A stretch of 64,000 nucleotides of DNA, from the NCBI GenBank assembly GCA_964363305.1, contig CAYIHX010000016.1:6824-70823 (forward strand), written 5' to 3'. The translations under genes were made by a program, and so were the position numbers. This document shows positions 1 through 64,000 of the stretch, one piece after another (the first letter of the stretch is position 1; each line of letters begins with the position of its first letter). The notes under the pieces are model-generated. The model saw only the letters and a list, made by a program, of their open reading frames with translations. It ran no database searches and had not been told where the DNA came from. The stretch comes from an uncultured Bacteriovoracaceae bacterium (lineage in GTDB: Bacteria > Bdellovibrionota > UBA1018).

Positions 1-822
1 ATTGAGTCTCTCAGTCAGGATATCTGTCACTTCTTTCTTCAAAAACAAGCGACTCTTCTCGATCCGCTTTCCTGAGTGCGTCAGATACTCCTGATGAGCC
101 AATAAACGATCCAGTAGATCTGAGGTCCCCACGTCTCGAAGAGCGTCCGTTTTAAGAACCGGAACCTCCCAACCCTGATTCGATCCGTCAGGCCCCATTC
201 CCAGCATGAGCGTGATCTCGCGGACAAGCTTGTCCGACTCGGGGCGATCACTCTTGTTCACCGCAAAAACATCTGCGATCTCCATCAGGCCGGCCTTCAT
301 GACCTGAATGGAGTCGCCACTCTCCGGCACCAAAACCACCAGCACCGTCTGAGCGAGCTTCAAAATATCGAGCTCAGTCTGACCCACGCCTGCCGTCTCT
401 ACCAAAATGACATCAAACCCAGCGGCATCCAGAACCAGCACGACCTCTTTCGTGGCAATCGAGAGACCGCCGTGCTGCCCGCGTGTTCCGAGCGAACGAA
501 TAAACACACCCTCATCCGAAACATGGTCCTGCATCCGAATGCGATCACCGAGAATGGCTCCACCCGTGAAAGGGCTCGACGGATCAACCGCTACCACTGC
601 CACGCGAAGTCCACGCTTGCGCAGATGGGCCGTCAGCCGATTGACCAGGGTCGACTTCCCGGCGCCCGGGGGGCCGGTTATCCCCATCACCTGCGCCGTC
701 CCCGTCAAGGGGTACAGAATCCTCATGACCTCCCCGACATCGCCGTCGCGGTTTTCAACTTTTGAAATCAAACGGGCAAGGGCCAGCCGGTTCCCGGCCC
801 TCATCTCTTCGACGAGCTTCAT
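1..822 (-). CDS. meaB: Methylmalonyl-CoA mutase-associated GTPase MeaB/ArgK. Partial: the C-terminus runs off the window start.
   Basis: Minus-strand translation from ATG at 822 gives MKLVEEMRAGNRLALARLIS...GITGPPGAGKSTL (P-loop) ...VDPSSPFTGGAILGDRIRM, the typical MeaB/ArgK pattern. Absent from the ORF track because it has no in-window stop. Confidence 0.8.
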   Translation of the reverse strand, partial: MKLVEEMRAGNRLALARLISKVENRDGDVGEVMRILYPLTGTAQVMGITGPPGAGKSTLVNRLTAHLRKRGLRVAVVAVDPSSPFTGGAILGDRIRMQDHVSDEGVFIRSLGTRGQHGGLSIATKEVVLVLDAAGFDVILVETAGVGQTELDILKLAQTVLVVLVPESGDSIQVMKAGLMEIADVFAVNKSDRPESDKLVREITLMLGMGPDGSNQGWEVPVLKTDALRDVGTSDLLDRLLAHQEYLTHSGKRIEKSRLFLKKEVTDILTERLN

Positions 823-865
823 GATTCCGGGTCTAGCACAACCGCCGACTGCCGATAAGAGATTG

Positions 866-2110
866 ATGGATTCGAATGAAGCTGTCAGAGGATTGATCGC
901 CTACCTGTTCGCCGGGAGCATCCCTATCGCGGCCTTCGCCCTCTGGCTCCAGTATTTCGAAGGCTACCTGGAGGTGGCCGCTCAGGACCGAGGCCAGACG
1001 CCTCCGAACACCCCACAAGAACTCAGCAGACTCAGGACGGCGGGAATCTACACGATGGTCGCCCAAGTCGTCATCTACATCGCATCCTCGCCCCTGCGGG
1101 AATCCTACTGGTGGCAAGCCGCCGCATTTTTCGCGATCACGCTCGTCGGCCAGAACCACCTTCAAAGCCGGATGGAGGCCAAGCTCCGCAAAGACGGCGC
1201 GACCGCCGCCGAGTCTTTCAACTCGAGCCTTCGTCTGATCCTCTGGAACATCGGCAGCATCGCCGCGTATCTCTTTCTCGTTCAATTCTGCGCGCTCCTC
1301 TGCGCGCTTCTCTCTCAAGCGCTTCATCTTCCGGCCACCATCGGCCTCACTCTCACGTTGGCAGGAGGCCTTTTCGGAATCGTGAGCGGTCTTCTTCTCA
1401 CCTTTGCTCTCGCGCCGCTCCAGATCCGAAAATCAATGAGATGCTCCCCGGTAGAAGACCCCGAACTCCTCCGGCTTCTCCGAGCTTGTTTCACCCAAGC
1501 TGGGATCGCGGAACCCAGCCTGTTCATCGTCGATACGCCCCATTCCAACTGGAACAACGCCTGGGTGGCCGGCTTCTCCCAAGGCAAAGGCATTTTCAAA
1601 CCCGGCCTTTTCCTTACTCGCCCTACCCTGAGAAACTTCAACCTCGCCGAGCTCGAAGCGATCGTGCTCCACGAAATCAGTCACATCGCGCTTCAGCATC
1701 TCCGTAAGCGCTTCCTTTATACCGTACGCCTTCTCGCGCTTTCATCCACCTTGCTGGGCATCGGAAGCGTACTGGCTCTTCAACTGCTCCCCCCCGGAAC
1801 CCAAGTCGTTCCGGTCCTTGCACTCGCTTTCTTTTCCCTGTTCTGGCCCATGAAATGGGTGCGCGCCCAGGTCACCCGGCAAGAATTCGAGGCCGATGAA
1901 ACGGCCGTCAGACGTTTCGGCGTCTCACCCGAGAAATTCGCTCATGTCCTCAAGAAACTCGCCGAATTAAATCAACTCCCCGGCGCCCCATCGACGACTC
2001 AACCAAATGCCTCAGGACATCCGACGCTTCAGGAGCGGCTCGCCCGCCTCGAAACGCTGCAAGCTCCGCCTGCCCATTCACCAGCGGATGAGAGTCGCAG
2101 AGCCGCTTGA
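866..2110 (+). CDS. Multi-pass membrane zinc metallopeptidase, M48/M56 (HtpX/BlaR1-like) family
   Basis: Several TM helices, then HEISH (HEXXH) and a downstream EFEADE glutamate after two more TMs. The upstream part of the 407..2110 ORF is antisense to meaB, so the start is placed at ATG 866 (MDSNEAV...). Confidence 0.6.
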   Translation: MDSNEAVRGLIAYLFAGSIPIAAFALWLQYFEGYLEVAAQDRGQTPPNTPQELSRLRTAGIYTMVAQVVIYIASSPLRESYWWQAAAFFAITLVGQNHLQSRMEAKLRKDGATAAESFNSSLRLILWNIGSIAAYLFLVQFCALLCALLSQALHLPATIGLTLTLAGGLFGIVSGLLLTFALAPLQIRKSMRCSPVEDPELLRLLRACFTQAGIAEPSLFIVDTPHSNWNNAWVAGFSQGKGIFKPGLFLTRPTLRNFNLAELEAIVLHEISHIALQHLRKRFLYTVRLLALSSTLLGIGSVLALQLLPPGTQVVPVLALAFFSLFWPMKWVRAQVTRQEFEADETAVRRFGVSPEKFAHVLKKLAELNQLPGAPSTTQPNASGHPTLQERLARLETLQAPPAHSPADESRRAA

Positions 2111-2718
2111 TGTCCCACAAGTCGCGAAAAAGAAGCCTTCGACACGCGCTCTGGGTTAGTTTGGCTCTCCATGGCATATTCATTTTAACCATCGGAACTC
2201 TCGATTTCGGAAAGACACCACGAACATCATCCATAAGCATGCTCGTCGAAATCGCCAATCATCACCCAGACAAAGCGACGAACACTCGGCGGGTTCCCTC
2301 GCACCCTAAAAATGCGAAAAACCAAACTAAAACCATAGAAACCATAGAAAAAAGTGATTCTCAAAAATCCCCAGAGCTGCCTCAAGCGTCCGAGCCGGTG
2401 ATCGATTCCTCGCCAGGAAATCCTCAGAGCGCCCTACAAGCCTACATCGCCGATTTTTCCCAGATGCTCGATCGAAAAAAATTCTACCCGAGAAATGCTC
2501 TCTTACGCGAGGAAGAGGGGAAGGTCATCGTCGCGCTCTCCATTCTGACAGATGGAACCATCGTTGAGTTGACTGTCGAAGAGCCCAGCCCCTATGACTC
2601 CTTGAATCGAGCGGCCCTCCAGGCCGTCCGGGACCTCCCTCCCCTCGAACCACTTCCTTTCGGGGCCCCAAGTAGGGTCCACGTCCACATACCACTGGAA
2701 TACAAACTCAGCAGATAG
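2107..2718 (+). CDS. tonB: TonB-family energy transducer (N-terminal TM, Pro/Lys-rich linker, TonB C-terminal domain)
   Basis: N-terminal TM (LWVSLALHGIFILTIG), low-complexity linker, C-terminal ...KFYPRNALLREEEGKVIVALSILTDGTIVELTVEEPSPYDSLNRAALQAV... typical of the TonB C-domain. ATGA start/stop overlap with the upstream peptidase gene. Confidence 0.65.
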   Translation: MMSHKSRKRSLRHALWVSLALHGIFILTIGTLDFGKTPRTSSISMLVEIANHHPDKATNTRRVPSHPKNAKNQTKTIETIEKSDSQKSPELPQASEPVIDSSPGNPQSALQAYIADFSQMLDRKKFYPRNALLREEEGKVIVALSILTDGTIVELTVEEPSPYDSLNRAALQAVRDLPPLEPLPFGAPSRVHVHIPLEYKLSR

Positions 2719-2726
2719 CTGCTTTT

Positions 2727-2763
2727 CATTTGCAAATAAATTGCAACAACTCATTTGCATGGA
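2727..2763. promoter_or_regulatory. Candidate Fur/iron box: perfect 10-bp palindrome ATTTGCAAAT plus two further (A)TTTGCA / ATTGCAA half-sites just upstream of the TonB-dependent receptor start
   Basis: Sequence cATTTGCAAATaaATTGCAAcaactcATTTGCAtgg, AT-rich, placed in the 57-nt tonB-receptor gap, with a Fur gene nearby. Motif assignment is inferential. Confidence 0.3.
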
Positions 2764-2775
2764 TATGCCTTCAAT

Positions 2776-4791
2776 ATGAAGATCCGGCTTATTCTTCTTT
2801 ACCTCTCCATGATGCCCCTTCTGGCTCTGGCGGAAGAAATGGATGAGTTCGTTACGCCTGCGATCTCCGTGCTCGGGCGCACAGGAGAAGAAAAATCAGG
2901 GACCGGCGCACACACCCCGACCGTGAGCGAAATCTCTGGACTGAGACTCGAAAGAAAAAGAGCCGCTACACTGGGCGAAACCATCTCACGCGAGGCTGGC
3001 GTTACCTCCTCTTTTTTTGGCCCAAACGCGAGCCGCCCCGTGATCCGCGGGATGGATGGCGAGAGGCTGAAAATTCTCCAGGACGGCCTGGGAACACAGG
3101 ATGCATCGGGAACAAGTCCGGACCATTCGGTCTCACTCGATCCATTGCTCATTGAGCGCATAGAAATAGTTCGTGGGTCTGGCTCATTGCTCTATGGAAA
3201 CAGCGCAATCGGCGGCGCGGTAAACACGGTGAGCAGCCGGATCCCCGAGAAGCTTGAATTCGGAACCTTGCTCAAGGAGAATTCTCGCCTCTCCTCGAAC
3301 GATCTAGGGAGATCGATGGGTCTCGTATTCGGAAAAAGCTTTGGGAGGGTGGCTCTCCATCTCGACGGGATGACTCGGGCCTCGAATGACTACGAGGTTC
3401 CAGGGTTCCTTCGCTCACTTCGCCTCCGAGAAGCCGCGCCACTCGCCGCGGGAACGGAGGAAGCGCATGGGCGCGTCCCCAACAGTGGCGCCCAGGCTTT
3501 AGAGGCAGGAATCGGAACGAGCTATGTCTTGGACAATGGATACATGGGCGCGTCTTTTTCAGCCTTTGGAACCCAGTATGGAACAGTTGCTGAACCGGAC
3601 ATAACCATTCATATGAACCGCCAGCGTCTGGAATCCTCGTCTGAACTCCGCCAACTCGGAGAGCTTGAGTCGGTCCGCATCAAAAGTGTGGTTTCCCGAT
3701 ACCAGCATCAAGAAATCGAAGGAGGCGATCAAATTGCCACCACCTTTATGAATATCGCCACGGAAAATCGGGTTGAATTCAAGCATCGCCCCATGGCTGC
3801 GTTCAGCGGAATCCTGGGTATTCATCAAAAATACTTCAACCTCAGTGTCGCGGGCGAAGAGGCATTCATTCCGACCACACAGAATTCCTCATTGGCCGCC
3901 TTTCTCCATGAGGAAGGCGCCTTGGGTGATTTCACGCCTTCTTTTGGTCTGAGATTCGACCCGTCCTGGATCTATGCACAGACAGATAGCCGATTCGGAT
4001 CATCCGTAAAATGGTACGCTCCAGGCAGCATGGCCATCGGCGCCCTCTATCGGGTGGGAGCGGGATTTTCTCTCGGATTGAACAGTTCCCTTACCTCTCG
4101 CGCTCCCAACTACCAGGAGCTCTTTGCAAACGGCCCCCATTTAGCCACCGGTATCTTCGAAGTAGGGCGCTCCGAATTTGCTCTCGAGGTGGGGCGCTCC
4201 CTCGAGCTTTCCGTTCTGCACGAGTCCCAATCCGGACAGGGACGGATCAATTTATTCGCTCAAAGTTTCGCCAACTACATAGCTCTTAACCCCACGGGCA
4301 CAACGGACGCGTCTTGGTTACTACCGATATACGAATATCAAGCCGTCAACGCATTCTTTGCCGGGGCAGAGACTGAATATCACCAACGACTTCCCTGGAA
4401 AGTCGGCCCAGGCTTCTTTGAAGTTGACGGAAAAATTGATTTTGTACGAGGGCTGATTTTTACCGACACCACCACATCCCTACCCAGAATTACACCGATC
4501 CGCGAAACCCTCGGAATCACCTACAGGGTCCCGTGGGCCTTGGCCGAAGCTGAACTTCAACGTTCAGAAAAACAGCTCATGACTGCTCCGGGCGAACTGC
4601 CAACGGACGCCTATACGCTACTCAACGTCGGGATAGAAGTCCCTCTGGAAATATCAGTCGTCAACCTGCGATTGCTCGCCCGCCTGAATAACGTCTTTGA
4701 TGCCGAGGCCAGGAACCACGTCTCCGTCCTCAAGGATCGAGCACCCCTTCCGGGAAGGAACTTTATCGTGGGCCTGCAGGGCCAACTCTAG
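2776..4791 (+). CDS. TonB-dependent outer-membrane receptor
   Basis: Signal peptide MKIRLILLYLSMMPLLALA and a TonB-box-like DEFVTPAISVLG. Plug-domain motifs (RPVIRGMDGERLKILQDGLG, IEIVRGSGSLLYGNSAIGGAVN) and a long beta-barrel region. A 2755 start is also possible. Confidence 0.85.
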   Translation: MKIRLILLYLSMMPLLALAEEMDEFVTPAISVLGRTGEEKSGTGAHTPTVSEISGLRLERKRAATLGETISREAGVTSSFFGPNASRPVIRGMDGERLKILQDGLGTQDASGTSPDHSVSLDPLLIERIEIVRGSGSLLYGNSAIGGAVNTVSSRIPEKLEFGTLLKENSRLSSNDLGRSMGLVFGKSFGRVALHLDGMTRASNDYEVPGFLRSLRLREAAPLAAGTEEAHGRVPNSGAQALEAGIGTSYVLDNGYMGASFSAFGTQYGTVAEPDITIHMNRQRLESSSELRQLGELESVRIKSVVSRYQHQEIEGGDQIATTFMNIATENRVEFKHRPMAAFSGILGIHQKYFNLSVAGEEAFIPTTQNSSLAAFLHEEGALGDFTPSFGLRFDPSWIYAQTDSRFGSSVKWYAPGSMAIGALYRVGAGFSLGLNSSLTSRAPNYQELFANGPHLATGIFEVGRSEFALEVGRSLELSVLHESQSGQGRINLFAQSFANYIALNPTGTTDASWLLPIYEYQAVNAFFAGAETEYHQRLPWKVGPGFFEVDGKIDFVRGLIFTDTTTSLPRITPIRETLGITYRVPWALAEAELQRSEKQLMTAPGELPTDAYTLLNVGIEVPLEISVVNLRLLARLNNVFDAEARNHVSVLKDRAPLPGRNFIVGLQGQL

Positions 4792-5227
4792 GGCCCTTGC
4801 CTCCCAAGGCTGACTTTTTATGACAAGAGTCACAAATAGCAAAAAATTCCAACGAATGACGAACATCGCGAAAACCTAAACGCACGACTTCCTCAAGCAG
4901 GGACTGGGGAATGCAAAGATCCACGGGTTTCGTCGACCGACATCTTCGACAAACGATATGGTGATGGTGATGCGATTCGGCAAATTCATAACGAGCAACC
5001 CTATCACCTAGGTCGCAGCGACGAACCAAGCCCTTCTCATCCATATCTTGAAGGACACGATACATCGTAACTACATCAAAACGAGAGCCTCCCTTTCGTC
5101 GATACAATTCCTCCGCGGAAAAAGGACCATGCTCCCGTCTCAACTCACCAAGAACCCATAGACGTGCGTCTGTCACTCGAAGGCCAACGCCTCGAATCAG
5201 ACTCGTCAATACTGCATGCTGCTCCAT
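4763..5227 (-). CDS. fur: Fur-family metalloregulator (ferric uptake regulator)
   Basis: DNA-binding N-domain (GLRVTDARLWVLGEL...VTMYRVLQDMDEKGLV), an HHHHH run, and CRRC...CDSC metal-site cysteines. Start chosen at MEQH; an alternative ATG at 5248 (MIRSPFS) sits inside the palindrome. Confidence 0.8.
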   Translation of the reverse strand: MEQHAVLTSLIRGVGLRVTDARLWVLGELRREHGPFSAEELYRRKGGSRFDVVTMYRVLQDMDEKGLVRRCDLGDRVARYEFAESHHHHHIVCRRCRSTKPVDLCIPQSLLEEVVRLGFRDVRHSLEFFAICDSCHKKSALGGKGPRVGPAGPR

Positions 5228-5240
5228 AGAAAATGGGGAA

Positions 5241-5254
5241 CGAATCATGATTCG
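5241..5254. promoter_or_regulatory. Perfect 14-bp palindrome CGAATCATGATTCG, a candidate auto-operator upstream of or overlapping the fur start
   Basis: Exact inverted repeat seen in the sequence. It resembles the AATCATT core of classical Fur boxes. Function is inferred. Confidence 0.3.
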
Positions 5255-5308
5255 ACTGTCTATCGAGATTACATCATTATGCAACCCACTTGCGATCAAG
5301 GAATAGGG

Positions 5309-6289
5309 CTACTCCGGCTGAACGACCTGATCGCCATTCAAGACCGCGGAGGTCGCGGATTCAACCTCTGCCGGCGCTCCAGCAGAAATTTTTGCGGCCG
5401 ACGCCTCATGCAAATCTGCGCTCACAGGGGGCGGAATCGCCGCCGGCTCGCGAGAGAGCGGATCCGGAGTCGCCTCCTCCGTCGGCACACCCTGCGTGAC
5501 GAGGGTCTCGCTCGGCGGGGAACCCTCACCCTCAGGTCTCACCGATGGTGCCGCGGGGTCGAGAGGATCTGGAATGTCGGCCCGGGCGGCGGCGGGCTCG
5601 CCAGTCGGCCCTTCCGCCCCATCCACCGGCGCCGTGACCGCATCGTCCGGCCGAATAATTCCATACTTGGTCAGCACGCTCGTCGCGCTCTCGTTATTCG
5701 GGCGAACAGCGCCAAAGGGACTCGACGCTGAAGCTAATTCCTCCGTCGAGCGTGGCGTCATCTCCAAGCGTCGATAAAACACATATTCACTGAGACGCTT
5801 GTATCGATTCACGGCCCACCGCATGTACCGGGTATCCGCGAACTCCTGCATGAACGCCCGGGCGATGGGCGTCAAAAAAACGTAGGTAGTCAGAACGTCC
5901 TTCTGCTTCTCATCGAGATAGACGTCATTTTTCAACTTGTCGTCGAGCGCCAAAAGTTTACCGTAGAAACACCAGTGATACTTGAGCGGGTCCCGCTTCA
6001 CGAGCTCCCGCGCACCGGTCTGCTGCTCTTCCTTACTATTGGTGCGTTTGCGCAAAAGTATGAAATCCGCATCACAGTTCATGACCTGCTCGGGCGAGGG
6101 CGCCTTTAAATCAGTGAAGATCGCGATCAGATCGGCCCGATCCAGTCCATCCGGATGGGGCACCTGAACATACTCGGGCGGCAGCTGAGGCAGGGGCCCG
6201 ATGGGGTCGGTCTGAATACTCGAGCAGCCAACCCCAACAAGCAGCGCCACACCGACAAATTTCAGACGCTGAACACTCTTAGAACGCAT
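5309..6289 (-). CDS. Hypothetical lipoprotein with Pro/Glu/Ala-rich C-terminal tail
   Basis: Start at MRSKSVQRLKFVGVALLVGVGCSS (lipobox-like VGC). The C-terminal 100 aa are low-complexity P/E/A/S-rich. Confidence 0.5.
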   Translation of the reverse strand: MRSKSVQRLKFVGVALLVGVGCSSIQTDPIGPLPQLPPEYVQVPHPDGLDRADLIAIFTDLKAPSPEQVMNCDADFILLRKRTNSKEEQQTGARELVKRDPLKYHWCFYGKLLALDDKLKNDVYLDEKQKDVLTTYVFLTPIARAFMQEFADTRYMRWAVNRYKRLSEYVFYRRLEMTPRSTEELASASSPFGAVRPNNESATSVLTKYGIIRPDDAVTAPVDGAEGPTGEPAAARADIPDPLDPAAPSVRPEGEGSPPSETLVTQGVPTEEATPDPLSREPAAIPPPVSADLHEASAAKISAGAPAEVESATSAVLNGDQVVQPE

Positions 6290-6369
6290 CAGACCCCTCT
6301 CCTCACAATACGTCTCGGCAAAAAACGCCCACTCCCTAAGTTCCCTCAAGACGAATTTCCATATGACCG

Positions 6370-7554
6370 ATGATGCCAGTGAGGAGAAACCTCAGGGCCC
6401 TTATGCGTAATGTCGGAAGTAGAAAACTACACGTCAATCTCTCGGCACTCTTGGCGTCGATTTTCGTCCTCTGCACCGCGAGCTGGGGAGCGGACGCCCC
6501 TCCACCTCCCGAGGCAGAGGCACCAAAGAAATCCGCATCTACTGACGGCAAAGGGGTACGAAACTTCTACGAAGTCCTTCAAGACCTGGTCTCCGATTTC
6601 GAGTACGACCTGAAGAACGGCGAAGTCGAAGGACTCAAAAATCTGGCGATCCGCAACCTTGCGACCAGCGAGAACATTCCGCCTTCTTTCAAAAACCATC
6701 TCGAACTCGTCATCACCGAAAAGATCCTCAAGACAACCAAGAGTCGGATTCTCCAATGTTTGCCCTGCCGATCCAAACGCACGACGCTGGACGGCGAGCA
6801 GGTCACGATTAGCTCGGCTGAAACGAATCCAGTTGAGTTAGCCCGCATCGCAAAAATGGCAGGCATCGAACACTTCATGGATCTCGCTTTCTCCTATCAA
6901 CCCAGCGGCATGGTCCTCTCCATGTACATTACTGAACCAGAAGGGGGCTCCATCGTCTGGTCGAGGAGCTATAACTCCGAGACCTCGAGGGCCTCTGCGT
7001 TCCGACGCGGGGTCGACTACAGTCAGATCGATGACGCGCGCAAGCAGATGGAATACACTCCTATGCTTCAGTTCAGAACCACGATCTATTACATGTTCCA
7101 GCCGGACATCGGAGGCCTCTATACAGGCTGCCTCGGCGCCGGCCTTCGTTTGATGGAACGGTATAACAATCGCAGAAGCGAGGTAGGCTTCGAGCTCGAC
7201 TACTTCCTCGATACTTCGATTATCGCAGGCTCCGCAGCATCTGCAGCGACCGAGACCCGACTCTACCGCAGCGTCAATCTGACCATGCTCTTCATGCATG
7301 CCTGGAACCTGATTGGCGAAGAGGAGAACTTCAATAAAGCGCGAGGCAGCATCTTCGCCGGAGTGGGTGGAACCTATGCCTCAGGATTCCTCGGTGGGCT
7401 CATTCGGGCCGGCTATGAATGGCGCCTGGCAAAACATTGGGCGGTCAGCGGAAACCTCGGTTACCGCCCCCCCAGCACAGCTTTCTTAAACAGTACGGCC
7501 GTCGGGGCCGTCCACGGAGTTGAATTCGGACTAGGGATCAGCGGACTTTTCTAG
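6370..7554 (+). CDS. Secreted hypothetical protein, possibly an outer-membrane beta-barrel (C-terminal aromatic), first gene of the motor-like operon
   Basis: N-terminal signal peptide (LLASIFVLCTASWGADA), alternating hydrophobic pattern, C-terminus ...GLGISGLF. A 12-nt gap to the next gene. Confidence 0.5.
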   Translation: MMPVRRNLRALMRNVGSRKLHVNLSALLASIFVLCTASWGADAPPPPEAEAPKKSASTDGKGVRNFYEVLQDLVSDFEYDLKNGEVEGLKNLAIRNLATSENIPPSFKNHLELVITEKILKTTKSRILQCLPCRSKRTTLDGEQVTISSAETNPVELARIAKMAGIEHFMDLAFSYQPSGMVLSMYITEPEGGSIVWSRSYNSETSRASAFRRGVDYSQIDDARKQMEYTPMLQFRTTIYYMFQPDIGGLYTGCLGAGLRLMERYNNRRSEVGFELDYFLDTSIIAGSAASAATETRLYRSVNLTMLFMHAWNLIGEEENFNKARGSIFAGVGGTYASGFLGGLIRAGYEWRLAKHWAVSGNLGYRPPSTAFLNSTAVGAVHGVEFGLGISGLF

Positions 7555-7566
7555 AAAGGAAAGACA

Positions 7567-8364
7567 TTGAAAGAACGAAAGAACACTCAGCACAACAGGA
7601 AACGAAACGGCACTGAGCGGGCGTGGATCGCTTTCACCGCGCTGTCTTCGCTCGCGCTGACTTCTCCTGGATGCTCCACCTTCCGAAGCATCTTCGCTGC
7701 GGATGCCGCAAAGAGCCGCCAGACCCCCATTGGCAACCCGTTTGTCGACTACGTTCAAAATTCAGACAACAAGGAAAACATCATCCTTAGGACTAAAAAA
7801 GGCGATCGCTCGTTGGAAATCGAGCTTCCGGGATCGAACGCCGCCATGACTGACTTCGTGATTCCGATGTCCCCCTCGTTCGGCGATTCAAGCGGTCGCG
7901 GACTCGCTTCCTCATCCTCCGCCCATTCGGATCCTGAAAATGATCAATCCTTCAGGGAGAGCAAACCCAGTCTCACTGATCGCGAGATCACGTCCCAATT
8001 TCCAACGATCACTCCGGGCCAAGAGGGCGACCAACGCGAGGTCGAAGTGGGCCTCGGACTCAACGTAACTGATGACGAGACCCCAGCCGCTGACCGCAGC
8101 TACCTCGCCTCAATGGACCACATCAAGCAGCTCTTCAAGTTCGGGCGAAATGAAGCGGGACTGCTCGAGATCGACGAGATGCTGCATGCATATCCTACCG
8201 ATCCAAAACTTTATCAGATGCGTGGAACGCTTCTTGACCGAGTCGGCCGTTCCGACATGGCACTGAAATCGTGGAATCAAGCATTGAGGCTCGAGCCAGG
8301 CAATCAAGCCCTGCGACGCTTCATCGAACGAAAACAAAAAGCCAGGGACTTGGCTTCGCACTAG
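7567..8364 (+). CDS. Lipoprotein with C-terminal TPR-like repeats
   Basis: Lipobox LTSPGCS and a Ser/Asp-rich linker. The C-terminus (AGLLEIDEMLHAYPTDPKLYQMRGTLLDRVGRSDMALKSWNQALRLEPGN) looks like TPR. Confidence 0.55.
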   Translation: MKERKNTQHNRKRNGTERAWIAFTALSSLALTSPGCSTFRSIFAADAAKSRQTPIGNPFVDYVQNSDNKENIILRTKKGDRSLEIELPGSNAAMTDFVIPMSPSFGDSSGRGLASSSSAHSDPENDQSFRESKPSLTDREITSQFPTITPGQEGDQREVEVGLGLNVTDDETPAADRSYLASMDHIKQLFKFGRNEAGLLEIDEMLHAYPTDPKLYQMRGTLLDRVGRSDMALKSWNQALRLEPGNQALRRFIERKQKARDLASH

Positions 8365-8375
8365 GTGGGTGAATT

Positions 8376-10763
8376 ATGATGAAATCACTGAAATGGATGT
8401 CAGTTCTTCTCAGCCTCCTGCTGGTAGGAGTTGCTCACGCCGCAAACTCCGCCAAGGAAATGGAGGGCGTACAACGAGCCGCCGAACTCCACGTTAGAAA
8501 TCTACTCGAACCCCTACTCGACAAATATTGCCGCGATCAATGCAAATTGATGTCGGTCACGGCGCAGGTCGACCTCGAGAGCCCTGATCAACTCGCGCCT
8601 GGTTTCGACGATATTGATCCAAGAAGTCAAGTAAGGCTCATGGCCTCGTCGGCGCGCGCTAAAATTTTGATGGATGAAAAGGTAGGGCCCATCTCGCGCG
8701 GGAAGCTCATGGACCTGGTACAGCAGTACCTCGATACCTTAGATTTCCCGGTTCGGGTAGAAACCCAAATTGCTCACTTTCCGCAGCCAATCGGTTCGGC
8801 GAGCAAAGTGGCCGAGCTACGAGATCGCGTCAGCAAACAATTCAAAAACACCCTCGAAGATCTTTTTCGTCAGTTTTGCCCAGAGCAATGCATGCTTGCC
8901 GATTACGAGCTTCAAACGGAGGTCGTGAATAGCGAAGAGGCGAGCTATGGCGGAAGCCGTGAATTTGTCGAGGACGGCGGTATCGCCATTCGGGTCAAAA
9001 ACATCACCGGCACCCTCCTCGTCGACGACGACCTGCTACCAGAGGAGCGCAACAACGTCCTCGAGATGGCCAAACTGAAAACAAACTATCTCAAAAATGT
9101 CACAATGAATCTGCGTTCCCTCAAATTTCCGAAACCGGTCGGACTGATGGGATCCAACGGCCTCGCCGGGAATGGTCGTGCCGGTCGAAGTCTTGCTTCA
9201 AATAATTCCTCAAACGACACTCGTGACTCAAAATCATTGCTAAACGCGACGGAAACTCGAACTAACTCCCTGGAGGAAAAAAATTCCTCCTCCCAAACCA
9301 ACACTAACCAGAACAGTTCGAACGTCAACACGGAGAACAAGAGCTCCTCCAACGAAACCAATGCCCGCCAGGAACGCTACGAGCGGTTCGAGAAAATTGA
9401 ACGTGTTGAAAGCGGAGACGCGGTTCAGAAGGAACTTCAAAAATTCAAGGTCTTCGGCCTCATCTTCGCATGCTCCGTAATTTCCCTGTTGATCTTTCTC
9501 GCGATGGCCAGTTATCGCCCCCGGGCGTCGGCCGGCGGCTCAGGCGTGACCCGTATCATTCAACAGCTCGCGTCGGACCCCATCACGGCAAGCTCAGGCC
9601 CCACGGTAGGCTCTTCGAGTAGCGCAGGAGACGACCGAACAGGTCTGGTCGTCAAGCGTTACGAAATCGAACGACTAAAAGACGAACTCATGGGAGTATT
9701 CGCGCAGCAACCTCGTGTCGCGAAACAGGTTTTTTCGAGAATCCTCACAGAAGAGGGCGTCGAAGTTACCGCCCAGTACGTGAATATTTTCGGAGAAAGC
9801 GTGGTCTTGGATATGCTTCGCGATCCGAGCCTACAGAACGACATGAATGAGCTGATGGAGTACTACGCAAAAAATCCCATCTCCCTCACGGACGACGAAC
9901 GCCTGGAACTGCTCCAAGTGCTCCATAACCGGACTATCGCCGGAAAACTCGTGGTCATGGGCTCCCGCTCCTCTCAGCTCTTTGACTTCTTGGCCGACAT
10001 GGACGGCCTGCAGATCATGGAACTCGTACGAAACGAGTCACTGACTGTGAAGTCGATTGTCATGACCCAGTGTGATCATCAAAAACGCCAACAGATCTTT
10101 ACCCAGATGGACGAACGCCATCGCATGCAGCTCATGACGGAGCTTTCGAGGATCGACTATCTGCCACGTGACTACATCACGAATGTCGCCAACGCGCTGA
10201 AGCGGAAGCGCCGGGAGAATCCGAAACTCAACACCGAGGCGTTGCCCGGTTCCGAGGTACTCCTTACCCTCCTGGAACGCACCGGACCCGACGTGCAAAG
10301 AACCGTGGTCAAGAGCCTCGAAGCTTCAAATCCGGAAAGCGCGAGAAACCTCAAAGCGAAGCTCGTCAGCACCGACACCCTTCGCCATCTGCGGGACGGC
10401 CAGCTACTCGAGGTGGTTCTCAGCCTGAAACACGACGAGTTACTGCAGTTCTTAAAAGGCGCCGCCAACGAACTACGGGCATCCATCTTTTCGAAGTGTC
10501 CAAAAGACCTGGTTGCGGAGCTTGAGGAGGAGCTGGGTACCGTCCAGCTGCTCAGCAGGGAGACCTATATGGCCGTTGAGCGCAAGATCCTCAATCGGCT
10601 GAAAATCATGGCCAACGAAGGCCTGGTCAATCTCGTCGAAACGAATGAGCGCATGTTTGCCACAGCCGGGGGCGGGGTAACCGGTTTCGTCGAAGCCGGT
10701 CCGGCGGATGCCACCCAAGCCACAACCTCCGGAATTACACCAGGAAAGGCGTCTGGATGGTAG
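8376..10763 (+). CDS. Bitopic membrane protein: signal/TM, ~335-aa periplasmic domain with an Asn/Ser/Thr-rich linker, one TM, and a ~415-aa cytoplasmic region with a FliG-like C-terminal (torque-helix) domain
   Basis: The C-terminal LKGAANELRASIFSKCPKDLVAELEEELGTVQLLSRETYMAVERKILNRLKIMANEGLV aligns nearly position-for-position with FliG-C LKGASDELREKIFKNMSKRAAEMLREDLEAMGPVRLSDVEAAQKEIVNIVRRLEDAGEI. TM at aa 358-379 (nt 9447-9512). N-terminal signal MMKSLKWMSVLLSLLLVGVAHA. Confidence 0.7.
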   Translation: MMKSLKWMSVLLSLLLVGVAHAANSAKEMEGVQRAAELHVRNLLEPLLDKYCRDQCKLMSVTAQVDLESPDQLAPGFDDIDPRSQVRLMASSARAKILMDEKVGPISRGKLMDLVQQYLDTLDFPVRVETQIAHFPQPIGSASKVAELRDRVSKQFKNTLEDLFRQFCPEQCMLADYELQTEVVNSEEASYGGSREFVEDGGIAIRVKNITGTLLVDDDLLPEERNNVLEMAKLKTNYLKNVTMNLRSLKFPKPVGLMGSNGLAGNGRAGRSLASNNSSNDTRDSKSLLNATETRTNSLEEKNSSSQTNTNQNSSNVNTENKSSSNETNARQERYERFEKIERVESGDAVQKELQKFKVFGLIFACSVISLLIFLAMASYRPRASAGGSGVTRIIQQLASDPITASSGPTVGSSSSAGDDRTGLVVKRYEIERLKDELMGVFAQQPRVAKQVFSRILTEEGVEVTAQYVNIFGESVVLDMLRDPSLQNDMNELMEYYAKNPISLTDDERLELLQVLHNRTIAGKLVVMGSRSSQLFDFLADMDGLQIMELVRNESLTVKSIVMTQCDHQKRQQIFTQMDERHRMQLMTELSRIDYLPRDYITNVANALKRKRRENPKLNTEALPGSEVLLTLLERTGPDVQRTVVKSLEASNPESARNLKAKLVSTDTLRHLRDGQLLEVVLSLKHDELLQFLKGAANELRASIFSKCPKDLVAELEEELGTVQLLSRETYMAVERKILNRLKIMANEGLVNLVETNERMFATAGGGVTGFVEAGPADATQATTSGITPGKASGW

Positions 10764-11269
10764 ATTTCAACGGAAGACCTGATGTCCCGATGCTGAAGGA
10801 GGTCAAACTTCTGCAAGTCTTTGACGATGCGGAACTCGCCGAACTCCTCACTCTGGGCACGCTCGGACAGTTCGAGGCGCATGGCAACATCGTCATCGAG
10901 GGCGAAATGACCTGGGGCCTCTACGTCATCCTCGATGGCCTGGTCGGCATCTTCAAAACCAACAAGCTGAGCGGTGACACCTTTGACATCGGCCAGATGC
11001 GTACCGGTCAATATTTCGGAGAAATGTCCCTGATCGACGAAAACCCGAGATCGGCGACCGTTCGTGCCCTCACTGAGACCTATCTCTTCAACATTCCCAA
11101 ACAGAGCTTCATGGAGTTCCTGAGTCGCTCGCCTGACCGACGGCAGCGTTTTTACGAAACCTGCATTCGTGATCTGGCGCACCGACTCAAGGAACTCAGC
11201 GACAATTTCATCGAAACCCAATACCAACTTTGGAAAACCGCGATGCAAAAGCGGTCGGAGGCGGCATAA
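10757..11269 (+). CDS. Stand-alone cyclic-nucleotide-binding (cNMP/CAP-family) domain protein
   Basis: FGEMSLIDENPRSATVRAL and the upstream glycine-rich beta-roll motifs of the CAP/cNMP-binding domain. 7-nt overlap (ATGGTAG) with the preceding gene. Confidence 0.75.
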   Translation: MVDFNGRPDVPMLKEVKLLQVFDDAELAELLTLGTLGQFEAHGNIVIEGEMTWGLYVILDGLVGIFKTNKLSGDTFDIGQMRTGQYFGEMSLIDENPRSATVRALTETYLFNIPKQSFMEFLSRSPDRRQRFYETCIRDLAHRLKELSDNFIETQYQLWKTAMQKRSEAA

Positions 11270-11271
11270 AA

Positions 11272-12053
11272 TGAATTTCTCTTCAATTATCGGAATTTCT
11301 ATCGGAATCGCGGTCATGTACTTTGCCCTGACCAGTACGACGGACAACTTGAAATTCTTCCTGGACGTCCACGGAATTTCAATCGTGCTCGGAGGCACCT
11401 TGGCCGCGGCGAGCATCAGTTTTCCGATCCTCAAAGTCCTTTCACTACTCAAAGTCTTCTTCCTACGCGTCCTCGGGGCGAACAAGGTCGATTATTTCGG
11501 TGTAATCAGCCAACTCATGGAGCTTAACAAGAAAGCAGCCAACGGACTAACGGGCATCAATGATTCCATCAGCACGATCAGGCATCCCTTCCTCAAGGAA
11601 GCCGTGACCCTCGTCGCATCAGGCGTTCTCACTGAAAAGGAAATCCGGCATGCTCTTGATCTCCGAATTCGAACGACCGAAGCCCGGTTTATGCACGAAG
11701 CCAACATGTTCCGCACCATAGGAAAGTTCCCCCCCGCGTTCGGACTTCTGGCGACAACGCTCGGAATGATCGCGGTTTTGCAGAAACTCGGCCAACCAGA
11801 CAGCCAGAAGCTCATCGGCCCAGCCATGTCGATTGGATTGATCGGAACCCTGTACGGGATCGGCACCGCCAATTTAATATTTCTTCCCATCGCAGAAAAT
11901 CTCACGGAAAGAACACAGGAAGAAATCAACCTGCGCAAACTGATCCTCGAAGGGGCCGTGATGCTCAAGCAGCAGGTCAATCCGATCGCGATGCGGGAGT
12001 CGCTCAACTCCTTCCTCCTACCTAAAGATCGAGTGATGCGAAAGGCCGCATAA
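11272..12053 (+). CDS. motA: MotA/TolQ/ExbB-family proton-channel stator protein (MotA-like)
   Basis: Four TM segments with the conserved C-terminal TM3/TM4 block (GPAMSIGLIGTLYGIGTANLIFLPIAENL), ~260 aa. Paired with an OmpA-domain MotB, which argues for MotA rather than ExbB/TolQ. Confidence 0.8.
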
Positions 12054-12838
12054 TGTCGATTTTTAAGAAGAAGAAACCACTTGAAGACCAAGACAGCGGG
12101 CCGCCGCCTGAGCATGCCAAACACGCGGCCGGGCACGACGACGAGTCGAACTGGCTCGTCTCCTACGCCGATATGATGACGCTCCTTTGCGGTTTTTTCA
12201 TCATGCTCTTCTCGATGGCGAAGCTCGACGAGCCCAAGTACGAAAAGGTAAAAGAGTCGATCGCGAAAGAATTTGGGGGCGAATATAAATCGCCGACGGC
12301 TGATCTCGCGCGCTTCGTAACAGAGATTCTCCAAGAGGCCGGCGTGGAAAAAGAGATCTCCATCAAATCTGACCCCGGAGGGGTATCGATTACCTTCCAG
12401 TCGACGATCTTTTTCGACACTCTCAGCTCCGACATCCTCGTGGAGGGACAGCGTGTAATCGAAAAAGTGATCACAGCACTTTCCGAGCGGGAGCGGCTCA
12501 ATCACGTCACCTACAAGGTTGTCATCGAAGGCCACACCGACTCACGCCCCGTGGTCTCAGGTGCCTACCCCACCAACTGGGAGCTCTCCGCCGCCCGGGC
12601 TTCACGGGTCGTGCGGCTCTTTCTCGAGCGGGGATTCTCGCCCAAGCAGATGGCCGCCATCGGTTACGCAGACACGTATCCCGAAAATGTTGAACGTTCC
12701 CCGGCGGGTGAATTTCAAGAAGCCGCAATGGCAAAAAATCGACGTGTGGTCGTGCGCATCCTCCAGCCGAAGACCGACTACATCCCCCTTCCTGACGTCA
12801 CCACGGAAGAAATCCCCCCGGCACCTTCTGCCCATTGA
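12053..12838 (+). CDS. motB: MotB-like stator protein (N-terminal TM/plug, C-terminal OmpA-like peptidoglycan-binding domain)
   Basis: WLVSYADMMTLLCGFFIMLF TM, then ...VVIEGHTDSRPVVSGAYPTNWELSAARASRVVRLF... typical of the OmpA/MotB C-domain. The TAATG motif overlaps stop and start with motA. Confidence 0.8.
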   Translation: MSIFKKKKPLEDQDSGPPPEHAKHAAGHDDESNWLVSYADMMTLLCGFFIMLFSMAKLDEPKYEKVKESIAKEFGGEYKSPTADLARFVTEILQEAGVEKEISIKSDPGGVSITFQSTIFFDTLSSDILVEGQRVIEKVITALSERERLNHVTYKVVIEGHTDSRPVVSGAYPTNWELSAARASRVVRLFLERGFSPKQMAAIGYADTYPENVERSPAGEFQEAAMAKNRRVVVRILQPKTDYIPLPDVTTEEIPPAPSAH

Positions 12839-12889
12839 TTATGAAACCAGTTCTCCCGATCCTATAAGGGAGTAGGGAGAGGGAACGAC

Positions 12890-13762
12890 ATGCGTTGGAA
12901 CTGTCCTCATTGCGGTATCGCACTCGCGGTCACAGACGAGAAGCTGAGTTCGAGTTGGACCTTCTCGCGCTGCTATAAATGCGGCGGCTTCGCGCTCGTT
13001 CGAAAAACCGACGTCAACCTCGTAAAAGTCGACCACGCTCCGATCGGAGAAAAGGTGATCCTTCCCGAGGGCAGCGAGACCCCGACCCTCAGTAGTACCG
13101 CGATGAAGAATCTCGCGGGTTTTGTCTCTAACGGAGGACAACCAAAGCCCACGATTCTGCCTGCTCGGCGGCGACCCATTACCCCTAATAAGGCGACCAC
13201 GCCGCCCCCTTTCCAAGGAAGAGCGATTCCGATGCTGCCTCCCCCGCTGCCCCGCGTGGATGACGAAAAAGGCATCGCTCAGAAAATTCTGCCACTCGCG
13301 ATGGCGCTAATGAGCGTGGTAGCCATGAGTTCTGGCTTCTACCTATTCAAGCAGGGACAAAATCTTTACCGCCGAAGCGTCGAACCCCCTACGACCGCTA
13401 AGGTCGCGCAGGCGATCAAGCCAGTCGTCTCCGGTGAGCGACTGATCGAGATCGACCAAGTCCGAGCGTCGGCGCAAGCCGCGCCAACTCGAAGCGCGAC
13501 TCCGGCCACCACTGCTACCCCAGAACAAGATCCGGCCCCCCTTCCTGGACTCGTCATCCGGCCGAGAAGCGCGATGGTCATGCTACGGAGCGGCCCTGGA
13601 ACCAGCTATAAGGAGCTGGGCTATGCCAATCCCTCCTTGCAATACGTAGTCATGGAATGGAAGGAGCGCTGGTTCAAAGTACTGATTCAAGACTCTCGGC
13701 AAACAGCCTGGGTGAGAAATGACCTAGTCACCCTCACTCCCATCACCGCAGCGAATGACTAA
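12890..13762 (+). CDS. Membrane protein with N-terminal Cys4 zinc-ribbon, a central TM and a C-terminal SH3b-like domain
   Basis: CPHCG...CYKCG zinc ribbon, Pro-rich linker, TM (ILPLAMALMSVVAMSSGFYLF), and a C-terminal region (VMLRSGPGTSYKELGYANPSLQYVVMEWKERWFKVLIQDSRQTAWVRNDLV) that looks like bacterial SH3. Confidence 0.55.
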   Translation: MRWNCPHCGIALAVTDEKLSSSWTFSRCYKCGGFALVRKTDVNLVKVDHAPIGEKVILPEGSETPTLSSTAMKNLAGFVSNGGQPKPTILPARRRPITPNKATTPPPFQGRAIPMLPPPLPRVDDEKGIAQKILPLAMALMSVVAMSSGFYLFKQGQNLYRRSVEPPTTAKVAQAIKPVVSGERLIEIDQVRASAQAAPTRSATPATTATPEQDPAPLPGLVIRPRSAMVMLRSGPGTSYKELGYANPSLQYVVMEWKERWFKVLIQDSRQTAWVRNDLVTLTPITAAND

Positions 13763-14373
13763 ACCGACTTGACCTTCCGACGCGAGATGTACCATTTCAG
13801 AATGAGCAACAGCACCAATCCGATCGCCACGAACAGAATCCCGTATTCGAGCCGGCGGATGAATCGAACGACGGCATCAAACTCATCGCCAAAAAAATAA
13901 ACCGCTCCCACAATGGTCGGGACACTCAAGAGAGCAGCGCTGCCATCACACAGAAAAAATGTTCGAAACGGGATATGAAGCGTCCCGGCCGAGAAAAAAA
14001 TCGGCGCTCTAAAGCCCGGCATAAAACGCGCGAAAAAGAGGAGGATATTTCCACGCTGGTGAAATTTCGCCTGGACGATCGTGAGCCGCTCCTCCGACAA
14101 GAACCGCCTGAAGAACCACACCTTCGTCAGCTTCCGTCCGTAGGTGGATCCTAGATAGAAAATAAAACAATCACCAACCAAGACACCGAGAAAGCAAACT
14201 AAAATCATCCAGCCGAGATCCGTGGCGCCGTAGTAAGACATCAGCCCGCCGATAGCGAGCGTCACATCCTCCGGAATGGGCAATCCCAACCCACACGCTA
14301 ACAGCACAGCAAAGACAAGAAAGTAAGGCCCTGGCCCACTCAACGTGAGAAGAAAATCGACGAAAAAATCCAC
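13759..14373 (-). CDS. dedA: DedA/TVP38-family membrane protein
   Basis: ...GLGLPIPEDVTLAIGG...FFARFMPGFRAPIFFSAGTL... matches the conserved DedA core. Confidence 0.8.
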   Translation of the reverse strand: MDFFVDFLLTLSGPGPYFLVFAVLLACGLGLPIPEDVTLAIGGLMSYYGATDLGWMILVCFLGVLVGDCFIFYLGSTYGRKLTKVWFFRRFLSEERLTIVQAKFHQRGNILLFFARFMPGFRAPIFFSAGTLHIPFRTFFLCDGSAALLSVPTIVGAVYFFGDEFDAVVRFIRRLEYGILFVAIGLVLLLILKWYISRRKVKSV

Positions 14374-14420
14374 GGACCTGAGCCTATCAAAGACCGCCCT
14401 CTCGAACCACCGTCGATTTA

Positions 14421-15389
14421 TCAGTTCTTTTTTTGGAGCGGATGCGCGCTGCGGTATTCATCCAGCAAAGCCCCGAGATCCACATGGGTGTATTTCTGGG
14501 TCGTCGATAAACGTGAATGCCCTAAAAGCTCCTGAATAACTCGGAGATCGGCCCCGGCAGCCAGAAGATGAGTCGCGAAACTATGCCTCAGTCCGTGGGG
14601 GGAAATACTCTGCGTCGCGGCGATCCGTACCAGATGCTTCGCCACCATGCGGGCCACACTTCGTGCAGAGATGCGCCCCCCGCGATAGTTCAGAAACAAG
14701 GCCTGAGTCGGCCCTGCCAGAGCCACATCCTCCGAATAAAGCATCAAACTTTCTCGAAGCGCCTCTCCGAGCGGAAGCATTCTTTCTTTTGAGCCTTTCC
14801 CAAGCACCCGCAGCCAGCCATTTGAAAGATCAATGTCACTGCGGTTCAATGACACCACCTCACTCACTCGGAGTCCGGCCCCATACATCAGCTCCAGGAG
14901 AGCCCGATCTCGGCGGCCGAGGCTTCGGGACAGATCTGGCGCCTCCACCAATTCCCTCATGTCCTCTATTTTTAGAAAACGCGGCAGTTTTCTACTCGGA
15001 CGAGGAGAGGGAACCAAGCTCCCGATGTCTCGAGTAATCCAACCCTGTACCCTCAGGTACTTGAGGAATGAGCGAATCGCCGCTAATCGCCGACAAAGGG
15101 AACTCCGGTCGTGCGTCTGGTAGAGCCCGCTCAGATAGCTCCTCAGATGGGCTGGCTTAAGAGATACGGAAAGCCCCATAGACGTCTCAAGTCCTTGTTT
15201 TTTAAGGACAAGAATCCAATGACTCAAATCCGAACGATACGCCCGCACCGTGTGCGGGCTCGATCCCCGGCGTTCTTCCAGATTTCTCAAAAAGAGATCA
15301 AGCGCTTCAGGCAAACTCACTCCTCGTATGATAAAGCCAAGCCCCATGCCGAAGCTAACGCCTTCTTCCCAATTTCCCACGGTCCACAT
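14421..15389 (-). CDS. xerC: Tyrosine site-specific recombinase XerC/XerD. The true start is probably internal, at MGLGF.
   Basis: C-terminal catalytic motifs (HGLRHSFATHLLAAGADLRVIQELLGHSRLSTTQKYTHV) and an N-terminal core-binding domain (TVRAYRSDL). Divergent from trmFO, as in gid-xerC clusters. Confidence 0.75.
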   Translation of the reverse strand: MWTVGNWEEGVSFGMGLGFIIRGVSLPEALDLFLRNLEERRGSSPHTVRAYRSDLSHWILVLKKQGLETSMGLSVSLKPAHLRSYLSGLYQTHDRSSLCRRLAAIRSFLKYLRVQGWITRDIGSLVPSPRPSRKLPRFLKIEDMRELVEAPDLSRSLGRRDRALLELMYGAGLRVSEVVSLNRSDIDLSNGWLRVLGKGSKERMLPLGEALRESLMLYSEDVALAGPTQALFLNYRGGRISARSVARMVAKHLVRIAATQSISPHGLRHSFATHLLAAGADLRVIQELLGHSRLSTTQKYTHVDLGALLDEYRSAHPLQKKN

Positions 15390-16689
15390 TGTCGGTGCGG
15401 GCCTTGCCGGCAGCGAAGCGGCTTACTTCTTGGCCGAACGAGGTGTCCCGGTCCTGCTGCATGAAATGCGCCCTGCCCGCATGACCGAAGCCCACAAAAC
15501 AGACCGGTGCGCGGAACTGGTTTGCAGCAATTCATTCAAATCGAAGATCACCCACTCGGCGCCAGGAATGCTTAAGTCTGAAATGAGGGAACTCAACTCC
15601 CTTGTTCTCTCCACGGCGGAGAAAACCGCAGTCCCTGGTGGAGATGCTCTTGCCGTCGACCGGGATATTTTTTCTGCTCTCATCACCAAAACCCTTTTGG
15701 AACATCCACTCATCGACCGCTCCACAGGAGAGATCAGTGCGCCCATTTCAGGCGCCATTACGCTTTTTGCCACCGGCCCGCTCACCTCGGACTCGCTGAG
15801 TGCGTGGCTGGCAAAAGCCACAGATCACTCTGACCTTTATTTTTACGATGCGATCGCGCCGATCATCGATGCCTCAAGCATCGACCCTGAGCATTCTTTT
15901 ATCGCCAACCGTTACGGAAAGGGGGGAGAGGAGGCGTACATCAACTGTCCCATGAACGAGGAGGAATACGGAGCCTTCATCGACGCGCTTGCTACCGCCG
16001 AAAAAGTTCCTCCCAAAAACTTTGAAAAGGCGATTTATTTTCAAGGCTGCCAACCCATTGAAGCGATTGCGGCCACCGGACGAGAAAGTCTCCGCTTTGG
16101 CCCCATGAAGCCAGTCGGACTGACTGACCCCCGCGAAGGCAAGCGTCCTTTCGCGGCGGTGCAGCTTCGGCCGGAGAACCAGTCAAAAACGGCCTACAAC
16201 ATGGTCGGCTTTCAGACCAAGCTAAAGTATGGTGAACAGGCGCGCGTACTCAGGCTCATCCCCGCCCTTAGAAAGGCTGAATTTCTACGGATGGGATCCA
16301 TCCACAGAAATACCTATGTGAACGGACCGAGGGTTCTGCGTGCTGATCTTTCGCTCAAGGGGCACCCCGCAGTCTACCTGGCCGGCCAAATCACCGGCGT
16401 CGAAGGGTACCTCGAATCCTCCGCGTGCGGACTCCTCGCGGCGCAATTCATCTGGCAACGGCTCCAAGGGAAAGCCCACGACGCTCCGCCAGCGAATACG
16501 GCTCTTGGCGCGTTACTTCGCCACATCACGGCGAGCGACCCGGAAAAATACCAGCCCATGAATGCATGCTTCGCCCTCATTGACCCTACGTATTTTGAGG
16601 GAGTCGCTGGATTGCCGCGCGACGAAGCCAGAAAAATGATGGCTGAGCAGGCCATTCTTCGGTTCCGCGACTGGATGAATTCCGCGTGA
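15346..16689 (+). CDS. trmFO: Methylenetetrahydrofolate--tRNA-(uracil54-C5)-methyltransferase TrmFO (Gid)
   Basis: FAD-binding VHIVGAGLAGSEAAYFLAERGVPVLLHEMRP, conserved GPLTSD, and a C-terminal GQITGVEGYLESSACG. Start moved to ATG 15346 to avoid a long overlap with xerC. Confidence 0.85.
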   Translation: MPKLTPSSQFPTVHIVGAGLAGSEAAYFLAERGVPVLLHEMRPARMTEAHKTDRCAELVCSNSFKSKITHSAPGMLKSEMRELNSLVLSTAEKTAVPGGDALAVDRDIFSALITKTLLEHPLIDRSTGEISAPISGAITLFATGPLTSDSLSAWLAKATDHSDLYFYDAIAPIIDASSIDPEHSFIANRYGKGGEEAYINCPMNEEEYGAFIDALATAEKVPPKNFEKAIYFQGCQPIEAIAATGRESLRFGPMKPVGLTDPREGKRPFAAVQLRPENQSKTAYNMVGFQTKLKYGEQARVLRLIPALRKAEFLRMGSIHRNTYVNGPRVLRADLSLKGHPAVYLAGQITGVEGYLESSACGLLAAQFIWQRLQGKAHDAPPANTALGALLRHITASDPEKYQPMNACFALIDPTYFEGVAGLPRDEARKMMAEQAILRFRDWMNSA

Positions 16690-17606
16690 AGAGGGCACCT
16701 CGCAGCTGGGGTCCTGGCTTCATCGCGCTCGCCGCGTTTCTCTGGGCGACCGATGCGCTTTTTCGCATGCCAGCGCTCGATCATTTTACACCCACGGCCA
16801 TCGTGTTCATCGAACACCTCCTCGCCGTCATCGCAATGACCCCGTTCATCCTTTACCGTCATCGCGCAAAGACCTTTGACCTCACTCGCTCCGAATGGAT
16901 CTCGGCCATTTGGGTCGGCCTGCTCGGCTCAGGAGTCGCCACGCTGCTCTTTACGACCAGCTTCCAAACCCTGAACCCTTCCATCGCAATTCTCCTTCAA
17001 AAAATTCAACCCATCCTTGTTATTTTCCTCGCCGTCCTCTTCCTGAAAGAAACCATCACGATCGAGTTTATTTTCTGGGGCGCGCTTGCGATCGCCTCGG
17101 CCACCGCCTTAGGTTTCTCTGCCACCTCTTCTGACCTCCCCGCTTCCTCCACTTCTACCATGGGCGTTTTTTATAGTCTGGGAGCGGCATTCATCTGGGC
17201 CGTCTCGACCGTCGCAGGCAAGGTCCTTCTCAAACGTCACAGCGCCCCGCTCGCGACCTTTTGGCGCTTCGTCTTTGGCCTGCTTGGACTTTCAGTACTC
17301 GTCCTACTGGAAAGCTCCCCCTGGCTTCCTTCTCTGGGAGCAACAAACGTTTTTCTCGGCCTCTTGTATATCAGCCTTATTCCCGGGTTAGCCGCGATGC
17401 TCGCCTACTACGCGGGCCTGGATCGGACCCCAGCCTCGACCGTCACGATCATCGAGCTACTGTTCCCGATCTGTGCTGTCTTGCTCAACACGCTTTTCCT
17501 CGGAACCAGCTTAAATATCACTCAAACTCTGTCAGGGGCGCTGCTGCTGATCAGCGTTACCCTGGGTACTCGGGGGAATCTGAAACCCAATCCCCGCTCG
17601 CACTGA
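16686..17606 (+). CDS. EamA/DMT-superfamily transporter
   Basis: Ten predicted TM helices in two EamA-like repeats. ATGA overlap with the trmFO stop. Confidence 0.75.
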   Translation: MKRAPRSWGPGFIALAAFLWATDALFRMPALDHFTPTAIVFIEHLLAVIAMTPFILYRHRAKTFDLTRSEWISAIWVGLLGSGVATLLFTTSFQTLNPSIAILLQKIQPILVIFLAVLFLKETITIEFIFWGALAIASATALGFSATSSDLPASSTSTMGVFYSLGAAFIWAVSTVAGKVLLKRHSAPLATFWRFVFGLLGLSVLVLLESSPWLPSLGATNVFLGLLYISLIPGLAAMLAYYAGLDRTPASTVTIIELLFPICAVLLNTLFLGTSLNITQTLSGALLLISVTLGTRGNLKPNPRSH

Positions 17607-18776
17607 AAAAAAAGCCCGAGGTCCGGCCCCCCCTCCGTCCTGCGGATAGAGACTCGCCCCGACGAAGATGCGCTCAAAAAAACCATCAGAATTCAGCAAA
17701 ATTCCAGCATTCGCCATTAATAAGGCAGAAGTCTTTCCATGAGCCCACCAGGTCTCGATCCCTCCGCCTGCCTCAGCGAAAATAAAATCAAATAAATGAA
17801 CCGCAGGTAGCAGCGCCAACTGCGTCGTAGGAAATATTTTTCCATCCGTCTGACTTTTCAGAAAGGCGCCGCCCAAATGCGCGCGCACATGCAAGAGCGA
17901 CCACAAGACTCTCATCGACGGATTCCAACTGAGGTGACCGGTCAAAAACGGATCTCGGAATTGGGCCCCCTTCAGCTCGGTCTGGACGTAGGCGCTCGCG
18001 CTGAACAACCAGGGGCGAAAAGTTCTGCCGTAATTTTTCGCTGGTGTCCGCGCGACTGCCTCTTGCGCGGCTACCAGCGTTTGCGGCCGGGCATCCGGAT
18101 CGCTCCGAACCATCGCCATCACTTCCGGCTGCTGATACTCGAATTCCTTCAGGTATTTATCCTTATTAAACTTCTTCACCGCATCGATCTTATCCCCATC
18201 CGCGGAGACCGATTGCCCTTCACGAATCTTTACCGAATTGCCGGCAAGCAGGCTTGCGTCATCTTTCGCGACTTCCACGAGTCCTTCCAAGGTGTGGACT
18301 TCCGCAGTATTCAACCCTTCGGCCGCTTGAAAGACGAAATCCGTGCCACGCACGCCCATGACGGCCGCCCTGCTTCTCACCGCAAAGCGTGGGGGGCCGG
18401 AAGGGTATGCACCTTTCGGCTTAGGCACCATGCCGCGGACCTGGCCGTATGAAATCTCGTTCCACTGAGTCTCTCCGTTGTTTTTACCGAGCACGACGTC
18501 AGTGCCCCGACCCAGAAAAAGCTTCGATCCGTCGACGTATTTTATGACTGCGGAAGTATGGGGACCCGTTCGAAGGTGGTCCCCCACGTCAAGACGAGTC
18601 CCTCTCTCTGCCGTGGCGTTCTTTCCGTCGGATTTGATGACGACGATGACATGGTCACCCTCGACCGAAAGCACGATCGGACCGCCTTGCTGCGGTTCCG
18701 TTGCCGCCCAGGCCGAAACCACGCCAAAAAAGACCAAAGTTACAATACTGGTTCGCATTCCATCGCGTTGACTCAC
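17532..18776 (-). CDS. Secreted FecR-domain protein with C-terminal hydrophobic/beta-rich region
   Basis: Signal peptide. VMGVRGTDFVFQ and surrounding region look like the FecR domain. Confidence 0.5.
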   Translation of the reverse strand: MSQRDGMRTSIVTLVFFGVVSAWAATEPQQGGPIVLSVEGDHVIVVIKSDGKNATAERGTRLDVGDHLRTGPHTSAVIKYVDGSKLFLGRGTDVVLGKNNGETQWNEISYGQVRGMVPKPKGAYPSGPPRFAVRSRAAVMGVRGTDFVFQAAEGLNTAEVHTLEGLVEVAKDDASLLAGNSVKIREGQSVSADGDKIDAVKKFNKDKYLKEFEYQQPEVMAMVRSDPDARPQTLVAAQEAVARTPAKNYGRTFRPWLFSASAYVQTELKGAQFRDPFLTGHLSWNPSMRVLWSLLHVRAHLGGAFLKSQTDGKIFPTTQLALLPAVHLFDFIFAEAGGGIETWWAHGKTSALLMANAGILLNSDGFFERIFVGASLYPQDGGGAGPRAFFSVRAGIGFQIPPSTQGNADQQQRP

Positions 18777-18841
18777 GCCTCGAGCGTATTCGAAATCTTT
18801 CCCTTTGAAAACAACAGGCTTTCGTCATTAGACTCGGAGTC

Positions 18842-19414
18842 ATGAAATACAAACGACGCATATTTCTGATCGACAAACCTTTCCAGCTCCGGTTCTCGAT
18901 CTACACGGTCACCTGGGTTGCGGCACTCGGGATTGCCTATCCTCTGATTATTCAGAATATGGTCGACGCCCTCATCAAGGTGATGCGCGTCACCGTCGAT
19001 GGTCCGGGCCTCACACAGCTCCTGGAGCTAAAAAAACAAGTCACGCAGCAGCTCATTATTAGCCAAATCGGTGCGGTTATCGTCATTTTTGTCATCAGCA
19101 TCTTTGTGTCTCATCGAATCGCCGGGCCCATCTACAAAATGAGAAAATTTTTCAGCGACCTCGCGAAAGGCGATTTCAGTCAATCTCTCCACTTCCGAAA
19201 GACTGACTACTTTCAGAACCTGGCCCAGGACTACAACTCCATGGTAAGTGGCCTTCGTGCCCACTATACTAAAAACTTTGACGCCGCCCACGCTGCACTC
19301 GCCCGTCTGGAGGCATGCGCGCCACGAGCGGGCGAAGCTCGCAAAGAAGTGGACGAAGCCATTTCTCTTCTACGCGAGATCCGCGAGCGGTCCGAAAAAC
19401 GCACCGCACAATAG
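18842..19414 (+). CDS. Small membrane protein with a HAMP-like domain
   Basis: Two TMs, then HRIAGPIYKMRKFFSDLAKGDFSQSLHFRKTDYFQNLAQDYNSMVSGLRA (HAMP-like amphipathic helices). No output domain. Confidence 0.5.
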   Translation: MKYKRRIFLIDKPFQLRFSIYTVTWVAALGIAYPLIIQNMVDALIKVMRVTVDGPGLTQLLELKKQVTQQLIISQIGAVIVIFVISIFVSHRIAGPIYKMRKFFSDLAKGDFSQSLHFRKTDYFQNLAQDYNSMVSGLRAHYTKNFDAAHAALARLEACAPRAGEARKEVDEAISLLREIRERSEKRTAQ

Positions 19415-19428
19415 CCCACCCAGTCGTC

Positions 19429-21321
19429 ATGAGTGAAAGTTTGATTCGCTTCAGACCCCATCGGCTCTCCATCCTGATTTGCCTCCTCTCTACTCACGCA
19501 TCGTGGGCTGCGAGAACCCCGCCTGCCCCCCCGGTCACCTGGGAAACCCGAGTTACGGAATCTGGTCAGCCGATCGACCTCATTCTTGAAAAGGCAAAAA
19601 AAACCAGACCCGACCTGAACGCGAAAGCATTGAAACAAGCCTCCGTGGCTCTTGCTGCGCAAAAATGGCTCGCCGCCAGGGCAACTGTCCAAAAAGTAGT
19701 GAGAGACCGGGTGTACGGCCCGCTGGCCAGTCGCCTGATCGGTCAAACCCACCTCGGTCTCGCATTGCAAAGACTCAAGGAAAAGCAATGGGCAAACGCT
19801 GAAAGCGCCGCGCGATACGACTATGCGTCGTCGGAGGATAGCGGCCGCGCCAACCTCATCATCGGCGAAAGCCGATCCAAACGAAAACTTCATTCGACGG
19901 CCCTCGATGCCTTCCACGATGGTTTCCAAAAGCTCCTCGGGGCGGGGCGCCTGAGTTCCGTTGAGGTCTCGGCCATCAGCTCATTCGCGGAAAGTTGCGC
20001 GACGACCAAACGGCTATTCTGCCGAGTATGGATTCAGAGACTTCTTGCCCTCTACCCGAAGGACTCCGCCGAATTCGCGGCTCTCCAAGGCCGATTCCCG
20101 GAGCAGGCCTTGCAGCTCAAATCGTCCTGGTCTGGATCAAAACTCACTCAAGCCTACAAAGCACCTGACCCGGACCAGACTGCCTTTGATGCCGCTTTTG
20201 ACTTCATTCTCCAGCGGCAATATTCGCGTGGAACGAAAGATCTCCAGAAATTTCTGGATGAATTTCCCCGCTCCCAACATCGACACCGGGCTCGTTTCTG
20301 GCTCGCGCAAGCGCTCTCCACCCATAACGATCACGAACGCGCCCAACGTCTCTTCGAGCAGGTGATTCGCGATGCGCCTCTCAGTTTTCACGCTCTCGCC
20401 GCCGCTCTTGCCCTCGGAGTCACCCCTGAAACGGCCATCTCGGCGACGCTCCCCAATGCGCAAAGCTTTGATGCGAATCTGCAGCCCGCCGATTACATCC
20501 GTATCGAGCGAGCCGAAGGGCTTCTCGCCGTCGGCGCGCGCGATCTCGCTGCCGACGAGCTTCGGGAGTTTCGAGCAAAAGATTCTCTCTCGAATGGCTT
20601 TCTCTACTACCTCGCAGTCCTTGCAGGTCAGGTCGGCGCTCACCTCACCTCATTTGGCGCCCTGAGTGAACTGATCAACCGGGGCGCTGATGCAGCCTAT
20701 TCGTCTCATGCCCTCCCTCTGGTCTTCCCTTCCCCCTACTATGATCTGATTCTCAAAACCGCGGAGTCATTTGATCTCGACCCTTTGCTCGTATTGAGCC
20801 TCATCAAGCAAGAAAGCGCTTTCGAAGCAGGAATCGCCTCGTCGGTCGGCGCCCAGGGGCTCATGCAACTCATGCCAGCCACGGCAGCCGATACTGAGCC
20901 CGGCCTTGAAAGAGCACGGCTAAGCGAACCTGAAACCAATATTCGGGTGGGTGCCCACTACCTAAAAAAAATGCTCAGCCGCTTCAACGGCAATGTGGCA
21001 TTCGCGCTCGCCGCATATAACGCAGGCCCTGGAGCAGTGGACCGTTGGATTCGCGAAAATCGCGCGAACCGGGGCCTCCTAGAATTTATCGAACAGATTC
21101 CTTATCGCGAGACTCGTGACTATGTCGGCTCGATCATTCGAAATTATTTCTGGTACTCGCGGACTCTCGCGAAGGAACCGCTGCGCGACCTCGACCGTTT
21201 CTATCTCGCACAGGCCATCCAGCCGGTGCCAACGCCATCTACGATTCCATTGCTGATACCGATACCCTCGCTACCGAACGAGCCGATACCGCAGCCACAG
21301 GCCGGACCCGGCGGAATTTAG
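19429..21321 (+). CDS. slt: Soluble lytic murein transglycosylase (Slt70-like): superhelical N-domain plus C-terminal lysozyme-like domain
   Basis: C-terminal LIKQESAFEAGIASSVGAQGLMQLMPATA ... ALAAYNAGPGAV, with a catalytic E-S motif. Signal peptide at MSESLIRFRPHRLSILICLLSTHASWA. The ORF-track start at 19315 overlaps the upstream gene. Confidence 0.75.
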   Translation: MSESLIRFRPHRLSILICLLSTHASWAARTPPAPPVTWETRVTESGQPIDLILEKAKKTRPDLNAKALKQASVALAAQKWLAARATVQKVVRDRVYGPLASRLIGQTHLGLALQRLKEKQWANAESAARYDYASSEDSGRANLIIGESRSKRKLHSTALDAFHDGFQKLLGAGRLSSVEVSAISSFAESCATTKRLFCRVWIQRLLALYPKDSAEFAALQGRFPEQALQLKSSWSGSKLTQAYKAPDPDQTAFDAAFDFILQRQYSRGTKDLQKFLDEFPRSQHRHRARFWLAQALSTHNDHERAQRLFEQVIRDAPLSFHALAAALALGVTPETAISATLPNAQSFDANLQPADYIRIERAEGLLAVGARDLAADELREFRAKDSLSNGFLYYLAVLAGQVGAHLTSFGALSELINRGADAAYSSHALPLVFPSPYYDLILKTAESFDLDPLLVLSLIKQESAFEAGIASSVGAQGLMQLMPATAADTEPGLERARLSEPETNIRVGAHYLKKMLSRFNGNVAFALAAYNAGPGAVDRWIRENRANRGLLEFIEQIPYRETRDYVGSIIRNYFWYSRTLAKEPLRDLDRFYLAQAIQPVPTPSTIPLLIPIPSLPNEPIPQPQAGPGGI

Positions 21322-21327
21322 GCCCGC

Positions 21328-22761
21328 CTATTTGATGTAAGGACTCGTACCGGCGTCATGATCAGTGACATCCAGAACCTCATGCACACTGGGCAAATGC
21401 GCCTTGAGCGTCTTCTCGATCCCCTGTTTAAGCGTCATTTGAGCCGCTCCGCATCCCTGACAACCCCCGCTCAGACGGAGAGAGACCCGCCCCTTACTGA
21501 AGTCGACCAGCTCGGCTCGGCCTCCGTGCCCCGCTAATCCGGGATTGATCAAGTCTCGCAAAACTTGCTCGATCTTTTCCCGGTCGCCGCCTCCACCTGA
21601 ACCTGAAGAGACCACCGCCGGAGCGGGAATTACATCTCGCGCCGCTTCTTCACAATAAGCCCGCAGCTTCTTGTACGGATAAATCCCAGTGGAATGATCA
21701 TCCGAAAAAGTGACCGTCAAAGCGTAACGACCTACGGCCGATAAGCTCAAAATCCGGATGTCGCCCGGGACCGAAAAAGGATTCAAGATCCTCTTGCCAC
21801 TGTTCTCATCAATGCAGGCCGCGCATCCGCAACGAATCCGCAAACTGTAGGGATGAAAAACCGACTCCTTCCCCTCGGGCCACACCACCCGAAGCTTGCC
21901 GTCCTCGGTCAAGTTCACTTCGCGCGGCTCGCCCATCGAAACATCGAGGCCCATTGAAACAATCTGCGTCTCAAGCTGAGCAGCGAGAGCACGAAACGCA
22001 GCAGCCGCTGGAGATTCTTTCGCGGACTCAAGGATCGAAATGCCCGAATCTCCGCTCATCATCACCGCCGGATCGAGAGGGACCGCGCCCAAGAAAGGCA
22101 GCTTCTGCTCAGCTGCCAGCGCCTGCCCGCCGCCTGTTTTAAAAATGGCGGTCTCCTCGCCGCAGTGGGAGCAGGTGAAGCCACTCATATTCTCGATCAC
22201 GCCCAAAATAGGCACGTTGACCTGCTGGAACATTTTCAAACCCTTTTTCGCGATCCCCATGGCCACCTGCTGCGGCGTCGTCACGATGATCACCCCCGAA
22301 AGGCGGGCGTGCTGCGCTAACGTCAGTTGGACATCACCGGTGCCCGGAGGCAGATCGAGAAGAAGATAATCCAACTCTCCCCAGGCCACTCCACCGAGGA
22401 ACTGGTGAATCATCTTCACCGCCATCGGAGCACGCCACACGACCGGACCATCGTTGGGCACCAGCAAACCCATCGACATGAACTTTACGCCCTGATTCTC
22501 CGTCGGAATCAGCAGCCCCTGCTCATCTGTTGATCCGCCCTTGCCGACTAGCCCCCCCGAACCCAGCATTCCAGGCTGACTCGGGCCGTAGATATCCGCA
22601 TCGAGAATCCCCACTCTGGCGCCCTGAGCACGTAGCGCATGGGCCAGGTTAGTGGTCACCGTAGATTTACCTACCCCACCCTTGCCACTCGCGACCGCGA
22701 TGATGAAGCGCACCTTCGAAAGGGCGGGCTGGGGCTGATTCTGCTCTGTGGGTCGATTCAT
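21328..22761 (-). CDS. apbC: Mrp/ApbC-type Fe-S cluster carrier ATPase fused to C-terminal DUF971-like and NifU/Nfu-like domains
   Basis: AVASGKGGVGKSTVTTNLAHAL deviant Walker A and CxxC (CSHCGEE), then ...RIRCGCAACIDE... (DUF971-like) and ...GGCQGCGAAQMTLKQGIEKTLKAHLP (Nfu CxxC). Start placed at ATG 22761 (MNRPTEQ...). Confidence 0.75.
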   Translation of the reverse strand: MNRPTEQNQPQPALSKVRFIIAVASGKGGVGKSTVTTNLAHALRAQGARVGILDADIYGPSQPGMLGSGGLVGKGGSTDEQGLLIPTENQGVKFMSMGLLVPNDGPVVWRAPMAVKMIHQFLGGVAWGELDYLLLDLPPGTGDVQLTLAQHARLSGVIIVTTPQQVAMGIAKKGLKMFQQVNVPILGVIENMSGFTCSHCGEETAIFKTGGGQALAAEQKLPFLGAVPLDPAVMMSGDSGISILESAKESPAAAAFRALAAQLETQIVSMGLDVSMGEPREVNLTEDGKLRVVWPEGKESVFHPYSLRIRCGCAACIDENSGKRILNPFSVPGDIRILSLSAVGRYALTVTFSDDHSTGIYPYKKLRAYCEEAARDVIPAPAVVSSGSGGGGDREKIEQVLRDLINPGLAGHGGRAELVDFSKGRVSLRLSGGCQGCGAAQMTLKQGIEKTLKAHLPSVHEVLDVTDHDAGTSPYIK

Positions 22762-22771
22762 AGATCCCTCA

Positions 22772-23872
22772 CTAAACCGCGAACCTGAAATGCATGATGT
22801 CACCGTCGCGCACCACGTACTCTTTGCCTTCGAGCCGCAAGGCGCCTGCATCCCGAATCGCGGCTTCACTTTTATATTTCATCAGATCGTCAAAGTGAAA
22901 TACCTCCGCCTTGATGAATCCCTTTTCAAAGTCAGTGTGGATCACCCCAGCGGTTTGGGGCGCCTTCCAACCCTTCTCGAAAGTCCAGGCGCGAACTTCA
23001 ATTTCGCCCGCGGTAAAATAGGTCTGTAGTCCGAGCAACTCGTAACCGGCTCGGATCACCCGGCTCAGGCCCGGCTCCTCCATGCCCATCTCCTTCAGAA
23101 AATCAGCGCGATCTTCCGCCGCTAACTCAGACAGTTCGGCTTCAATCTTCCCGCAAATGGGTACGACCGGGCTGCCTTCCGCTTTTGCGTGTGCCACGAC
23201 CTTCTTCACGAGGGGATTTTCAAAGGGATTGGGCGCACTGTCCTCATCGACGTTCGCGACGTACATGACCTTTTTGGCGGTGATGAAATGATACTCGTAA
23301 ATCGCGGCAAGCTCTTCAGGAGTCAAACCGAGCGAGCGAACGGGATTGCCGGCTTCAAGCGCCGCTTTTACACGCTGGAGAACGCCCAACTGCGCAGCGG
23401 CTTTTTTATCACCTGAACGGGCCTGCTTCTCCACATTTGAGAATTTCTTCGTCACCGACTCTAGATCGGCGAGCATCAGCTCCGTATCGATCACACCGAT
23501 ATCCCGAAGCGGATCAACCGAACCGTCGACGTGAATCACGTTGGGATCCTCAAAACAACGCACGACATGGGCGATCGCGTTCGTTTCACGAATATGCCCC
23601 AAGAACTGATTCCCCAACCCTTCGCCCTTGGAGGCGCCTTTCACGAGGCCGGCGATATCCACGAAGGTCATCGTCGTGGGAATGACTCGATCAGTTTTGA
23701 TATACTGCCGAATCTGTTCCAACCGCGGATCAGGCACTTTGACGATGCCCGTATTCGGCTCAATCGTACAAAAAGGATAGTTAGCCGCCTCCGCTTTCGC
23801 CGAGGTCAACGCATTAAAGATCGTGGATTTTCCCACATTCGGAAGTCCGACAATACCGCACTGAAAGCCCAT
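22772..23872 (-). CDS. ychF: Ribosome-binding ATPase YchF (Obg-family GTPase)
   Basis: [27 protein letters not shown]-domain, ~366 aa. Start refined to ATG 23872. Confidence 0.9.
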
Positions 23873-23921
23873 AGTGAGCCAGGAGGTAGCACAGCGCGCG
23901 AGGAAAAACACCTCGCAGCGC

Positions 23922-24500
23922 TCAACTTTGATTATAGCGAGTCATGGCTCCCCGGACGTCGCCCCGAATCATCTGCTCTACTGCATCGGCGATCTGATCC
24001 AAAAGGGGATCAAGGCCTTCAAGCTCCGTCCGTGAAAAAGATTGAAGGACATAATCGACCGGCGCGATCCGCAGATTCAGGGCCCGAGGATGACCAATAC
24101 CGATTCGTACCCGGTGATAGGCATTATTCGACGCACCAAGACATTCATCGATAGAGCGCAGGCCGTTATGCCCTCCAGCTCCTCCTCCCGTTTTGAGTCG
24201 AAAGGACAAGGGTTTCAGATCGAGCTCGTCATGAAGAACGATCGCGTCGCCCGCAGCTAGTTTATGAAACTGGAAAAACGGCGCTACGCACTTCCCGGAG
24301 TCGTTCATGTAAGTCATGGGCTTGATCAGAAGCACCTTTTCGCCTGCGACATCGGCTTGCCAAACTTCGCCGAGATTTTTTCCGGCCGGTCCTTGGGCCT
24401 TCCAACGGTCGACCATCCGATCGAGCGCAAACCAACCCACATTGTGCCGGGTCAGCTCGTACTTCGGACCCGGATTTCCCAATCCAACGACGATCTTCAT
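23922..24500 (-). CDS. pth: Peptidyl-tRNA hydrolase
   Basis: [23 protein letters not shown]... is the canonical Pth N-terminus. Confidence 0.9.
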
Positions 24501-25450
24501 CAGATGAACAAACTGCTCACGCTGTCATAATTATGGATTCGATAGATCGCTTCAGCCAAGAGATCGGCCACCGACAGCTGCGTGATCTTCGAGCACTTCT
24601 TCGCATCCTCACAGAGTGGGATCGTATCCGTCACGATCACCGCCTCGATCGGAGAAGTTTCGATGCGCTCGATGGCCGGCCCCGAAAGGACGCCATGAGT
24701 GGCCGCCGCGAAAACTCGAGTGGCACCATGGGCCAGCACCGCCTGTGCCGCTTCAATCAACGTACCGGCCGTGTCAAACATGTCGTCGAGGATGATCGCC
24801 GTCTTACCACTCACGTCTCCGACGATATTCATCGCCTTCGCGACGTTCGGCCCCGTACGTCGCTTGTCGATCATCGCAACCCCAGCGTCCAGGCGCTTCG
24901 CATACGAACGGGCGCGCTCCACGCCTCCGGCGTCCGGACTCACGATCACCAGCTCACCGACGCCTTTCATCCGTTCTTTTAGATGCTCCAGCAACACGGG
25001 CTGGGAAAAAAGATTGTCGAACGGGATATCGAAGAAACCCTGAATCTGACCTGCGTGCAGATCCATTGAAACCACGCGCGTCGCGCCCGCGGCGACCAGA
25101 AGATCGGCGGCCAGCTTCGCCGTGATGGGAGTGCGAGGCGCCACTTTTCGATCCTGACGGCCATAACCGTAATAAGGCACCACTGCCGTGATTTCTTTCG
25201 CGCTCGCCCGCTTGAGCGCGTCGATCATGATGAGCAGCTCCATCAGCGTGTCATTCACCGGGCGGCAGGTCGGCTGGATGATGTAAACGTCCCGACCGCG
25301 AACATTCTCGCGAATTTCGACGAAAACTTCCCCATCCGAGAAGCGACGAACATCACACTCACCCAGAGTTTTCCCCAACTTCTCGCAAATTTTTTGAGCG
25401 AGCGGGCGATTAGCGTTCCCCGAAAGAATGACCCATTCTCTCCTCCGCAT
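24500..25450 (-). CDS. prs: Ribose-phosphate pyrophosphokinase (PRPP synthetase)
   Basis: [18 protein letters not shown]...DGEVFVEI...IIQPTC... and the C-terminal PRPP-binding DDMFDTAGT. 1-nt stop/start overlap with pth. Confidence 0.9.
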
Positions 25451-25501
25451 ATTCCGCCTCCTTATAAGGTGCGATTGGGTTACCTCAATTGACGCCGCGT
25501 C

Positions 25502-26116
25502 TCAAGCCCGAGGTGGGCTGGTCTCCAAGAAAAATGGAACCAACCGGGCCTGGCGTAGCACTTCGGCCAGGGAACCCTCGGTATCGAGTCGTTTCCAATC
25601 TAAGGCCGGTTCGCGAAGCTCCAGGTATTCCAAGGCAATGGCCACATCCCAGCCACCGCAGGTCAGGTCCTGCCGAGCCCCCCAAAAAACCTCCGCCGAA
25701 GGCCGGGCGAGGACTGCCAGGGTTCGGGTCAGAACTTCGTTCGCATCCGAAAGGGTCGCCCCGTCTGGTTGTTTCTTTTGGCGTTCGAGAAATGACTGCA
25801 CCGTGTAAGTCATGAGCCCCACGGCCAAGGTCGACGCCTGCCTGACCTGCGCTCGACGGGCGAGATCCGCCTGAGGGGGCCAGATCGACGCCAGGCCAGC
25901 GTCTTCGAGATGCTCGAGAATGATGCTTGAATCGGCAAGGGGAGCCCCAGAAGGGAGCAACAACAGCGGAACCTGGCCCAAGGGGTTGGCCTGCAAGAAC
26001 GCCTCGGTCGGATGAAAAACATCGATGACGCAATCCTCCGCTTTCAAACCAGATCGGGCCAACGCGAGGCGCACTCGGCGCGCAAAAGGGGAGCGCAGGG
26101 AATAGAAGAGTCTCAT
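25502..26116 (-). CDS. Glutathione S-transferase-family protein
   Basis: Thioredoxin-like N-domain (MRLFYSLRSPFARRVRLALARSGL...NPLGQVPLL) and a helical C-domain. Confidence 0.7.
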   Translation of the reverse strand: MRLFYSLRSPFARRVRLALARSGLKAEDCVIDVFHPTEAFLQANPLGQVPLLLLPSGAPLADSSIILEHLEDAGLASIWPPQADLARRAQVRQASTLAVGLMTYTVQSFLERQKKQPDGATLSDANEVLTRTLAVLARPSAEVFWGARQDLTCGGWDVAIALEYLELREPALDWKRLDTEGSLAEVLRQARLVPFFLETSPPRA

Positions 26117-26144
26117 ACCCCTGTCATAGCCCGCCTCGGGGACA

Positions 26145-26176
26145 GATATTCAAGCTCCCCAGATATTCAAGCTCCC
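26145..26176. repeat. Perfect tandem direct repeat, 2 x 16 bp AGATATTCAAGCTCCC, in a divergent intergenic region
   Basis: Exact duplication seen in the sequence between the GST start (26116, -) and the start of the next gene (26205, +). Confidence 0.6.
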
Positions 26177-26204
26177 GGCAAAAAAAGCCGATCTGAAAGC
26201 ACGT

Positions 26205-26657
26205 ATGTGGGACAACCCCGGGTATTACTCCAGACAGATCGGCCGGCAACGCCGCTTTCAGCTGGAGCAGGACCGAAAAAGAAACCTGGCTGAAGCTCAA
26301 CGACGGGCCACGCGACCTTTGATGAGAAAAATACGGGCGCAAATCAAAATTTCGACTCATCCCAGTCGCCCGGACGAGACTTTCGGGGCCTGGACCGCCC
26401 TCGCAGACGTAAATCGCAAGATCGGTGAATTTTTTGTCACCGACAAGGTCGAGGTCGGTGAGGAAGTGGCGCTCATTCTGGAATCAAAGGAAACCATCTA
26501 TCTCCGTGCTCAAATCCTTCGCTGTCATGAATTCGAGAGCACGAACCGAATCATCTCGCCAACGAAGTATCGGTACCGCGTCACCGTGCGATTTCTCTAC
26601 GAGCATCCCGACGAGCAAAACGTATTTCAGGAGTATCTGGCCGTCGCAGCGGCCTAG
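26205..26657 (+). CDS. Hypothetical small protein, weakly PilZ-like
   Basis: Arg-rich N-terminus with an RRATR (RxxxR) element, then DVNRKIG about 30 aa later. Spacing and residues are only loosely PilZ-like. Confidence 0.35.
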   Translation: MWDNPGYYSRQIGRQRRFQLEQDRKRNLAEAQRRATRPLMRKIRAQIKISTHPSRPDETFGAWTALADVNRKIGEFFVTDKVEVGEEVALILESKETIYLRAQILRCHEFESTNRIISPTKYRYRVTVRFLYEHPDEQNVFQEYLAVAAA

Positions 26658-26664
26658 CTGCACC

Positions 26665-27468
26665 ATGGCTCGACATGAACTGACTGCTCTTCCTGATGGC
26701 TCCTTCACGCTGACCGAGAGTCAGTCAGGACAAGCGATGCACTCGCGCCTCGGTACCTGGGAAGAAGCGCGACGGGTCTATCTCGAGCCCAGCAGGGTGG
26801 AAGAAAAAGGCCCTGCAGAGGAAGTCGTGATCTGGGACGTCGGAATGGGAATCGCCGCCAACGCCCTGACTGCGATCGCCCACACGCGCTGTCGACTCAG
26901 GATCATCAGCTTCGAAAACGACCTCGACGGCATGTGCACCGCGCTCGCTCACGCCGAACGGTTTGACCTCCTCCTGCGTTTCCGCCGAGAACTGGCGCAG
27001 CTGGTTTCCGAGAAATCAATCAGCCTTGAAAACGGACGGGTGAACTGGCAGCTCCTGGAAGGAAACTTTTTCGCATGCCTGCGGCAAAACGTCGATCTGC
27101 CTGACCTCATTTTCTGGGATTTTTACTCTCCCTCGGTATTTCCATCACTTTGGAGCACCGGCTCCTTCCGCGCCATCCTGCCCCACCTGAAGCCCAGCAC
27201 CCTGCTGCTCACCTACGCGGCTGCCACGCCCGTGCGAAGCGCGATGATCCTTGCGGGCCTGCAAGTCGGCCGGGGAGTTGCAACCCCAGCCAAGTCAGAG
27301 ACGACCGAGGCCAGTCTGGATCGGTCGGGCCTTCGCGCCCCGCTAGGCCCTGAGTGGCTGAGAAAGGTCTCCGTATCCAGCCAGCCCTTTCCCTATGATT
27401 TTCCAGAGCCCCTCGACCGTGCGAAACTTCTTTCGCTTCTCCAGGAAAGCCCTCATTTTAATGAATGA
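26665..27468 (+). CDS. MnmC-like (DUF752) SAM-dependent methyltransferase-domain protein
   Basis: N-terminus LPDGSFTLTESQSGQAMHSRLGTWEEARRVYL matches the conserved start of the MnmC C-domain/MnmD. The upstream ORF extension overlaps the preceding gene, so the start is placed at ATG 26665. Confidence 0.5.
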   Translation: MARHELTALPDGSFTLTESQSGQAMHSRLGTWEEARRVYLEPSRVEEKGPAEEVVIWDVGMGIAANALTAIAHTRCRLRIISFENDLDGMCTALAHAERFDLLLRFRRELAQLVSEKSISLENGRVNWQLLEGNFFACLRQNVDLPDLIFWDFYSPSVFPSLWSTGSFRAILPHLKPSTLLLTYAAATPVRSAMILAGLQVGRGVATPAKSETTEASLDRSGLRAPLGPEWLRKVSVSSQPFPYDFPEPLDRAKLLSLLQESPHFNE

Positions 27469-27471
27469 ACT

Positions 27472-28722
27472 ATGAATATCTTCAACATCATTGCAATCAT
27501 GCTGACGACGGTCGCCTTCCTCGCATTCATCAATGCCCGATTCATTCGACTGCCCACCGAGGTCGGGCTCATGGGAATTTCGCTGCTCGTATCACTGGGA
27601 GTCGTGCAACTCAGCTCGCGCGGCGTGAATGTCGAGCCCTATGTGCGCGGCATTCTGAGCCAGATCGACTTCAGCGAAACGCTCATGAACGGGCTGCTCA
27701 GCTTCCTCCTTTTTGCCGGCGCCGTGCAGTTTCGCCTTCGGGATCTCGCGCAGGAAAAGTATGTCATCGCGCTCCTCGCGACGGTCGGCGTCGCCTTCGC
27801 GACCTTTTTGACCGGAGGTGGTCTCTACTTCGCTCTTCACTCCTTCGGCATCACCATCTCCTTTCTCGGATGCTTGATTTTCGGAGCATTGATTTCGCCC
27901 ACGGACCCCGTCTCCCTTCTGGCGGTTCTCAAAAATTTCAAGGCGCCCAAGAGCCTGGAGATGAAAATTTCGGGTGAGGCGCTTTTCAACGACGGCGTCG
28001 CCGTAGTGCTGTTTTTCGTGCTCGTCAGCGTCGCCTCCGGCAAAGTGGGTCAGATCGATGCGGACTCCGTCGCCATGCTCCTGCTGCGCCAACTCGTGGG
28101 TGGCGGGCTCTTCGGACTGGTGCTCGGCTGGATGGCCGCCCGAATGCTGCGCCAGATCGACGACTTCCCCGTAGAGGTTCTCATCACGCTCGCCACCGCC
28201 TGCGGTGGCTACGCGCTGGCTCACCCACTCAACGTCTCGGGTCCGGTCGCAGTCGTGACAGCCGCCTTGGTCATCGGCAACGAGAACCGCAAAGCCTCGC
28301 CGTCCAAAACCGCGAAGCACCAGCTCGAATCTTTTTGGGAGCTAATCAACGAGCTTCTCAACGCCGTACTCTTCGTCTGGATCGGCCTCGCGGTTTTGGC
28401 ATTTTCCTTTACTCGGGTAGAGCTGACCGCGGGTCTCATCGCCATTCCCGTGGTTCTGCTAGCGCGCTTTCTGTCGATCTGGCTTGCGGTTTTCATCTTT
28501 GGGTTTCGCGCGGATTTTCGCCCAAGCGCCTACTTTCTGATGACCTGGGGCGGAATCCGCGGCGGCGTCTCGATCGCGCTGGCTCTGGCGCTCGCCTCGA
28601 ATTCGGAGCAAGACCTGCTCCTCTCCATCACCTACGTCGTCGTCGTGTTCTCAATCCTCGTCCAGGGACTCAGCGTCGGCCGCTTTGTGAAGTGGTTCGG
28701 TTCGCCGGGGCGAAGCTCATAA
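27472..28722 (+). CDS. CPA1-family Na+(K+)/H+ antiporter (NhaP-type)
   Basis: About 12 TMs with conserved FNDGVAVVLF and SPTDPV motifs of the Na+/H+ exchanger family. Confidence 0.8.
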   Translation: MNIFNIIAIMLTTVAFLAFINARFIRLPTEVGLMGISLLVSLGVVQLSSRGVNVEPYVRGILSQIDFSETLMNGLLSFLLFAGAVQFRLRDLAQEKYVIALLATVGVAFATFLTGGGLYFALHSFGITISFLGCLIFGALISPTDPVSLLAVLKNFKAPKSLEMKISGEALFNDGVAVVLFFVLVSVASGKVGQIDADSVAMLLLRQLVGGGLFGLVLGWMAARMLRQIDDFPVEVLITLATACGGYALAHPLNVSGPVAVVTAALVIGNENRKASPSKTAKHQLESFWELINELLNAVLFVWIGLAVLAFSFTRVELTAGLIAIPVVLLARFLSIWLAVFIFGFRADFRPSAYFLMTWGGIRGGVSIALALALASNSEQDLLLSITYVVVVFSILVQGLSVGRFVKWFGSPGRSS

Positions 28723-28806
28723 ACTCCACGCTTTTTGACTCCAAGCTGACTCTTTATAACCATGGCTATTTTAGTATTTTTTATGCCATAATAGCTATGG
28801 TTATAT

Positions 28807-30009
28807 ATGCCACATCTCAGACTCCGCCATGGGCTCGTCCCTCTGCTGCATCGCTTGAAGTTCTCCCCCGTGGTCAGCATCCAAGGCTTGCGCCTTTGTG
28901 GCAAAAGCACGCTTGCCCGAGAGCTCTTACCGCAGGCTCTCAGGAACGCTGGGCGTTCCTGTCGTTTTGAAACCCTCGATTCAGCCAGAACCAAGGACTT
29001 TGCGCAGAAAAATCCCGAAGCCTTTCTCACGGAGCACGAGAACGCCCATCCTCTCATCATAGATGAGGCCCAAAAGGCCCCGGATCTTTTCGATGAAATC
29101 AAACGCTCAGTCGATGAGGATCGACGCCCAGGCCGCTTTGTCTTGCTCGGATCAACGGAATTCTCGACTGAGTTCCGGGTCCGAGAGTCACTGACGGGTC
29201 GGCTTTCCAAAATACGGATCTACCCCATGAATTTAGCTGAAACACTCGAGCTCCCCTGTCGGGCCGCCACCGGATTCCACACCAACAAAACTAAGCCTCG
29301 CTGCACGCGCAAAGATTTGCTGCGCTATATTGGCAGGGGCGGCATGCCCTCGCTATTTCATGTCAGACACGAAGCAGAGCGAGCCCGCCTCTTTGAAGAC
29401 TGGATTCAACTCACCTGCGAACGCGACGTATTGCAGGCAAAAAAAGGAAAAATAGACACTGATCTCTGCCGTCGCCTACTCGAGCTCAGTGCAACCCTTG
29501 AGGAGCCGAACGCCGCTGCCATGGCCGCCCGAGTGCGCGCTGGCGGCAAGAAGATTGCCACGCACCTTAATATACTAACTCAGATTTTCGCCCTTGTGGA
29601 ACTCAAGCCTCATCCTCTCGGTAGTGGTAAACCCCTTTACTTCCCTGCTGATTGCGGAATTGCGGGAGTACTCGGTGCCGACTTCAAACGGCGGCTTCAA
29701 ACTTGGTTTTACATCGAGGCATTTTCTCAGCACTCCTATGCCGACCTGCCCTCGCCGCCCCGCTTCAGCTATCTACGGAGCAAAACAGGCAACCGACTGG
29801 ATCTTATTCTAGAAGACGCACGAACCATCACGGCAATCAAACTCATGGATGAAGAGCGCTTCGATCGCCGGGAAATCGCGCTGCTTTCGAGCTTTTCAAA
29901 AAAAATAGCCGCCTCCGGCAAGCAAGTATCCCTCTTTGCTTACGGAGCGATCGACGCCCCCTTCAAGGACGGGCGCATCGCCATCCGTCCCTGGGAATCC
30001 GTAGTCTAA
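28807..30009 (+). CDS. AAA-family ATPase (AAA_14 / DUF4143 type)
   Basis: Walker A LRLCGKSTLAREL and Walker B LIIDEAQKAPDLF. The C-terminal region typically follows in DUF4143 proteins. Lower local GC. Confidence 0.7.
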   Translation: MPHLRLRHGLVPLLHRLKFSPVVSIQGLRLCGKSTLARELLPQALRNAGRSCRFETLDSARTKDFAQKNPEAFLTEHENAHPLIIDEAQKAPDLFDEIKRSVDEDRRPGRFVLLGSTEFSTEFRVRESLTGRLSKIRIYPMNLAETLELPCRAATGFHTNKTKPRCTRKDLLRYIGRGGMPSLFHVRHEAERARLFEDWIQLTCERDVLQAKKGKIDTDLCRRLLELSATLEEPNAAAMAARVRAGGKKIATHLNILTQIFALVELKPHPLGSGKPLYFPADCGIAGVLGADFKRRLQTWFYIEAFSQHSYADLPSPPRFSYLRSKTGNRLDLILEDARTITAIKLMDEERFDRREIALLSSFSKKIAASGKQVSLFAYGAIDAPFKDGRIAIRPWESVV

Positions 30010-30042
30010 GTCTGCCTACCCGAAAAGGATGCCAAACCCGAC

Positions 30043-30486
30043 TTGAAAAATATGACATATTGCGTTAATTGGACTCATATGAAACTTCCTCTGTTTTTGT
30101 TGCCATTCATGCTGCTCTCTTCGTCCTCGAGCTACGCGGGGTATCTCTGCACTGCCTTTTGCGTCGTTGCGAACGGTGAGTCTCCTGCAATGCCCGGCGC
30201 TTCAAGCTACACACCCATGACCGGAGCTGGCGGCGACAGAACGGAGATCCTCAGGGGTCTCCAGGAGCGCTGCCTCCGCACGTCAAGTTCACGAGGTCGC
30301 ATATTATCGACCCTATATATTCAATATTCGAACGGTCACCACTTCATGCGGACAAGATCTGCAATGAAACGTCGGAGTACTGAAACCATCTCTCAAACTC
30401 ATCCCTGCAAATCCGTGGCTAAGGCGCCACTCGCCTCACGCAAAACTGCTTGCCGATATCCGAGGGCGGCAAACGACCCGGCTTGA
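30043..30486 (+). CDS. Hypothetical secreted protein (uncertain gene; start may be MKLPLF at 30079)
   Basis: Signal-peptide-like MKLPLFLLPFMLLSSSSSYAG. The rest is Arg/Ser-rich and overlaps the convergent DUF192 gene. Confidence 0.25.
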   Translation: MKNMTYCVNWTHMKLPLFLLPFMLLSSSSSYAGYLCTAFCVVANGESPAMPGASSYTPMTGAGGDRTEILRGLQERCLRTSSSRGRILSTLYIQYSNGHHFMRTRSAMKRRSTETISQTHPCKSVAKAPLASRKTACRYPRAANDPA

Positions 30487-30913
30487 GTTCGAGCACTGCA
30501 TCGACCTCAGGCCAAGCGCGGTAAATTTTTGTAGGGTGCTCTGGATTTTTCTCCACGGGCATTTCTTGGATTTGTAGAACCTTTCCCTCAGGAACCACAT
30601 GCACCAGCTGAAGGGGAATCAGCGTTTTCTTCATCCAAATCTCCCCGATGCGTTTTGGTTGGAAAATGAAAATCATCCCCGCATTTTTCTTCAAAGGCAG
30701 GGGGCGGTTTGAAAGTCCCTTGCGTTGAAAAGGTTCGGTCTTGGCAACTTCGAGCTGAATCAGCCCGGCCTCACCCGATTTTTCGCAAGACTCAGAGACG
30801 ACTGCCTCGATCTTCTCGCCATCCTTGATCTCGGCGTAGTGCACCTTCATGAACTCGGGCCACGGAAAAAATGCCACTGCCAACAGCGGAATCGAAGTCG
30901 ACCATTTCTTCAC
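30419..30913 (-). CDS. DUF192-family protein (COG1430)
   Basis: Signal peptide plus GMIFIFQPKRIGEIWMKKTLIPLQLVHV, typical of DUF192. Confidence 0.55.
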   Translation of the reverse strand: MKKWSTSIPLLAVAFFPWPEFMKVHYAEIKDGEKIEAVVSESCEKSGEAGLIQLEVAKTEPFQRKGLSNRPLPLKKNAGMIFIFQPKRIGEIWMKKTLIPLQLVHVVPEGKVLQIQEMPVEKNPEHPTKIYRAWPEVDAVLELKPGRLPPSDIGKQFCVRRVAP

Positions 30914-31914
30914 TTGCGGGCTCCTTTGCTTTTGGATGCCTTCAGCTCAGAGACCAAAAAACTCAAAAGCTCCTTTGCTGCCGGCGTATGCGTCCGCTCC
31001 TTCAGATGGGCGACGCTGATTTCATTCTTCAAAGGCTTGCCGCTCCCCCGGAAAATATGAATCAAGTGACCATCCTGGATCAATTTCGACACCAAATAGT
31101 CTGGGAGAATCCCGGCGCTGGCCTTGAGTTGAACCAAACGGGCAATCGCCTGAACATCCATCACCGTGGTCATCGTGTTGATCTCGATCTGGCGGGTTCC
31201 CAGATGATGAGCGAACCACATCCGGAGAACCGGCGCCCCCTTCTGATACTCGGCGTAGTCGAGCTTCTCAAAGAAGCGTTTGGGATCCTTGCTCGGCTCT
31301 CCACCCTTCTTCTTCAGCAGCTCTGGATGGATGCACAGATCGAGAACCTCGTCATAGACAGGCTCGGTGGTAATTCGCCGATCCATCGCAAAACTATCGA
31401 CAAAAGCGAAATCTGCCTCTCCGCGGATCAACAGATCATTCATTTCAGACGCGAAACCCAGCCTGAGTTCATAACGAACCAAGGGGTGCCTCTCCGCGAA
31501 ACGCGCTAGCAATGGAAGAATCAGATTGTTGCCAAACTCAATCGGCATCCCCAGCATGACGGTTCCTGAAAGCTCAGTCTCCTTGCCCGAGATCGCCACC
31601 AAGGCGTGCTCGATTTCATTGAAGCTGTTGGCGCACTTCTGAAATAGGGTGGCGGCGGCGGCCGTCGGAACCAGCCGCTGCTTGATCCGATCAAAGAGGC
31701 GTACCTCGAGGGCGTCTTCCAGCGCCTTCATGTGCTGACTCACGCCGGATTGCGTGAGGTGCAGCTCTTCGGCCGCGAGAGTCATGCTCTTCGCCCGATA
31801 CACGACTTCGAAGATACGGAGATGGTTGAGGTTGATCTTATTGAGAAACAAAGAGGCTCCCGTCAATAAAGTTACCCCTTTCGAGTTCCAATAAAAAGAG
31901 CCAAAGGTGGCCAC
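30910..31914 (-). CDS. LysR-family transcriptional regulator. The true start is probably downstream of the ORF-track ATG, at a non-ATG codon.
   Basis: wHTH NLNHLRIFEVVYRAKSMTLAAEELHLTQSGVSQHMKALE, then a LysR substrate-binding domain. Confidence 0.8.
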   Translation of the reverse strand: MATFGSFYWNSKGVTLLTGASLFLNKINLNHLRIFEVVYRAKSMTLAAEELHLTQSGVSQHMKALEDALEVRLFDRIKQRLVPTAAAATLFQKCANSFNEIEHALVAISGKETELSGTVMLGMPIEFGNNLILPLLARFAERHPLVRYELRLGFASEMNDLLIRGEADFAFVDSFAMDRRITTEPVYDEVLDLCIHPELLKKKGGEPSKDPKRFFEKLDYAEYQKGAPVLRMWFAHHLGTRQIEINTMTTVMDVQAIARLVQLKASAGILPDYLVSKLIQDGHLIHIFRGSGKPLKNEISVAHLKERTHTPAAKELLSFLVSELKASKSKGARK

Positions 31915-32004
31915 CTTGTTCCTGCTTCGTCAAAATAGCATCACATATAAAATTATACATTGATCGATCTAGAAATTACTTCCGGTGACCGATTCATCTA
32001 CACT

Positions 32005-32124
32005 ATGAAAAATAAAAAATGGCTCATTTTGGCGGCAATTCTTACTCTCTCCTTCGCATCAGCCGCCGGCCTTCAAGCCTGCGGAAGCAGCACCAACACT
32101 ACCTTCTATGGCGCCGGCAGCTGA
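32005..32124 (+). CDS. Small (39 aa) putative lipoprotein, not in the ORF track (below its size cutoff)
   Basis: MKNKKWLILAAILTLSFASAAGLQACGSSTNTTFYGAGS: a signal peptide plus a lipobox-like LQAC. Lies ~60 nt upstream of the next secreted-protein gene. Confidence 0.3.
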   Translation: MKNKKWLILAAILTLSFASAAGLQACGSSTNTTFYGAGS

Positions 32125-32187
32125 GCTTTGAACGCGATCAAATCTTAAGAAATCTAACGCCCATAAACTCTAACAAGGACCGCATCC

Positions 32188-32847
32188 ATGTTTAAAAAAC
32201 TCATCCCCTCTCTTGCAATACTCGCCCTCTCCTCCACTTCGTGGGCCGTCACCGACCCTTCGGTCGCCACCCTCAAAATTTACGGTGTGGCGCTCTCCGC
32301 AAATGCCGACTGCTCCGAGGCCACTGTCGTGGGCTATAGCGAAGCAGGCGTAGACTACGATTTCAAAACCAACCCCTCGATCTTCACGGGCACCGTCACT
32401 CCGGGCACCTACCAGTGCATGATCTTGTACATGAACTCGGTGATCAACTTCAAGCCCTTGGCGAACGACGGCGCAAACTGCGTAGCCGGTACCTCATACC
32501 ACATCAACGTTTGCAACTCGGGCAATAGTTGTACGTATACGACCGCCTCGCCGAACGCGAGCAACGTTCTCGTTTATGACTCAGCCTTGACCACGGCAAC
32601 AACGGCTTCAACCGCCACCACAGGGGAAAAAGTGCTTCTGTTCTTGAGCACCGCTTCGACGGGCACAGGCAACCTAGCCTTCACGAAGCCCGCGACTGGT
32701 TCACCGGCTAACGGCATCACGCTCAACGGCGCCTTCACAGTGGTCGCGGGCGGTAGCAGCGGAACATTCGTGGTGAACTTCGACGGCAAAGTCCTTGACG
32801 AGGGATCGGCCTGTGGCCTCAATCCCCCCGTTTTCAGCTTTCGCTAA
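32188..32847 (+). CDS. Secreted cysteine-containing hypothetical protein (Thr/Ala/Ser-rich)
   Basis: Signal peptide MFKKLIPSLAILALSSTSWA and paired cysteines. Followed by a clear terminator. Confidence 0.5.
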   Translation: MFKKLIPSLAILALSSTSWAVTDPSVATLKIYGVALSANADCSEATVVGYSEAGVDYDFKTNPSIFTGTVTPGTYQCMILYMNSVINFKPLANDGANCVAGTSYHINVCNSGNSCTYTTASPNASNVLVYDSALTTATTASTATTGEKVLLFLSTASTGTGNLAFTKPATGSPANGITLNGAFTVVAGGSSGTFVVNFDGKVLDEGSACGLNPPVFSFR

Positions 32848-32853
32848 ACGAGT

Positions 32854-32885
32854 GGGGCCGGGCAAAACCCAGCCCCCATTTTTCT
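32854..32885 (+). terminator. Rho-independent terminator
   Basis: GGGGCCGGG-caaaa-CCCAGCCCC stem-loop followed by cATTTTTCT. Confidence 0.55.
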
Positions 32886-33297
32886 ATCCCCACTAGTTAG
32901 AACCTTGAGTCAGGCGCGGATCCCGCCACTGCGCCGAATTTTCAAGAGGTTAACCGCCCTACTCCGCCTGAGACACGCGCCCCCCATGTTCCATTTGGAT
33001 GGCCCGATACGTCAGAGGTGAAGCGGTCCTTTTTCAAAACATGCGTCCGATTTTTGACAACTCGCCCGGGGACGTCGCCCGCTCAACTGCGCGCGGCAGC
33101 GGCTGGCTCGATCCTGGCTGTGGCGCTCGTCGCGGCGGGATGCAGCGGCACCAACCTCAAAGGCGTGCTCAAGAAGCTGCTGTCAGGAACCTAAAGATCG
33201 CCGTTGCGAAGGTCGAATTTGATCGTGGATTCAATGTTACTGAAGGTATTCGAAAAGATAAACCATATCGGGGACCTGAATTCTCGATAGCCTTTTC

Positions 33298-33316
33298 ATG
33301 GTAACTAAGTTACCAT
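33298..33316. promoter_or_regulatory. Perfect 9-1-9 palindrome ATGGTAACT-A-AGTTACCAT abutting the start codon of the toxin-like gene; candidate TA operator
   Basis: Exact inverted repeat seen in the sequence. Its position at the 5' end of a two-gene HTH-containing module fits autoregulatory operators. Confidence 0.4.
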
Positions 33317-33592
33317 ATGACCATGGAGCGTCCCGAAGAATGTCAGCATATTCTGGCTAGCATTATCGATGGGCGGTTCAGCCTACTCTCCCACGCTTCC
33401 CAGCGGAGCACGGAACGCGGGGTCTTTGTGGAGCAGATCATTCGGTGCGCGAAGACCTGCTTCCATTGGCGATGGCAGGAGAAGCAAGGGACCCACCTGT
33501 ACTTAGGCTTCTTCTCTCCGGACCGGCCAGGGGGCTTCACTGCGGTACTTTTCGACGAGGTTTGGTGGTCACAGTTTTCAAACGGAGGTTGA
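33317..33592 (+). CDS. DUF4258-like small protein (putative toxin of a type II TA pair)
   Basis: HASQRSTERGVFVEQIIRCAKTC... resembles the conserved H..R..ERGI core of DUF4258. 91 aa, 4 nt before the XRE gene. Confidence 0.4.
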   Translation: MTMERPEECQHILASIIDGRFSLLSHASQRSTERGVFVEQIIRCAKTCFHWRWQEKQGTHLYLGFFSPDRPGGFTAVLFDEVWWSQFSNGG

Positions 33593-33596
33593 CTCA

Positions 33597-34058
33597 ATGG
33601 GAAAAGAAGCTGGCGAAGTCCGTAAAACGTTAAGGGGTGTCGGGAACCTGAAGTATGTTGAGGTTCAGAACGTCCCCATTAAGGTCTATCCGGGGTTGGG
33701 TGACTCCGTGGATGCCCAGGTTCTCGCGGATATCGAGAAGCAGGTGGCCCGCGAGATCATCACCCGCCGTATCCATGTCCGCGGGCTAGAGGTCGAATTT
33801 TTTCGAAGTCTTCTGGGCCTGTCTCAGCGGGAGTTTGCCCAGAAACTGGGCTTGAGCCACGTATCAGTACTGAAGTGGGAAAAGGCGCATGCGAAGCCGC
33901 TGGAATTGGTGAACGAGGTGGCTCTCAAAGCCTTGATGGCAGGTTTGCTGAAAATGCGCCTTCCAGCGTCGGTGGAAAGCCTGAGTGGAGAGGTCTCTGT
34001 GCCAAGAAAATTGGTCCTGAACTACTCCAGCCTGTTTCCGCAGCGCAGACGGGCGTAG
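33597..34058 (+). CDS. XRE-family helix-turn-helix protein (putative antitoxin/regulator)
   Basis: LGLSQREFAQKLGLSHVSVLKWEKA fits the HTH_3 (XRE) motif. Confidence 0.55.
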   Translation: MGKEAGEVRKTLRGVGNLKYVEVQNVPIKVYPGLGDSVDAQVLADIEKQVAREIITRRIHVRGLEVEFFRSLLGLSQREFAQKLGLSHVSVLKWEKAHAKPLELVNEVALKALMAGLLKMRLPASVESLSGEVSVPRKLVLNYSSLFPQRRRA

Positions 34059-34349
34059 TTGGCTTGAAATTCTCCGACGGATGGCTCCTCTTCATCTCAC
34101 TGAATCCTAAACCCACACCCTCGGACATGGCCCAGCCGAGCGGTCGCAACGATTATCCGATCAGCGGGATCGCCATGCATCTCTCCCGGCAAGCGCGAAC
34201 TTTCGACCGCAATCTCAGGAAACTTGGGAAGAAGCTATCGCGGAGTACAAGAGCATTCGCAAAGGCCTAACAAAGGGAGTGAAGCGAGATCTCGAATTGA
34301 TGAATCGTTTTCTTGAACACCTCAGTGACTATAAAAAGTGTGGAAATCA

Positions 34350-34958
34350 ATGAAATATCTCAGCCTACTAAGCCTGGGCATCGTCGTTTCCGCCTGCGCA
34401 GCCCCTTACAAGCATCCCTCACACCTGGAAAGGCTGCTCGAAAGGTACCCCTTTTCCATCATTGGAGATGATTACAGCCTGCTCACTGAAGACGACCTCG
34501 CTGCAAGCTCTTGTGTTGCTCGTGCCGAACCCTTCTCACTTCATGAACTGACAGCTCACCCCTATTGGCAGTGTTTTTCGCTCATGGGGTCCGCATTTGA
34601 ATGCGATGAGCGCGAGCCAAATGAGGACGGTCCAAGCGCGATATTAGCCATTGTTCTCAAAAAACATGGCGCCATTCATGAATACCTATCCCGCAGGGCC
34701 ATCCCGTTGGAAGACTGCAAAGCCTTCGCCGCGGAGTGGGTTCGCCTTACGGCACAGCAAAGCCACGTGTGCGCTTCCGGTCAGTTCATCAATCCGAGGG
34801 ATGAGGCGCTCGACAAGAAAGACCGCGCATGGATCTTTGAGTCATACAAAACGGCGAAAGGCTGTGACTCTTACTTTGAAGGCGGATGTAGTTTAGACTA
34901 CAAAATCAAACAGGGTTGCAACCTCGCTGACATGACACAGGGCCAACGCGAGAAATAA
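34350..34958 (+). CDS. Hypothetical lipoprotein, cysteine-rich
   Basis: MKYLSLLSLGIVVSACA lipobox and 10+ Cys in the mature region. Lower-GC region. Confidence 0.5.
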   Translation: MKYLSLLSLGIVVSACAAPYKHPSHLERLLERYPFSIIGDDYSLLTEDDLAASSCVARAEPFSLHELTAHPYWQCFSLMGSAFECDEREPNEDGPSAILAIVLKKHGAIHEYLSRRAIPLEDCKAFAAEWVRLTAQQSHVCASGQFINPRDEALDKKDRAWIFESYKTAKGCDSYFEGGCSLDYKIKQGCNLADMTQGQREK

Positions 34959-35105
34959 TTGAGCGCGTGAGTCTTTTGAGGTGTCTAAGAGTTAGCCAGT
35001 TGAGCGGGTTCAATGCCGCTCTGACAAGGCGAACCCGTCTTAAATGTCTGAATCTACTCAATGAAAATTGGCCTACATTTTGCTCTGACTCCGCTTGAGG
35101 TTTTT

Positions 35106-36101
35106 ATGTCGAAACGTTTTGCGGTGCTAGGAATCCTTGGGAGCATTCTTTTTGCGGCAGGTAGTGCCGAACCCGCTCGAGCTGAATGCAATACCACTCA
35201 AAACGTGACGTACTTGGGAAGGATACAGAACGAAATCCTTGTTCGTAAAGCATTGCTCACCGAATTTGAATTCGAAAACTCCAACGGAGGAAGTAGCGGT
35301 CGAATACCGCTACAAGAAGAACGTTTACGGTTCGCAGCGGCAAACTTTTGGAGATCTCACTATTCTTATGGGAATGCCGGTCAACAAAGGCTGGATCCGA
35401 GGTTGACTGAACAAATGGTTAGCTACCCAGACGGCTACAGCGCTAGCCGGCGCCTAGTGAACTACGCCCCTTTGGCTCAAGAGCCTGCACTTCTCAACCA
35501 GTGCTCCGCTGACCTGGATGCATTAATACAAGAGCTGAATTCATTCGCGAGTATCCAGGACGGCTTGGCCCGGTCTCTAGCGTCAATCGAGTCAGATGTT
35601 GCCCGATGGCAAATAGCGATTCAGACCAACCGCAATGTGTCCGAGGCCTGCACGTGGCCTTGGACTGGTCTTTCGCAACTGAATGCAGTGATCCAATCGA
35701 CTCAAAACGCCTTAGATTCCCTCGCAGGATACCTAAACTATTTCCGGGAAAATTTTCCAACTTCCTCTTTGTCTGTGTTTGTTCCGGCTCAGGGGGGACA
35801 CCGCACTCTGATTCAATTTTCACGAGTCAGCACTAGGTTTAGTCCCGTCATCGAAGAAACAAAGAAAGCTATCGAACGCGCAATATACCATGGCTGTTTA
35901 CCGAGCATTCGAGATGCAGAAATCGAACCTGAAGTTCGTCGAGCCTTCAGGGATTTTGGGCAAACTGTGCTTAGGTCCTATGATCGTCGCACACAAAACG
36001 AAGCAGTTTCAGACCGCAAAGAAAGTGGCAAATCAGTTGAAAACAGCCCTACTTCAGAGACGGTCCCAGCAATCGACGCCATAGCTGCACCGGCTCTGTA
36101 A
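35106..36101 (+). CDS. Secreted hypothetical protein
   Basis: Signal peptide MSKRFAVLGILGSILFAAGSA, no recognisable domain, lower GC. Confidence 0.45.
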   Translation: MSKRFAVLGILGSILFAAGSAEPARAECNTTQNVTYLGRIQNEILVRKALLTEFEFENSNGGSSGRIPLQEERLRFAAANFWRSHYSYGNAGQQRLDPRLTEQMVSYPDGYSASRRLVNYAPLAQEPALLNQCSADLDALIQELNSFASIQDGLARSLASIESDVARWQIAIQTNRNVSEACTWPWTGLSQLNAVIQSTQNALDSLAGYLNYFRENFPTSSLSVFVPAQGGHRTLIQFSRVSTRFSPVIEETKKAIERAIYHGCLPSIRDAEIEPEVRRAFRDFGQTVLRSYDRRTQNEAVSDRKESGKSVENSPTSETVPAIDAIAAPAL

Positions 36102-36132
36102 TGGCGTTGTAGTGGCCGAGAGTAAATTCTCC

Positions 36133-36208
36133 GAGAACCCTCCGAAAAGAGGGTTCTCGCCCAGAATGCCTGCTTCACTTTGCACGGAACCCTACTTCTG
36201 GAGGGTTC
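36133..36208. repeat. Two stem-loops sharing the GAGGGTTCT arm: perfect 10-bp stem GAGAACCCTC-cgaaaa-GAGGGTTCTC (36133-36158) and 7-bp stem GAACCCT-acttctgg-AGGGTTC (36187-36208)
   Basis: Seen directly. Just downstream of the 35106..36101 gene. No poly-T tract, so not classical intrinsic terminators. Confidence 0.5.
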
Positions 36209-36527
36209 TGATACAAGAGATCCTAGATTGATGTGAACGGCATTGAACGCTGCGGAAGGAGCAATAAGGCGCGTCGGCCTGGAATGGGTGAGCGGCTCGC
36301 AATCCCCGTTCGGCGACGACTTCCGTGCCCCGCTCGGCGCCTTTTCAACCACCGGCTCCGCGAACGCGCTACATCCCCGCCGCGCTTCGCCGCTTGGTCT
36401 TTGTTCGCACGCGGGGGCTCGCACACGGCGGAAAACCTCGTCCTCACGTGTCGCGTCCCCAACGCCGCCGAGGGGCGCCGGGAGTTCGGTTGAGTGGCGC
36501 TTCCTTTCTATCTGCTTAATTTCAAAA

Positions 36528-36564
36528 GCGTATTTTTTACGCTAGACTTACGCATAACATACGC
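36528..36564. promoter_or_regulatory. Candidate LexA operator region: palindrome GCGTA-N5-TACGC (36528-36542) plus two further direct TACGC pentamers at 11-bp spacing (36549, 36560), ending 13 nt before the lexA start
   Basis: Seen directly. It sits where SOS boxes of autoregulated lexA genes normally lie, but the motif does not match a box I can name with certainty. Confidence 0.35.
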
Positions 36565-36576
36565 TATTCTCTATTT

Positions 36577-37242
36577 ATGTCGCTGACCCCGAAACAAAAA
36601 GAAATCCTCGACTACATCGAGAGCTTCGCTGCGGAACATGGATATGCCCCCTCCCAGCAAGAAATCGCTCAGCACTTCGGTTTTCGATCATTGGGGACCG
36701 TGCAGAACTACCTGGTCCGCCTCACTCGCCATGGGTTCTTGAAAAAGACCCTCAATGCGCGACGAGGCGCCCAAGTCGTTGGCAACCCGACGAACGTGGA
36801 TCACCACACCACACCCTCCGCCACCTCTGCGTTGGCCGGGTCGGTCCCCCTCCCTCTCCTTGGACGAGTCGCTGCAGGACGGCCCATCGAAGCCGTCCTG
36901 CAGCTCGAGATGCTCGACGTTCCCACGACGATGCTGAAAGGGCCGAGCAGCGCTCATTTTGTCCTTCAGGTAAAGGGCGACTCGATGAGAGATGACGGAA
37001 TTTTCGATGGTGATTTTGTCGTGATTCGGAAAACAGATCATGCTGAAAACGGGCAAACCGTCGTTGCCCTCGTCAACAGCGAGGCCACCTTGAAAAAGTT
37101 TTTTCAACGCGGAAGTCGAATTGAGCTTCACCCCGCGAATCCTGCCTACCAGCCCTTCGTTTTTGAAGAAAACTCTGATGAGAGTTTTCAGTTCAAAGTG
37201 GAAGGAATTTGTACCGGGCTGATTCGCAAGTTCGATCACTGA
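36577..37242 (+). CDS. lexA: LexA repressor (SOS regulator, S24 peptidase)
   Basis: MSLTPKQKEILDYIESFAAEHGYAPSQQEIAQHFGFRSLGTVQNYL (wHTH), an A-G cleavage region, and the catalytic VKGDSMRDDGIFDGDFVVIRK ... LKKF (Ser/Lys dyad). Confidence 0.9.
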   Translation: MSLTPKQKEILDYIESFAAEHGYAPSQQEIAQHFGFRSLGTVQNYLVRLTRHGFLKKTLNARRGAQVVGNPTNVDHHTTPSATSALAGSVPLPLLGRVAAGRPIEAVLQLEMLDVPTTMLKGPSSAHFVLQVKGDSMRDDGIFDGDFVVIRKTDHAENGQTVVALVNSEATLKKFFQRGSRIELHPANPAYQPFVFEENSDESFQFKVEGICTGLIRKFDH

Positions 37243-37308
37243 CGCAGGCAACGCAGTCAAAAACGTGACCTCAAAAAAGCTCGAACAAGGGCTAGGGAGG
37301 GCTTTACC

Positions 37309-37845
37309 TTGCAGAACGTACTCCAAAACAAAGGGGAACTCATTCCCTTCTCCCGAGAAAAGCGGCCGACCCTCTCCGAACTTCGAGAACTCCCAGGGCT
37401 GATCCAGGTGCCCCTCGAGGAGAACACCCTGGCCTGCTCCAAAGTCTCTGGAGGTATCCCGCGGGGTGCCATCACAGAAATCGCCCACAGCAACGGGAGC
37501 GGACGCACTCAAGTCTTCTTGCAACTCCTCCGAGAACATCCCCCTCTTCGCGCTGCCTGGGTTGAGCGCGAGCTGAGCCTGAACCCGGCTGCGCTGCCGC
37601 TTGAGGGGATCGACGTCGATCGTCTCTTTTTTGTCGAAGGAGGAGACCACCTCCTCTGGTCGACTCAGCAGCTTCTCCGGAGCCAACTTTTCCCCATTGT
37701 CGTGCTCGAGCGGGGTCAGAAATCTTTTTCTGACCAAGATCTTCGCCGCCTGCAAATCTTGGCGCATCAGGGCAATACGGCCCTTTTACTGATGAGCGAG
37801 CGGCCCATGCTTCGCGCATCTTGGGTCTTCCGGAGGAAAGCATGA
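37309..37845 (+). CDS. imuA: ImuA-like (RecA/SulA-fold) protein of the imuA-imuB-dnaE2 mutagenesis cassette
   Basis: Position directly between lexA and imuB. GGIPRGAITEIAHSNGSGRTQVFLQLL is a RecA-like P-loop-ish segment. 178 aa is short for ImuA, so the start may lie upstream. Confidence 0.55.
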   Translation: MQNVLQNKGELIPFSREKRPTLSELRELPGLIQVPLEENTLACSKVSGGIPRGAITEIAHSNGSGRTQVFLQLLREHPPLRAAWVERELSLNPAALPLEGIDVDRLFFVEGGDHLLWSTQQLLRSQLFPIVVLERGQKSFSDQDLRRLQILAHQGNTALLLMSERPMLRASWVFRRKA

Positions 37846-39302
37846 TGACCACCGACAGTCTCACCGATATCAACTCCGGAGCCGTCATTCCAAGGGTCCG
37901 GGCACCTCGAACGGTTGCTCTTTTCTTCTTCCCTCAGATCGAACCGGCGTTACAAAACAGAATCGCCGAGGCCTGCATTCGATTTACGCCCCAAGTGGCG
38001 GTTCGAAAAAATGAAGCGATTTTTCTAGAAATCAGTCGCTGTAAAAATCTCTATACGGAAGAGGCACTCATTCGGAGAATTCAAAGCCTGATCAAACGTT
38101 TTGATCCCCTGCTCATTCAAAGGACAAGAATCGCATTCGCTCAAGACGCCGCTACGGCCCTGGCCTGTGCTCGTCATCAAATGAGGCACCCAGAACGGCT
38201 TCCCCTCGAAGCTTTTTCTGACTATCTCAGCCCATTCAAGTTTGACCAAGAACTCACCAAGAAATGCGCAACCATCTTTTCATCCCTTCATAAGTTGGGA
38301 ATCCAAAACCTTGGGCAATTCATTCAACTCCCCCTCCGATCCCTTCCTTCTCGCTTCTCGAAGGAGGGGCTGCGAATCAGCGAACGCGTCCGAATGGCCT
38401 TTCATGAAGGCCTCGGAGATGCCTGGCCTGTGTTTCATCCGCCGGAGATCATCGAAGAGTTTGCCGATCTGTTTCAGGTTGAAACCCTCGATGCATGCAA
38501 CACCCAGGAGATCTTGCTGTTTGCCCTTCGGCCCGCACTCGAACGACTCGCGGCCCGGCTCCATGCAAGAGGACTGCGCGTCACGGCTTTGGAGCTGCGG
38601 TTTGAATTGCTCCGTCGCGTCGGCCAGAGCCTGACCGAACGCAGCTGGCGCATCGACCTCCCGCTTCCGCAGGGAGGCGCGCGGGGACTCTTTCAAATTT
38701 TGCGGGACCGACTCGGAAACGAGCTGAGCCAAAACCCTCTCGCGGCACCGGTGAATCGACTCCACCTAAAAATAGTCGAAACGATGCCCGGCGCTGGTGC
38801 GCAGAAGGACTTTTTTCATCACCAGGAAGAAGAGGTGGAGGATTTTTCGTCTTTGGTTTCCCGGCTGACCGCCAAGCTGGGCGCCTTGAAAGTGTTTCAC
38901 GCTGAACTCGTCAGTAGCCATCGCCCTGAAGCGGCTTGGCAAAAAACCCTCAAACCCTGGAAGGACAAATCGATGACCCCCAAAGGACTCACCCTCAATC
39001 GCAGCTCGCTTCACTCTCTTTTTTCCGAGCGGCCGAATCGACTTCTCAAAAAACCGGTAAAACTGGTGATTGTCGGAGACTGGCTGATCACAAATGAAGC
39101 GCAAAACGAAACGGAGAACCGCTGGCAAGCCTTCGAATGGTCTGGCCCTGAACGCGTGAGCGGAGAGTGGTGGGAACGCCGGGAAGACGGGCGTTCGGGA
39201 TTCAAGCGAGACTACTACCGGGTCACCTCGATCAATGGCGAACAGCTTTGGGTCTACCAGACGCCACAGGACGAATTCTTTCTCCATGGCTACTTTGATT
39301 GA
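37821..39302 (+). CDS. imuB: ImuB (inactive Y-family polymerase-like protein)
   Basis: N-terminal UmuC-like fold (VALFFFPQIEPALQN...AIFLEISRCKNLY) lacking the catalytic acidic triad pattern. Overlaps imuA and abuts dnaE2. Confidence 0.7.
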   Translation: MGLPEESMMTTDSLTDINSGAVIPRVRAPRTVALFFFPQIEPALQNRIAEACIRFTPQVAVRKNEAIFLEISRCKNLYTEEALIRRIQSLIKRFDPLLIQRTRIAFAQDAATALACARHQMRHPERLPLEAFSDYLSPFKFDQELTKKCATIFSSLHKLGIQNLGQFIQLPLRSLPSRFSKEGLRISERVRMAFHEGLGDAWPVFHPPEIIEEFADLFQVETLDACNTQEILLFALRPALERLAARLHARGLRVTALELRFELLRRVGQSLTERSWRIDLPLPQGGARGLFQILRDRLGNELSQNPLAAPVNRLHLKIVETMPGAGAQKDFFHHQEEEVEDFSSLVSRLTAKLGALKVFHAELVSSHRPEAAWQKTLKPWKDKSMTPKGLTLNRSSLHSLFSERPNRLLKKPVKLVIVGDWLITNEAQNETENRWQAFEWSGPERVSGEWWERREDGRSGFKRDYYRVTSINGEQLWVYQTPQDEFFLHGYFD

Positions 39303-42300
39303 ACTCTTCCTATGCTGAGCTGCAGGCCAAAACCTGCTTCTCCTTCCTCTCCGGCGCCTCACATCCTTCCGAAATGGTGGAGCGCGCAGCAGAACTCGGG
39401 CTGCGCGCGCTCGCCATCACGGATCTCAATGGAGTCTACGCGCTCCCCAAAGCCTTTCGCCAAGCCAAGCAGCACACAGAAGTCAAGCTGATCAGCGGCG
39501 CAGAACTCACTCTTCGGGATCACCCACCGATCAGCTTTCTGGCAAAAAATCGAGCAGGCTATGGTCTTCTCTGCCGCATGATCACCCGCGCACACGAAGG
39601 AAAGCCCAAGGGCAGGGCTTTTTTGGAATGGCACGAGATCTTGAGCTTCCTCGAACTTCCTGCTTCAGAGAGTCTCATCGTGATTCCCAGTACCCGGCTG
39701 GATACGCTGGATCAAATTCAGTGGCGGGACCTCCGCGAACGCGCTGCCGATCGCATCCATCTTCCACTTCAGAGATTGCTCGACGGGCGAGACCGCTTAC
39801 GCGCCGAACGAGTGCTCGCGCTTTCTCAGGAAAGTAACTTTCCGGTCTTTGCCAGCAACGACGCACATTACCACATCGGGGAGAGACGGATGCTCCATGA
39901 TGTTTTGACCGCGACTCGAGTGCGCTCTTCTCTTCGAGAATCCGGCCGAAGTCTTTTCTCAAACGCCGAGCGCCACCTGAAGAGTCCTCAACAAATGGCG
40001 CGCCTTTTTTCTGACCTCCCCCACTGCCTCGAAAACAGTCTACAGATCGCGGACCAATGCTCCTTCTCGCTCAGCGAGCTACGCTACTTTTACCCTTCCG
40101 AGTGGATCCCCCCCCATTTCGATGCTTCCTCCTACTTGCGGCATCTCGTCGAGCAGGGCGAAAAAATGAGATACCCCGCCGGAACTCCCGCCAACGTTCA
40201 AAAACAGATTCAGCATGAGCTCAAACTCATCTCTGAGTTGAAATTCGCAGACTACTTTCTCACGATCTGGGAAATTGTCGATTTTGCCAGAAACCGAAAC
40301 ATTCTTTGTCAGGGGCGCGGATCAGCGGCGAATTCCATCGTCTGCTACTGCCTGGGCATCACGTCGGTTGATCCCGTTCGAATGGATCTTCTATTCGAGA
40401 GATTTATTTCGGCTGAACGCGGCGAACCCCCAGATATTGACGTCGACTTTGAACACGAACGCCGCGAGGAAGTCCTCCAACACGTCTATTCAAAGTATGG
40501 ACGGGACCGCGCCGGAATGGTGGCCGCGATCATCACGTATCGAAGTCGACTCGCCATGCGAGAGGTTCATAAGGCGCTTGAGCTGGTAGCGCCAGCACCT
40601 CCGTCCGACCCTAGAACTGCCGTAGCCGCACGACTCGCTGATGACCTCCATGGTTTTCCACGACATCTGTCGATTCACTCCGGTGGCTTCACGCTGTCCG
40701 CTCTGCCCATCATCGAGACCGTTCCCATTGAGCCGGCCCGCATGGAGGGACGCACCATCGTTCAATGGGATAAAGAAGATCTTGAGATCGTCGGTCTCCT
40801 CAAGGTTGACCTTCTCTCTCTGGGCATACTCAGCGCCATCCGAAAAACGCTCGCGCTGATTCCAGGAATGACTTTTTCTACCATCCCGGCGGAAGACCCG
40901 GCCACCTACTCCATGATTCAGAGGGCCGATACGGTTGGAACCTTCCAAATCGAATCGCGGGCGCAGATGAGCATGCTTCCGCGCCTGAAGCCCAAAACGT
41001 TCTACGATCTGGTGATCCAAGTTGCGATTGTGCGGCCCGGGCCGATTCAAGGCGGCATGGTCCATCCCTATCTGAGGCGTCGACGCGGCGAGGAGCCCAT
41101 CGACATGCCTCACCCTCTACTTCAGCCCATCCTGGGAAGAACGCTGGGCGTTCCGATTTTTCAGGAGCAAGTGATGAAGATGGCCATCGTCCTCGCTCGC
41201 TTCACGCCGGGAGAGGCCGATCAGCTGCGGCGGGCCATCGGGGCCTGGAGATCCAGCGGAGAAATCGATCGGCTCGGTCGAAAGCTCATGGAGCGTCTTC
41301 TTGAAGCGGGCCTCCCTCAGGAGTTCGTGGATCGAATTTTCAAACAGATCCACGGGTTTGCGGAGTATGGCTTCCCGGAATCTCACGCGGCCTCCTTCGC
41401 GCTCATCGCCTACGCATCCGCCTATCTCAAATGCCACCATCCGACTGAATTTGCCTGTGGCCTGATCAACTCCCAACCCATGGGCTTCTATTCGAACGCG
41501 ACTCTGGTGCATGATGCAAAACGGCATGGCTCCCGGATTCTTCCCGTTCATCCCCATCTTTCTGAATGGGACTGCGTAATGGAAGAAGGCGCGCTTCGCC
41601 TCGGCTTCCGTGTTGTAAACGGCCTCGGAGCGGAGGATGCGAAAGCCCTCATCGAAAAAAGGAAGCAACAACCCTTTCGGAACCTTCCTGATTTCGTCTC
41701 TCGGACCCAACTCCGACTTTCCGTACTCCAGGCGCTTGCACTGAGTGGTGCCTTTCTCTGCTTCGGGAGAGAGCCTCGCGATGCGCTTTGGGATGTGCTG
41801 GCCTACACCTCCGATCTACTGAAGGATGACCCACGGGATTCCTCCCCAGAGAGGCAGCTCAGTCTTTTTTCAAAAGCCCCTGAATCCTGGATTTCTGCCG
41901 AGCCAAACCTGAAATTCAGCAGTCTCTCCTACCCAGAGACCCTCCAGGCGGATTACACGGCCTATTCACTTTCTACTCAGGGCCACCCCATGAGCGCGCT
42001 TCGGCTTCAACGCCCGGACCTTCCAGGCGCGACTTCACAGTGGCTCAAAGCGCGCGGAACCAACGGTCAACGGATCTCGCTCGCGGGGATGGTCATCATC
42101 CGCCAAAGGCCCCCGACCGCCAAAGGCACTTGCTTTGCCACGCTTGAGGACGAGCACGGATTCATTGATCTGATCTTTCATGCTTCGATCTATGAGAAAT
42201 TCGAAGAGACCTTTTGGAGAGCTTCCTTTTTCATCGTCACGGGCTCACTCCAGGTGGACGGTCACGCGATCAGCCTGATCGTGAAGAACCTCCAGCCCGC

Positions 42301-42304
42301 CTGA
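39299..42304 (+). CDS. dnaE2: Error-prone DNA polymerase DnaE2 (PHP, Pol III alpha core, OB fold)
   Basis: N-terminal PHP (YAELQAKTCFSFLSGASHPSEMVERAAELGLRALAITD), Pol III alpha catalytic motifs (GRGSAANSIVCYCLGIT, PDIDVDF), ~1000 aa without tau-binding tail. Confidence 0.85.
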   Translation: MNSSYAELQAKTCFSFLSGASHPSEMVERAAELGLRALAITDLNGVYALPKAFRQAKQHTEVKLISGAELTLRDHPPISFLAKNRAGYGLLCRMITRAHEGKPKGRAFLEWHEILSFLELPASESLIVIPSTRLDTLDQIQWRDLRERAADRIHLPLQRLLDGRDRLRAERVLALSQESNFPVFASNDAHYHIGERRMLHDVLTATRVRSSLRESGRSLFSNAERHLKSPQQMARLFSDLPHCLENSLQIADQCSFSLSELRYFYPSEWIPPHFDASSYLRHLVEQGEKMRYPAGTPANVQKQIQHELKLISELKFADYFLTIWEIVDFARNRNILCQGRGSAANSIVCYCLGITSVDPVRMDLLFERFISAERGEPPDIDVDFEHERREEVLQHVYSKYGRDRAGMVAAIITYRSRLAMREVHKALELVAPAPPSDPRTAVAARLADDLHGFPRHLSIHSGGFTLSALPIIETVPIEPARMEGRTIVQWDKEDLEIVGLLKVDLLSLGILSAIRKTLALIPGMTFSTIPAEDPATYSMIQRADTVGTFQIESRAQMSMLPRLKPKTFYDLVIQVAIVRPGPIQGGMVHPYLRRRRGEEPIDMPHPLLQPILGRTLGVPIFQEQVMKMAIVLARFTPGEADQLRRAIGAWRSSGEIDRLGRKLMERLLEAGLPQEFVDRIFKQIHGFAEYGFPESHAASFALIAYASAYLKCHHPTEFACGLINSQPMGFYSNATLVHDAKRHGSRILPVHPHLSEWDCVMEEGALRLGFRVVNGLGAEDAKALIEKRKQQPFRNLPDFVSRTQLRLSVLQALALSGAFLCFGREPRDALWDVLAYTSDLLKDDPRDSSPERQLSLFSKAPESWISAEPNLKFSSLSYPETLQADYTAYSLSTQGHPMSALRLQRPDLPGATSQWLKARGTNGQRISLAGMVIIRQRPPTAKGTCFATLEDEHGFIDLIFHASIYEKFEETFWRASFFIVTGSLQVDGHAISLIVKNLQPA

Positions 42305-42346
42305 TTTCCTCTTCTCGCATCTTCGGAAAGCCACTAAAGTACCTTC

Positions 42347-44365
42347 ATGAAGACCAGCGACCCGAAGTTCGCCGAAGCGATTCTTACCGGAATTCCCCCA
42401 GAACTCCCCCCGCGACGCCCCCTCGATACCAGCGTGAGTCACGCTCCCAAAAGAAGAGAGATCCTCACTCCGGACGAAAAACGCCTGGCCGTCCGGAATG
42501 CCCTCCGCTATTTCGATCATCGTCACCATGAAGTGCTCGCGAAAGAGTTCGCGGCCGAGCTCAATGCCCATGGTCGAATCTACATGCATCGTTTTCGCCC
42601 CGCCTACGAGATGCACGCCCGGCCTTGGGATGAATATCCGCATCGCTCACAGCAGGCCGCGGCGATCATGCTCATGTTGCAGAACAACCTCGACCCCGCC
42701 GTCGCGCAACACCCACACGAGCTCATCACCTACGGTGGAAACGGCAGCGTCTTCCAGAACTGGGCGCAGTACCTTCTGACGATTCAATATCTCGCTACCA
42801 TGACGGACGAACAAACCTTGGTGCTCTACTCAGGACACCCGCTCGGTCTCTTTCCCTCCCATCCCGAGGCACCCCGAGTCGTCGTCACCAACGGGATGAT
42901 GATTCCAAACTACTCGAAACCAGATGACTGGGAACGATTCAACGCACTGGGCGTCACTCAATATGGTCAGATGACGGCCGGCTCTTTCATGTATATCGGT
43001 CCGCAGGGAATCGTCCACGGCACCACCATCACCGTGCTGAACGCCGGACGCATGTTTCAAAAGGACAAGGGCTCCCTCGCTGGAAAAATCTTCGTCTCCT
43101 CTGGCTTAGGCGGCATGTCGGGCGCGCAGGCAAAGGCGGCCGTCATCGCCGGGGCCATCGGCGTCATCGCGGAGATCGATCCCAACGCGGTAGAAAAACG
43201 CCACACTCAGGGGTGGGTTGACGAAGTGTATTCCGACCTCGCGGAGCTCGTCGACCGAGTGGAGACGGCAAAAGCCAGAAAAGAAGCTGTTTCGTTGGCC
43301 TATCGGGGCAACATCGTCGATCTCTGGGAGTTCTTTGCGGCCAACTCTATTGATGTCGCACTCGGCTCGGATCAAACCTCGCTCCATAACCCCTGGGCGG
43401 GCGGCTACTACCCTGCCGGACTCAGCTTTGAAGCTTCTCAAAGTCTGATGACTGAAAACCCCGCCGCCTTCAAAACCGCCGTGCAAGATTCTCTGCGACG
43501 GCAAATCAAGGCCATCGACCTGCTGTGCGAGCGAGGAATGTATTTCTTTGATTACGGAAATGCCTTTCTGCTCGAAGCTTCGCGCGCTGGGGCGCCCATC
43601 GTCCGGCCTGATGGTACCTTTCGATATCCTTCCTACGTGCAAGACATTCTCGGCCCACTCTGCTTCGATTACGGTTTCGGGCCCTTCCGCTGGGTATGCG
43701 CAAGCTCTGAGGAATCCGATCTCGTCGCCACTGATCGCATCGCCGCCGAAACCCTTGAACGCCTCCTGCAAACTGCTCCGCCGGAAATTCAATCTCAGAT
43801 GCAAGACAACTTGAACTGGATTCGCGCCGCCAAAGAAAACAAATTGGTCATAGGCTCGAAGGCCAGGATTCTCTATGCTGACAGCGATGGACGTATCGAA
43901 ATCGCAAAAGCGTTCAACGACGCGATTCGCAAGGGCGACATTCAGGGCCCGATCGTCTTAGGGCGAGACCATCATGACGTCTCGGGGACCGACTCCCCCT
44001 TCCGCGAGACATCGAATATATACGATGGTTCTCGTTTCACTGCGGACATGGCTGTCCAAAATTTCGTGGGCGATTCCTTTCGAGGCGCTACCTGGGTTTC
44101 GCTGCATAACGGCGGCGGCGTGGGCTGGGGGGAAGTGATCAACGGAGGCTTCGGTCTGGTCCTCGACGGAAGCGTAAACGCCGAGCGCCGACTCTCCTCC
44201 CTGTTGTTTTGGGACGTCAACAATGGGATCGCGCGCAGAGGCTGGGCTCGAAATCCGGGGGCGCTCTTCGCCATCCAGAAAGCCATGGAACAAGAGCACC
44301 GCCTGAGGGTCACTCTTCCCGAACTCGTGCAGGATTCCCTCCTCAAGGATCTCTTCTCGAATTAA
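42347..44365 (+). CDS. hutU: Urocanate hydratase (urocanase), long ~670-aa form
   Basis: TYGGNGSVFQNWAQY, QYGQMTAGSFMYIGPQGIVHGTTIT, GGMSGAQAKAAVIAG and LGRDHHDVSGTDSPFRETSNI are typical urocanase motifs. Confidence 0.85.
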   Translation: MKTSDPKFAEAILTGIPPELPPRRPLDTSVSHAPKRREILTPDEKRLAVRNALRYFDHRHHEVLAKEFAAELNAHGRIYMHRFRPAYEMHARPWDEYPHRSQQAAAIMLMLQNNLDPAVAQHPHELITYGGNGSVFQNWAQYLLTIQYLATMTDEQTLVLYSGHPLGLFPSHPEAPRVVVTNGMMIPNYSKPDDWERFNALGVTQYGQMTAGSFMYIGPQGIVHGTTITVLNAGRMFQKDKGSLAGKIFVSSGLGGMSGAQAKAAVIAGAIGVIAEIDPNAVEKRHTQGWVDEVYSDLAELVDRVETAKARKEAVSLAYRGNIVDLWEFFAANSIDVALGSDQTSLHNPWAGGYYPAGLSFEASQSLMTENPAAFKTAVQDSLRRQIKAIDLLCERGMYFFDYGNAFLLEASRAGAPIVRPDGTFRYPSYVQDILGPLCFDYGFGPFRWVCASSEESDLVATDRIAAETLERLLQTAPPEIQSQMQDNLNWIRAAKENKLVIGSKARILYADSDGRIEIAKAFNDAIRKGDIQGPIVLGRDHHDVSGTDSPFRETSNIYDGSRFTADMAVQNFVGDSFRGATWVSLHNGGGVGWGEVINGGFGLVLDGSVNAERRLSSLLFWDVNNGIARRGWARNPGALFAIQKAMEQEHRLRVTLPELVQDSLLKDLFSN

Positions 44366-44458
44366 TGGCCCACCCATCGGGTCAAAAAACTGACAGATCG
44401 AAAAAACTTGGGAGATTGCCCATCCGGTGCTGTCATAGAGATTCGGAGGCTCGCGTTC

Positions 44459-45304
44459 ATGGAAGAGCGTCGGTTTCAATCTTGGGTCCCTGTTCTCATC
44501 GGAGCTATTCTCGCCCTCAGCGGGTGCGCTACGCTCAATAACCTGGGCAGGCCGAGTCCCACTTATGCGGAGCAGAAGATTCGCTGTCCCCTCGGCTCCA
44601 CGCTCGCGGGATTTCCACCGCCCATCGGTAGCGAAATCTACTGCGTCGAGAAGGATCGCGATGGTCAACTCGTACGATCCGGACCCTCGATCTCCTGGTA
44701 CTCCGAGAAAAAGAAGTACCAAGAGGGTGACTATATAGCTGATGAAAAAGATGGTCTCTGGATTTCCTGGCACGAGAACGGTCAGAAGATGGAAGAGACT
44801 CAGTTCATCCACGGAAAAAGGGAAGGCCTCTGGACGCTCTGGCTGCCCGACGGAACCAAAAAGTTCGCGGGTAATTACACGCGGGATGAAATGAACGGCG
44901 TGATGCGGGAATGGAACGAAAAAGAAATTCTCATCAAGGAGATTCCGTACCTCGCTGGAAAGAAAAATGGGCAGGGACGCATGTATCATCCGGACGGTTC
45001 GCTGCTAGCACTCGCCGACTTCGAGAACGACCAGATGCAGGGACGAGAAATTCGGTACTGGCCCAACGGTAATTCGGCCAGAGAGGCCTTTTTCAAAAAA
45101 GGCATCGTCGATGGGCAAGTGACGCAATGGCATGAGAATGGAAATGCGAAATCCGTCGCTCAAGTAAAAAATGGCCGAATTGACGGCATCGTATCCTACT
45201 GGGACCCCTCAGGAATTCCCCTTGGTGAAGCTGTCTATGAAAACGACCGCCTGATCCGTTCACATGCGGCTCCGACTCGAAATCCAAACAAAGCCGGGGA
45301 ATAA
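44459..45304 (+). CDS. Lipoprotein with MORN/YwqK-type repeats
   Basis: Lipobox LALSGCA and repeated G-x-W-x-x-W/Y-x-x-N/DG motifs (DGLWISWHENGQKMEETQFIHGKREGLWTLWLPDG...). Confidence 0.6.
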   Translation: MEERRFQSWVPVLIGAILALSGCATLNNLGRPSPTYAEQKIRCPLGSTLAGFPPPIGSEIYCVEKDRDGQLVRSGPSISWYSEKKKYQEGDYIADEKDGLWISWHENGQKMEETQFIHGKREGLWTLWLPDGTKKFAGNYTRDEMNGVMREWNEKEILIKEIPYLAGKKNGQGRMYHPDGSLLALADFENDQMQGREIRYWPNGNSAREAFFKKGIVDGQVTQWHENGNAKSVAQVKNGRIDGIVSYWDPSGIPLGEAVYENDRLIRSHAAPTRNPNKAGE

Positions 45305-45346
45305 TGAGCTTGTCATATATAACGCATTGCGTTATATATCTGCCCG

Positions 45347-46462
45347 ATGCGGCTTCCTTTCTCGCTCCTGCTCGGACTCCTCACCTGTACTGGCGCCTTC
45401 GCCCAAACACCGGGCGCCGAGTCGCTTGCTCTCAGAAAATGGACCGCGGAAACCCCATCGCTGACTCAAGCGCTCCAGAAAAATCTCCGGGATCGCGGCC
45501 TCCCCGACATCATTCTCGCGGAACCCCAACTCGGAATCGAAGAAGGACAAGTGAGAATCGACCTCCTGAATCACGACCTCCGATACCACTCGGCATTCCT
45601 CGTCCCCATTCACCTTTCGGAGCCAGAAATTCAGGAACGAATCTCTCGACTCGCCGATATCGCAGCAGATGACTTTCTAGAAAAAACTGAACGCAGAGCA
45701 GAATTAGAAAGTAGAGTCTCCGTCTCCGAGCCGTCACCTCTTCAGGGATCCCGTGGTCCCATGGTTGAAGCGGCCCCCGAGGCTGGCGCTCGCTTAGGCG
45801 TTGGAGACATGCCTATTTTTAATTTGTGGACCGAGCTGCCCGGCATTTCGGCTGGCGAAAATCGGCAATGGCTAAGAACCCGAATCGCAGTCGACGGCGC
45901 CCTGAGCAGATCCAATCAAGAACTCAGAGACGCAATCCTCGTCACTCGGCTCTCCACAACCGTCTTCAGTATTCAATTTAATCACGAAGGAACCCTCGCG
46001 GGCGCCCCCCTGTACACAGCCACTCGCTTCGACCTCGGCACGCTCGATGCCGCCATCCGCTGGGACGGCGTCGCTACAACAGGACGCATCGACGTCAACC
46101 CACTCCAAATAACGCATAGCGGCCTTCTTCAAATTCACCGCGACATCGCCCTCTATTATGAAATGAGCGTTCGGGTGGGCATGAGAGTCTTCGAAGAAGC
46201 ACTCCCCACTGTTCGCGCCGTCCTCGGCGGAAGCGCCCGGGTCGGACTGCTTTTTAATAACCAGTTTTTCATTGAAGCCTCAACCCAGGCGGCAACTGAC
46301 TTTCATGAGCAACGCTGGATGACGTTTACCGGCGCCATCGGCTGGAAACTCAGCGACAGCGTCACGCTGCTGGCAGGACTTACCCACTCGCCGGCGATCG
46401 ATCGTATGTTCGCCGGTACCGGTGGATGGTGTTTCTTTATCGGGATCACGATCATTTTCTAG
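45347..46462 (+). CDS. Secreted hypothetical protein, possibly an outer-membrane beta-barrel
   Basis: Signal peptide MRLPFSLLLGLLTCTGAFA. The C-terminal half has an alternating pattern and ends in ...FFIGITIIF. Confidence 0.45.
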   Translation: MRLPFSLLLGLLTCTGAFAQTPGAESLALRKWTAETPSLTQALQKNLRDRGLPDIILAEPQLGIEEGQVRIDLLNHDLRYHSAFLVPIHLSEPEIQERISRLADIAADDFLEKTERRAELESRVSVSEPSPLQGSRGPMVEAAPEAGARLGVGDMPIFNLWTELPGISAGENRQWLRTRIAVDGALSRSNQELRDAILVTRLSTTVFSIQFNHEGTLAGAPLYTATRFDLGTLDAAIRWDGVATTGRIDVNPLQITHSGLLQIHRDIALYYEMSVRVGMRVFEEALPTVRAVLGGSARVGLLFNNQFFIEASTQAATDFHEQRWMTFTGAIGWKLSDSVTLLAGLTHSPAIDRMFAGTGGWCFFIGITIIF

Positions 46463-46570
46463 TTCTTCCCGTCGACGAAGGCTTGGGCTATACTCAGCTC
46501 AACTATGGAACAGATCGAAACTCTGCTGGCAAAGCTGATCGCGAATCCTTTCACTCGAATTCCGTTTTTT

Positions 46571-48844
46571 TTAGGTCTCGTCGGTGGTGCTGTTGTTTCG
46601 ATCGCAGCCGGGTTCTTTCTGACCTTTCAGCTCGTGGTCCTCATTGGCGCCCGGATCTAATGGGCCAGGGGCGGCACTGGCCTGAATGGCCCCCTCTAAC
46701 TTCGCGACCTCCCCGACGATCCAGAGCAAATCCGCTGCCTTGATCTGATCTCCAGATCCGGGATTCATCATGCGCCGCTCGCCCCGCTCGATTCCTACCA
46801 CCATCACGCCGAAGATCTCCCGAACCTGCAATTCCCCGAGCGTTTTCCCGTTCCAAGGCGACGCTGCCTCGATCGAGATGCTTCGAAGCAAGTAGTCTTC
46901 GAGACCATGAAACCGCTGTTCGAGACCCGGTGGCTTCTCGATTGAAAAGCGAACCGGCTCAATCAACTCATCGGTTCCCAAGACCAGCAGCTCATCTTTC
47001 GGATAGATCTCCTCCGAAGCGCTTGGCGCGACAAGGGTCTTCAATCCCCGCTGAATCACCACGACGTTTATGCCGTATTTCGATCGAAGGGCCGCCTCTG
47101 CCACCGTTTTTCCAACGATCTCAGAATTCGGATGAACCTTGATCCTGACGAGATGGGCATCCCATGGGGCCAAAATGCGGCGCAAGTCGACGGACCTGCG
47201 ACTTTTCGGCGCCTTGTTGAAACCCTCCTGAAAATTTTTCTGAAACCACAAATAAGAACGTTCCAATCTGCGGTAAAAAAGAACAACCAACAGAATTGCC
47301 CCCGAGCAAGTCAAAAACACTGCAGACCACGTTCCGACGACCCGAGCGCTCCAGAGACCGATCCAAGCCACTGAGCACACGCGAGCAATAAACATCAAAA
47401 TCGGCCGACCTCGCCGAAATGAAGTGAACATGGCCCAGAGAAACGGCCCGCTGAAAAAGAGAATCCCGAGAAGCGCGCCGAGCGCAAAACCCTTTCGCCA
47501 GCCCCATTGAACACGAACCCACGGAATGACCCATTCCAACGCGATCAAAAACATAAGCGCCACGATCAGCGCATTGATCGCCCACAATAGTCCTTGTCGG
47601 TAAAACCAAATCCGCGTCGTGCGATCCGATTGACTGCTCCGCAACGATGAGGCGTAGCGACTCAATCCGTCGCGAAGCCAAAAAGGAAGGGCCACCTCCC
47701 CCTTCACCGCGACCGTATGGCCGAATCTGATCAGAAGCGGCGTAAAAAAAGCGGTCACCGCGGATACGGCCACCGCGATCGGCAGAAGGCTCGAGCTCAC
47801 CGCCCCAAGCGCAATCCCCACACTGACGATAATGAAGGAAAATTCGCCGATCTGCCCCAAACTAAAACCTACCTGCACCGCCGTACGAAACGTCTGCCCC
47901 GAAAGCAACGAACCGAAGGTCGCAAAAAAAAATTTCCCGAACATGACCACACCGCTCAGAAGCAGCACCGTTCCCACGTTCTGCATGATCACGCGCGGAT
48001 CAAGAAGCATCCCAATTGACACAAAAAATACCGCGCCAAAAAGATCACGAATCGGATGAATGACGTGCTCGATTCGATGCGCTTCGCTACTTTCCGCAAG
48101 AATGGATCCCATGATAAAGGCGCCGAGGGCCGTGGAGTAATGAAACGCGTCCGCCACCACGGTCAGCCCCAGACAAAGCGCGACGGAAATCACTGTCAAG
48201 ACCTCCTCCGAACCCCCTCTACCCACATACCGGACAAAACGAGGGACGAGAAAATATCCTGCAAGAAACCAACTCCCCACGACGAAGAACAACTTCCCTC
48301 CCGTCAGAACCAGGGAGAACAAATTCATCGTACCGCTTTTCACGAAGCTGGTGAGCACGACGATCATTAAAATGGCCGCAAGGTCTTCAACGATCAGAAT
48401 TCCGACTACGTTCTCCGCAAACCGCCTAGACTTGACCTTCAACTCATCGAACGCCCGAACGATAATGGTCGTCGACGACACGGCGACCATCGCTCCCACA
48501 AATACTCGATCCATTCGCGGCCAATCGAGCAGCCAGCCCACTCCATAGCCAAACATGAACTGACCGGACATCTCCATCAAGCCGGTCAAGGCCGGAGAAA
48601 ACCCCACGGCGACCAGACGGTGAAAACTGAACTCAAGTCCCAGAGAAAACATCAGGAAGATCACGCCCAGAGCAGATAAAGTCTGAATCTGGCTGACCTC
48701 GACCCACGGCCCGATAGCGATGCCAGCCAGGAGGTACCCCATCACCACGGGAAGCCTTAACCTCTGAAACACCAGCGTAGCCGCCGCCGCCGTGACCAAC
48801 ACGGCAGCGAGATCCTTGATGAGGTACGGAAGCTGTTCAGCCAT
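46571..48844 (-). CDS. CPA2-family cation/H+ antiporter with C-terminal RCK/TrkA-C domains
   Basis: N-terminal Na+/H+ exchanger domain ([12 protein letters not shown]..., 12 TM), a second hydrophobic block, and two TrkA-C-like C-terminal domains ([25 protein letters not shown]...). Confidence 0.75.
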
Positions 48845-50333
48845 CCACGACTGGCATCACCGATTTCACCTCAGCAGCCGCAATGGTCGGCAATACCCGA
48901 ACAAACAGCAGAAAGAGCGTGAAAAACAAACCGAAGGCGCCGAACGTCCATCCCCAGTCCCACCAAGTCGGGACGTACATCGCCCAAGAGGAAGGCAGAA
49001 AATCCCGATGCAGCGAGGTCACGACAATCACGTAGCGTTCAAACCACATTCCGATGTTCACAAACAATGAAACCACGAACATGATCGGAATCGAACGACG
49101 CGCCCTGCGGAACCAAAATATCTGCGGGATGAAAACGTTGCAGCTAAACATCGTCCAGTAGGCCCACCAGTAAGGACCAAAGGCACGATTAATGAAAACA
49201 TACTGCTCAAAGCCCGATCCGCTGTACCAAGCGATGAAGAACTCACAAGTATAGGCGTAGCCCACCATGAGACCCGTCGCCATGATGATCTTGTTCATCT
49301 TTTCCAGGTGGTCCAAGGTGATGTAATTCTTAAAGCCAAACACCTCGCGCATAATGACAAGCAATGTCACCACCATTGCGAATCCAGAAAAAATAGCGCC
49401 CGCAACGAAATACGGCGGGAAAATCGTCGTATGCCATCCCGGGATCTGAGCGACCGCGAAATCGAACGAAACGATTGTATGCACGGAAAGCACAAGCGGT
49501 GTCGAGAGTCCGGCAAGAATCAGATACGCCATTTCATAGTGATTCCAATGCCGGTTCGAGCCCCGCCATCCGAGCGAAAGGAGCGTGTAGATGACTTTAC
49601 GAATTTTATTTTTAGCGCGATCGCGAACCGACGCAAGATCCGGAATCAATCCCACGTACCAGAACACGAACGAGATCGTGAAATAGGTCCCGACGGCGAA
49701 CACGTCCCAAAGTAGAGGAGAACGGAAGTTCACCCAAAGCTGGCGCTGGTTGGGATAGGGCAACAGCCAGAAAGCGGCGTACCAGGGACGTCCGGTATGC
49801 AAAAGTGGGAAACTGAGCGCTGTGATCACCGCAAAGAGCGTCATTGCTTCAGCAGAGCGGTTGATTGCCGTGCGCCATTTCTGCCGAAACAGAAACAGAA
49901 TGGCAGAGATGAGCGTACCGGCATGACCGATACCCACCCAAAACACGAAGTTAGTGATGTCCGTACCCCAGCCGCCCGGTTGGTTGAACCCCAGAACTCC
50001 AAGACCGACGGTCTGAAAGTAGATCACGGTCATCAACCAAACGCCCAACGCGCCGAGCGAGACCCCGAAACAGGTCCACCACTTCCACTCCGGGAAATTT
50101 TCTAACGGACGTAGAACATCGTCCGTTACATTTCCAAAAGTCTTACCGCCAGTAACCAATATTTCTGCTGGAATCGATGCGGACGATGCCGCGCCCGGAC
50201 TTGGTGCCATGTCTGTCGCACTCCTCGAAGGGAAATAGTCTATAAACCTGTCCCTTAGTTTTACGAGAGCCGACGCCGCGTGACTAGCAAAAGTTTGGAC
50301 TTTCGCACTCTTTTCGGGCATTCCCCCCCTCAT
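48837..50333 (-). CDS. NrfD/PsrC-family quinone-interacting membrane protein (ActC-like)
   Basis: Ten TMs with NrfD-family patterns ([14 protein letters not shown]..., [20 protein letters not shown]). No partner Fe-S or molybdopterin subunit genes adjacent. Confidence 0.65.
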
Positions 50334-50751
50334 GCGATACTTCGGCCTCCTTGCCGCCGGACTCCTCTGCCTCGCAGCAAACCTCTTTCTGGTGAGCCCT
50401 TACCTCCTAAAAATCGCCGGAGACCTTTGGGCCAACAGCATTTACGCGCTCCTTCGCATCGCCCTCTTCTTTGCAACTGGCTTCCTTCTCACCGTCCTCG
50501 CCGGACGGTCCCGCTATCAAAGCCTGATGGCTGCGGCTTTTTTGGCGCTCACGGAGCAGATCGCCTTTCGTGGCGGTGCACTTTTTGTAGACGCGGTCCG
50601 AAATCCAGCAGAATGGACCCATGCATCGACATCAGGCCTCATCTATGGACTTCTCATGGGCTTCATCACTTTCCTCCCCATCATCCTCATGCTGGCATGG
50701 GCAGGCACTGAAGCGGGCCGTCTCTGGCTGAAGCACCATCCGGATCAATGA
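50332..50751 (+). CDS. Hypothetical 4-TM membrane protein
   Basis: Hydrophobic profile only. Divergent from the NrfD-like gene. Confidence 0.35.
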
Positions 50752-52106
50752 CCCAGACGCATTGAAAAGCTGAATTCCTTGAGAACTTCGCGAGAAGGGC
50801 CCATGCCTGTCACTCGAACCTCCGCCCGCTCCCCTTTGCGTGAAAAATCAAAAACGGCGTAATTATTAATATTTGCACGACCAAAAATCTGGCGGCGATT
50901 GGGGTACTCGCCCCAACTCGATGGGAACACGACTGCATGAATTGCACTCGTCGTAAATTCATAGCTTTCATATCCCAAAATTTTCGGCTCAATTTTTTGA
51001 AACTCCAGCAGATGCCGGTCCCCACTCAAAAACACGAGCTTCGCCCCAGTCCTCTTGGCTCTCTCTAGCCAGCGAGCCAAGCTTCGAGGATGATTTGCCT
51101 CGTAGGACTCGAATTGCGGGGCGTACCCCCCCCAAAATTGGTCTCCATTGATCACCCAGTGCAGAAGCTTGCCCTTTTCGGAGAGGCCCCTGATGAGCCA
51201 ATCCTCCTGCTCTTTCCCCCAATGCGTCTCGGAAGTCCGAAAGGTTCGATCATCCATAAAATGGAACCGCAAGAAACCCCACTTGAGCACGCTCGAGATT
51301 CCTGGACCTTGTTCATACTGAGACCCCAGCGAATCACCGGGAAAGTAGTCGCGAAACAGCTTCGACACTAGGCTCAGCCCTGGCGTACCCTTGTGACTAT
51401 TATCCCGACCCACATCATGATCGTCCCAGGTCGTAAAAACAGGGATCAGACGTTCTTGGCGAAAAAGGGCGAGCGCCGAACGAGTTTCCCCGTAGCGTTT
51501 GACGACTTCCGCAAAACCAGGCTCCGGAGAAATGACCTTTCCACCCCTCCGATCGGCATAGGTGTTGTCGCCGATCAAGAAAAGGGCGTTGGGCCGCTCC
51601 CCCCATACTTGGCTCCACATTTTTTTTTGCAACTCGTCGTAGTAATCATCCATGCACGCGGCAACGACGATCCGAATAGGGTTCGCGGACGCCTGAAGAG
51701 GCGCAAGCAGGCGTTGATCAACCAGGCGTCCGCCCTCGGATACTCGAAGGCGGTATTCTGTTGATTCACGGAGCCCGTCGAAACGCGCCACCCGTAATTT
51801 CAGAGGGGAGGCCATTCGAATTTTTGACACCACTTGAACAGGCGCAACCGCCGTTCCATCGGCACCCACCAGACGCAACTCCGGTTCGTTCGGCCCAGTA
51901 AAGCCGACGACAACCGTTACGGTGGTGGCCGTAGAAGGTCCTTGAAGAATAGGCAGCGCACCAAAGCTCGGTGCAGAATCCGCCCAAGGTGCCGACGTAG
52001 TAACCCCCGACAGCGCGCCCCATAGGACGAACCACCGAAAGCCCTGTCGACCCCAAAAACTCCAGGATCTTCCAGAACTAAGCGAAGCGCTTCTGACGAG
52101 TCTCAC
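50745..52106 (-). CDS. PhoD-like phosphatase / metallophosphoesterase
   Basis: FLIGDNTYAD, TWDDHDVGRDNS and VFLSGDRHLLEF are characteristic PhoD-like metallophosphatase motifs. Signal region is Tat-like. Confidence 0.7.
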   Translation of the reverse strand: MRLVRSASLSSGRSWSFWGRQGFRWFVLWGALSGVTTSAPWADSAPSFGALPILQGPSTATTVTVVVGFTGPNEPELRLVGADGTAVAPVQVVSKIRMASPLKLRVARFDGLRESTEYRLRVSEGGRLVDQRLLAPLQASANPIRIVVAACMDDYYDELQKKMWSQVWGERPNALFLIGDNTYADRRGGKVISPEPGFAEVVKRYGETRSALALFRQERLIPVFTTWDDHDVGRDNSHKGTPGLSLVSKLFRDYFPGDSLGSQYEQGPGISSVLKWGFLRFHFMDDRTFRTSETHWGKEQEDWLIRGLSEKGKLLHWVINGDQFWGGYAPQFESYEANHPRSLARWLERAKRTGAKLVFLSGDRHLLEFQKIEPKILGYESYEFTTSAIHAVVFPSSWGEYPNRRQIFGRANINNYAVFDFSRKGERAEVRVTGMGPSREVLKEFSFSMRLGH

Positions 52107-52494
52107 GGATCTCAGCCCCTATTAGGCTAAGTCGAGTCCAAGGCAAAGCGAGGAGGCGTTGCCGTTCGATCGGCTCTTCCGTCTCTTCGCAGACCCCGTA
52201 GGTGCCCACCTCGAGTCGAACAAGCGCGTCGGCGATTTCGCCCAGCTCTTTCACTATTTTTTCGCGACGTGTTAATGCCGTGTGCTGATCAGTCAATGTC
52301 TGCGCCATATCGCCCTCGTCTCCCGTAACCTCGCTCTTCAGAGCGGGTTCCAGGTCACGCATACCATTCAGGCGATCTTGACGAGCCTTGAGCAATCGTT
52401 TGCGGCATTCCGTTACGAAGCTATCCCAAGATTCATCCATAAATCCCGGTCCTTTCCCATCATCGAGTCTGAAGGAGAACTTCAGCCTATGCAA
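52078..52494 (-). CDS. DksA/TraR-family protein lacking the Cys4 zinc finger (DksA2-like)
   Basis: Coiled-coil with acidic tip. The C-terminus GTYGVCEETEEPIERQRLLALPWTRLSLIGAEIRE aligns to the DksA zinc finger but keeps only 1 of 4 Cys. Confidence 0.6.
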   Translation of the reverse strand: MHRLKFSFRLDDGKGPGFMDESWDSFVTECRKRLLKARQDRLNGMRDLEPALKSEVTGDEGDMAQTLTDQHTALTRREKIVKELGEIADALVRLEVGTYGVCEETEEPIERQRLLALPWTRLSLIGAEIRETRQKRFA

Positions 52495-52591
52495 AGAAAT
52501 ATATCAAAGGAGTCAACCTCTTGACGGAAACAAAAAAGGCGCTGAACTTTCGTTCAGCGCCTTTGAAATGATTGATCTATTTTTCGACCAG

Positions 52592-52921
52592 TTAAAGGTC
52601 GCGATAACTGCGATGACGATCCGAAACAGGAAGCAACGCCAACTGGCGGGCTCGCTTAATTTCCGTCGCAACATGTCGCTGCTGTTTGCGACTCAAACGA
52701 CTCACACGAGCAGCCACAATGCGGCCACCCTCAGTAATGAACTGACGAAGCGACTCAACGTCCTTATAATCAAAAATCAAATCGACCGGAGGACGGGAAC
52801 GACGGCGAGAGAAAACTTCTCCGCGGTCTGCTCCGGCGTCACCGCCGCGATCCGAATTACGATCCCCGCCGCGATCTCCACCGCGGTCTGCTCCTTTTTT
52901 CGAACCCTCTTTCATCGACAT
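52592..52921 (-). CDS. rpsR: 30S ribosomal protein S18 with a ~35-aa N-terminal GGDR-repeat extension
   Basis: The C-terminal 70 aa match S18 ([52 protein letters not shown]). N-terminus: [27 protein letters not shown]. Start overlaps the L28 stop (TAATG). Confidence 0.8.
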
Positions 52922-53220
52922 TATTTCTTACTCCCCTGCATCTTAGCCTGCTTCGCCAGAGATCTCTTCACTCGGAGAAGCTGCTGAGACAGATTTTCGT
53001 CTTTCGCCTTACGAATCGCCATCGTTATTCCACCCACCTTATCGATGGTATGAATCGCATGCGTCGAAAGACGGAGAGTGAGGATTTGCCCCAACTCTTG
53101 AATCGCATACCGCTTGCGCTGCAGATTCGGCAGCCAACGAGTACGGGTTTTAGTATTCGAATGGGAAACAAGATTTCCCGTTACCGGACCTTTGCCAGTC
53201 AATTCACAAACACGTGCCAT
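52921..53220 (-). CDS. rpmB: 50S ribosomal protein L28 (single-Cys, zinc-ribbon-less type)
   Basis: [34 protein letters not shown]... is the canonical L28 N-terminus. Confidence 0.85.
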
Positions 53221-53223
53221 GAC

Positions 53224-53562
53224 TCACTTCTCCTGATCGAGCACGGTGCCGCTCTTCTTCGCGAAGCGCACCCATTGCCCCTTGGCATTTTTCTTCATGC
53301 CCACACGGGTCGGCTTCCCAGCGCTCGGGTCGAAGATCATGACATTTGAAACGTGGAGCGGAAGCTCCTTCGTGATGATTCCCCCTTGCGGGTTCTGTTG
53401 ACTGGCCTTCACATGACGCTTCGCCATATTGAGCCCTTCCACCACGACGCGTTCAGTCTTGGGGAGAACGCGGACGACTTTCCCCTGCTTGCCTTTTTCG
53501 CGACCTGCGATCACTTGAACGAGATCGCCCTTCTGAATATGAAAACGATGAGTCAGATTCAT
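53224..53562 (-). CDS. rplX: 50S ribosomal protein L24 (KOW domain)
   Basis: IQKGDLVQVIAGREKGKQGKV...VVEGLNMAKRHVK...NPQGGIITKELPLHVSNVMIF...RVGMK aligns closely with bacterial L24. Confidence 0.75.
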   Translation of the reverse strand: MNLTHRFHIQKGDLVQVIAGREKGKQGKVVRVLPKTERVVVEGLNMAKRHVKASQQNPQGGIITKELPLHVSNVMIFDPSAGKPTRVGMKKNAKGQWVRFAKKSGTVLDQEK

Positions 53563-53575
53563 GACTTCCTACCTA

Positions 53576-53746
53576 TTACTTCTTGCTGTGGCTGGGCATC
53601 TTGCCTTCCACGAACAGAACATGCTTACGGACACGAGGATCATACTTCTTGAACTGAAGTTTATCTGTCGTCCGTTGTTTATTCTTGGTCGTGTAGTAGG
53701 CGTAGCCCGTACCGGCCGTCGATACGATGCGAACTTTTTCTCTCAT
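53576..53746 (-). CDS. rpmG: 50S ribosomal protein L33 (Cys-free C- form); below the ORF-track size cutoff
   Basis: Minus-strand translation [56 protein letters not shown] is near-identical in pattern to L33. ATGA overlap with the L31 stop. Confidence 0.8.
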
Positions 53747-54003
53747 TTGGCCCCCGGTGTCTTCGTGCCGTACTTCTTCATGAAGCGCTCAACTCGGCCC
53801 GCAGTATCCAGCAACTTGTCTTTGCCGGTATAAAACGGATGAGAGGCGCTCGAAATTTCTACTTTCGCGAGCGGGTAGGTCTCGCCATCTTCCCAAGCGA
53901 CAGTTTCCTTTGTCTGGATCGTCGAACGCGTCAAAAACGCGAAGCCGCTCGAAACATCTTGAAACACTACATCGCGATAAACAGGGTGAATTCCTTGCTT
54001 CAT
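53743..54003 (-). CDS. rpmE2: 50S ribosomal protein L31 type B (YkgM/RpmE2-like, Cys-free)
   Basis: [18 protein letters not shown]...[19 protein letters not shown]...GRVERF matches type B L31 and lacks the CxxC pairs of type A. GGAGAA Shine-Dalgarno upstream of ATG 54003. Confidence 0.85.
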
Positions 54004-54200
54004 CGAATCATTCTCCAAAACCTAATGCCAGAGGTGACAGAGGTAACTAGCCTAGGCAATGAGTGATTGCAACGGCGATTACCGCTTGAAACAGCCCCTG
54101 CTTGGCGTTCCGACTCTACTAATTCAGAGTACGCCTCGGCGGCAAGAAAACATTTCAAAGATTGATTGAATTACGGCGGACCCTCGTTAAACTAGCGGTC

Positions 54201-54587
54201 ATGAAACGAATTTCTACCGCAGCCCAAGTCCTTCTGGGGATCATCTTTCTTGTTTTCGGCCTAAACGGCTTCTTTCATTTTATTCCAGACTTCCCCGTTC
54301 CAGAGCGAGCAGGTGCGTTCATCGGTGCACTTTTGAGCACCGGATATCTGTTCAAGCTCCTGAAAAGCGTTGAAATCCTCTCGGGCGCCCTTCTCCTTGT
54401 TGGGTGGTATGTCCCCCTCGCTCTGATCTTCCTCGCGCCGATCATCGTAAATATCGATTTGTTTCACTTTTTTCTCGCGCCTGCGGGACTCCCGATAGCC
54501 TTTGCAATGACAGGCTTGGAACTTTACTTGCTTTGGCACTACCGAGCCCAATTCGGCAGTATTCTGTCACGCAAACCCTCCTACTGA
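54201..54587 (+). CDS. DoxX-like small membrane protein
   Basis: Four TMs (QVLLGIIFLVFGLNGFFHF...). Start placed at MKRIST. Confidence 0.45.
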   Translation: MKRISTAAQVLLGIIFLVFGLNGFFHFIPDFPVPERAGAFIGALLSTGYLFKLLKSVEILSGALLLVGWYVPLALIFLAPIIVNIDLFHFFLAPAGLPIAFAMTGLELYLLWHYRAQFGSILSRKPSY

Positions 54588-54810
54588 CGCCCAAATGGCT
54601 ATTTTGTCCCCTCTCTACCGTCCGAATCTCTTCGAACTCAATTAAATTGGTTAATATTGGCCCCGCCGTAGATTTTTTTCGCCAAATAACCAGTTTTTCC
54701 GCGAGTTTTCACCTCAACCTCCGAAACAGCATTGACAGGTTCACCTGAACTATGTCAATTTTTATAAATATTGTTATATTTTCTTAACAATAAAGCGACG
54801 AGGTGTTTTT

Positions 54811-55671
54811 ATGAATTTCGATCGTTCCATACGTCTTCTATCTTGTGTTGCCCTCTCCATCACTGCCGCCCTGGGGAGCGGTTGCGGAAAAAATCAGATC
54901 CTCCGGGATGTCTCCGCAAAGACTCAACAGAGCGAGGCCGGACATGTATCGGTCGAGATCACTTCCGTGTGGGATACCGGGAACATCCGGGTTCCCGCTG
55001 TTACGCTGCCGATCCCAGACCCGAACCACCCCTCCATCACCATTGGTTCGGTCAGCCTCAAGGAGGTTTTTCCTTCTGGCGCCGAAATCTCCGTCGGACT
55101 CGATCTCACCGAACTGGCCGACGTTGATTCAGATGACGCCCTACTCCCGAACGGCACAACCATTCCGATCGGTGGATTAGGCGATACGCCGGTGATCGGC
55201 CTCAAAGTGGGCGATACCGCCGCCCGTGCCTATTTCGCACTAGGAAGCGGCGTCGCCCTCATGGGATTCGCCATTCCCATCCGCGAATTCGATGGCCTCG
55301 GACGCAGCATGGGAAGAAGCAACGCCTTCATACCATTTCAATTCGGAGACGTCCGCGGGACCGGCGGACTCTTTAGCAGTCCCGATTCGGGCCAGACCGG
55401 CCCCGGCCTTTTCGTTGATATTGGGCCCCTCTTGCAGAGCCTGGCAAAACCAAAGCCTCCTTCTGTTGAGGGAATCGGCTCGACGAAAGGCGCGCTTTCC
55501 TCCGGCGCTCCCGACAATGGCGTCGAGCAGGTGCTAGCCGCCATGAATCGCGGACAACAACAGGCAAGCCCGCACTTCTACGAGCGAAAACTTTCGCGCC
55601 GTGCTGACGAGAACATGAAGCGCGGCCTGTACGAACTGCATCGCCGAGGGACCTCCATTCATCCCCGGTAA
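54811..55671 (+). CDS. Hypothetical lipoprotein
   Basis: Signal plus lipobox LGSGCG. Gly-rich beta-like body. Precedes the ABC exporter genes. Confidence 0.5.
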   Translation: MNFDRSIRLLSCVALSITAALGSGCGKNQILRDVSAKTQQSEAGHVSVEITSVWDTGNIRVPAVTLPIPDPNHPSITIGSVSLKEVFPSGAEISVGLDLTELADVDSDDALLPNGTTIPIGGLGDTPVIGLKVGDTAARAYFALGSGVALMGFAIPIREFDGLGRSMGRSNAFIPFQFGDVRGTGGLFSSPDSGQTGPGLFVDIGPLLQSLAKPKPPSVEGIGSTKGALSSGAPDNGVEQVLAAMNRGQQQASPHFYERKLSRRADENMKRGLYELHRRGTSIHPR

Positions 55672-55736
55672 CCGGCTACCCACGGCAGCCCCGAAGGTCC
55701 TTCCTTCGGGGCTGCTGATTACGATACAACCCCCGA

Positions 55737-56642
55737 ATGAACGACATCCCGCTCATCGAGGTGCGAAATCTTCGCAAAGAATTCAAAGGTGGCGTCAAAG
55801 CCGTAAACAACGTCAGCTTCAAAATTCGTGAAGGCATCTGCTTCGGCCTACTCGGACCGAACGGCGCAGGAAAGACCACTACGATCGAAATGCTCGAGGG
55901 CATCACGCCTGCTTCGGGCGGAGAGGTCCTCTACCGAGGTAGACCCAGAACTCCTGACTTCAAAGAAAAGCTGGGGATCCAGTTTCAGTCGACCGCGCTG
56001 CCGGACTTCCTCACCGTAAGAGAGGTTCTTCGTCTGTTTTCTACTTTCTACGAAGAGAACTCCGACATCAGTGAACTCATCCGACTCTGTAACCTTTCAG
56101 AATTCCTCGACCGCGACACCCACAAGCTCTCCGGCGGCCAAAGGCAGCGCGTGCTGCTTGCCCTGGCCTTGGTCAATAATCCCGACGTCGTCTTTCTCGA
56201 TGAGCCGACCACGGGTCTGGATCCGCAAGCGCGCAGAAACTTCTGGGCACTCGTCCAAGCCATCAAGGCAAAAAAGAAGACGCTCATCCTCACCACTCAT
56301 TATATGGAGGAAGCCTACATCCTCTGCGACGAGATTATCATCATGGATCAGGGGAAAATCCTCATCGAAGGGCCTCCTGATCGGCTCCTGGGTGAACATT
56401 TTGAGGGAATCTCCGCCGAACTCCCCAGGCACGATCTTTCCGATAGCGCCTCAACGAGGTTGAAAGCCGCTGGTTTTACGATCCTCGAACGGGAAGACAG
56501 GATCGAGATCCAGACCAGCTCGGTAGCCTCATTGATCGAGGTTCTTCAGCTTGCCGGCACCCCACTGGGTGGTCTACGCATCCGCTCGCAAACTCTCGAA
56601 GACCTTTTCCTGAAACTGACCGGAAAGGAACTCCGCGGATGA
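55737..56642 (+). CDS. ABC transporter ATP-binding protein (ABC-2 exporter type)
   Basis: Walker A GLLGPNGAGKTTT, signature LSGGQRQRV, Walker B VVFLDEPTTGLD. Confidence 0.85.
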   Translation: MNDIPLIEVRNLRKEFKGGVKAVNNVSFKIREGICFGLLGPNGAGKTTTIEMLEGITPASGGEVLYRGRPRTPDFKEKLGIQFQSTALPDFLTVREVLRLFSTFYEENSDISELIRLCNLSEFLDRDTHKLSGGQRQRVLLALALVNNPDVVFLDEPTTGLDPQARRNFWALVQAIKAKKKTLILTTHYMEEAYILCDEIIIMDQGKILIEGPPDRLLGEHFEGISAELPRHDLSDSASTRLKAAGFTILEREDRIEIQTSSVASLIEVLQLAGTPLGGLRIRSQTLEDLFLKLTGKELRG

Positions 56643-57643
56643 TGTTCAAAAGAATGTTCGCGGTATTTGTCGCTCGAAATCTTGAATTCGTGCGCGATCG
56701 AGGTTCGCTCGCCTGGGCGGTGCTGTTCCCCGTTCTCGTCGTGTTTGGGTTTGCCTTCGCGTTCTCGGGCAAACCGAAGGATCTTTTCAAGGTCGGCATT
56801 CATGGGGAGCGCCCGAGCAATCACTCCTTCCTCGCCGTTCAGTACATTGAATGGATTGACTTCTCCAGCCTGGATATCGCCGTTAGAAAACTCAAGCACC
56901 ACCAGATCGACCTCCTTCTGTCCACCCGGCCCAATGGGCAGCCGGAACATTACTGGATCAATGAATCTTCTCCCCAAGGGTATTTGCTGGAGAAAATCCT
57001 CGGCCCCCATTCCGGTTTCACTAAAAAAACAGTACAGGGACGAGAGATTCGCTACGTTGATTGGCTCATCGCCGGGCTACTTGGCATGAACATCATGTTC
57101 GCCGCCTTATTCGGAGTGGGATATGTCATCGTCCGCTACCGGAAAACGGGTGTCCTCAAACGATTCAAAGCGACCCCCCTGCATGCCATCGAATTTCTGA
57201 CAGCACAGATCCTCTCTCGACTGTTTCTGATTGTGCTCGTCACCTCGTTCGTTTTTATCGGATGCAACTCTCTCATTGGTTTTACGATGCTGGGCTCTTA
57301 CTGGACGCTCGCACTGATTCTCATCCTCGGTTCGTTTTGTCTCATCTCATTGAGCCTCCTCGTCGCGGCACGGGTACAGAGTGAAGAGTTGGCGGGCGGC
57401 CTACTCAATCTCATTTCCTGGCCGATGATGTTTCTGTCCGGAGTCTGGTTCTCTCTCGAGGGATCGCCGCCCTGGGTGCGCGGAATCTCGAAAATGTCGC
57501 CCCTCACCCACATCATCGACGCCGCACGCTCGGTGATGACGGAGGGAGCAACGCTGGCGCAGATCGCGCCGCAGCTGGGCCTTCTGTTGACGCTGAGCCT
57601 ACTCTTCCTGACCTTAGGGGCTCTGCTTTTTCGCTGGGAGTAG
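56639..57643 (+). CDS. ABC-2 family transporter permease
   Basis: Six TMs with a large first external loop. ATGA overlap with the ATPase gene. Confidence 0.75.
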   Translation: MMFKRMFAVFVARNLEFVRDRGSLAWAVLFPVLVVFGFAFAFSGKPKDLFKVGIHGERPSNHSFLAVQYIEWIDFSSLDIAVRKLKHHQIDLLLSTRPNGQPEHYWINESSPQGYLLEKILGPHSGFTKKTVQGREIRYVDWLIAGLLGMNIMFAALFGVGYVIVRYRKTGVLKRFKATPLHAIEFLTAQILSRLFLIVLVTSFVFIGCNSLIGFTMLGSYWTLALILILGSFCLISLSLLVAARVQSEELAGGLLNLISWPMMFLSGVWFSLEGSPPWVRGISKMSPLTHIIDAARSVMTEGATLAQIAPQLGLLLTLSLLFLTLGALLFRWE

Positions 57644-58307
57644 AGGGCGGGGAAGCTGGCAGCCTCGACGAAGAGGAACTAGGGCGAGGAGGGGGCGGTG
57701 GAGGCGCCACCGGCCCGGAAGATACCATTCCCGGCACTAACTCCGTACACAGCCCCATCATCATGGAGCCCGTTTTCGGATCGGCCCTGAAACAAGGGAC
57801 CACCGTAGTCTTTACAACCTTCTCCGTGCGGAAATGATCTCTCTGAACGCGAAAAGCCAGGGTGAGCGGGCCCGCCTCCGCAGCTCCCTCCAGGCAAAGA
57901 AGTGCCGCCAAGATCGCCCCAGATCCCGATAGCCACCGACTCAATTTATTGCGCGTAAATGACGCGTAGCATCTAATTAGCGACAATCCTCGCCTCTCTT
58001 CTCTAAGACGGCTTTTCTGAAAGTTTCTGCAGTAAAATCGAACTGTTAGAAAATTGGCGAAGGGAGGGAAGGGGGGCAGGACGACGCGCGCGACAAGGCA
58101 ACCCAGACCAGCAGAATGAGGACCATCCAAAATCCCGCGTGCGTCGTTTTTTAACGCACCAGACAACGAGAAGAAATAATTGCCAGGGAAATCAACCTGT
58201 CAATCAATCTTCCTCCGTGCTACCCTGAACAGCGTCAGTCGCATATCGAGTTCCCGAGCATTGGGCTTATGTCCTCTTTAGCGGCACCCAGCCTTTCAGG
58301 AGGTCAC

Positions 58308-58658
58308 ATGGGCAAGAAACTATACGTTGGCAATCTCCCTTTTTCCGCAACCGATCAAAGCCTCATGGAGACGTTCTCTCAATGTGGAAAGGTAGAGTCT
58401 GCGAAGATCATCACAGACCGCGATACCGGGCGCAGCAAAGGCTTCGGCTTCGTCGAAATGTCGAGTGATTCGGAAGCTCAGACTGCGATTTCGAAGTTCA
58501 ATGGTACCGACCTCGATGGTCGCGCCATCACGGTGAATGAAGCACGTCCGATGGAACCCCGTGGAGCCGGCGGTGGCGGCGGCGGTGGTGGTGGACGCGG
58601 CGGCTTCGGCGGTGGTGGCGGCGGCGGCGGTGGCCGTGGCGGCAACCGTCGTTACTAG
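58308..58658 (+). CDS. Glycine-rich RNA-binding protein with a single RRM domain
   Basis: RNP2 KLYVGNL and RNP1 KGFGFVEM motifs. C-terminal GGGGGGGGRGGFGGGGGGGGGRGGNRRY tail. AGGAGG 6 nt upstream of ATG 58308. Confidence 0.85.
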   Translation: MGKKLYVGNLPFSATDQSLMETFSQCGKVESAKIITDRDTGRSKGFGFVEMSSDSEAQTAISKFNGTDLDGRAITVNEARPMEPRGAGGGGGGGGGRGGFGGGGGGGGGRGGNRRY

Positions 58659-58682
58659 GCTCCCCGGACTATAATCTCGGTA

Positions 58683-58730
58683 AGCGATTTCGGGAACAAC
58701 ACCCGAAATCGCTTCTTTGTATTTATTTCA
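58683..58730 (+). terminator. Rho-independent terminator
   Basis: Perfect 13-bp stem AAGCGATTTCGGG-aacaaca-CCCGAAATCGCTT followed by CTTTGTATTTATTT. Confidence 0.65.
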
Positions 58731-58745
58731 AACGATTGGATTTCT

Positions 58746-58943
58746 ATGGCAAAAGCGAACCGAGCCACCCAAGCGAAACGAAAACGCGAGCAAACCAGGA
58801 AAGAGCGCCAAGCAGAAAAGGGCGCAGATCGAGCTGTCCGCAAGGAGCAAAAAAAGCTTCGTGTGGACCTTAGTGAGTCTGGCGAAGATCCAGACCTGAT
58901 TGGTATATTTCCTGGTCCCCAGCCCGCACCGATGGAGGAGTAA
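58746..58943 (+). CDS. Small highly basic hypothetical protein (65 aa)
   Basis: Lys/Arg/Glu-rich (AKRKREQTRKERQAEKG...). Coding is uncertain. Confidence 0.3.
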   Translation: MAKANRATQAKRKREQTRKERQAEKGADRAVRKEQKKLRVDLSESGEDPDLIGIFPGPQPAPMEE

Positions 58944-58949
58944 TTCCGG

Positions 58950-59195
58950 ATGAGCCGTGAGACCGATGATTACGATTGCGACATTCGATTTGGCGAGTGG
59001 CTGAGATCAGCCCGCACCAAGCAACAGCTCACCGTCGAGGCGGCGGCGCAAAGTGCAGCGATGCCTGCCGAGCGCCTCAAAGCGCTCGAACTGGGGTACA
59101 GTGATCGAGGGATCACACAAGACGAGTCGGTTCGACTTTCCAAAGTCTATCGAATCCCCCTAGAAGAACTGCTGCGAGAAGCAACCCGAGCCTAA
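58950..59195 (+). CDS. XRE-family HTH transcriptional regulator
   Basis: FGEWLRSARTKQQLTVEAAAQSAAMPAERLKALELG is HTH_3-like. Confidence 0.55.
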   Translation: MSRETDDYDCDIRFGEWLRSARTKQQLTVEAAAQSAAMPAERLKALELGYSDRGITQDESVRLSKVYRIPLEELLREATRA

Positions 59196-59221
59196 TCGAG
59201 TCAATCCGCGCTTCTGAGCTG

Positions 59222-59256
59222 GGCTGCCGCTCTTGCTATGGGCAGCTGTTTTTTGT
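59222..59256 (+). terminator. Rho-independent terminator
   Basis: GCTGCC-gctcttgctatg-GGCAGC stem followed by TGTTTTTTGTT. Confidence 0.45.
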
Positions 59257-59277
59257 TCGTTTGCCGATAAGACGTAC

Positions 59278-61467
59278 ATGAGGATCCGAGCGCTTCTCAG
59301 CGTCATCCTATTGACTGGACTCGTCGCAGCCGAAAAAAGCTTCGGGGCGCCCTCTCCTCGTGACGAAGGGCCCGCGGCCCACCCATGTCCGGCCGAGTGC
59401 ACCCGATTCCTCGTTTTTCAAGCCCCGCTACAGCTCTTGCTGAACTCGCTTCCGGCCCTCACCGGACGGACGAATCCGAACGCAGAGACGCAGCCGTTCG
59501 CATTTCATTCATTCGAAGAGCTCGCGGCGCGCGAGCGGGCCACTGAGATCTGGCGGCAGATTCCTTCTCACTGCCGAGCCTCTGTCCTAGGAGCGGCGGA
59601 GCGGAGCCTTCTTACCGAACCACGGGTTCAGTTCCTCGCCCGAGTCCGGGCCGACACCCTCGCGCTCTCCAGCGCGGAGCGGGCGATGCGGCCCGGCTCC
59701 GCTCGCGCCTTCAGCGCATTGCAGGCAATCGCTTCCAGCTACTGCACCACCGTAGGCGCAAACGAAGTCGCGCGTATTGAGGCCGTAAGAGGACCGCTAC
59801 CCGACGAAACAACGGCGCCGGACCGCGGGCGCGCGTACCTCGCTTGCGCACAAGCCCGTGCGGGCGTCATCCGAGAAGAAATGGATCTGCTCTTGGCAAG
59901 GAATATTGACGTCATCAATCCCATCGTCCGCAGCGCATGGAGCGACGCGCCCACACTCACTCCGAATGACATCAAAGTTTTTCAGTTCCACCACCAGTTT
60001 TTCCAGAGGGAATCATTGCTGGAGGCGCTTGCCTTCGCCGCACGTGAAAGCCGATCCATGACCTTTCAGCAGAAGCTCATTGCCTGGCAACTGATGGGAA
60101 GCCAATACTTTGACCACTACCACCCTGACCGCCGAGACTCTCCGTCCAGGAATCCTGGGGCGGTTGACGGGGAAACCATTTTCCAAGCCAGCCGAAAAAC
60201 AATGCTCTTAGCTGCAAACCGCTGGATGTATGCCGGTGCCCCGCCAGGCGATTTCGAATACGCGGGCGTTTGCAGAGACATCGCGAGCGCTTTAGGTGAA
60301 ATCGCGCGTGCCATGGGAGTACGCGAAGCTTACGTCGTCGCTTTCGCCATCGACAACAGCTATCACACGACTCTGGTCGTGCGAAATCCCGAGGATCCTG
60401 ACCATGTCCACATGCTCGACTATGGGGAAGTCGGCCTGAGGCGCGCGGGAGACTCCCGCGCACTCCAAGGCACCCCGAACGAACAGGGCCTCGTCTTTCG
60501 AATCGCACAGCCCGGCGGTAGAAGCGTCATGACCACGGCGAGCGAATTAGGGCGATTTCTGACTGAGGCCTCGGGACTAGACCCCACCGCGACCGATCCG
60601 CTGAGCCGATTGAGGAGCCAACTCATCGTGGCCGACATCCCCATCGCCTCTCGACCGGGCAGCTCCATCCGAACGGGGATCGCTCAGGACGGCAGAGGGG
60701 ACCGGCATGTATTCGGAGCATTTACGGATTCGTGGGGGGCGCGCTCCATTTTACCGGGCCGATCCGCAGTCGTCGTGGGCGCGCGAATGCGGGAAGACCC
60801 AGTCGGCGATTCACGATATTTGGGTTACCTCGCGATCGCGCTCGAGCAGCACCTTCGCCCGGAAGCGCGCATAAACGATCGCACGGTTTTCTATTCCGAT
60901 ACCAGCTTCCACGGCTTGGCCTATGCCGGTCCCGACGTCGCCACACAGACGGGCACCGTTTCTCGAGCAGCGGACGGAACCATGAGTCTCCGTGAGGAAA
61001 TCGGAATTCGACACCGCTTCTCGGAACGAGGCTCGATCAGCGCTCGCGTCGGCGCCATTGTCAGTCCCGGAACTTTGGATATCCGTGACCTGTCCGCGCC
61101 GATTGTTCCCATCCTCGACCACGCCTATGGCGCGGCGGAAGCTCGCGTACCTCTTAGCCCTGACTTGCTGCTTTTTGCGAACGCGATGCTCATCGCCCAC
61201 GATGAGTTTGTTGCGAGAGGTCGGCTTCGAGTCGGCGTCGAGTCACCGGTCGCGTCAGCCTCTCTCGAAGTCGAAGGTTCTCTCGGTGAGTGGAGCGGAA
61301 TCGACCCGGGGTTTCTTGAGGGAAGTCGACGGCGTGCGATCGCGAATTTTGTCCTCAACCCCATTCCGGAAGTCTCGATTCGCGCCACCGGCTCGATGGA
61401 TCTAGAAGAGGGCCCGGACGGGGAACGCGACGTTTCCGCTACCGGATCGGTGGAGACTCGATGGTGA
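59278..61467 (+). CDS. Large secreted hypothetical protein (~730 aa)
   Basis: Signal peptide MRIRALLSVILLTGLVAA. No recognisable catalytic motif. 7-nt overlap with the next gene. Confidence 0.45.
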   Translation: MRIRALLSVILLTGLVAAEKSFGAPSPRDEGPAAHPCPAECTRFLVFQAPLQLLLNSLPALTGRTNPNAETQPFAFHSFEELAARERATEIWRQIPSHCRASVLGAAERSLLTEPRVQFLARVRADTLALSSAERAMRPGSARAFSALQAIASSYCTTVGANEVARIEAVRGPLPDETTAPDRGRAYLACAQARAGVIREEMDLLLARNIDVINPIVRSAWSDAPTLTPNDIKVFQFHHQFFQRESLLEALAFAARESRSMTFQQKLIAWQLMGSQYFDHYHPDRRDSPSRNPGAVDGETIFQASRKTMLLAANRWMYAGAPPGDFEYAGVCRDIASALGEIARAMGVREAYVVAFAIDNSYHTTLVVRNPEDPDHVHMLDYGEVGLRRAGDSRALQGTPNEQGLVFRIAQPGGRSVMTTASELGRFLTEASGLDPTATDPLSRLRSQLIVADIPIASRPGSSIRTGIAQDGRGDRHVFGAFTDSWGARSILPGRSAVVVGARMREDPVGDSRYLGYLAIALEQHLRPEARINDRTVFYSDTSFHGLAYAGPDVATQTGTVSRAADGTMSLREEIGIRHRFSERGSISARVGAIVSPGTLDIRDLSAPIVPILDHAYGAAEARVPLSPDLLLFANAMLIAHDEFVARGRLRVGVESPVASASLEVEGSLGEWSGIDPGFLEGSRRRAIANFVLNPIPEVSIRATGSMDLEEGPDGERDVSATGSVETRW

Positions 61468-63734
61468 AGAGACTCTCCCGTCTCACTCTATTTGCCATCT
61501 TTCTGAATCTCCTTCCTTTGTCTCAGGCATTTTGTGCCCCCCCCCAAGGCGATCCACCGGAGATCCGAAGACTCTCCAGAATTCTCACCAAAATTCAAAC
61601 GGCACTCGCCACTCAGTACGGCTTCGATCAGATCATGATTGGCGGTGGATCGGCGCGAGCGATCCTGGATCATGTCTATTTCGGCGGCCCACTGCAATTC
61701 AGGGATTTAGACATTTTCGTTGTGGCGCACCAAACGGTGACATCAAAGTTTGCGGACGATCTGGGCCGAGCATTAGAAGCCACCCACCTCGGTACCTACC
61801 AGCCAAACGAACTACGACCCCGCCCCAGAGGGGGAACAAATGCCGGTTTTGGATTCTCTCTGAATACCTCTGCGGGGGATATCATCGACCTCTCCATCTA
61901 TCACTCAGATGCGGCTCTCGATCGAAACGGTATTTTTGATGTGGATCGGGTGATGATCCCTCTCCGTCAGGGCGAATCGCTGCAATCGACGCTCGCAAGA
62001 ATGGTGAGTGTAACGCCGAATCAAGCGATCAGGCGCAACTGGATCATCGACCGTGAGGGAGGGTATCCTGCATGGCAAAGGCAACGCCCCTCTATCGTCA
62101 ATTGGGGAGAGATTGAGCGTGATCCCATTCTTCAGTCCATCCGGGTTCTGAGAACCTACCTGAGAAGCGGAAGACGTTCGCTTCCTCTCGAGGTCAGAAG
62201 GCGCCTCAAGACACTTATCGAAGGAGTTTCGGAAACCAATCGGCTCCAAATCGTTCGCAATACCCTCAAACTTCTTCACGACCCAGAAGCGGCTTTCGCG
62301 CTAAAAGAGCTCGGAGCAATCGGGTTTTTTGAAAAGATCTCTCCGGCGCTAGGACGATGGATTTCCGGCCAAAGCATTGCTAAACTCACTCAACTCTTAG
62401 GCCCAAACCAACTCTCGGACGTGCCCTCCGCTGCGGAACGACTGACCCGACTTCTCGAGAGAGTCTCACCGAGAGAGCGCTTACCATTCCTACGAACTCT
62501 CCGCCAAGTGGAGCCCGAATTTTTTTCTCACGAAATTTCACGTCTGATCCGTCCCAGACGCGGTCAAGCGCCCTTGAGGCTCGGATATTTTACCGGCGAC
62601 TTCGCGCCGTTTCATAATGGCCATTTATCGGTTGCCCAGGCCGCGTTGAATGCGGGACCCTTGAATCTTCTCTTCATTATACCGACTCCGCACGCGACGA
62701 ATGATCCCAAAACCAAACGCTTTAGCATCGAGGAGTGGCGGGAAAGGCAGCGCTTCGTCGATTTGGGCTCACGTAGCGAAGACCGGATCATCCCTTGGTG
62801 GCCCGTAGAAACTCCTCCCTCAAGTGGAAAGCCGCAGCTCAGGGACATCCTTTCAAACCTTGAAAGATCCATCGGCAGCCCAGGCCAGCTGACTCATGTC
62901 GCCGGAGGCGATTCACTCCATCGCATTGTAGGACGAAATCTTCTCGTGACTGATCCAAGGCCGAGGATAGTGGTCACCCGTGGAGAGTTGCCCATTCCTG
63001 TGGGGGCCACCACTCCTGAATCTGGTGTGCGACTGATTCGACGCGAAGGCGAGCTACCCGTATCCTCTACGCGAATCCTGCACGAGCTGGCGGCCCAAGG
63101 TCATACCAGCCACCTAACTCCAGCGGTCCTTGAAGAGGTGCAACGCCTTCCGCGTTACCAAGAGATCGTCGAAGATCTTCGGGAACACGCGGCAGATATC
63201 CGAAGACTGCCCGCTCGTGCGCGCGATCTCGATCGAGATCCTCGCACCTTTATTTTAGACCTTTCACAAAACCCTGACGGTCATTACATCTCTGCTGAGG
63301 ATGGTCTTCCTCGACCGACGGATGGCTACTTTGAACTCATTCGATCCCTAGTCACTCGCCCCACCGATCAATTTCTCATCTTTCTCGGAAACGATCCCCC
63401 CAAGGACGCAGCCCTGGAATGGAGCTTGGCTACCCTACGGCTAAGAAATCGTCAGGTTTTGATCACTCGAGATTACCGCCACATCAAACCACGCGATCGA
63501 ATTCGAGTTTTTGATTCAGGTATCGCCGCCCACCTACTTGAGACCGGCGGCCTTTTTGAAAAGGTACTTGCAAGACAACGAATCATTACCTACGACTTCA
63601 ATCATGCTCCTGCCTCGCCCCTCCTCGAAGCGGCCCATATTCCCGTCATCAGACTCTCCTCCACATCAGGAACGATACCTCACGGGTGCATCCCTTTGAG
63701 GGACGTAGTGACTGAACTCACGTTGGTAAAATAA
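61461..63734 (+). CDS. Signal-peptide protein fusing a Pol-beta-superfamily nucleotidyltransferase domain to a NadD/NMNAT-like (H-x-G-H) adenylyltransferase domain
   Basis: MVKRLSRLTLFAIFLNLLPLSQAFCA signal. IGGGSARAILDHVYFGGPLQFRDLDIFVV fits the G[GS]...D-x-D NTase motif. GYFTGDFAPFHNGHLSVAQAALNAGPLNLLFIIPTPH parallels NadD GGTFDPIHYGHL...IIP. Confidence 0.55.
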   Translation: MVKRLSRLTLFAIFLNLLPLSQAFCAPPQGDPPEIRRLSRILTKIQTALATQYGFDQIMIGGGSARAILDHVYFGGPLQFRDLDIFVVAHQTVTSKFADDLGRALEATHLGTYQPNELRPRPRGGTNAGFGFSLNTSAGDIIDLSIYHSDAALDRNGIFDVDRVMIPLRQGESLQSTLARMVSVTPNQAIRRNWIIDREGGYPAWQRQRPSIVNWGEIERDPILQSIRVLRTYLRSGRRSLPLEVRRRLKTLIEGVSETNRLQIVRNTLKLLHDPEAAFALKELGAIGFFEKISPALGRWISGQSIAKLTQLLGPNQLSDVPSAAERLTRLLERVSPRERLPFLRTLRQVEPEFFSHEISRLIRPRRGQAPLRLGYFTGDFAPFHNGHLSVAQAALNAGPLNLLFIIPTPHATNDPKTKRFSIEEWRERQRFVDLGSRSEDRIIPWWPVETPPSSGKPQLRDILSNLERSIGSPGQLTHVAGGDSLHRIVGRNLLVTDPRPRIVVTRGELPIPVGATTPESGVRLIRREGELPVSSTRILHELAAQGHTSHLTPAVLEEVQRLPRYQEIVEDLREHAADIRRLPARARDLDRDPRTFILDLSQNPDGHYISAEDGLPRPTDGYFELIRSLVTRPTDQFLIFLGNDPPKDAALEWSLATLRLRNRQVLITRDYRHIKPRDRIRVFDSGIAAHLLETGGLFEKVLARQRIITYDFNHAPASPLLEAAHIPVIRLSSTSGTIPHGCIPLRDVVTELTLVK

Positions 63735-63921
63735 TACTTGGCTCGCAACCCCACGAAGGGCGCCACGGGGAGGATTGCCTCGTTCAGCCACAGAATGAGC
63801 CCACGCATTCAAAATCGTTACCCCACATCGAACATAAACTCCCCGTATTCGTAGCAAGCCTGGCACCCCATTTGCTTAAAACTTTTTCATACAGATCGAA
63901 TATGATCCAGGGAGGCTCGAG

Positions 63922-64000
63922 TTGATTTTTCACAGTCGCGAGGAAGCCGCGGAGCAGCTGGCTCTGAGGCTCAGTACGTTCCGTGGACGTGACCCGTTGA
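63922..64000 (+). CDS. Start of a putative phosphoribosyltransferase-like protein (TTG start; truncated by window end)
   Basis: LIFHSREEAAEQLALRLSTFRGRDPL resembles the MxFxDRxxAGxxLAxxL N-terminus of COG1926 PRTase-like proteins. GGGAGG 7 nt upstream of the TTG. Confidence 0.3.
   Translation, partial: MIFHSREEAAEQLALRLSTFRGRDPL

What the first reader, a model, noticed from the sequence alone, without database searches (positions are those of the whole stretch)
8376..10763. Membrane-anchored protein with a FliG-like torque domain (FliF-like topology fused to a FliG-like C-terminus) outside any flagellar cluster
This 795-aa product runs: signal/TM1, a ~335-aa periplasmic domain, an Asn/Ser/Thr-rich low-complexity linker, a single TM (aa 358-379), then a ~415-aa cytoplasmic domain. 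The last ~130 aa align almost residue-for-residue with the FliG C-terminal torque-helix domain (LKGAANELRASIF...LVAELEEELGTVQLLSRETYMAVERKILNRLKIMANEGLV vs FliG LKGASDELREKIF...AAEMLREDLEAMGPVRLSDVEAAQKEIVNIVRRLEDAGEI). FliG is normally a soluble rotor protein. FliF, the MS ring, is a bitopic protein with a large periplasmic ring-building region and a Q/N/S/T-rich linker before TM2. This gene therefore looks like a compact FliF/FliG-type fusion. The periplasmic part contains paired-Cys motifs (CRDQC, CPEQC) and beta-strand stretches (LMSVTAQVDLESP; FPVRVETQIAHFP) that resemble ring-building motifs. It is immediately followed by MotA and MotB, and no fliE/H/I/M/N/flh genes are present in the surrounding ~20 kb.
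Basis: partly seen in the sequence, partly recalled or inferred. Interest (0 to 1): 0.9.

Follow-up and report, generated by a model that had tools for sequence, protein, structure and literature searches.

The report
Membrane-anchored FliF/FliG-like rotor with own stator
One protein joins periplasmic domains predicted to fold like the flagellar MS ring, a membrane helix and a complete FliG-like torque domain; it sits in a conserved operon with its own MotA/MotB ion motor and two outer-envelope partners, an apparently undescribed machine separate from the ordinary flagellar basal body.

Summary

Corrections:
- A cNMP-binding gene lies between this gene and motA.
- FliF likeness is at fold level only.
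- The FliM-binding EHPQ motif is lost.

The gene belongs to a conserved five-gene core: an OMP-like protein, a TPR lipoprotein, this protein, MotA and MotB. That core occurs in about 80 Bdellovibrionota genomes and, rearranged, in distant 66-70% GC lineages, where the OMP-like and TPR genes can be fused.

A genome carrying the family (FG-1) also has a complete canonical fliF-fliG flagellar operon and at least 5 MotA paralogues. A conserved sigma-28-like promoter precedes the operon.

Best reading: a dedicated MotAB-driven rotor or force transducer spanning the envelope, co-expressed with the motile phase. A role as a flagellar-motor accessory is not excluded. I found no description of it in the searchable literature.

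The parts
5309..6289 (-). Divergently transcribed lipoprotein (326 aa from Met21; lipobox LLVGVGC). Found next to the operon in most orthologous loci.
   Evidence: Sequence. The exact 326-aa product is on record. Synteny table.
6346..6373 (+). Sigma-28 (FliA)-like promoter TCAAG-N16-CCGATGA, in the 114-nt divergent intergenic region.
   Evidence: It is the only match in 64 kb (expected 0.37). The same motif sits at the same place in 41 of 70 orthologous loci, and 12 more copies lie upstream of flagellin genes. It matches the B. bacteriovorus attack-phase consensus TTAAG-N16-CCGATA (PMC3627812).
6403..7554 (+). OMP-like protein (383 aa): signal sequence, conserved CxxC, and a C-terminal beta-rich part ending in an aromatic residue (…GISGLF). 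Probable outer-membrane beta-barrel.
   Evidence: Weak DUF3575 / OMP_b-brl hits in 11 of 29 orthologues. No PDB sequence match. Homologues sit in the distant short-type operons (hhalign probability 98.7-99%).
7567..8364 (+). Lipoprotein (invariant Cys36 in a G-C lipobox) with about two C-terminal TPR repeats.
   Evidence: Homologues in distant operons at hhalign probability 99.4%. Fused to the OMP-like protein in L088.
8376..10763 (+). The finding: a 795-aa protein made of two RBM-like repeats, a linker, a TM helix and a FliG(N-M-C)-like cytoplasmic part.
8376..8441 (+). Signal-peptide-like N-terminus (aa 1-22, …VAHA|AN).
   Evidence: Hydrophobicity scan. AxA-type sites in orthologues.
8457..8786 (+). 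RBM-like repeat 1 (aa 28-137): a long helix, CxxxC, a beta-hairpin with an invariant G76-F77 tip, a helix and a strand.
   Evidence: AlphaFold secondary structure. Invariant residues. FliF as top hit.
8787..9143 (+). RBM-like repeat 2 (aa 138-256), a tandem duplicate of repeat 1.
   Evidence: hhalign repeat 1 against repeat 2: probability 93%, E 2.6e-7. Structure.
9153..9371 (+). Asn/Ser/Thr-rich low-complexity periplasmic linker (aa 260-332). Its length varies between orthologues.
9372..9446 (+). Conserved periplasmic juxtamembrane segment (E-R-x-E-K-I-E-R-V-E-x-G-D-A…), invariant in the close clade only.
9447..9515 (+). Single transmembrane helix (aa 358-380).
9651..10631 (+). FliG-like N, M and C domains (aa 426-752).
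   Evidence: Pfam. PDB profile search. Foldseek against full-length FliG. hhalign against FG-1 FliG.
10500..10535 (+). Torque-helix equivalent P-K-D-L-V-A-E-L-E-E-E-L (aa 709-720). P709 is invariant and the acidic pair 718/719 is conserved across the whole superfamily.
10757..11269 (+). Stand-alone cyclic-nucleotide-binding protein (170 aa; FGE…RSA phosphate-binding cassette). Present in most but not all lineages.
   Evidence: Pfam cNMP_binding E 1e-17. Absent in the 42-47%-identity clade. Also near a distant member.
11271..12053 (+). MotA-type stator A subunit (260 aa).
   Evidence: Pfam and NCBIfam. Closest solved structures are C. sporogenes MotA (E 1.5e-34) and PomA. Interface residues.
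12053..12838 (+). MotB-type stator B subunit (261 aa): plug, invariant Asp40 and an OmpA-like peptidoglycan-binding domain.
   Evidence: Pfam MotB_plug and OmpA. Asp40 present in 67 of 67 orthologues.
12890..13762 (+). Zn-ribbon, TM helix and SH3-like protein (290 aa). An accessory member found in many loci of the close clade.

Best explanation
[quoted passage not shown] Proposed mechanism:
1. The MotA/MotB unit is anchored to peptidoglycan by MotB. It carries the invariant channel Asp and turns ion flow into movement of the MotA cytoplasmic domain.
2. MotA pushes on the conserved acidic torque helix of the FliG-like C-domain.
3. That domain is covalently tied, through one TM helix, to two FliF-like ring-building-type domains in the periplasm. 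Force or torque therefore reaches a periplasmic assembly, most likely a ring.
4. That assembly contacts the OMP-like/TPR pair at the outer membrane.

The system is distinct from the flagellar basal body. Canonical fliF and fliG exist elsewhere, the FliM-binding motif is lost, and no export gate or rod genes are attached. It is still switched on with the motile or attack-phase programme through a sigma-28-type promoter. In this lineage a cyclic-nucleotide-binding protein, translationally coupled to the rotor gene, probably modulates it.

What is shown: the domain identities, the operon, the conservation, the separate canonical flagellar genes and the promoter motif. What is inferred: ring formation, the MotA-FliG contact, rotation versus pulling, and the physiological output.
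For: Domains.

Tight operon: overlapping stop and start codons and no + strand terminator between 5200 and 14500.

Conserved synteny: about 70-80 Bdellovibrionota loci at 37-80% identity.

MotA-MotB stay directly adjacent to the protein in rearranged form in two distant groups:
- a Silvanigrellales-type 969-aa member;
- the short one-repeat subfamily of 66-70% GC genomes, with no flagellar genes within 10 kb where that much flank is held (L085, L087, L088; L086 is a 3.7-kb contig).

Envelope partners: the OMP-like and TPR genes are homologous across these distant operons (hhalign probabilities 98.7-99.4%) and are fused into one 689-aa protein in L088. This argues for one physical complex.

Stator competence: MotB Asp40 is invariant.

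Matched changes at the interface:
- MotA lacks the canonical R90 and E98 equivalents. It conserves a shifted K87-K88 pair and E/D98.
- The rotor helix reads E-E-E where canonical FliG of the same lineage reads R-E-D.

Separate flagellar genes: FG-1 has a full canonical flagellar operon and at least 5 MotA paralogues.

FliM-binding motif: EHPQ is replaced by E-S-L-T.
Against: - The organisms known to carry the gene are flagellated (FG-1/FG-2). The Silvanigrellaceae isolates, relatives of the Silvanigrellales MAG that carries a member, are motile and have flagellar genes.
- Flagellin genes lie 3-9 kb upstream in at least 30 loci.
- The promoter is of the FliA type.

A role at the flagellar motor is therefore equally compatible with the regulation.

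- The 70-100-aa disordered periplasmic linker and the roughly 45-aa cytoplasmic tether are poor shafts for rigid torque transmission.
- The basic torque-helix residues (K694, K710, R728) are conserved only in the close clade.
- Ring formation, MotA contact and outer-membrane localisation of the partners are untested.
- The taxonomy and flagellation status of the high-GC lineages could not be established.
Confidence: 0.5

Rival explanations
1. Accessory of the flagellar motor. The protein forms a ring or dock at the flagellated pole. It recruits, parks, brakes or otherwise regulates this MotAB stator pair by FliG mimicry, under cNMP control. The TPR and OMP partners would act as a periplasmic scaffold, analogous to PflA/PflB/FlgP or MotX/MotY/FlgT in high-torque motors.
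For: - Sigma-28-like promoter shared with flagellin genes.
- Flagellin genes close by in at least 30 loci, including a 37%-identity member.
- The hosts have a thick polar flagellum.
- The stator is of the flagellar MotA/PomA/MotP type, with plug and peptidoglycan-binding domain.
- TPR scaffolds are known in other high-torque motors (own knowledge).
Against: - In B. bacteriovorus, FliA drives about two-thirds of attack-phase promoters, including many non-flagellar genes, so the promoter is not specific to flagella.
- Downstream housekeeping genes (VTT/DedA, XerC, TrmFO) are equally syntenic, so flagellin proximity may be inherited gene order.
- The distant short-type operons have no flagellar genes within 10 kb.
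- MotA has lost the R90/E98 equivalents that contact canonical FliG.
- A static dock would not need full FliG N-M-C plus two RBM repeats.
Confidence: 0.3
2. Non-motor scaffold or signalling protein. The FliG-like and RBM-like folds are reused as interaction modules, for example a polar landmark or an envelope-stress or cNMP signalling hub. The adjacent MotAB works elsewhere.
For: - FliG/MgtE_N-type helical repeats and alpha-beta-beta-alpha-beta domains are widespread generic folds.
- A cNMP-binding protein is translationally coupled to the gene.
- One Oligoflexaceae member has no adjacent MotAB.
Against: - MotA-MotB adjacency is kept in three different gene orders over very large evolutionary distance.
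- The residues conserved across the whole superfamily in the cytoplasmic part include the torque-helix Pro and the acidic pair.
Confidence: 0.1
3. It is the organism's real flagellar MS-ring and FliG, made as one polypeptide.
For: Engineered FliF-FliG fusions assemble rings (8z4d; papers listed). JGI annotates family members as 'flagellar motor switch protein FliG'.
Against: - It scores 47.7 bits against TIGR00207 fliG, whose cutoff is 226.7.
- There is no FliF Pfam hit.
- It has only two RBM-like repeats and the EHPQ motif is lost.
- FG-1 has a separate, normal fliF and fliG in a complete flagellar operon.
Confidence: 0.03
4. A Zorya-like anti-phage system built on a MotAB-type motor.
For: MotB gives generic hits to ZorB models, and the cNMP-binding domain hits Pycsar effector models.
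Against: - No ZorA hit for MotA and no ZorC/ZorD-like genes.
- MotA is closest to flagellar stators.
- Gene order is stable and chromosomal across the clades sampled, rather than patchy like a defence island.
Confidence: 0.02

Closest known systems
Flagellar FliF (MS ring) plus FliG (rotor, top of the C ring) driven by MotA5B2 stators, including engineered FliF-FliG fusions (Salmonella, Vibrio; PDB 8z4d)
   Same: - Periplasmic alpha-beta-beta-alpha-beta ring-building-type domains, with FliF as the best structural match.
- A TM helix followed by a cytoplasmic tether.
- A complete FliG N-M-C architecture.
- A torque helix with a conserved acidic pair.
- A flagellar-type MotA/MotB with plug, channel Asp and peptidoglycan-binding domain.
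- A sigma-28-type promoter, as for late flagellar genes.
   Different: - It is one natural polypeptide.
- It has no sequence similarity to FliF, and only two duplicated repeats, each with an invariant CxxxC.
- It has a signal peptide instead of TM1.
- A 70-100-aa low-complexity linker precedes the TM helix.
- EHPQ (FliM binding) is lost.
- The MotA R90/E98 equivalents are replaced by a shifted charge pattern.
- It is partnered with an OMP-like protein and a TPR lipoprotein instead of export gate, rod, and FliM/FliN.
- It coexists with a canonical fliF/fliG.
Natural FliF-FliG fusion of Chlamydiaceae (Bergeron 2015/2016; 10.1101/023564, PMC4768692)
   Same: A natural single protein with about two RBM-type periplasmic domains, TM helices and a cytoplasmic FliG-derived domain, in an organism where it is not part of a working flagellum.
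   Different: - The chlamydial protein carries only a FliG middle-domain homologue, with no torque domain.
- It keeps two TM helices.
- The paper proposes that it works with the T3SS.
- Here the full FliG N-M-C with torque helix is present, together with dedicated MotAB, OMP-like and TPR partners.
- The two were not compared directly here.
Non-flagellar 5:2 ion-driven motors with a periplasm-spanning effector (ExbBD-TonB, TolQR-TolA, AglRQS-Glt, GldLM, ZorAB)
   Same: An inner-membrane ion motor is coupled to a protein that reaches across the periplasm to outer-membrane partners. The short subfamily even has a TonB-like proline-rich linker.
   Different: In those systems the effector engages the motor through TM or periplasmic contacts, and none uses a FliG torque domain. 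Here the motor is a flagellar-type MotAB (TolQ model 17.9 bits, no ZorA hit), and coupling would occur at the cytoplasmic FliG-like domain.
Periplasmic stator scaffolds of high-torque flagellar motors (PflA/PflB/FlgP in Campylobacter, MotX/MotY/FlgT in Vibrio)
   Same: TPR-containing and outer-membrane-linked proteins encoded with, or acting on, stator units in polar, fast-swimming bacteria.
   Different: As far as I know, no FliG-like or RBM-TM fusion component is known in those scaffolds. No homology to them was detected or tested here.

Membership tests
FliG (flagellar rotor/switch protein) | Three helical ARM-like domains, N, M and C | tested here: met
   Pfam FliG_M and FliG_C are above cutoff. 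Foldseek aligns 313-320 columns to full-length FliG. hhalign covers FG-1 FliG residues 34-325.
FliG (flagellar rotor/switch protein) | Passes the orthologue-level model (TIGR00207 fliG equivalog) | tested here: not met
   47.7 bits against a cutoff of 226.7.
FliG (flagellar rotor/switch protein) | EHPQR motif of the M domain (FliM binding) | tested here: not met
   The aligned segment is N-E-S-L-T. E554 is invariant and R592 is invariant in the close clade (mostly R/K in distant members), but HPQ is replaced. Canonical FG-1 FliG has NEHPQT.
FliG (flagellar rotor/switch protein) | Charged torque-helix residues (E. coli K264, R281, D288, D289, R297) | tested here: inconclusive
   The acidic pair (E718/E719) is conserved superfamily-wide and P709 is invariant. 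K694, K/R710 and R728 are conserved only in the close clade. The residue before the acidic pair is Glu in the close clade, where canonical FliG has Arg/Lys, and is hydrophobic in distant members.
FliG (flagellar rotor/switch protein) | Soluble protein that docks on the FliF C-terminus and is encoded in the fliE-fliF-fliG-fliH operon | tested here: not met
   It has a signal peptide and a TM helix. There are no flagellar genes in the window. The canonical operon lies elsewhere in FG-1.
FliF / SctJ (MS-ring, ring-building-motif proteins) | Sequence match to YscJ_FliF / FliF C-terminal Pfam models, or to FliF itself | tested here: not met
   No Pfam hit. The profile search against PDB finds only the FliG part of the 8z4d fusion. 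hhalign against FG-1 FliF gives E 0.09.
FliF / SctJ (MS-ring, ring-building-motif proteins) | alpha-beta-beta-alpha-beta ring-building-motif fold | tested here: met
FliF / SctJ (MS-ring, ring-building-motif proteins) | Assembles a homo-oligomeric ring | not testable with these tools
   No multimer prediction or experiment is available.
FliF / SctJ (MS-ring, ring-building-motif proteins) | Three RBMs with a beta-collar, flanked by two TM helices | tested here: not met
   There are two duplicated repeats. The N-terminal segment looks like a cleavable signal peptide and there is one TM helix.
MotA/MotB flagellar-type stator | MotA_ExbB channel subunit closest to flagellar MotA/PomA; MotB with plug, TM Asp and OmpA-like peptidoglycan-binding domain | tested here: met
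   Pfam. PDB MotA 8ucs/6ysf at E 1.5e-34 and PomA at E 4e-25. Asp40 is present in 67 of 67 orthologues.
MotA/MotB flagellar-type stator | Conserved rotor-facing charges at the E. coli R90 / E98 (PomA R88 / E96) positions, and equivalog-level scores | tested here: not met
   The aligned positions are S/A and N/S/Q. The conserved charges are shifted to K87-K88 and E/D98. The best NCBIfam score is 142.6 against a cutoff of 394.
Sigma-28 (FliA) regulon | -35 TAAAG/TCAAG, 15-16 nt spacer, -10 (G)CCGATAA upstream of the operon | tested here: met
   Window 6346-6373. The motif is present in 41 of 70 orthologous loci and upstream of flagellin genes. It matches the B. bacteriovorus consensus. Transcription was not measured.
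Zorya / other MotAB-like defence or Tol/Exb systems | ZorA with a long tail plus ZorC/D, or TolQ/ExbB-type A subunit | tested here: not met
   No ZorA hit in PADLOC and no ZorC/ZorD-like gene in the operon. The TolQ model scores 17.9 bits against a cutoff of 221.

The most novel reading that the evidence does not exclude
This would be a second ion-driven rotary motor, independent of the flagellum. It would be a minimal 'MS-ring plus FliG ring plus MotAB' rotor-stator machine with no type III export gate, rod, hook or FliM/FliN. It would spin or pull an outer-membrane complex (the OMP-like/TPR pair). Under this reading it is an ancient sister, or a stripped-down relative, of the flagellar motor core, present in Bdellovibrionota and in unrelated high-GC lineages.
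Probability: 0.35. Interest if true: 0.95.

Novelty: new variant of a known kind. Interest (0 to 1): 0.8.

Why it matters
- It would show that the torque-generating pair of the flagellum (MotAB acting on FliG) has been reused, or retained, outside the flagellar basal body. That bears on how the flagellar motor evolved and on how widely 5:2 ion motors are used.
- It offers a naturally simplified rotor: one polypeptide instead of FliF, FliG, FliM and FliN. This could make rotor-stator coupling and rotor assembly easier to study.
- It points to an uncharacterised envelope machine, apparently expressed with the motile or attack-phase programme, in predatory and non-predatory Bdellovibrionota.
- Public annotation calls these proteins 'flagellar motor switch protein FliG' or 'hypothetical'. 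That hides them and can distort flagellar gene counts.

Tried and rejected
- Sequence-level FliF homology: none in Pfam, in the PDB profile search or by hhalign against a same-phylum FliF. FliF likeness rests on predicted fold only.
- OMP-like protein: no PDB sequence match, only sub-threshold DUF3575/OMP_b-brl hits, and no relation to the DUF4421 gene next to an Oligoflexaceae member.
- AlphaFold-database fold search: the library was not available, so PDB Foldseek was used instead.
- Defence-system reading: rejected by PADLOC.
- Finding the window's own contig and organism: the 100% identical MotA (P0264, 72.6-kb NCBI contig) is not in the gene index, and the M48 gene is not on record. Only short Hainich groundwater contigs with identical genes were retrieved. 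So I could not see what lies upstream of the window, and flagellin genes there are possible.
- Taxonomy of the 66-70% GC short subfamily: no source names, so their flagellation status is unknown.
- B. bacteriovorus HD100 orthologue: none was among the 80 of 90 genome loci listed or the named hits. Its presence there is unresolved, so the three-motAB literature could not be linked.
- Paralogous MotA sequences from FG-1, wanted for a same-genome comparison of interface residues: not retrievable because the supplement was cut when stored.
- Literature: eight full-text searches, of which those aimed at this protein family found no description of it.


Full report
OBSERVATION.

The ORF at 8376-10763 (+) is real and encodes 795 aa. 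A hydrophobicity scan finds two hydrophobic segments only: aa 5-26, a signal-peptide-like stretch ending AHA|AN, and aa 354-381, a single TM helix. The segment aa 260-332 is 55% Asn/Ser/Thr.

Pfam places FliG_C at aa 647-752 (E 2.2e-13, 50.9 bits, cutoff 23.3; model positions 2-107 of 108). It places FliG_M at aa 546-615 (E 3.3e-7). The orthologue-level model TIGR00207 scores only 47.7 bits against a cutoff of 226.7.

One detail of the finding is wrong. MotA does not follow directly. A 170-aa cyclic-nucleotide-binding gene (10757-11269) lies between, and its start overlaps the stop codon of the FliG-like gene. motA (11271-12053) and motB (12053-12838) follow with 1-2-nt junctions. Pfam scans of the other ORFs of 129 aa or more in the 64-kb window (plus three further ORFs of 90-125 aa left unscanned) found housekeeping genes and a Zn-uptake cluster. 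They found no fli, flg, flh or che genes.

THE CYTOPLASMIC HALF IS A WHOLE FliG.

- A profile of 34 family members hits FliG crystal structures (3ajc, 3hjl, 1lkv, 4fhr) at E about 1e-10 over the M and C domains.
- An AlphaFold model of aa 425-765 (120-sequence alignment, pLDDT 87.9) is all-helical.
- Foldseek aligns it over 313-320 columns with full-length FliG from Aquifex (3hjl) and with FliG in Salmonella C-ring structures (8umx_B, 8vib_G, 8wiw_3), at probability 1.00. TM-scores are low because the domain orientations differ.
- Against the canonical FliG of the related organism FG-1, BLASTP gives 21% identity over 235 aa (E 1e-10). hhalign gives probability 97.4% and E 9e-12 over FliG residues 34-325, so a FliG_N-like domain is present too.

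Torque helix. Its equivalent is P709-K-D-L-V-A-E-L-E-E-E-L. P709 is invariant, and the acidic pair at 718/719 (E. coli D288/D289) is kept in 28 and 24 of 29 members, down to 24% identity. K694, K/R710 and R728 (the equivalents of K264, R281 and R297) are conserved only in the close clade. The residue before the acidic pair is Glu in the close clade, whereas canonical FliG of the same lineage reads L-L-R-E-D-L.

FliM-binding motif. EHPQ reads E-S-L-T here, and only the Glu (with R592 in the close clade) survives.

THE PERIPLASMIC HALF IS FliF-LIKE IN FOLD, NOT IN SEQUENCE.

There is no FliF or YscJ hit in Pfam, none in the PDB profile search and none by hhalign against FG-1 FliF (E 0.09).

An AlphaFold model of aa 23-262 (pLDDT 90.7) shows two tandem units. 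Each is a long helix, a beta-hairpin, a helix and a strand. hhalign of repeat 1 against repeat 2 gives probability 93% and E 2.6e-7, so they are a duplication.

Against one PDB chain per 40%-identity family:
- Other ring-building proteins are further down: PrgK 7.1, EscJ 6.9, SpoIIIAH 6.6, SpoIIIAF 6.5, MxiJ 6.4, SpoIIIAG 6.3.

Foldseek independently ranks Salmonella FliF chains first: 7bk0_B (E 1e-7), 6scn_A (6e-6) and 8t8p_AA (2e-5). These alignments span 269-289 columns, so both repeats align onto FliF chains that carry more than one ring-building domain.

Family hallmarks are four invariant Cys (two CxxxC at the helix-to-strand junction of each repeat), G76-F77 at the first hairpin tip, and P136. 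In the close clade there is also an invariant juxtamembrane segment, EKIERVExGDA, just outside the membrane.

Differences from FliF: two repeats instead of three, a probable cleavable signal peptide instead of TM1, and a 70-100-aa low-complexity linker before the TM helix.

THE FAMILY AND ITS OPERON.

Word-indexed and exhaustive searches find several hundred full-length relatives. They run from 53-80% identity down to 22-30% identity. Wherever a taxon name was available they come from Bdellovibrionota: Bacteriovoracaceae, Bdellovibrionia, Oligoflexia, Oligoflexaceae and Silvanigrellales.

In about 70-80 genome loci the order is fixed:
- lipoprotein (-)
- OMP-like protein
- TPR lipoprotein
- RBM-TM-FliG protein
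- [cNMP-binding protein]
- MotA
- MotB
- [Zn-ribbon-TM-SH3 protein]

The cNMP gene is missing in the 42-47%-identity clade.

A Silvanigrellales-type 969-aa member has the order unk403, unk208, MotA, MotB, X.

A short subfamily (541-611 aa) has one repeat with CxxxC and PGF, a proline-rich linker, a TM helix and a FliG-like domain with an acidic torque helix. It occurs in 66-70% GC genomes. It is always directly preceded by overlapping motA-motB, inside an 11-gene operon. There are no flagellar genes within 10 kb where that much flank is held (L085, L087, L088; L086 is only 3.7 kb).

In those distant operons the ~372-407-aa gene is a homologue of the OMP-like protein (hhalign probability 98.7-99%, E 3e-16 to 3e-18). 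The ~211-242-aa gene is a homologue of the TPR lipoprotein (probability 99.4%, E 2e-21). In L088 both are fused into one 689-aa protein.

So five genes form an old, coherent core: the OMP-like protein, the TPR lipoprotein, MotA, MotB and the RBM-TM-FliG protein.

The evidence that the OMP-like protein is an outer-membrane beta-barrel is modest. It has a signal sequence, a C-terminal aromatic residue, and weak DUF3575/OMP_b-brl hits in 11 of 29 orthologues. It has no PDB match.

THE STATOR.

MotA is closest to the solved Clostridium sporogenes MotA (E 1.5e-34) and to PomA. It scores far below every NCBIfam equivalog cutoff (best 142.6 against 394). MotB has the plug, an OmpA-like peptidoglycan-binding domain and the channel Asp, invariant in 67 of 67 orthologues.

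At the positions aligned with E. coli R90 / PomA R88 and with E98 / E96, the family has S/A and N/S/Q. What it conserves is a basic pair three to four residues earlier, K87-K88, which is basic at both positions in at least 69 of 70 sequences and aligns with C. sporogenes R89-K90. It also conserves an acidic residue one position later, E/D98, in 68 of 70 sequences.

A stator surface that has lost one acidic and one basic canonical charge faces a rotor helix that has gained an acidic residue (E-E-E against R-E-D). This fits a co-adapted, dedicated pair. It is an inference, not a test.

RELATION TO THE FLAGELLUM.

FG-1 and FG-2 are magnetotactic Bdellovibrionota with a single thick polar flagellum, and they carry the family (loci L024, L053, L054).

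The FG-1 annotation contains a complete canonical operon: flgB-flgC-fliE-fliF-fliG-fliH-fliI-fliJ…fliM-fliN-fliOPQR-flhB-flhA-flhF-fliA. It has a normal 558-aa FliF and a 337-aa FliG with NEHPQT. It also has a second weak FliG KO hit and at least five MotA KO hits. This rules out the reading that the finding is simply a fliF-fliG region. It also shows that stator paralogues are plentiful in this phylum.

The link to motility is nevertheless real:
- Flagellin genes lie 3-9 kb upstream of the operon in at least 30 loci.
- A motif T(C/T)AAG-N15/16-CCGA(A/T)(A/G)A sits in the short divergent intergenic region. In the window it is at 6346-6373, the only match in 64 kb (expected 0.37).
- The motif is at the same place in 41 of 70 loci. 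Twelve further copies precede flagellin genes, and only 40 lie elsewhere in 1.37 Mb on both strands.
- It matches the FliA/sigma-28 consensus TTAAG-N16-CCGATA found at 66% of B. bacteriovorus attack-phase promoters. There FliA controls many non-flagellar genes as well (PMC3627812).

The promoter overlaps the first ATGs of the ORF. The OMP-like gene therefore starts at 6403 (383 aa), as in independent gene calls. No + strand terminator is predicted between 5200 and 14500.

The operon is thus very probably expressed with the motile or attack-phase programme. That fits both a flagellar accessory and an independent machine.

MECHANISM (inference).

I favour, at about 50%, a self-contained MotAB-driven rotor or force transducer. 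Peptidoglycan-anchored stators push on the FliG-like torque helix. The force passes through the TM helix to a periplasmic assembly of FliF-like domains that contacts the OMP-like/TPR pair. The cNMP-binding protein modulates it in this lineage.

Arguments for this reading:
- The five-gene core persists through three gene orders and a gene fusion.
- FliG_N and FliG_M are retained, and those domains matter for ring architecture rather than for stator contact.
- The FliM-binding motif is lost.
- The stator surface is altered.
- Canonical flagellar genes are separate.

Arguments against:
- The hosts of known identity (FG-1/FG-2) are flagellated, as are isolates of the Silvanigrellaceae, relatives of another carrier.
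- The regulatory and positional links to flagellin are real.
- The long disordered linkers are poor torque shafts. They would suit a TonB-like pulling action, or a free-running ring, better than a rigid axle.

The main rival, at about 30%, is an accessory of the polar flagellar motor: a stator dock, brake or outer ring. A passive scaffold (about 10%), the true flagellar rotor (about 3%) and a Zorya-like defence system (about 2%) are unlikely.

WHAT IS KNOWN.

I found no description of this family in eight full-text searches. The closest precedents are:
- engineered FliF-FliG fusions (for example 8z4d);
- the natural Chlamydiaceae FliF-FliG fusion, which has about two RBMs but only a FliG middle domain;
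- the general class of 5:2 ion motors with periplasm-spanning partners.

Databases label these proteins 'flagellar motor switch protein FliG', 'FliG C-terminal domain-containing protein' or 'hypothetical'.

VERDICT.

Novelty: a new variant of a known kind. It uses flagellar rotor and stator parts in a new single-polypeptide architecture, within a new conserved operon. There is a substantial chance (about 0.35) that it is a distinct, flagellum-independent rotary machine. Interest: 0.8.

Noticed in passing
It is translationally coupled to the FliG-like gene and lies directly before motA. It is absent from one subclade, yet a similar gene sits near a distant Oligoflexaceae member. It may be a cAMP/cGMP counterpart of c-di-GMP brakes such as YcgR.
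   Followed up: partly
window 10740-10760 (aa 790-795) and orthologues: Many family members end in a conserved C-terminal tail, (I/L)-K-K-V-A-G-W, after a variable linker. Canonical FliG has nothing like it. It may be a docking peptide.
   Followed up: no
L085, L086, L087, L088 (66-70% GC contigs; L088 on a 7.5-Mb contig): The short subfamily (541-611 aa) has one RBM-like repeat, a proline-rich TonB-like linker, a TM helix and a FliG-like domain. It sits in an 11-gene operon with MotAB, homologues of the OMP-like and TPR proteins (fused in L088), two weak OMP_b-brl proteins and several unknown proteins of about 520-600 aa. The host phylum is unknown.
   Followed up: partly
L082 (Oligoflexaceae MAG): A distant member has no adjacent MotAB. 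It is flanked by a DsbA-like gene, which fits the four invariant periplasmic Cys forming disulfides, and by a DUF4421 gene and a cNMP-binding gene. pilM-N-O-P-Q lies 3.6 kb downstream. A prepilin peptidase gene also follows the Silvanigrellales-type locus.
   Followed up: no
window 407-5299: A metal-uptake cluster lies upstream of the operon: an M48 peptidase, a TonB C-terminal-domain protein, a TonB-dependent receptor closest to the zinc-piracy receptor ZnuD (267 bits, below cutoff), and a Fur-family regulator. In relatives this position holds flagellin genes plus the M48 gene, so the cluster looks like an insertion or rearrangement.
   Followed up: partly
window 36577-42304: A 1001-aa DnaE-type polymerase (PHP, pol III alpha and OB domains) overlaps the end of a 493-aa ORF with no Pfam hit. 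Another unknown ORF precedes that one. The layout resembles an imuA-imuB-dnaE2 mutagenesis cassette.
   Followed up: no
window 30000-36500: A stretch of lower G+C (0.51-0.52 against about 0.55-0.58) holds several ORFs with no family hit, an HTH_3 protein, an AAA_14 ATPase just upstream and a LysR regulator. It may be a horizontally acquired island.
   Followed up: no
window 48001-50000: AT skew is unusually high (0.32) over the minus-strand NrfD-like and Na+/H+ exchanger membrane-protein genes. This is probably a codon-composition effect of hydrophobic proteins on the opposite strand.
   Followed up: no
FG-1 annotation (PMC13200544, supplementary file 10): FG-1 has three MotA KO hits and one MotB KO hit within about ten genes (OOOAGBFP_02687-02696), next to an RsbU-type phosphatase. 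That makes at least five MotA paralogues in all, an unusually rich stator repertoire for a bacterium with a single flagellum.
   Followed up: no

What the first reader, a model, noticed from the sequence alone, without database searches (positions are those of the whole stretch)
61461..63734. Signal-peptide protein combining a Pol-beta-type nucleotidyltransferase with a NadD-like adenylyltransferase
A cleavable-looking Sec signal precedes a minimal NTase fold (GGGSARAILDHVYFGGPLQFRDLDIFV) and, ~330 aa later, an H-x-G-H nucleotidyltransferase motif in NadD-like context (GYFTGDFAPFHNGHL...LLFIIPTPH). Nucleotide-processing enzymes are not expected in the periplasm or outside the cell. Possibilities include a secreted nucleotide-modifying effector (AMPylation, NAD-derived signals), extracellular NAD salvage, or the signal being an uncleaved membrane anchor for a defence-type NTase. 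It is co-transcribed with another ~730-aa secreted protein, following an XRE regulator.
Basis: partly seen in the sequence, partly recalled or inferred. Interest (0 to 1): 0.55.

Follow-up and report, generated by a model that had tools for sequence, protein, structure and literature searches.

The report
Exported double nucleotidyltransferase, predatory-bacteria family
This gene encodes a signal-peptide-bearing protein that joins a tRNA-CCA-enzyme-like nucleotidyltransferase to a NadD-like adenylyltransferase. It belongs to a small, undescribed family whose only named relatives are in predatory Bdellovibrionota, so NTP-using enzymes appear to be sent outside the producer's cytoplasm.

Summary
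ORF 61461..63734 (757 aa) is a real gene. It has an N-terminal Sec-type signal and a Pol-beta-superfamily nucleotidyltransferase with intact G-S / DxD / third Asp. An HxGH adenylyltransferase lies 323 residues further on, and its closest relatives are NadD enzymes.

Two refinements apply. The N-terminal enzyme is not a "minimal" NTase. It is a divergent class-II tRNA-nucleotidyltransferase/poly(A)-polymerase-like head and neck, without the tRNA-binding body and tail. The last 170 residues are a second, degenerate HIGH-type Rossmann domain.

The N-domain defines a small family with no Pfam model: 163 cluster representatives among 1.84 billion. In 37 of 52 long members it is fused to a cytidylyltransferase-like domain, in either order. 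When unfused it can sit next to one, or next to a signal-bearing pyruvate-kinase-barrel gene. Most fused members carry signal peptides. All four named genomic relatives are Bdellovibrionota.

No defence or secretion-system neighbours were found. The pairing with the upstream 729-aa exported protein is not conserved elsewhere.

My best reading is an exported, catalytically competent dual nucleotidyltransferase acting on prey-derived nucleotides. Substrates are unknown. I rate it a new variant of known enzyme kinds, of moderately high interest.

The parts
61461..63734 (+). Whole gene, 757 aa plus stop
   Evidence: ORF list. Homologues at E down to 1e-118. AF2 model pLDDT 90.6, pTM 0.87.
61450..61455 (+). 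Shine-Dalgarno-like GTGGAG, 5 nt before the ATG, lying inside the end of the upstream gene
   Evidence: Read directly from the sequence.
61461..61529 (+). Sec-type signal peptide, aa 1-23 (MVKRLSR / LTLFAIFLNLLPL / SQA|F)
   Evidence: Heuristic n-h-c analysis. The model has low pLDDT for aa 1-30. A comparable segment occurs in 34/47 long family members against 17/808 control segments.
61548..62519 (+). Class-II tRNA-nucleotidyltransferase/poly(A)-polymerase-like head (aa ~30-170) and helical neck (aa ~171-353)
   Evidence: Profile vs PDB: Bst CCA-adding enzyme 1MIV E 1.2e-8, Aquifex 3WFO E 2.7e-8, Tma 3H37 E 8e-7, E. coli PAP 3AQM E 5e-4. Foldseek: 4wby, 3h37, 3wfq and FAM46A 8exf at E 3e-7 to 3e-6. 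No Pfam model matches.
61641..61712 (+). Motif A: G61-G-G-S64 ... D82-L-D84, the metal-binding carboxylates
   Evidence: Family conservation: D82 118/121, D84 120/121, G62 112/120. Invariant among the 8 closest members.
61887..61889 (+). D143, the putative third catalytic carboxylate, in strand IIDLSIYH
   Evidence: D in 99/121 and E in 3/121. On strand E141-147 of the model. Its assignment as third carboxylate is an inference.
62556..63215 (+). NadD-like HIGH-type adenylyltransferase domain, aa ~366-585
   Evidence: Pfam PF01467. NCBIfam TIGR00125 above cut-off. Profile vs PDB: the top 16 hits are all NadD, best 1KAM E 1.8e-13 over the full length. Foldseek 5deo/3dv2/1kaq TMt 0.70-0.77.
62613..62624 (+). 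H385-N-G-H388, the (H/T)xGH motif
   Evidence: G and the second H are invariant and the first position is H or T in 21 family domains. Aligned to PPHNGH of 1KAM.
63063..63071 (+). S535-S-T537, equivalent to the ISSTxxR nucleotide-binding motif
   Evidence: The first Ser is invariant in the family. Aligned to VSSTMIR of 1KAM. The Arg is at +1 instead of +3.
63216..63731 (+). Second, degenerate HIGH/HUP-type Rossmann-like domain, aa 586-757
   Evidence: Separate AF2 model pLDDT 85. Best Foldseek match NadD 5deo_A (E 4.8e-3, TMq 0.54), followed by pantothenate synthetases and PPAT. Weak hhalign link to the NadD-like domain (E 1.2e-3, probability 19%). The family motifs HSGxxN and ETxDxPLSP read DSGIAA and DFNHAPASP in this protein.
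59278..61467 (+). Upstream neighbour: 729-aa signal-bearing protein with a transglutaminase-like Cys core. It overlaps the target by 7 nt, and the association is not conserved.
58950..59195 (+). Small XRE-type HTH protein (81 aa) at the head of the gene row
   Evidence: Four HTH Pfam families at E 1.5e-4 to 0.06, all below their gathering scores. Weak PADLOC HTH hits.

Best explanation
The gene encodes a Sec-exported, three-domain nucleotide-processing enzyme of a lineage related to predatory Bdellovibrionota.

After signal cleavage (around Ala23) the mature protein has three parts:
(i) a class-II CCA/poly(A)-polymerase-like Pol-beta nucleotidyltransferase with all metal-binding carboxylates, but without the tRNA-binding body and tail and without the canonical base-template motif;
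(ii) a NadD-like HIGH-type adenylyltransferase with intact HxGH and SxT motifs but altered acceptor-binding positions;
(iii) a degenerate second HIGH-type domain that probably serves as a non-catalytic partner or ligand-binding lobe, forming a pseudo-dimer with (ii).

The two active domains work together on one nucleotide pathway outside the producer's cytoplasm. NTPs are absent from an ordinary periplasm, so the substrates are most likely nucleotides released from, or present in, prey cells. I propose this division of labour: the HIGH-type site forms or pyrophosphorolyses a pyrophosphate-linked dinucleotide of the NAD/NaAD type, and the Pol-beta-type site adds or removes an NMP at a ribose hydroxyl. 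The net role would be harvesting or interconverting prey nucleotides.

Shown: the domain identities, catalytic-residue conservation, the fusion and neighbourhood coupling, the conserved export signals, and the taxonomy of the named relatives.

Inferred: actual export, activity, the prey-derived substrate pool, the direction of the reactions and the acceptors.
For: - Domains and folds.
- High-confidence compact model, pTM 0.87 for three domains.
- Catalytic residues conserved.
- N-domain coupled to HIGH-type NTases. 37 of 52 long members have PF01467. The domain order is swapped in P0002/P0003/P0051. An unfused N-domain gene lies next to a signal-bearing CTP_transf_like gene in L011.
- The other partner domains are also nucleotide or phosphoryl enzymes. 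They are Ham1, a pyruvate-kinase barrel, HIT-related and APH-like kinase domains. The PK barrel occurs as a fusion in P0105 and as an adjacent gene with its own signal in L012.
- Signal peptides: all 8 closest members; 34/47 long members against 2% of control segments. The +3 N-flank and 13-residue h-region place the bulk of the protein outside whether or not the signal is cleaved.
- All four named genomic relatives are Bdellovibrionota MAGs.
- Published proteomics notes that Bdellovibrio extracts nucleotides from prey and up-regulates a secreted nuclease (PMC12546842).
Against: - No experiment and no dedicated predictor (SignalP) was available, so export is inferred from a heuristic plus conservation.
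- The organism of the window is not identified. The relatives are only 31-38% identical, so a predatory lifestyle is an extrapolation.
- Many stand-alone family members lack a signal (30/77 flagged), so the N-domain itself is not intrinsically extracytoplasmic.
- No substrate can be assigned. The CCA-enzyme base template (EDxxR) and the RRD motif, and the NadD acceptor positions SYTxDT and Trp, are not conserved.
- In the window's copy the third domain departs from the family consensus at its best-conserved positions.
- Nothing in the literature searched mentions such a protein.
Confidence: 0.4

Rival explanations
1. Prey-directed toxin or effector. The exported protein enters prey. There it nucleotidylates a macromolecule, for example by adding nucleotides to tRNA/RNA 3' ends or AMPylating a protein. 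Alternatively it drains ATP/NAD into a dead-end nucleotide. Either way its role would be to disable prey rather than to harvest nucleotides.
For: The class-II NTase-like domain has an intact active site, and its homologues act on RNA 3' ends. The export signal is conserved. The named relatives are in predatory lineages. The fused or adjacent PK barrel could supply ATP on site.
Against: There is no RNA-binding body or tail domain. No immunity-like small gene was seen next to the gene in the loci surveyed. There is no polymorphic-toxin architecture or secretion-system neighbour. The partner domains (Ham1, HIT, kinase, hydrolase) look metabolic rather than toxic.
Confidence: 0.25
2. Envelope or surface decoration. 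The HIGH-type domain would activate a phospho-alcohol (as CCT, ECT or TagD do) to an NDP-alcohol. The Pol-beta-fold domain would then transfer the phospho-alcohol to a surface polymer, as LicD and fukutin-type enzymes do.
For: The HIGH-type superfamily includes phospho-alcohol cytidylyltransferases, and ECT has a tandem active-plus-degenerate arrangement like the one here (established knowledge). One family member fuses an APH/choline-kinase-like domain (P0110). L003/L007 neighbours include a sugar transferase and an acyltransferase.
Against: The profile and fold best hits are NadD, not CCT or TagD. The N-domain is homologous to CCA/PAP enzymes, not to LicD. The activation steps of such pathways are cytoplasmic. 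The neighbourhoods are not conserved.
Confidence: 0.1
3. Not exported. The N-terminal hydrophobic segment would be an uncleaved membrane anchor or an annotation artefact, and the enzyme would be a cytoplasm-facing NadD-fusion working in ordinary cofactor metabolism.
For: No dedicated signal predictor was run. Some family members lack any signal.
Against: The charge distribution (+3 before the hydrophobic stretch, net negative after it) orients the bulk of the protein outside. The 13-residue h-region is too short for a membrane helix. The signal recurs in distant relatives, some of them with lipobox-like Cys. The protein fails the NadD equivalog cut-off by a wide margin.
Confidence: 0.07
4. Anti-phage defence nucleotidyltransferase, of the CBASS/CD-NTase or MNT-HEPN type, controlled by the XRE regulator.
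For: A Pol-beta NTase lies downstream of an XRE/capH-like HTH gene (weak PADLOC hits at E 3e-4 and 2e-3 for the HTH only). A very weak head-domain similarity to CD-NTase entries 6P82/6P8U (E 0.14).
Against: There were no PADLOC hits for the protein or its upstream partner. No effector or defence genes occur in the neighbourhoods checked. A signal peptide is incompatible with cytoplasmic sensing. Homology is to class-II tRNA NTases.
Confidence: 0.03

Closest known systems
NadD, bacterial nicotinate-mononucleotide adenylyltransferase (EC 2.7.7.18; PDB 1KAM, 1K4K, 5DEO)
   Same: Same HUP Rossmann fold over the whole domain (TMt 0.70-0.77). Full-length profile match (E 1.8e-13). HxGH, GxD and SxT motifs are in register.
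   Different: It scores far below the NadD equivalog cut-off (23.5 vs 112.45). The SYTxDT motif and stacking Trp that hold NaMN are not kept; the family has its own GxDSxxR and DPRPR motifs. It is embedded in an exported 757-aa protein rather than being a roughly 200-aa cytoplasmic enzyme.
Class-II tRNA nucleotidyltransferases and bacterial poly(A) polymerase I (PDB 1MIV, 3H37, 3WFO, 3AQK)
   Same: Pol-beta head with a GG(S/A)xR...DxD motif and a homologous helical neck: DxxGG, then the DP...R..R helix, then the LxK(L)L helix (E 1.2e-8). Fold matches.
   Different: No body or tail domains. RRD of motif B reads L-N-G. The base-template ED..R aligns to D221-P222..Q225. Pfam PolyA_pol does not detect it. 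It carries a signal peptide.
FAM46/TENT5 non-canonical poly(A) polymerases (PDB 8EXF)
   Same: A two-lobed NTase plus helical domain of similar size, with a similar Foldseek score (E 2.6e-6, TMt 0.50).
   Different: No sequence-level signal. TENT5 proteins are eukaryotic and cytoplasmic.
Ethanolamine-phosphate cytidylyltransferase (ECT/Pcyt2), a tandem HIGH-type enzyme (from established knowledge, not tested here)
   Same: Two cytidylyltransferase-like domains in tandem, one with a degraded HxGH.
   Different: ECT is a cytoplasmic eukaryotic lipid-synthesis enzyme. The best hits here are NadD, not CCT or ECT.
Exported nucleotide enzymes already known (from established knowledge): periplasmic nucleotidases UshA/NadN/CpdB, and secreted nucleotide-synthesising toxins such as Tas1
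   Same: They are precedents for nucleotide chemistry outside the producer's cytoplasm, and for effectors that use the target cell's ATP.
   Different: Those are hydrolases or RelA/SpoT-type pyrophosphokinases delivered by T6SS. None combines a CCA-like NTase with a NadD-like domain behind a Sec signal.

Membership tests
NadD (nicotinate-nucleotide adenylyltransferase, TIGR00482) | HUP-class Rossmann fold of about 190-215 residues | tested here: met
   Foldseek 5deo_D E 4.1e-8, TMt 0.76; 1kaq TMt 0.74.
NadD (nicotinate-nucleotide adenylyltransferase, TIGR00482) | (H/T)xGH motif at the end of strand 1 | tested here: met
   H385-N-G-H388 aligned to HNGH of 1KAM. G and the second H are invariant in the family.
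NadD (nicotinate-nucleotide adenylyltransferase, TIGR00482) | C-terminal ISSTxxR motif | tested here: inconclusive
   V-S-S-T-R-I-L at 534-540 aligns to VSSTMIR. The Ser and Thr are kept, but the Arg is at +1 instead of +3, and the family consensus is ISATxIL.
NadD (nicotinate-nucleotide adenylyltransferase, TIGR00482) | Curated whole-protein score cut-off | tested here: not met
   23.5 bits vs cut-off 112.45. All NadD equivalog models score far below their cut-offs.
NadD (nicotinate-nucleotide adenylyltransferase, TIGR00482) | NaMN-binding SYTxDT motif and the stacking Trp after GxD | tested here: not met
   In the profile alignment to 1KAM these positions fall on a non-conserved stretch and on GxDSxhR. 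The test is alignment-based only.
Class-II tRNA nucleotidyltransferase / poly(A) polymerase (PF01743 + neck) | Motif A, GGxVRD...DxD | tested here: met
   IGGGSARAIL...RDLDIF; conservation; non-significant local alignment to GGAVRDLL of 1MIV.
Class-II tRNA nucleotidyltransferase / poly(A) polymerase (PF01743 + neck) | Homologous neck domain (motifs C-E) | tested here: met
   Profile hits 1MIV E 1.2e-8, 3WFO E 2.7e-8, 3H37 E 8e-7, 3AQM E 4.7e-4.
Class-II tRNA nucleotidyltransferase / poly(A) polymerase (PF01743 + neck) | Motif B RRD and motif D EDxxR (ribose and base selection) | tested here: not met
   The corresponding stretches read L-N156-G157 and D221-P222-x-x-Q225. Bst D154 and R157 align to P222 and a non-Arg position. 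The motif definitions come from established knowledge.
Class-II tRNA nucleotidyltransferase / poly(A) polymerase (PF01743 + neck) | Body and tail domains that bind tRNA/RNA | tested here: not met
   The N-domain ends at about aa 353 and is followed directly by the NadD-like domain.
Class-II tRNA nucleotidyltransferase / poly(A) polymerase (PF01743 + neck) | Detection by the Pfam family model | tested here: not met
   No PolyA_pol hit at E <= 1.
Sec type-I signal peptide | Positive n-region, 7-15-residue h-region, small residues at -3/-1 | tested here: met
   Own heuristic: +3 n-region, 13-residue h-region, S-Q-A|F. Recurs in relatives. SignalP was not available.
Anti-phage defence NTases (CBASS CD-NTase, MNT and others in PADLOC) | Match to a defence-system model, with effector genes nearby | tested here: not met
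   No PADLOC hit for the protein. No defence genes in the neighbourhoods checked.

The most novel reading that the evidence does not exclude
Predatory bacteria export a self-contained nucleotide-synthesising toolkit that runs on the prey's own metabolites outside the predator's cytoplasm. The toolkit would comprise a CCA-like nucleotidyltransferase, a NadD-like adenylyltransferase and, in some lineages, an ATP-regenerating pyruvate-kinase barrel and a Ham1 pyrophosphatase. It would either make a previously unknown nucleotide product, or recover prey RNA and NAD as energy-rich NTPs by pyrophosphorolysis. This would be a new class of predation factor and the first extracytoplasmic NTP-dependent nucleotidyltransferase pathway in bacteria.
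Probability: 0.25. Interest if true: 0.85.

Novelty: new variant of a known kind. Interest (0 to 1): 0.62.

Why it matters
NTP-dependent nucleotidyltransferases are textbook cytoplasmic enzymes. A conserved family that sends two of them through the Sec pathway implies nucleotide synthesis or interconversion in a compartment that normally has no ATP. In some relatives a pyruvate-kinase barrel or a Ham1 pyrophosphatase goes with them.

In predators that live inside prey this compartment is flooded with prey metabolites. The family could therefore explain part of how such bacteria capture nucleotides and phosphate-bond energy, or it could be a new type of prey-killing effector.

It also defines an undescribed branch of the class-II CCA/poly(A)-polymerase superfamily, one with a rebuilt nucleotide-selection site. 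Its chemistry can be tested directly with purified protein.

Tried and rejected
- PADLOC scan of the protein, its upstream partner and the HTH gene gave only weak HTH hits. Defence reading rejected.
- Neighbourhood survey of family loci found no conserved neighbour, secretion-system gene or immunity-like gene. Sources: the look-up of encoding contigs, genome scan loci L005-L008.
- A TetR plus alpha/beta-hydrolase pair near two loci (L001, L002), together with an alpha/beta-hydrolase fusion in P0005, was noted but is too thin to use.
- Link with the upstream 729-aa gene rejected. tblastn found no homologue in L001-L008. Its two homologues lie in unrelated contexts.
- The metagenome scan returned only 7 mostly short loci, so no statistical neighbourhood analysis was possible.
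- Rfam found no riboswitch or other RNA in the window.
- The sequence-only PDB search for the C-terminal domain found nothing. Its assignment rests on fold plus a weak hhalign hit.
- Exact look-ups of window proteins to identify the source assembly failed, and cluster look-up gave no names.
- Four literature searches and two papers on Bdellovibrio genomics and proteomics contain nothing on such a protein.
- The viral structure library only re-found tRNA NTases and NMNATs.

Full report
OBSERVATION. It is a genuine gene. It has homologues at E 1e-118 to 1e-54 in the 5.8-billion-protein collection. An AlphaFold2 model built on a 124-sequence alignment has mean pLDDT 90.6 and pTM 0.87. Low confidence is confined to residues 1-30 and to the last 20 or so residues.

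The quoted motifs are present: G61-G-G-S64 ... R81-D82-L-D84, and H385-N-G-H388, which lies 323 residues further on. Pfam finds only CTP_transf_like, at residues 376-422 (E 7e-5, above the gathering score). NCBIfam finds the adenylyl/cytidylyltransferase core domain just above its cut-off. It also returns a series of NadD equivalog models, all far below theirs; the best is TIGR00482 at 23.5 bits against 112.45.

ANATOMY. Four parts can be told apart.

(1) Residues 1-23 form the signal. MVKRLSR carries +3 charge, LTLFAIFLNLLPL is a 13-residue hydrophobic core, and S-Q-A precedes F24. No other hydrophobic window exists in the protein. The ATG at 61461 is the first possible start after a stop. 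The next Met (residue 59) lies inside the conserved domain, so the hydrophobic segment cannot be avoided by choosing another start.

(2) Residues about 30-353 have no Pfam model.
- A profile of the eight closest members weakly hits Aquifex class-II tRNA nucleotidyltransferases (E 0.02).
- A profile of 124 family members hits the Bacillus stearothermophilus CCA-adding enzyme 1MIV at E 1.2e-8. It also hits the Aquifex enzymes at about 3e-8, the Thermotoga enzyme at 8e-7 and E. coli poly(A) polymerase at 5e-4. All of these align on the helical neck.
- Foldseek on the model returns the same enzymes and FAM46A/TENT5 (E 3e-7 to 3e-6).
- So this domain is a divergent class-II CCA/PAP-like head plus neck, not a minimal NTase.
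- The catalytic carboxylates are kept across the family: D82 118/121, D84 120/121, D143 99/121.
- By established motif definitions, two canonical elements are changed. RRD (ribose selection) reads L-N156-G157. In the base template ED..R, the two template residues (Bst D154 and R157) align to P222 and a non-arginine position.
- The tRNA-binding body and tail domains are absent.

(3) Residues about 366-585 are a HIGH-type adenylyltransferase.
- A 21-sequence profile of this domain matches B. subtilis NadD over its full length (E 1.8e-13). The top sixteen PDB hits are all NadD.
- Foldseek gives TM 0.70-0.77 on NadD chains.
- HxGH, GxD and S-S-T are in register.
- The NaMN-holding SYTxDT motif and the stacking Trp are not conserved. 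The family has its own invariant GxDSxxR and a near-invariant DPRPR.

(4) Residues 586-757 were modelled separately (pLDDT 85).
- They resemble NadD best (5deo_A, E 4.8e-3, TMq 0.54), followed by pantothenate synthetases and PPAT.
- There is a weak profile-profile link to domain 3.
- This is a second, degenerate HIGH-type domain, and the HxGH position has decayed.
- The window's copy departs further from the family's best-kept motifs: HSGxxN reads DSGIAA, and ETxDxPLSP reads DFNHAPASP.
- I infer a non-catalytic partner lobe.

THE FAMILY. An exhaustive HMM search with the N-domain found 163 cluster representatives at E <= 1e-3 among 1.84 billion, and no spill-over into ordinary CCA enzymes. This is a small, distinct family.

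- Roughly 60% of the 124 aligned representatives are shorter than 450 aa and consist of essentially this domain alone.
- Of the 52 members of 450 aa or more, 37 carry PF01467.
- The order of the modules can be inverted: P0002/P0003 have NadD-like plus degenerate domain first, and P0051 is also swapped.
- Other fused partners are Ham1/ITPase, alpha/beta hydrolase, a pyruvate-kinase barrel, a HIT-related domain, an APH/choline-kinase-like kinase and an ADH_N domain.
- An unfused N-domain gene lies next to a CTP_transf_like gene in L011. That protein has its own signal peptide.
- In L012 another unfused N-domain gene is followed, 3 nt later, by a pyruvate-kinase-barrel-only gene with a signal or Tat-like N-terminus.

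Fusion in both orders plus adjacency is classical evidence that the Pol-beta-type and HIGH-type enzymes act in one pathway.

EXPORT. All eight closest members have signal-like N-termini, as do P0009, P0010 (lipobox-like), P0012 and P0013. With a simple rule (10-residue hydrophobic peak plus a basic n-region), 34 of 47 long members and 24 of 29 with an HxGH-like motif are flagged. Only 17 of 808 control segments starting at internal Met are flagged.

Many short stand-alone members have no signal, so cytoplasmic versions also exist. The charge bias and the short h-region place the catalytic domains outside the cytoplasmic membrane whether or not the signal is cleaved.

CONTEXT. The window is ordinary chromosomal DNA of a Gram-negative bacterium. 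It encodes a TonB receptor, an SLT, a DnaE-type polymerase, urocanase, an ABC transporter and a PhoD-like phosphatase.

The gene row runs as follows:
- a strong terminator at 58682-58714 after an RRM-protein gene;
- a small basic ORF at 58746-58943;
- an 81-aa XRE-type HTH gene at 58950-59195;
- a 729-aa signal-bearing protein at 59278-61467;
- the target, overlapping the previous gene in ATGGTGA and preceded by GTGGAG.

Co-transcription is plausible but only inferred. The upstream protein has just two homologues, and neither is near a family member. Loci L001-L008 hold no homologue of it. The neighbourhoods of the surveyed loci share nothing consistent and contain no defence or secretion-system genes. 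PADLOC finds nothing for the protein.

The GTDB-representative scan found four relatives, all in Bdellovibrionota MAGs: Pseudobdellovibrionaceae, Bdellovibrio sp., Bdellovibrionales and Bdellovibrionota. The window's own genome could not be identified.

MECHANISM. The following is shown:
- two nucleotidyltransferase domains of different superfamilies, both with intact catalytic motifs, packed with a third degenerate domain into one confident model;
- evolutionary coupling of the two enzyme types;
- conserved export signals;
- named relatives only in a predatory phylum.

The following is inferred. The protein is exported and active. An ordinary periplasm has no NTPs, so the enzyme most likely uses nucleotides that leak from, or reside in, prey. 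I commit to a nucleotide-processing role (confidence 0.4). In this reading the HIGH-type site forms or pyrophosphorolyses an NAD-type dinucleotide, and the CCA-like site adds or removes an NMP at a ribose hydroxyl. The partner domains elsewhere in the family fit a metabolic toolkit better than a single-hit toxin: Ham1 (NTP to NMP plus PPi), the PK barrel (ATP from PEP plus ADP), HIT, and a kinase. Published work notes that Bdellovibrio extracts nucleotides from prey (PMC12546842).

The main rival (0.25) is a prey-directed effector that nucleotidylates RNA or protein, or drains ATP or NAD. The lesser rivals are:
- envelope decoration through an NDP-activated phospho-alcohol (0.1);
- a cytoplasm-facing anchored enzyme (0.07);
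- a defence NTase (0.03).

COMPARISON AND NOVELTY. Each fold is known. The protein works like a NadD and like a CCA/PAP head-neck, but it is a member of neither family by their defining features (see the membership table). I found no description of this family, its architecture or its export in Pfam, NCBIfam, PADLOC, the source annotations or the literature searched. One JGI record simply calls a relative "nicotinate-nucleotide adenylyltransferase". I therefore rate it a new variant of known kinds, of moderately high interest. The interest lies in the conserved export of NTP-dependent enzymes and the link to predatory bacteria, not in a new fold.

CAVEATS.
- No dedicated signal-peptide predictor was used, no experiment was done and no model coordinates were available for active-site geometry.
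- Motif equivalences to the RRD and EDxxR motifs of CCA enzymes, and to the NaMN-binding residues of NadD, rest on profile alignments and textbook motif definitions.
- The taxonomy rests on four named MAGs.
- The lifestyle of the window's organism is unknown.

Noticed in passing
window 59278-61467 (+): The upstream 729-aa protein has a signal-like N-terminus (MRIRALLSVILLTGLVAA). It has an invariant GVCRDIASAxG plus His363, reminiscent of a transglutaminase-like cysteine core (Pfam only E 0.2). It ends in an aromatic residue (...VETRW; the homologue ends ...GRF), which could indicate an outer-membrane barrel. Only two homologues exist among 5.8 billion proteins.
   Followed up: partly
window 58746-58943 (+): A 65-aa, very basic ORF (MAKANRATQAKRKREQTRKERQAEKG...) sits between a strong terminator (58682-58714) and the XRE gene, 6 nt before the latter. 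Whether it is a real gene was not tested.
   Followed up: no
window 58269-58658 (+): An RRM-domain RNA-binding protein with a Gly/Arg-rich tail (PF00076, E 3e-24), followed by a 13-bp-stem terminator.
   Followed up: no
L012 5980-8198: A stand-alone, signal-bearing N-domain protein (P0013) is followed 3 nt later by a 368-aa pyruvate-kinase-barrel-only protein. That protein has its own signal or Tat-like N-terminus (MLRTFDARRTRPVLLGTASVICALALLG...). A pyruvate-kinase-like protein carrying an export signal is itself unusual. P0105 fuses the two domains.
   Followed up: partly
L011 6827-9140: An unfused N-domain gene (P0011, no obvious signal) is divergently adjacent to a 337-aa CTP_transf_like protein that does have a signal peptide.
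   Followed up: partly
L001 10001-13145: The 278-aa CTP_transf_like ORF after P0008 starts without a plausible N-terminus. Together with P0008 it reproduces the architecture of P0007/P0014 (NTase + NadD-like + Ham1-like + second cytidylyltransferase). It is probably one gene split by a frameshift or assembly error.
   Followed up: no
window 63216-63731 and alignment A6: Nearly all members of the degenerate C-terminal domain keep a single Cys 5-15 residues from the C-terminus (C in ...HGCIP... here). Its role is unexplained.
   Followed up: no
L001 and L002: A divergent TetR plus alpha/beta-hydrolase gene pair lies within a few kb of the family gene in two unrelated loci, and P0005 fuses an alpha/beta hydrolase to the same protein. 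This may be a weak functional link or coincidence.
   Followed up: no
window 50745-52106 (-): A PhoD-like phosphatase gene lies about 9 kb upstream. It is another typically exported phosphoester-processing enzyme in the same region.
   Followed up: no
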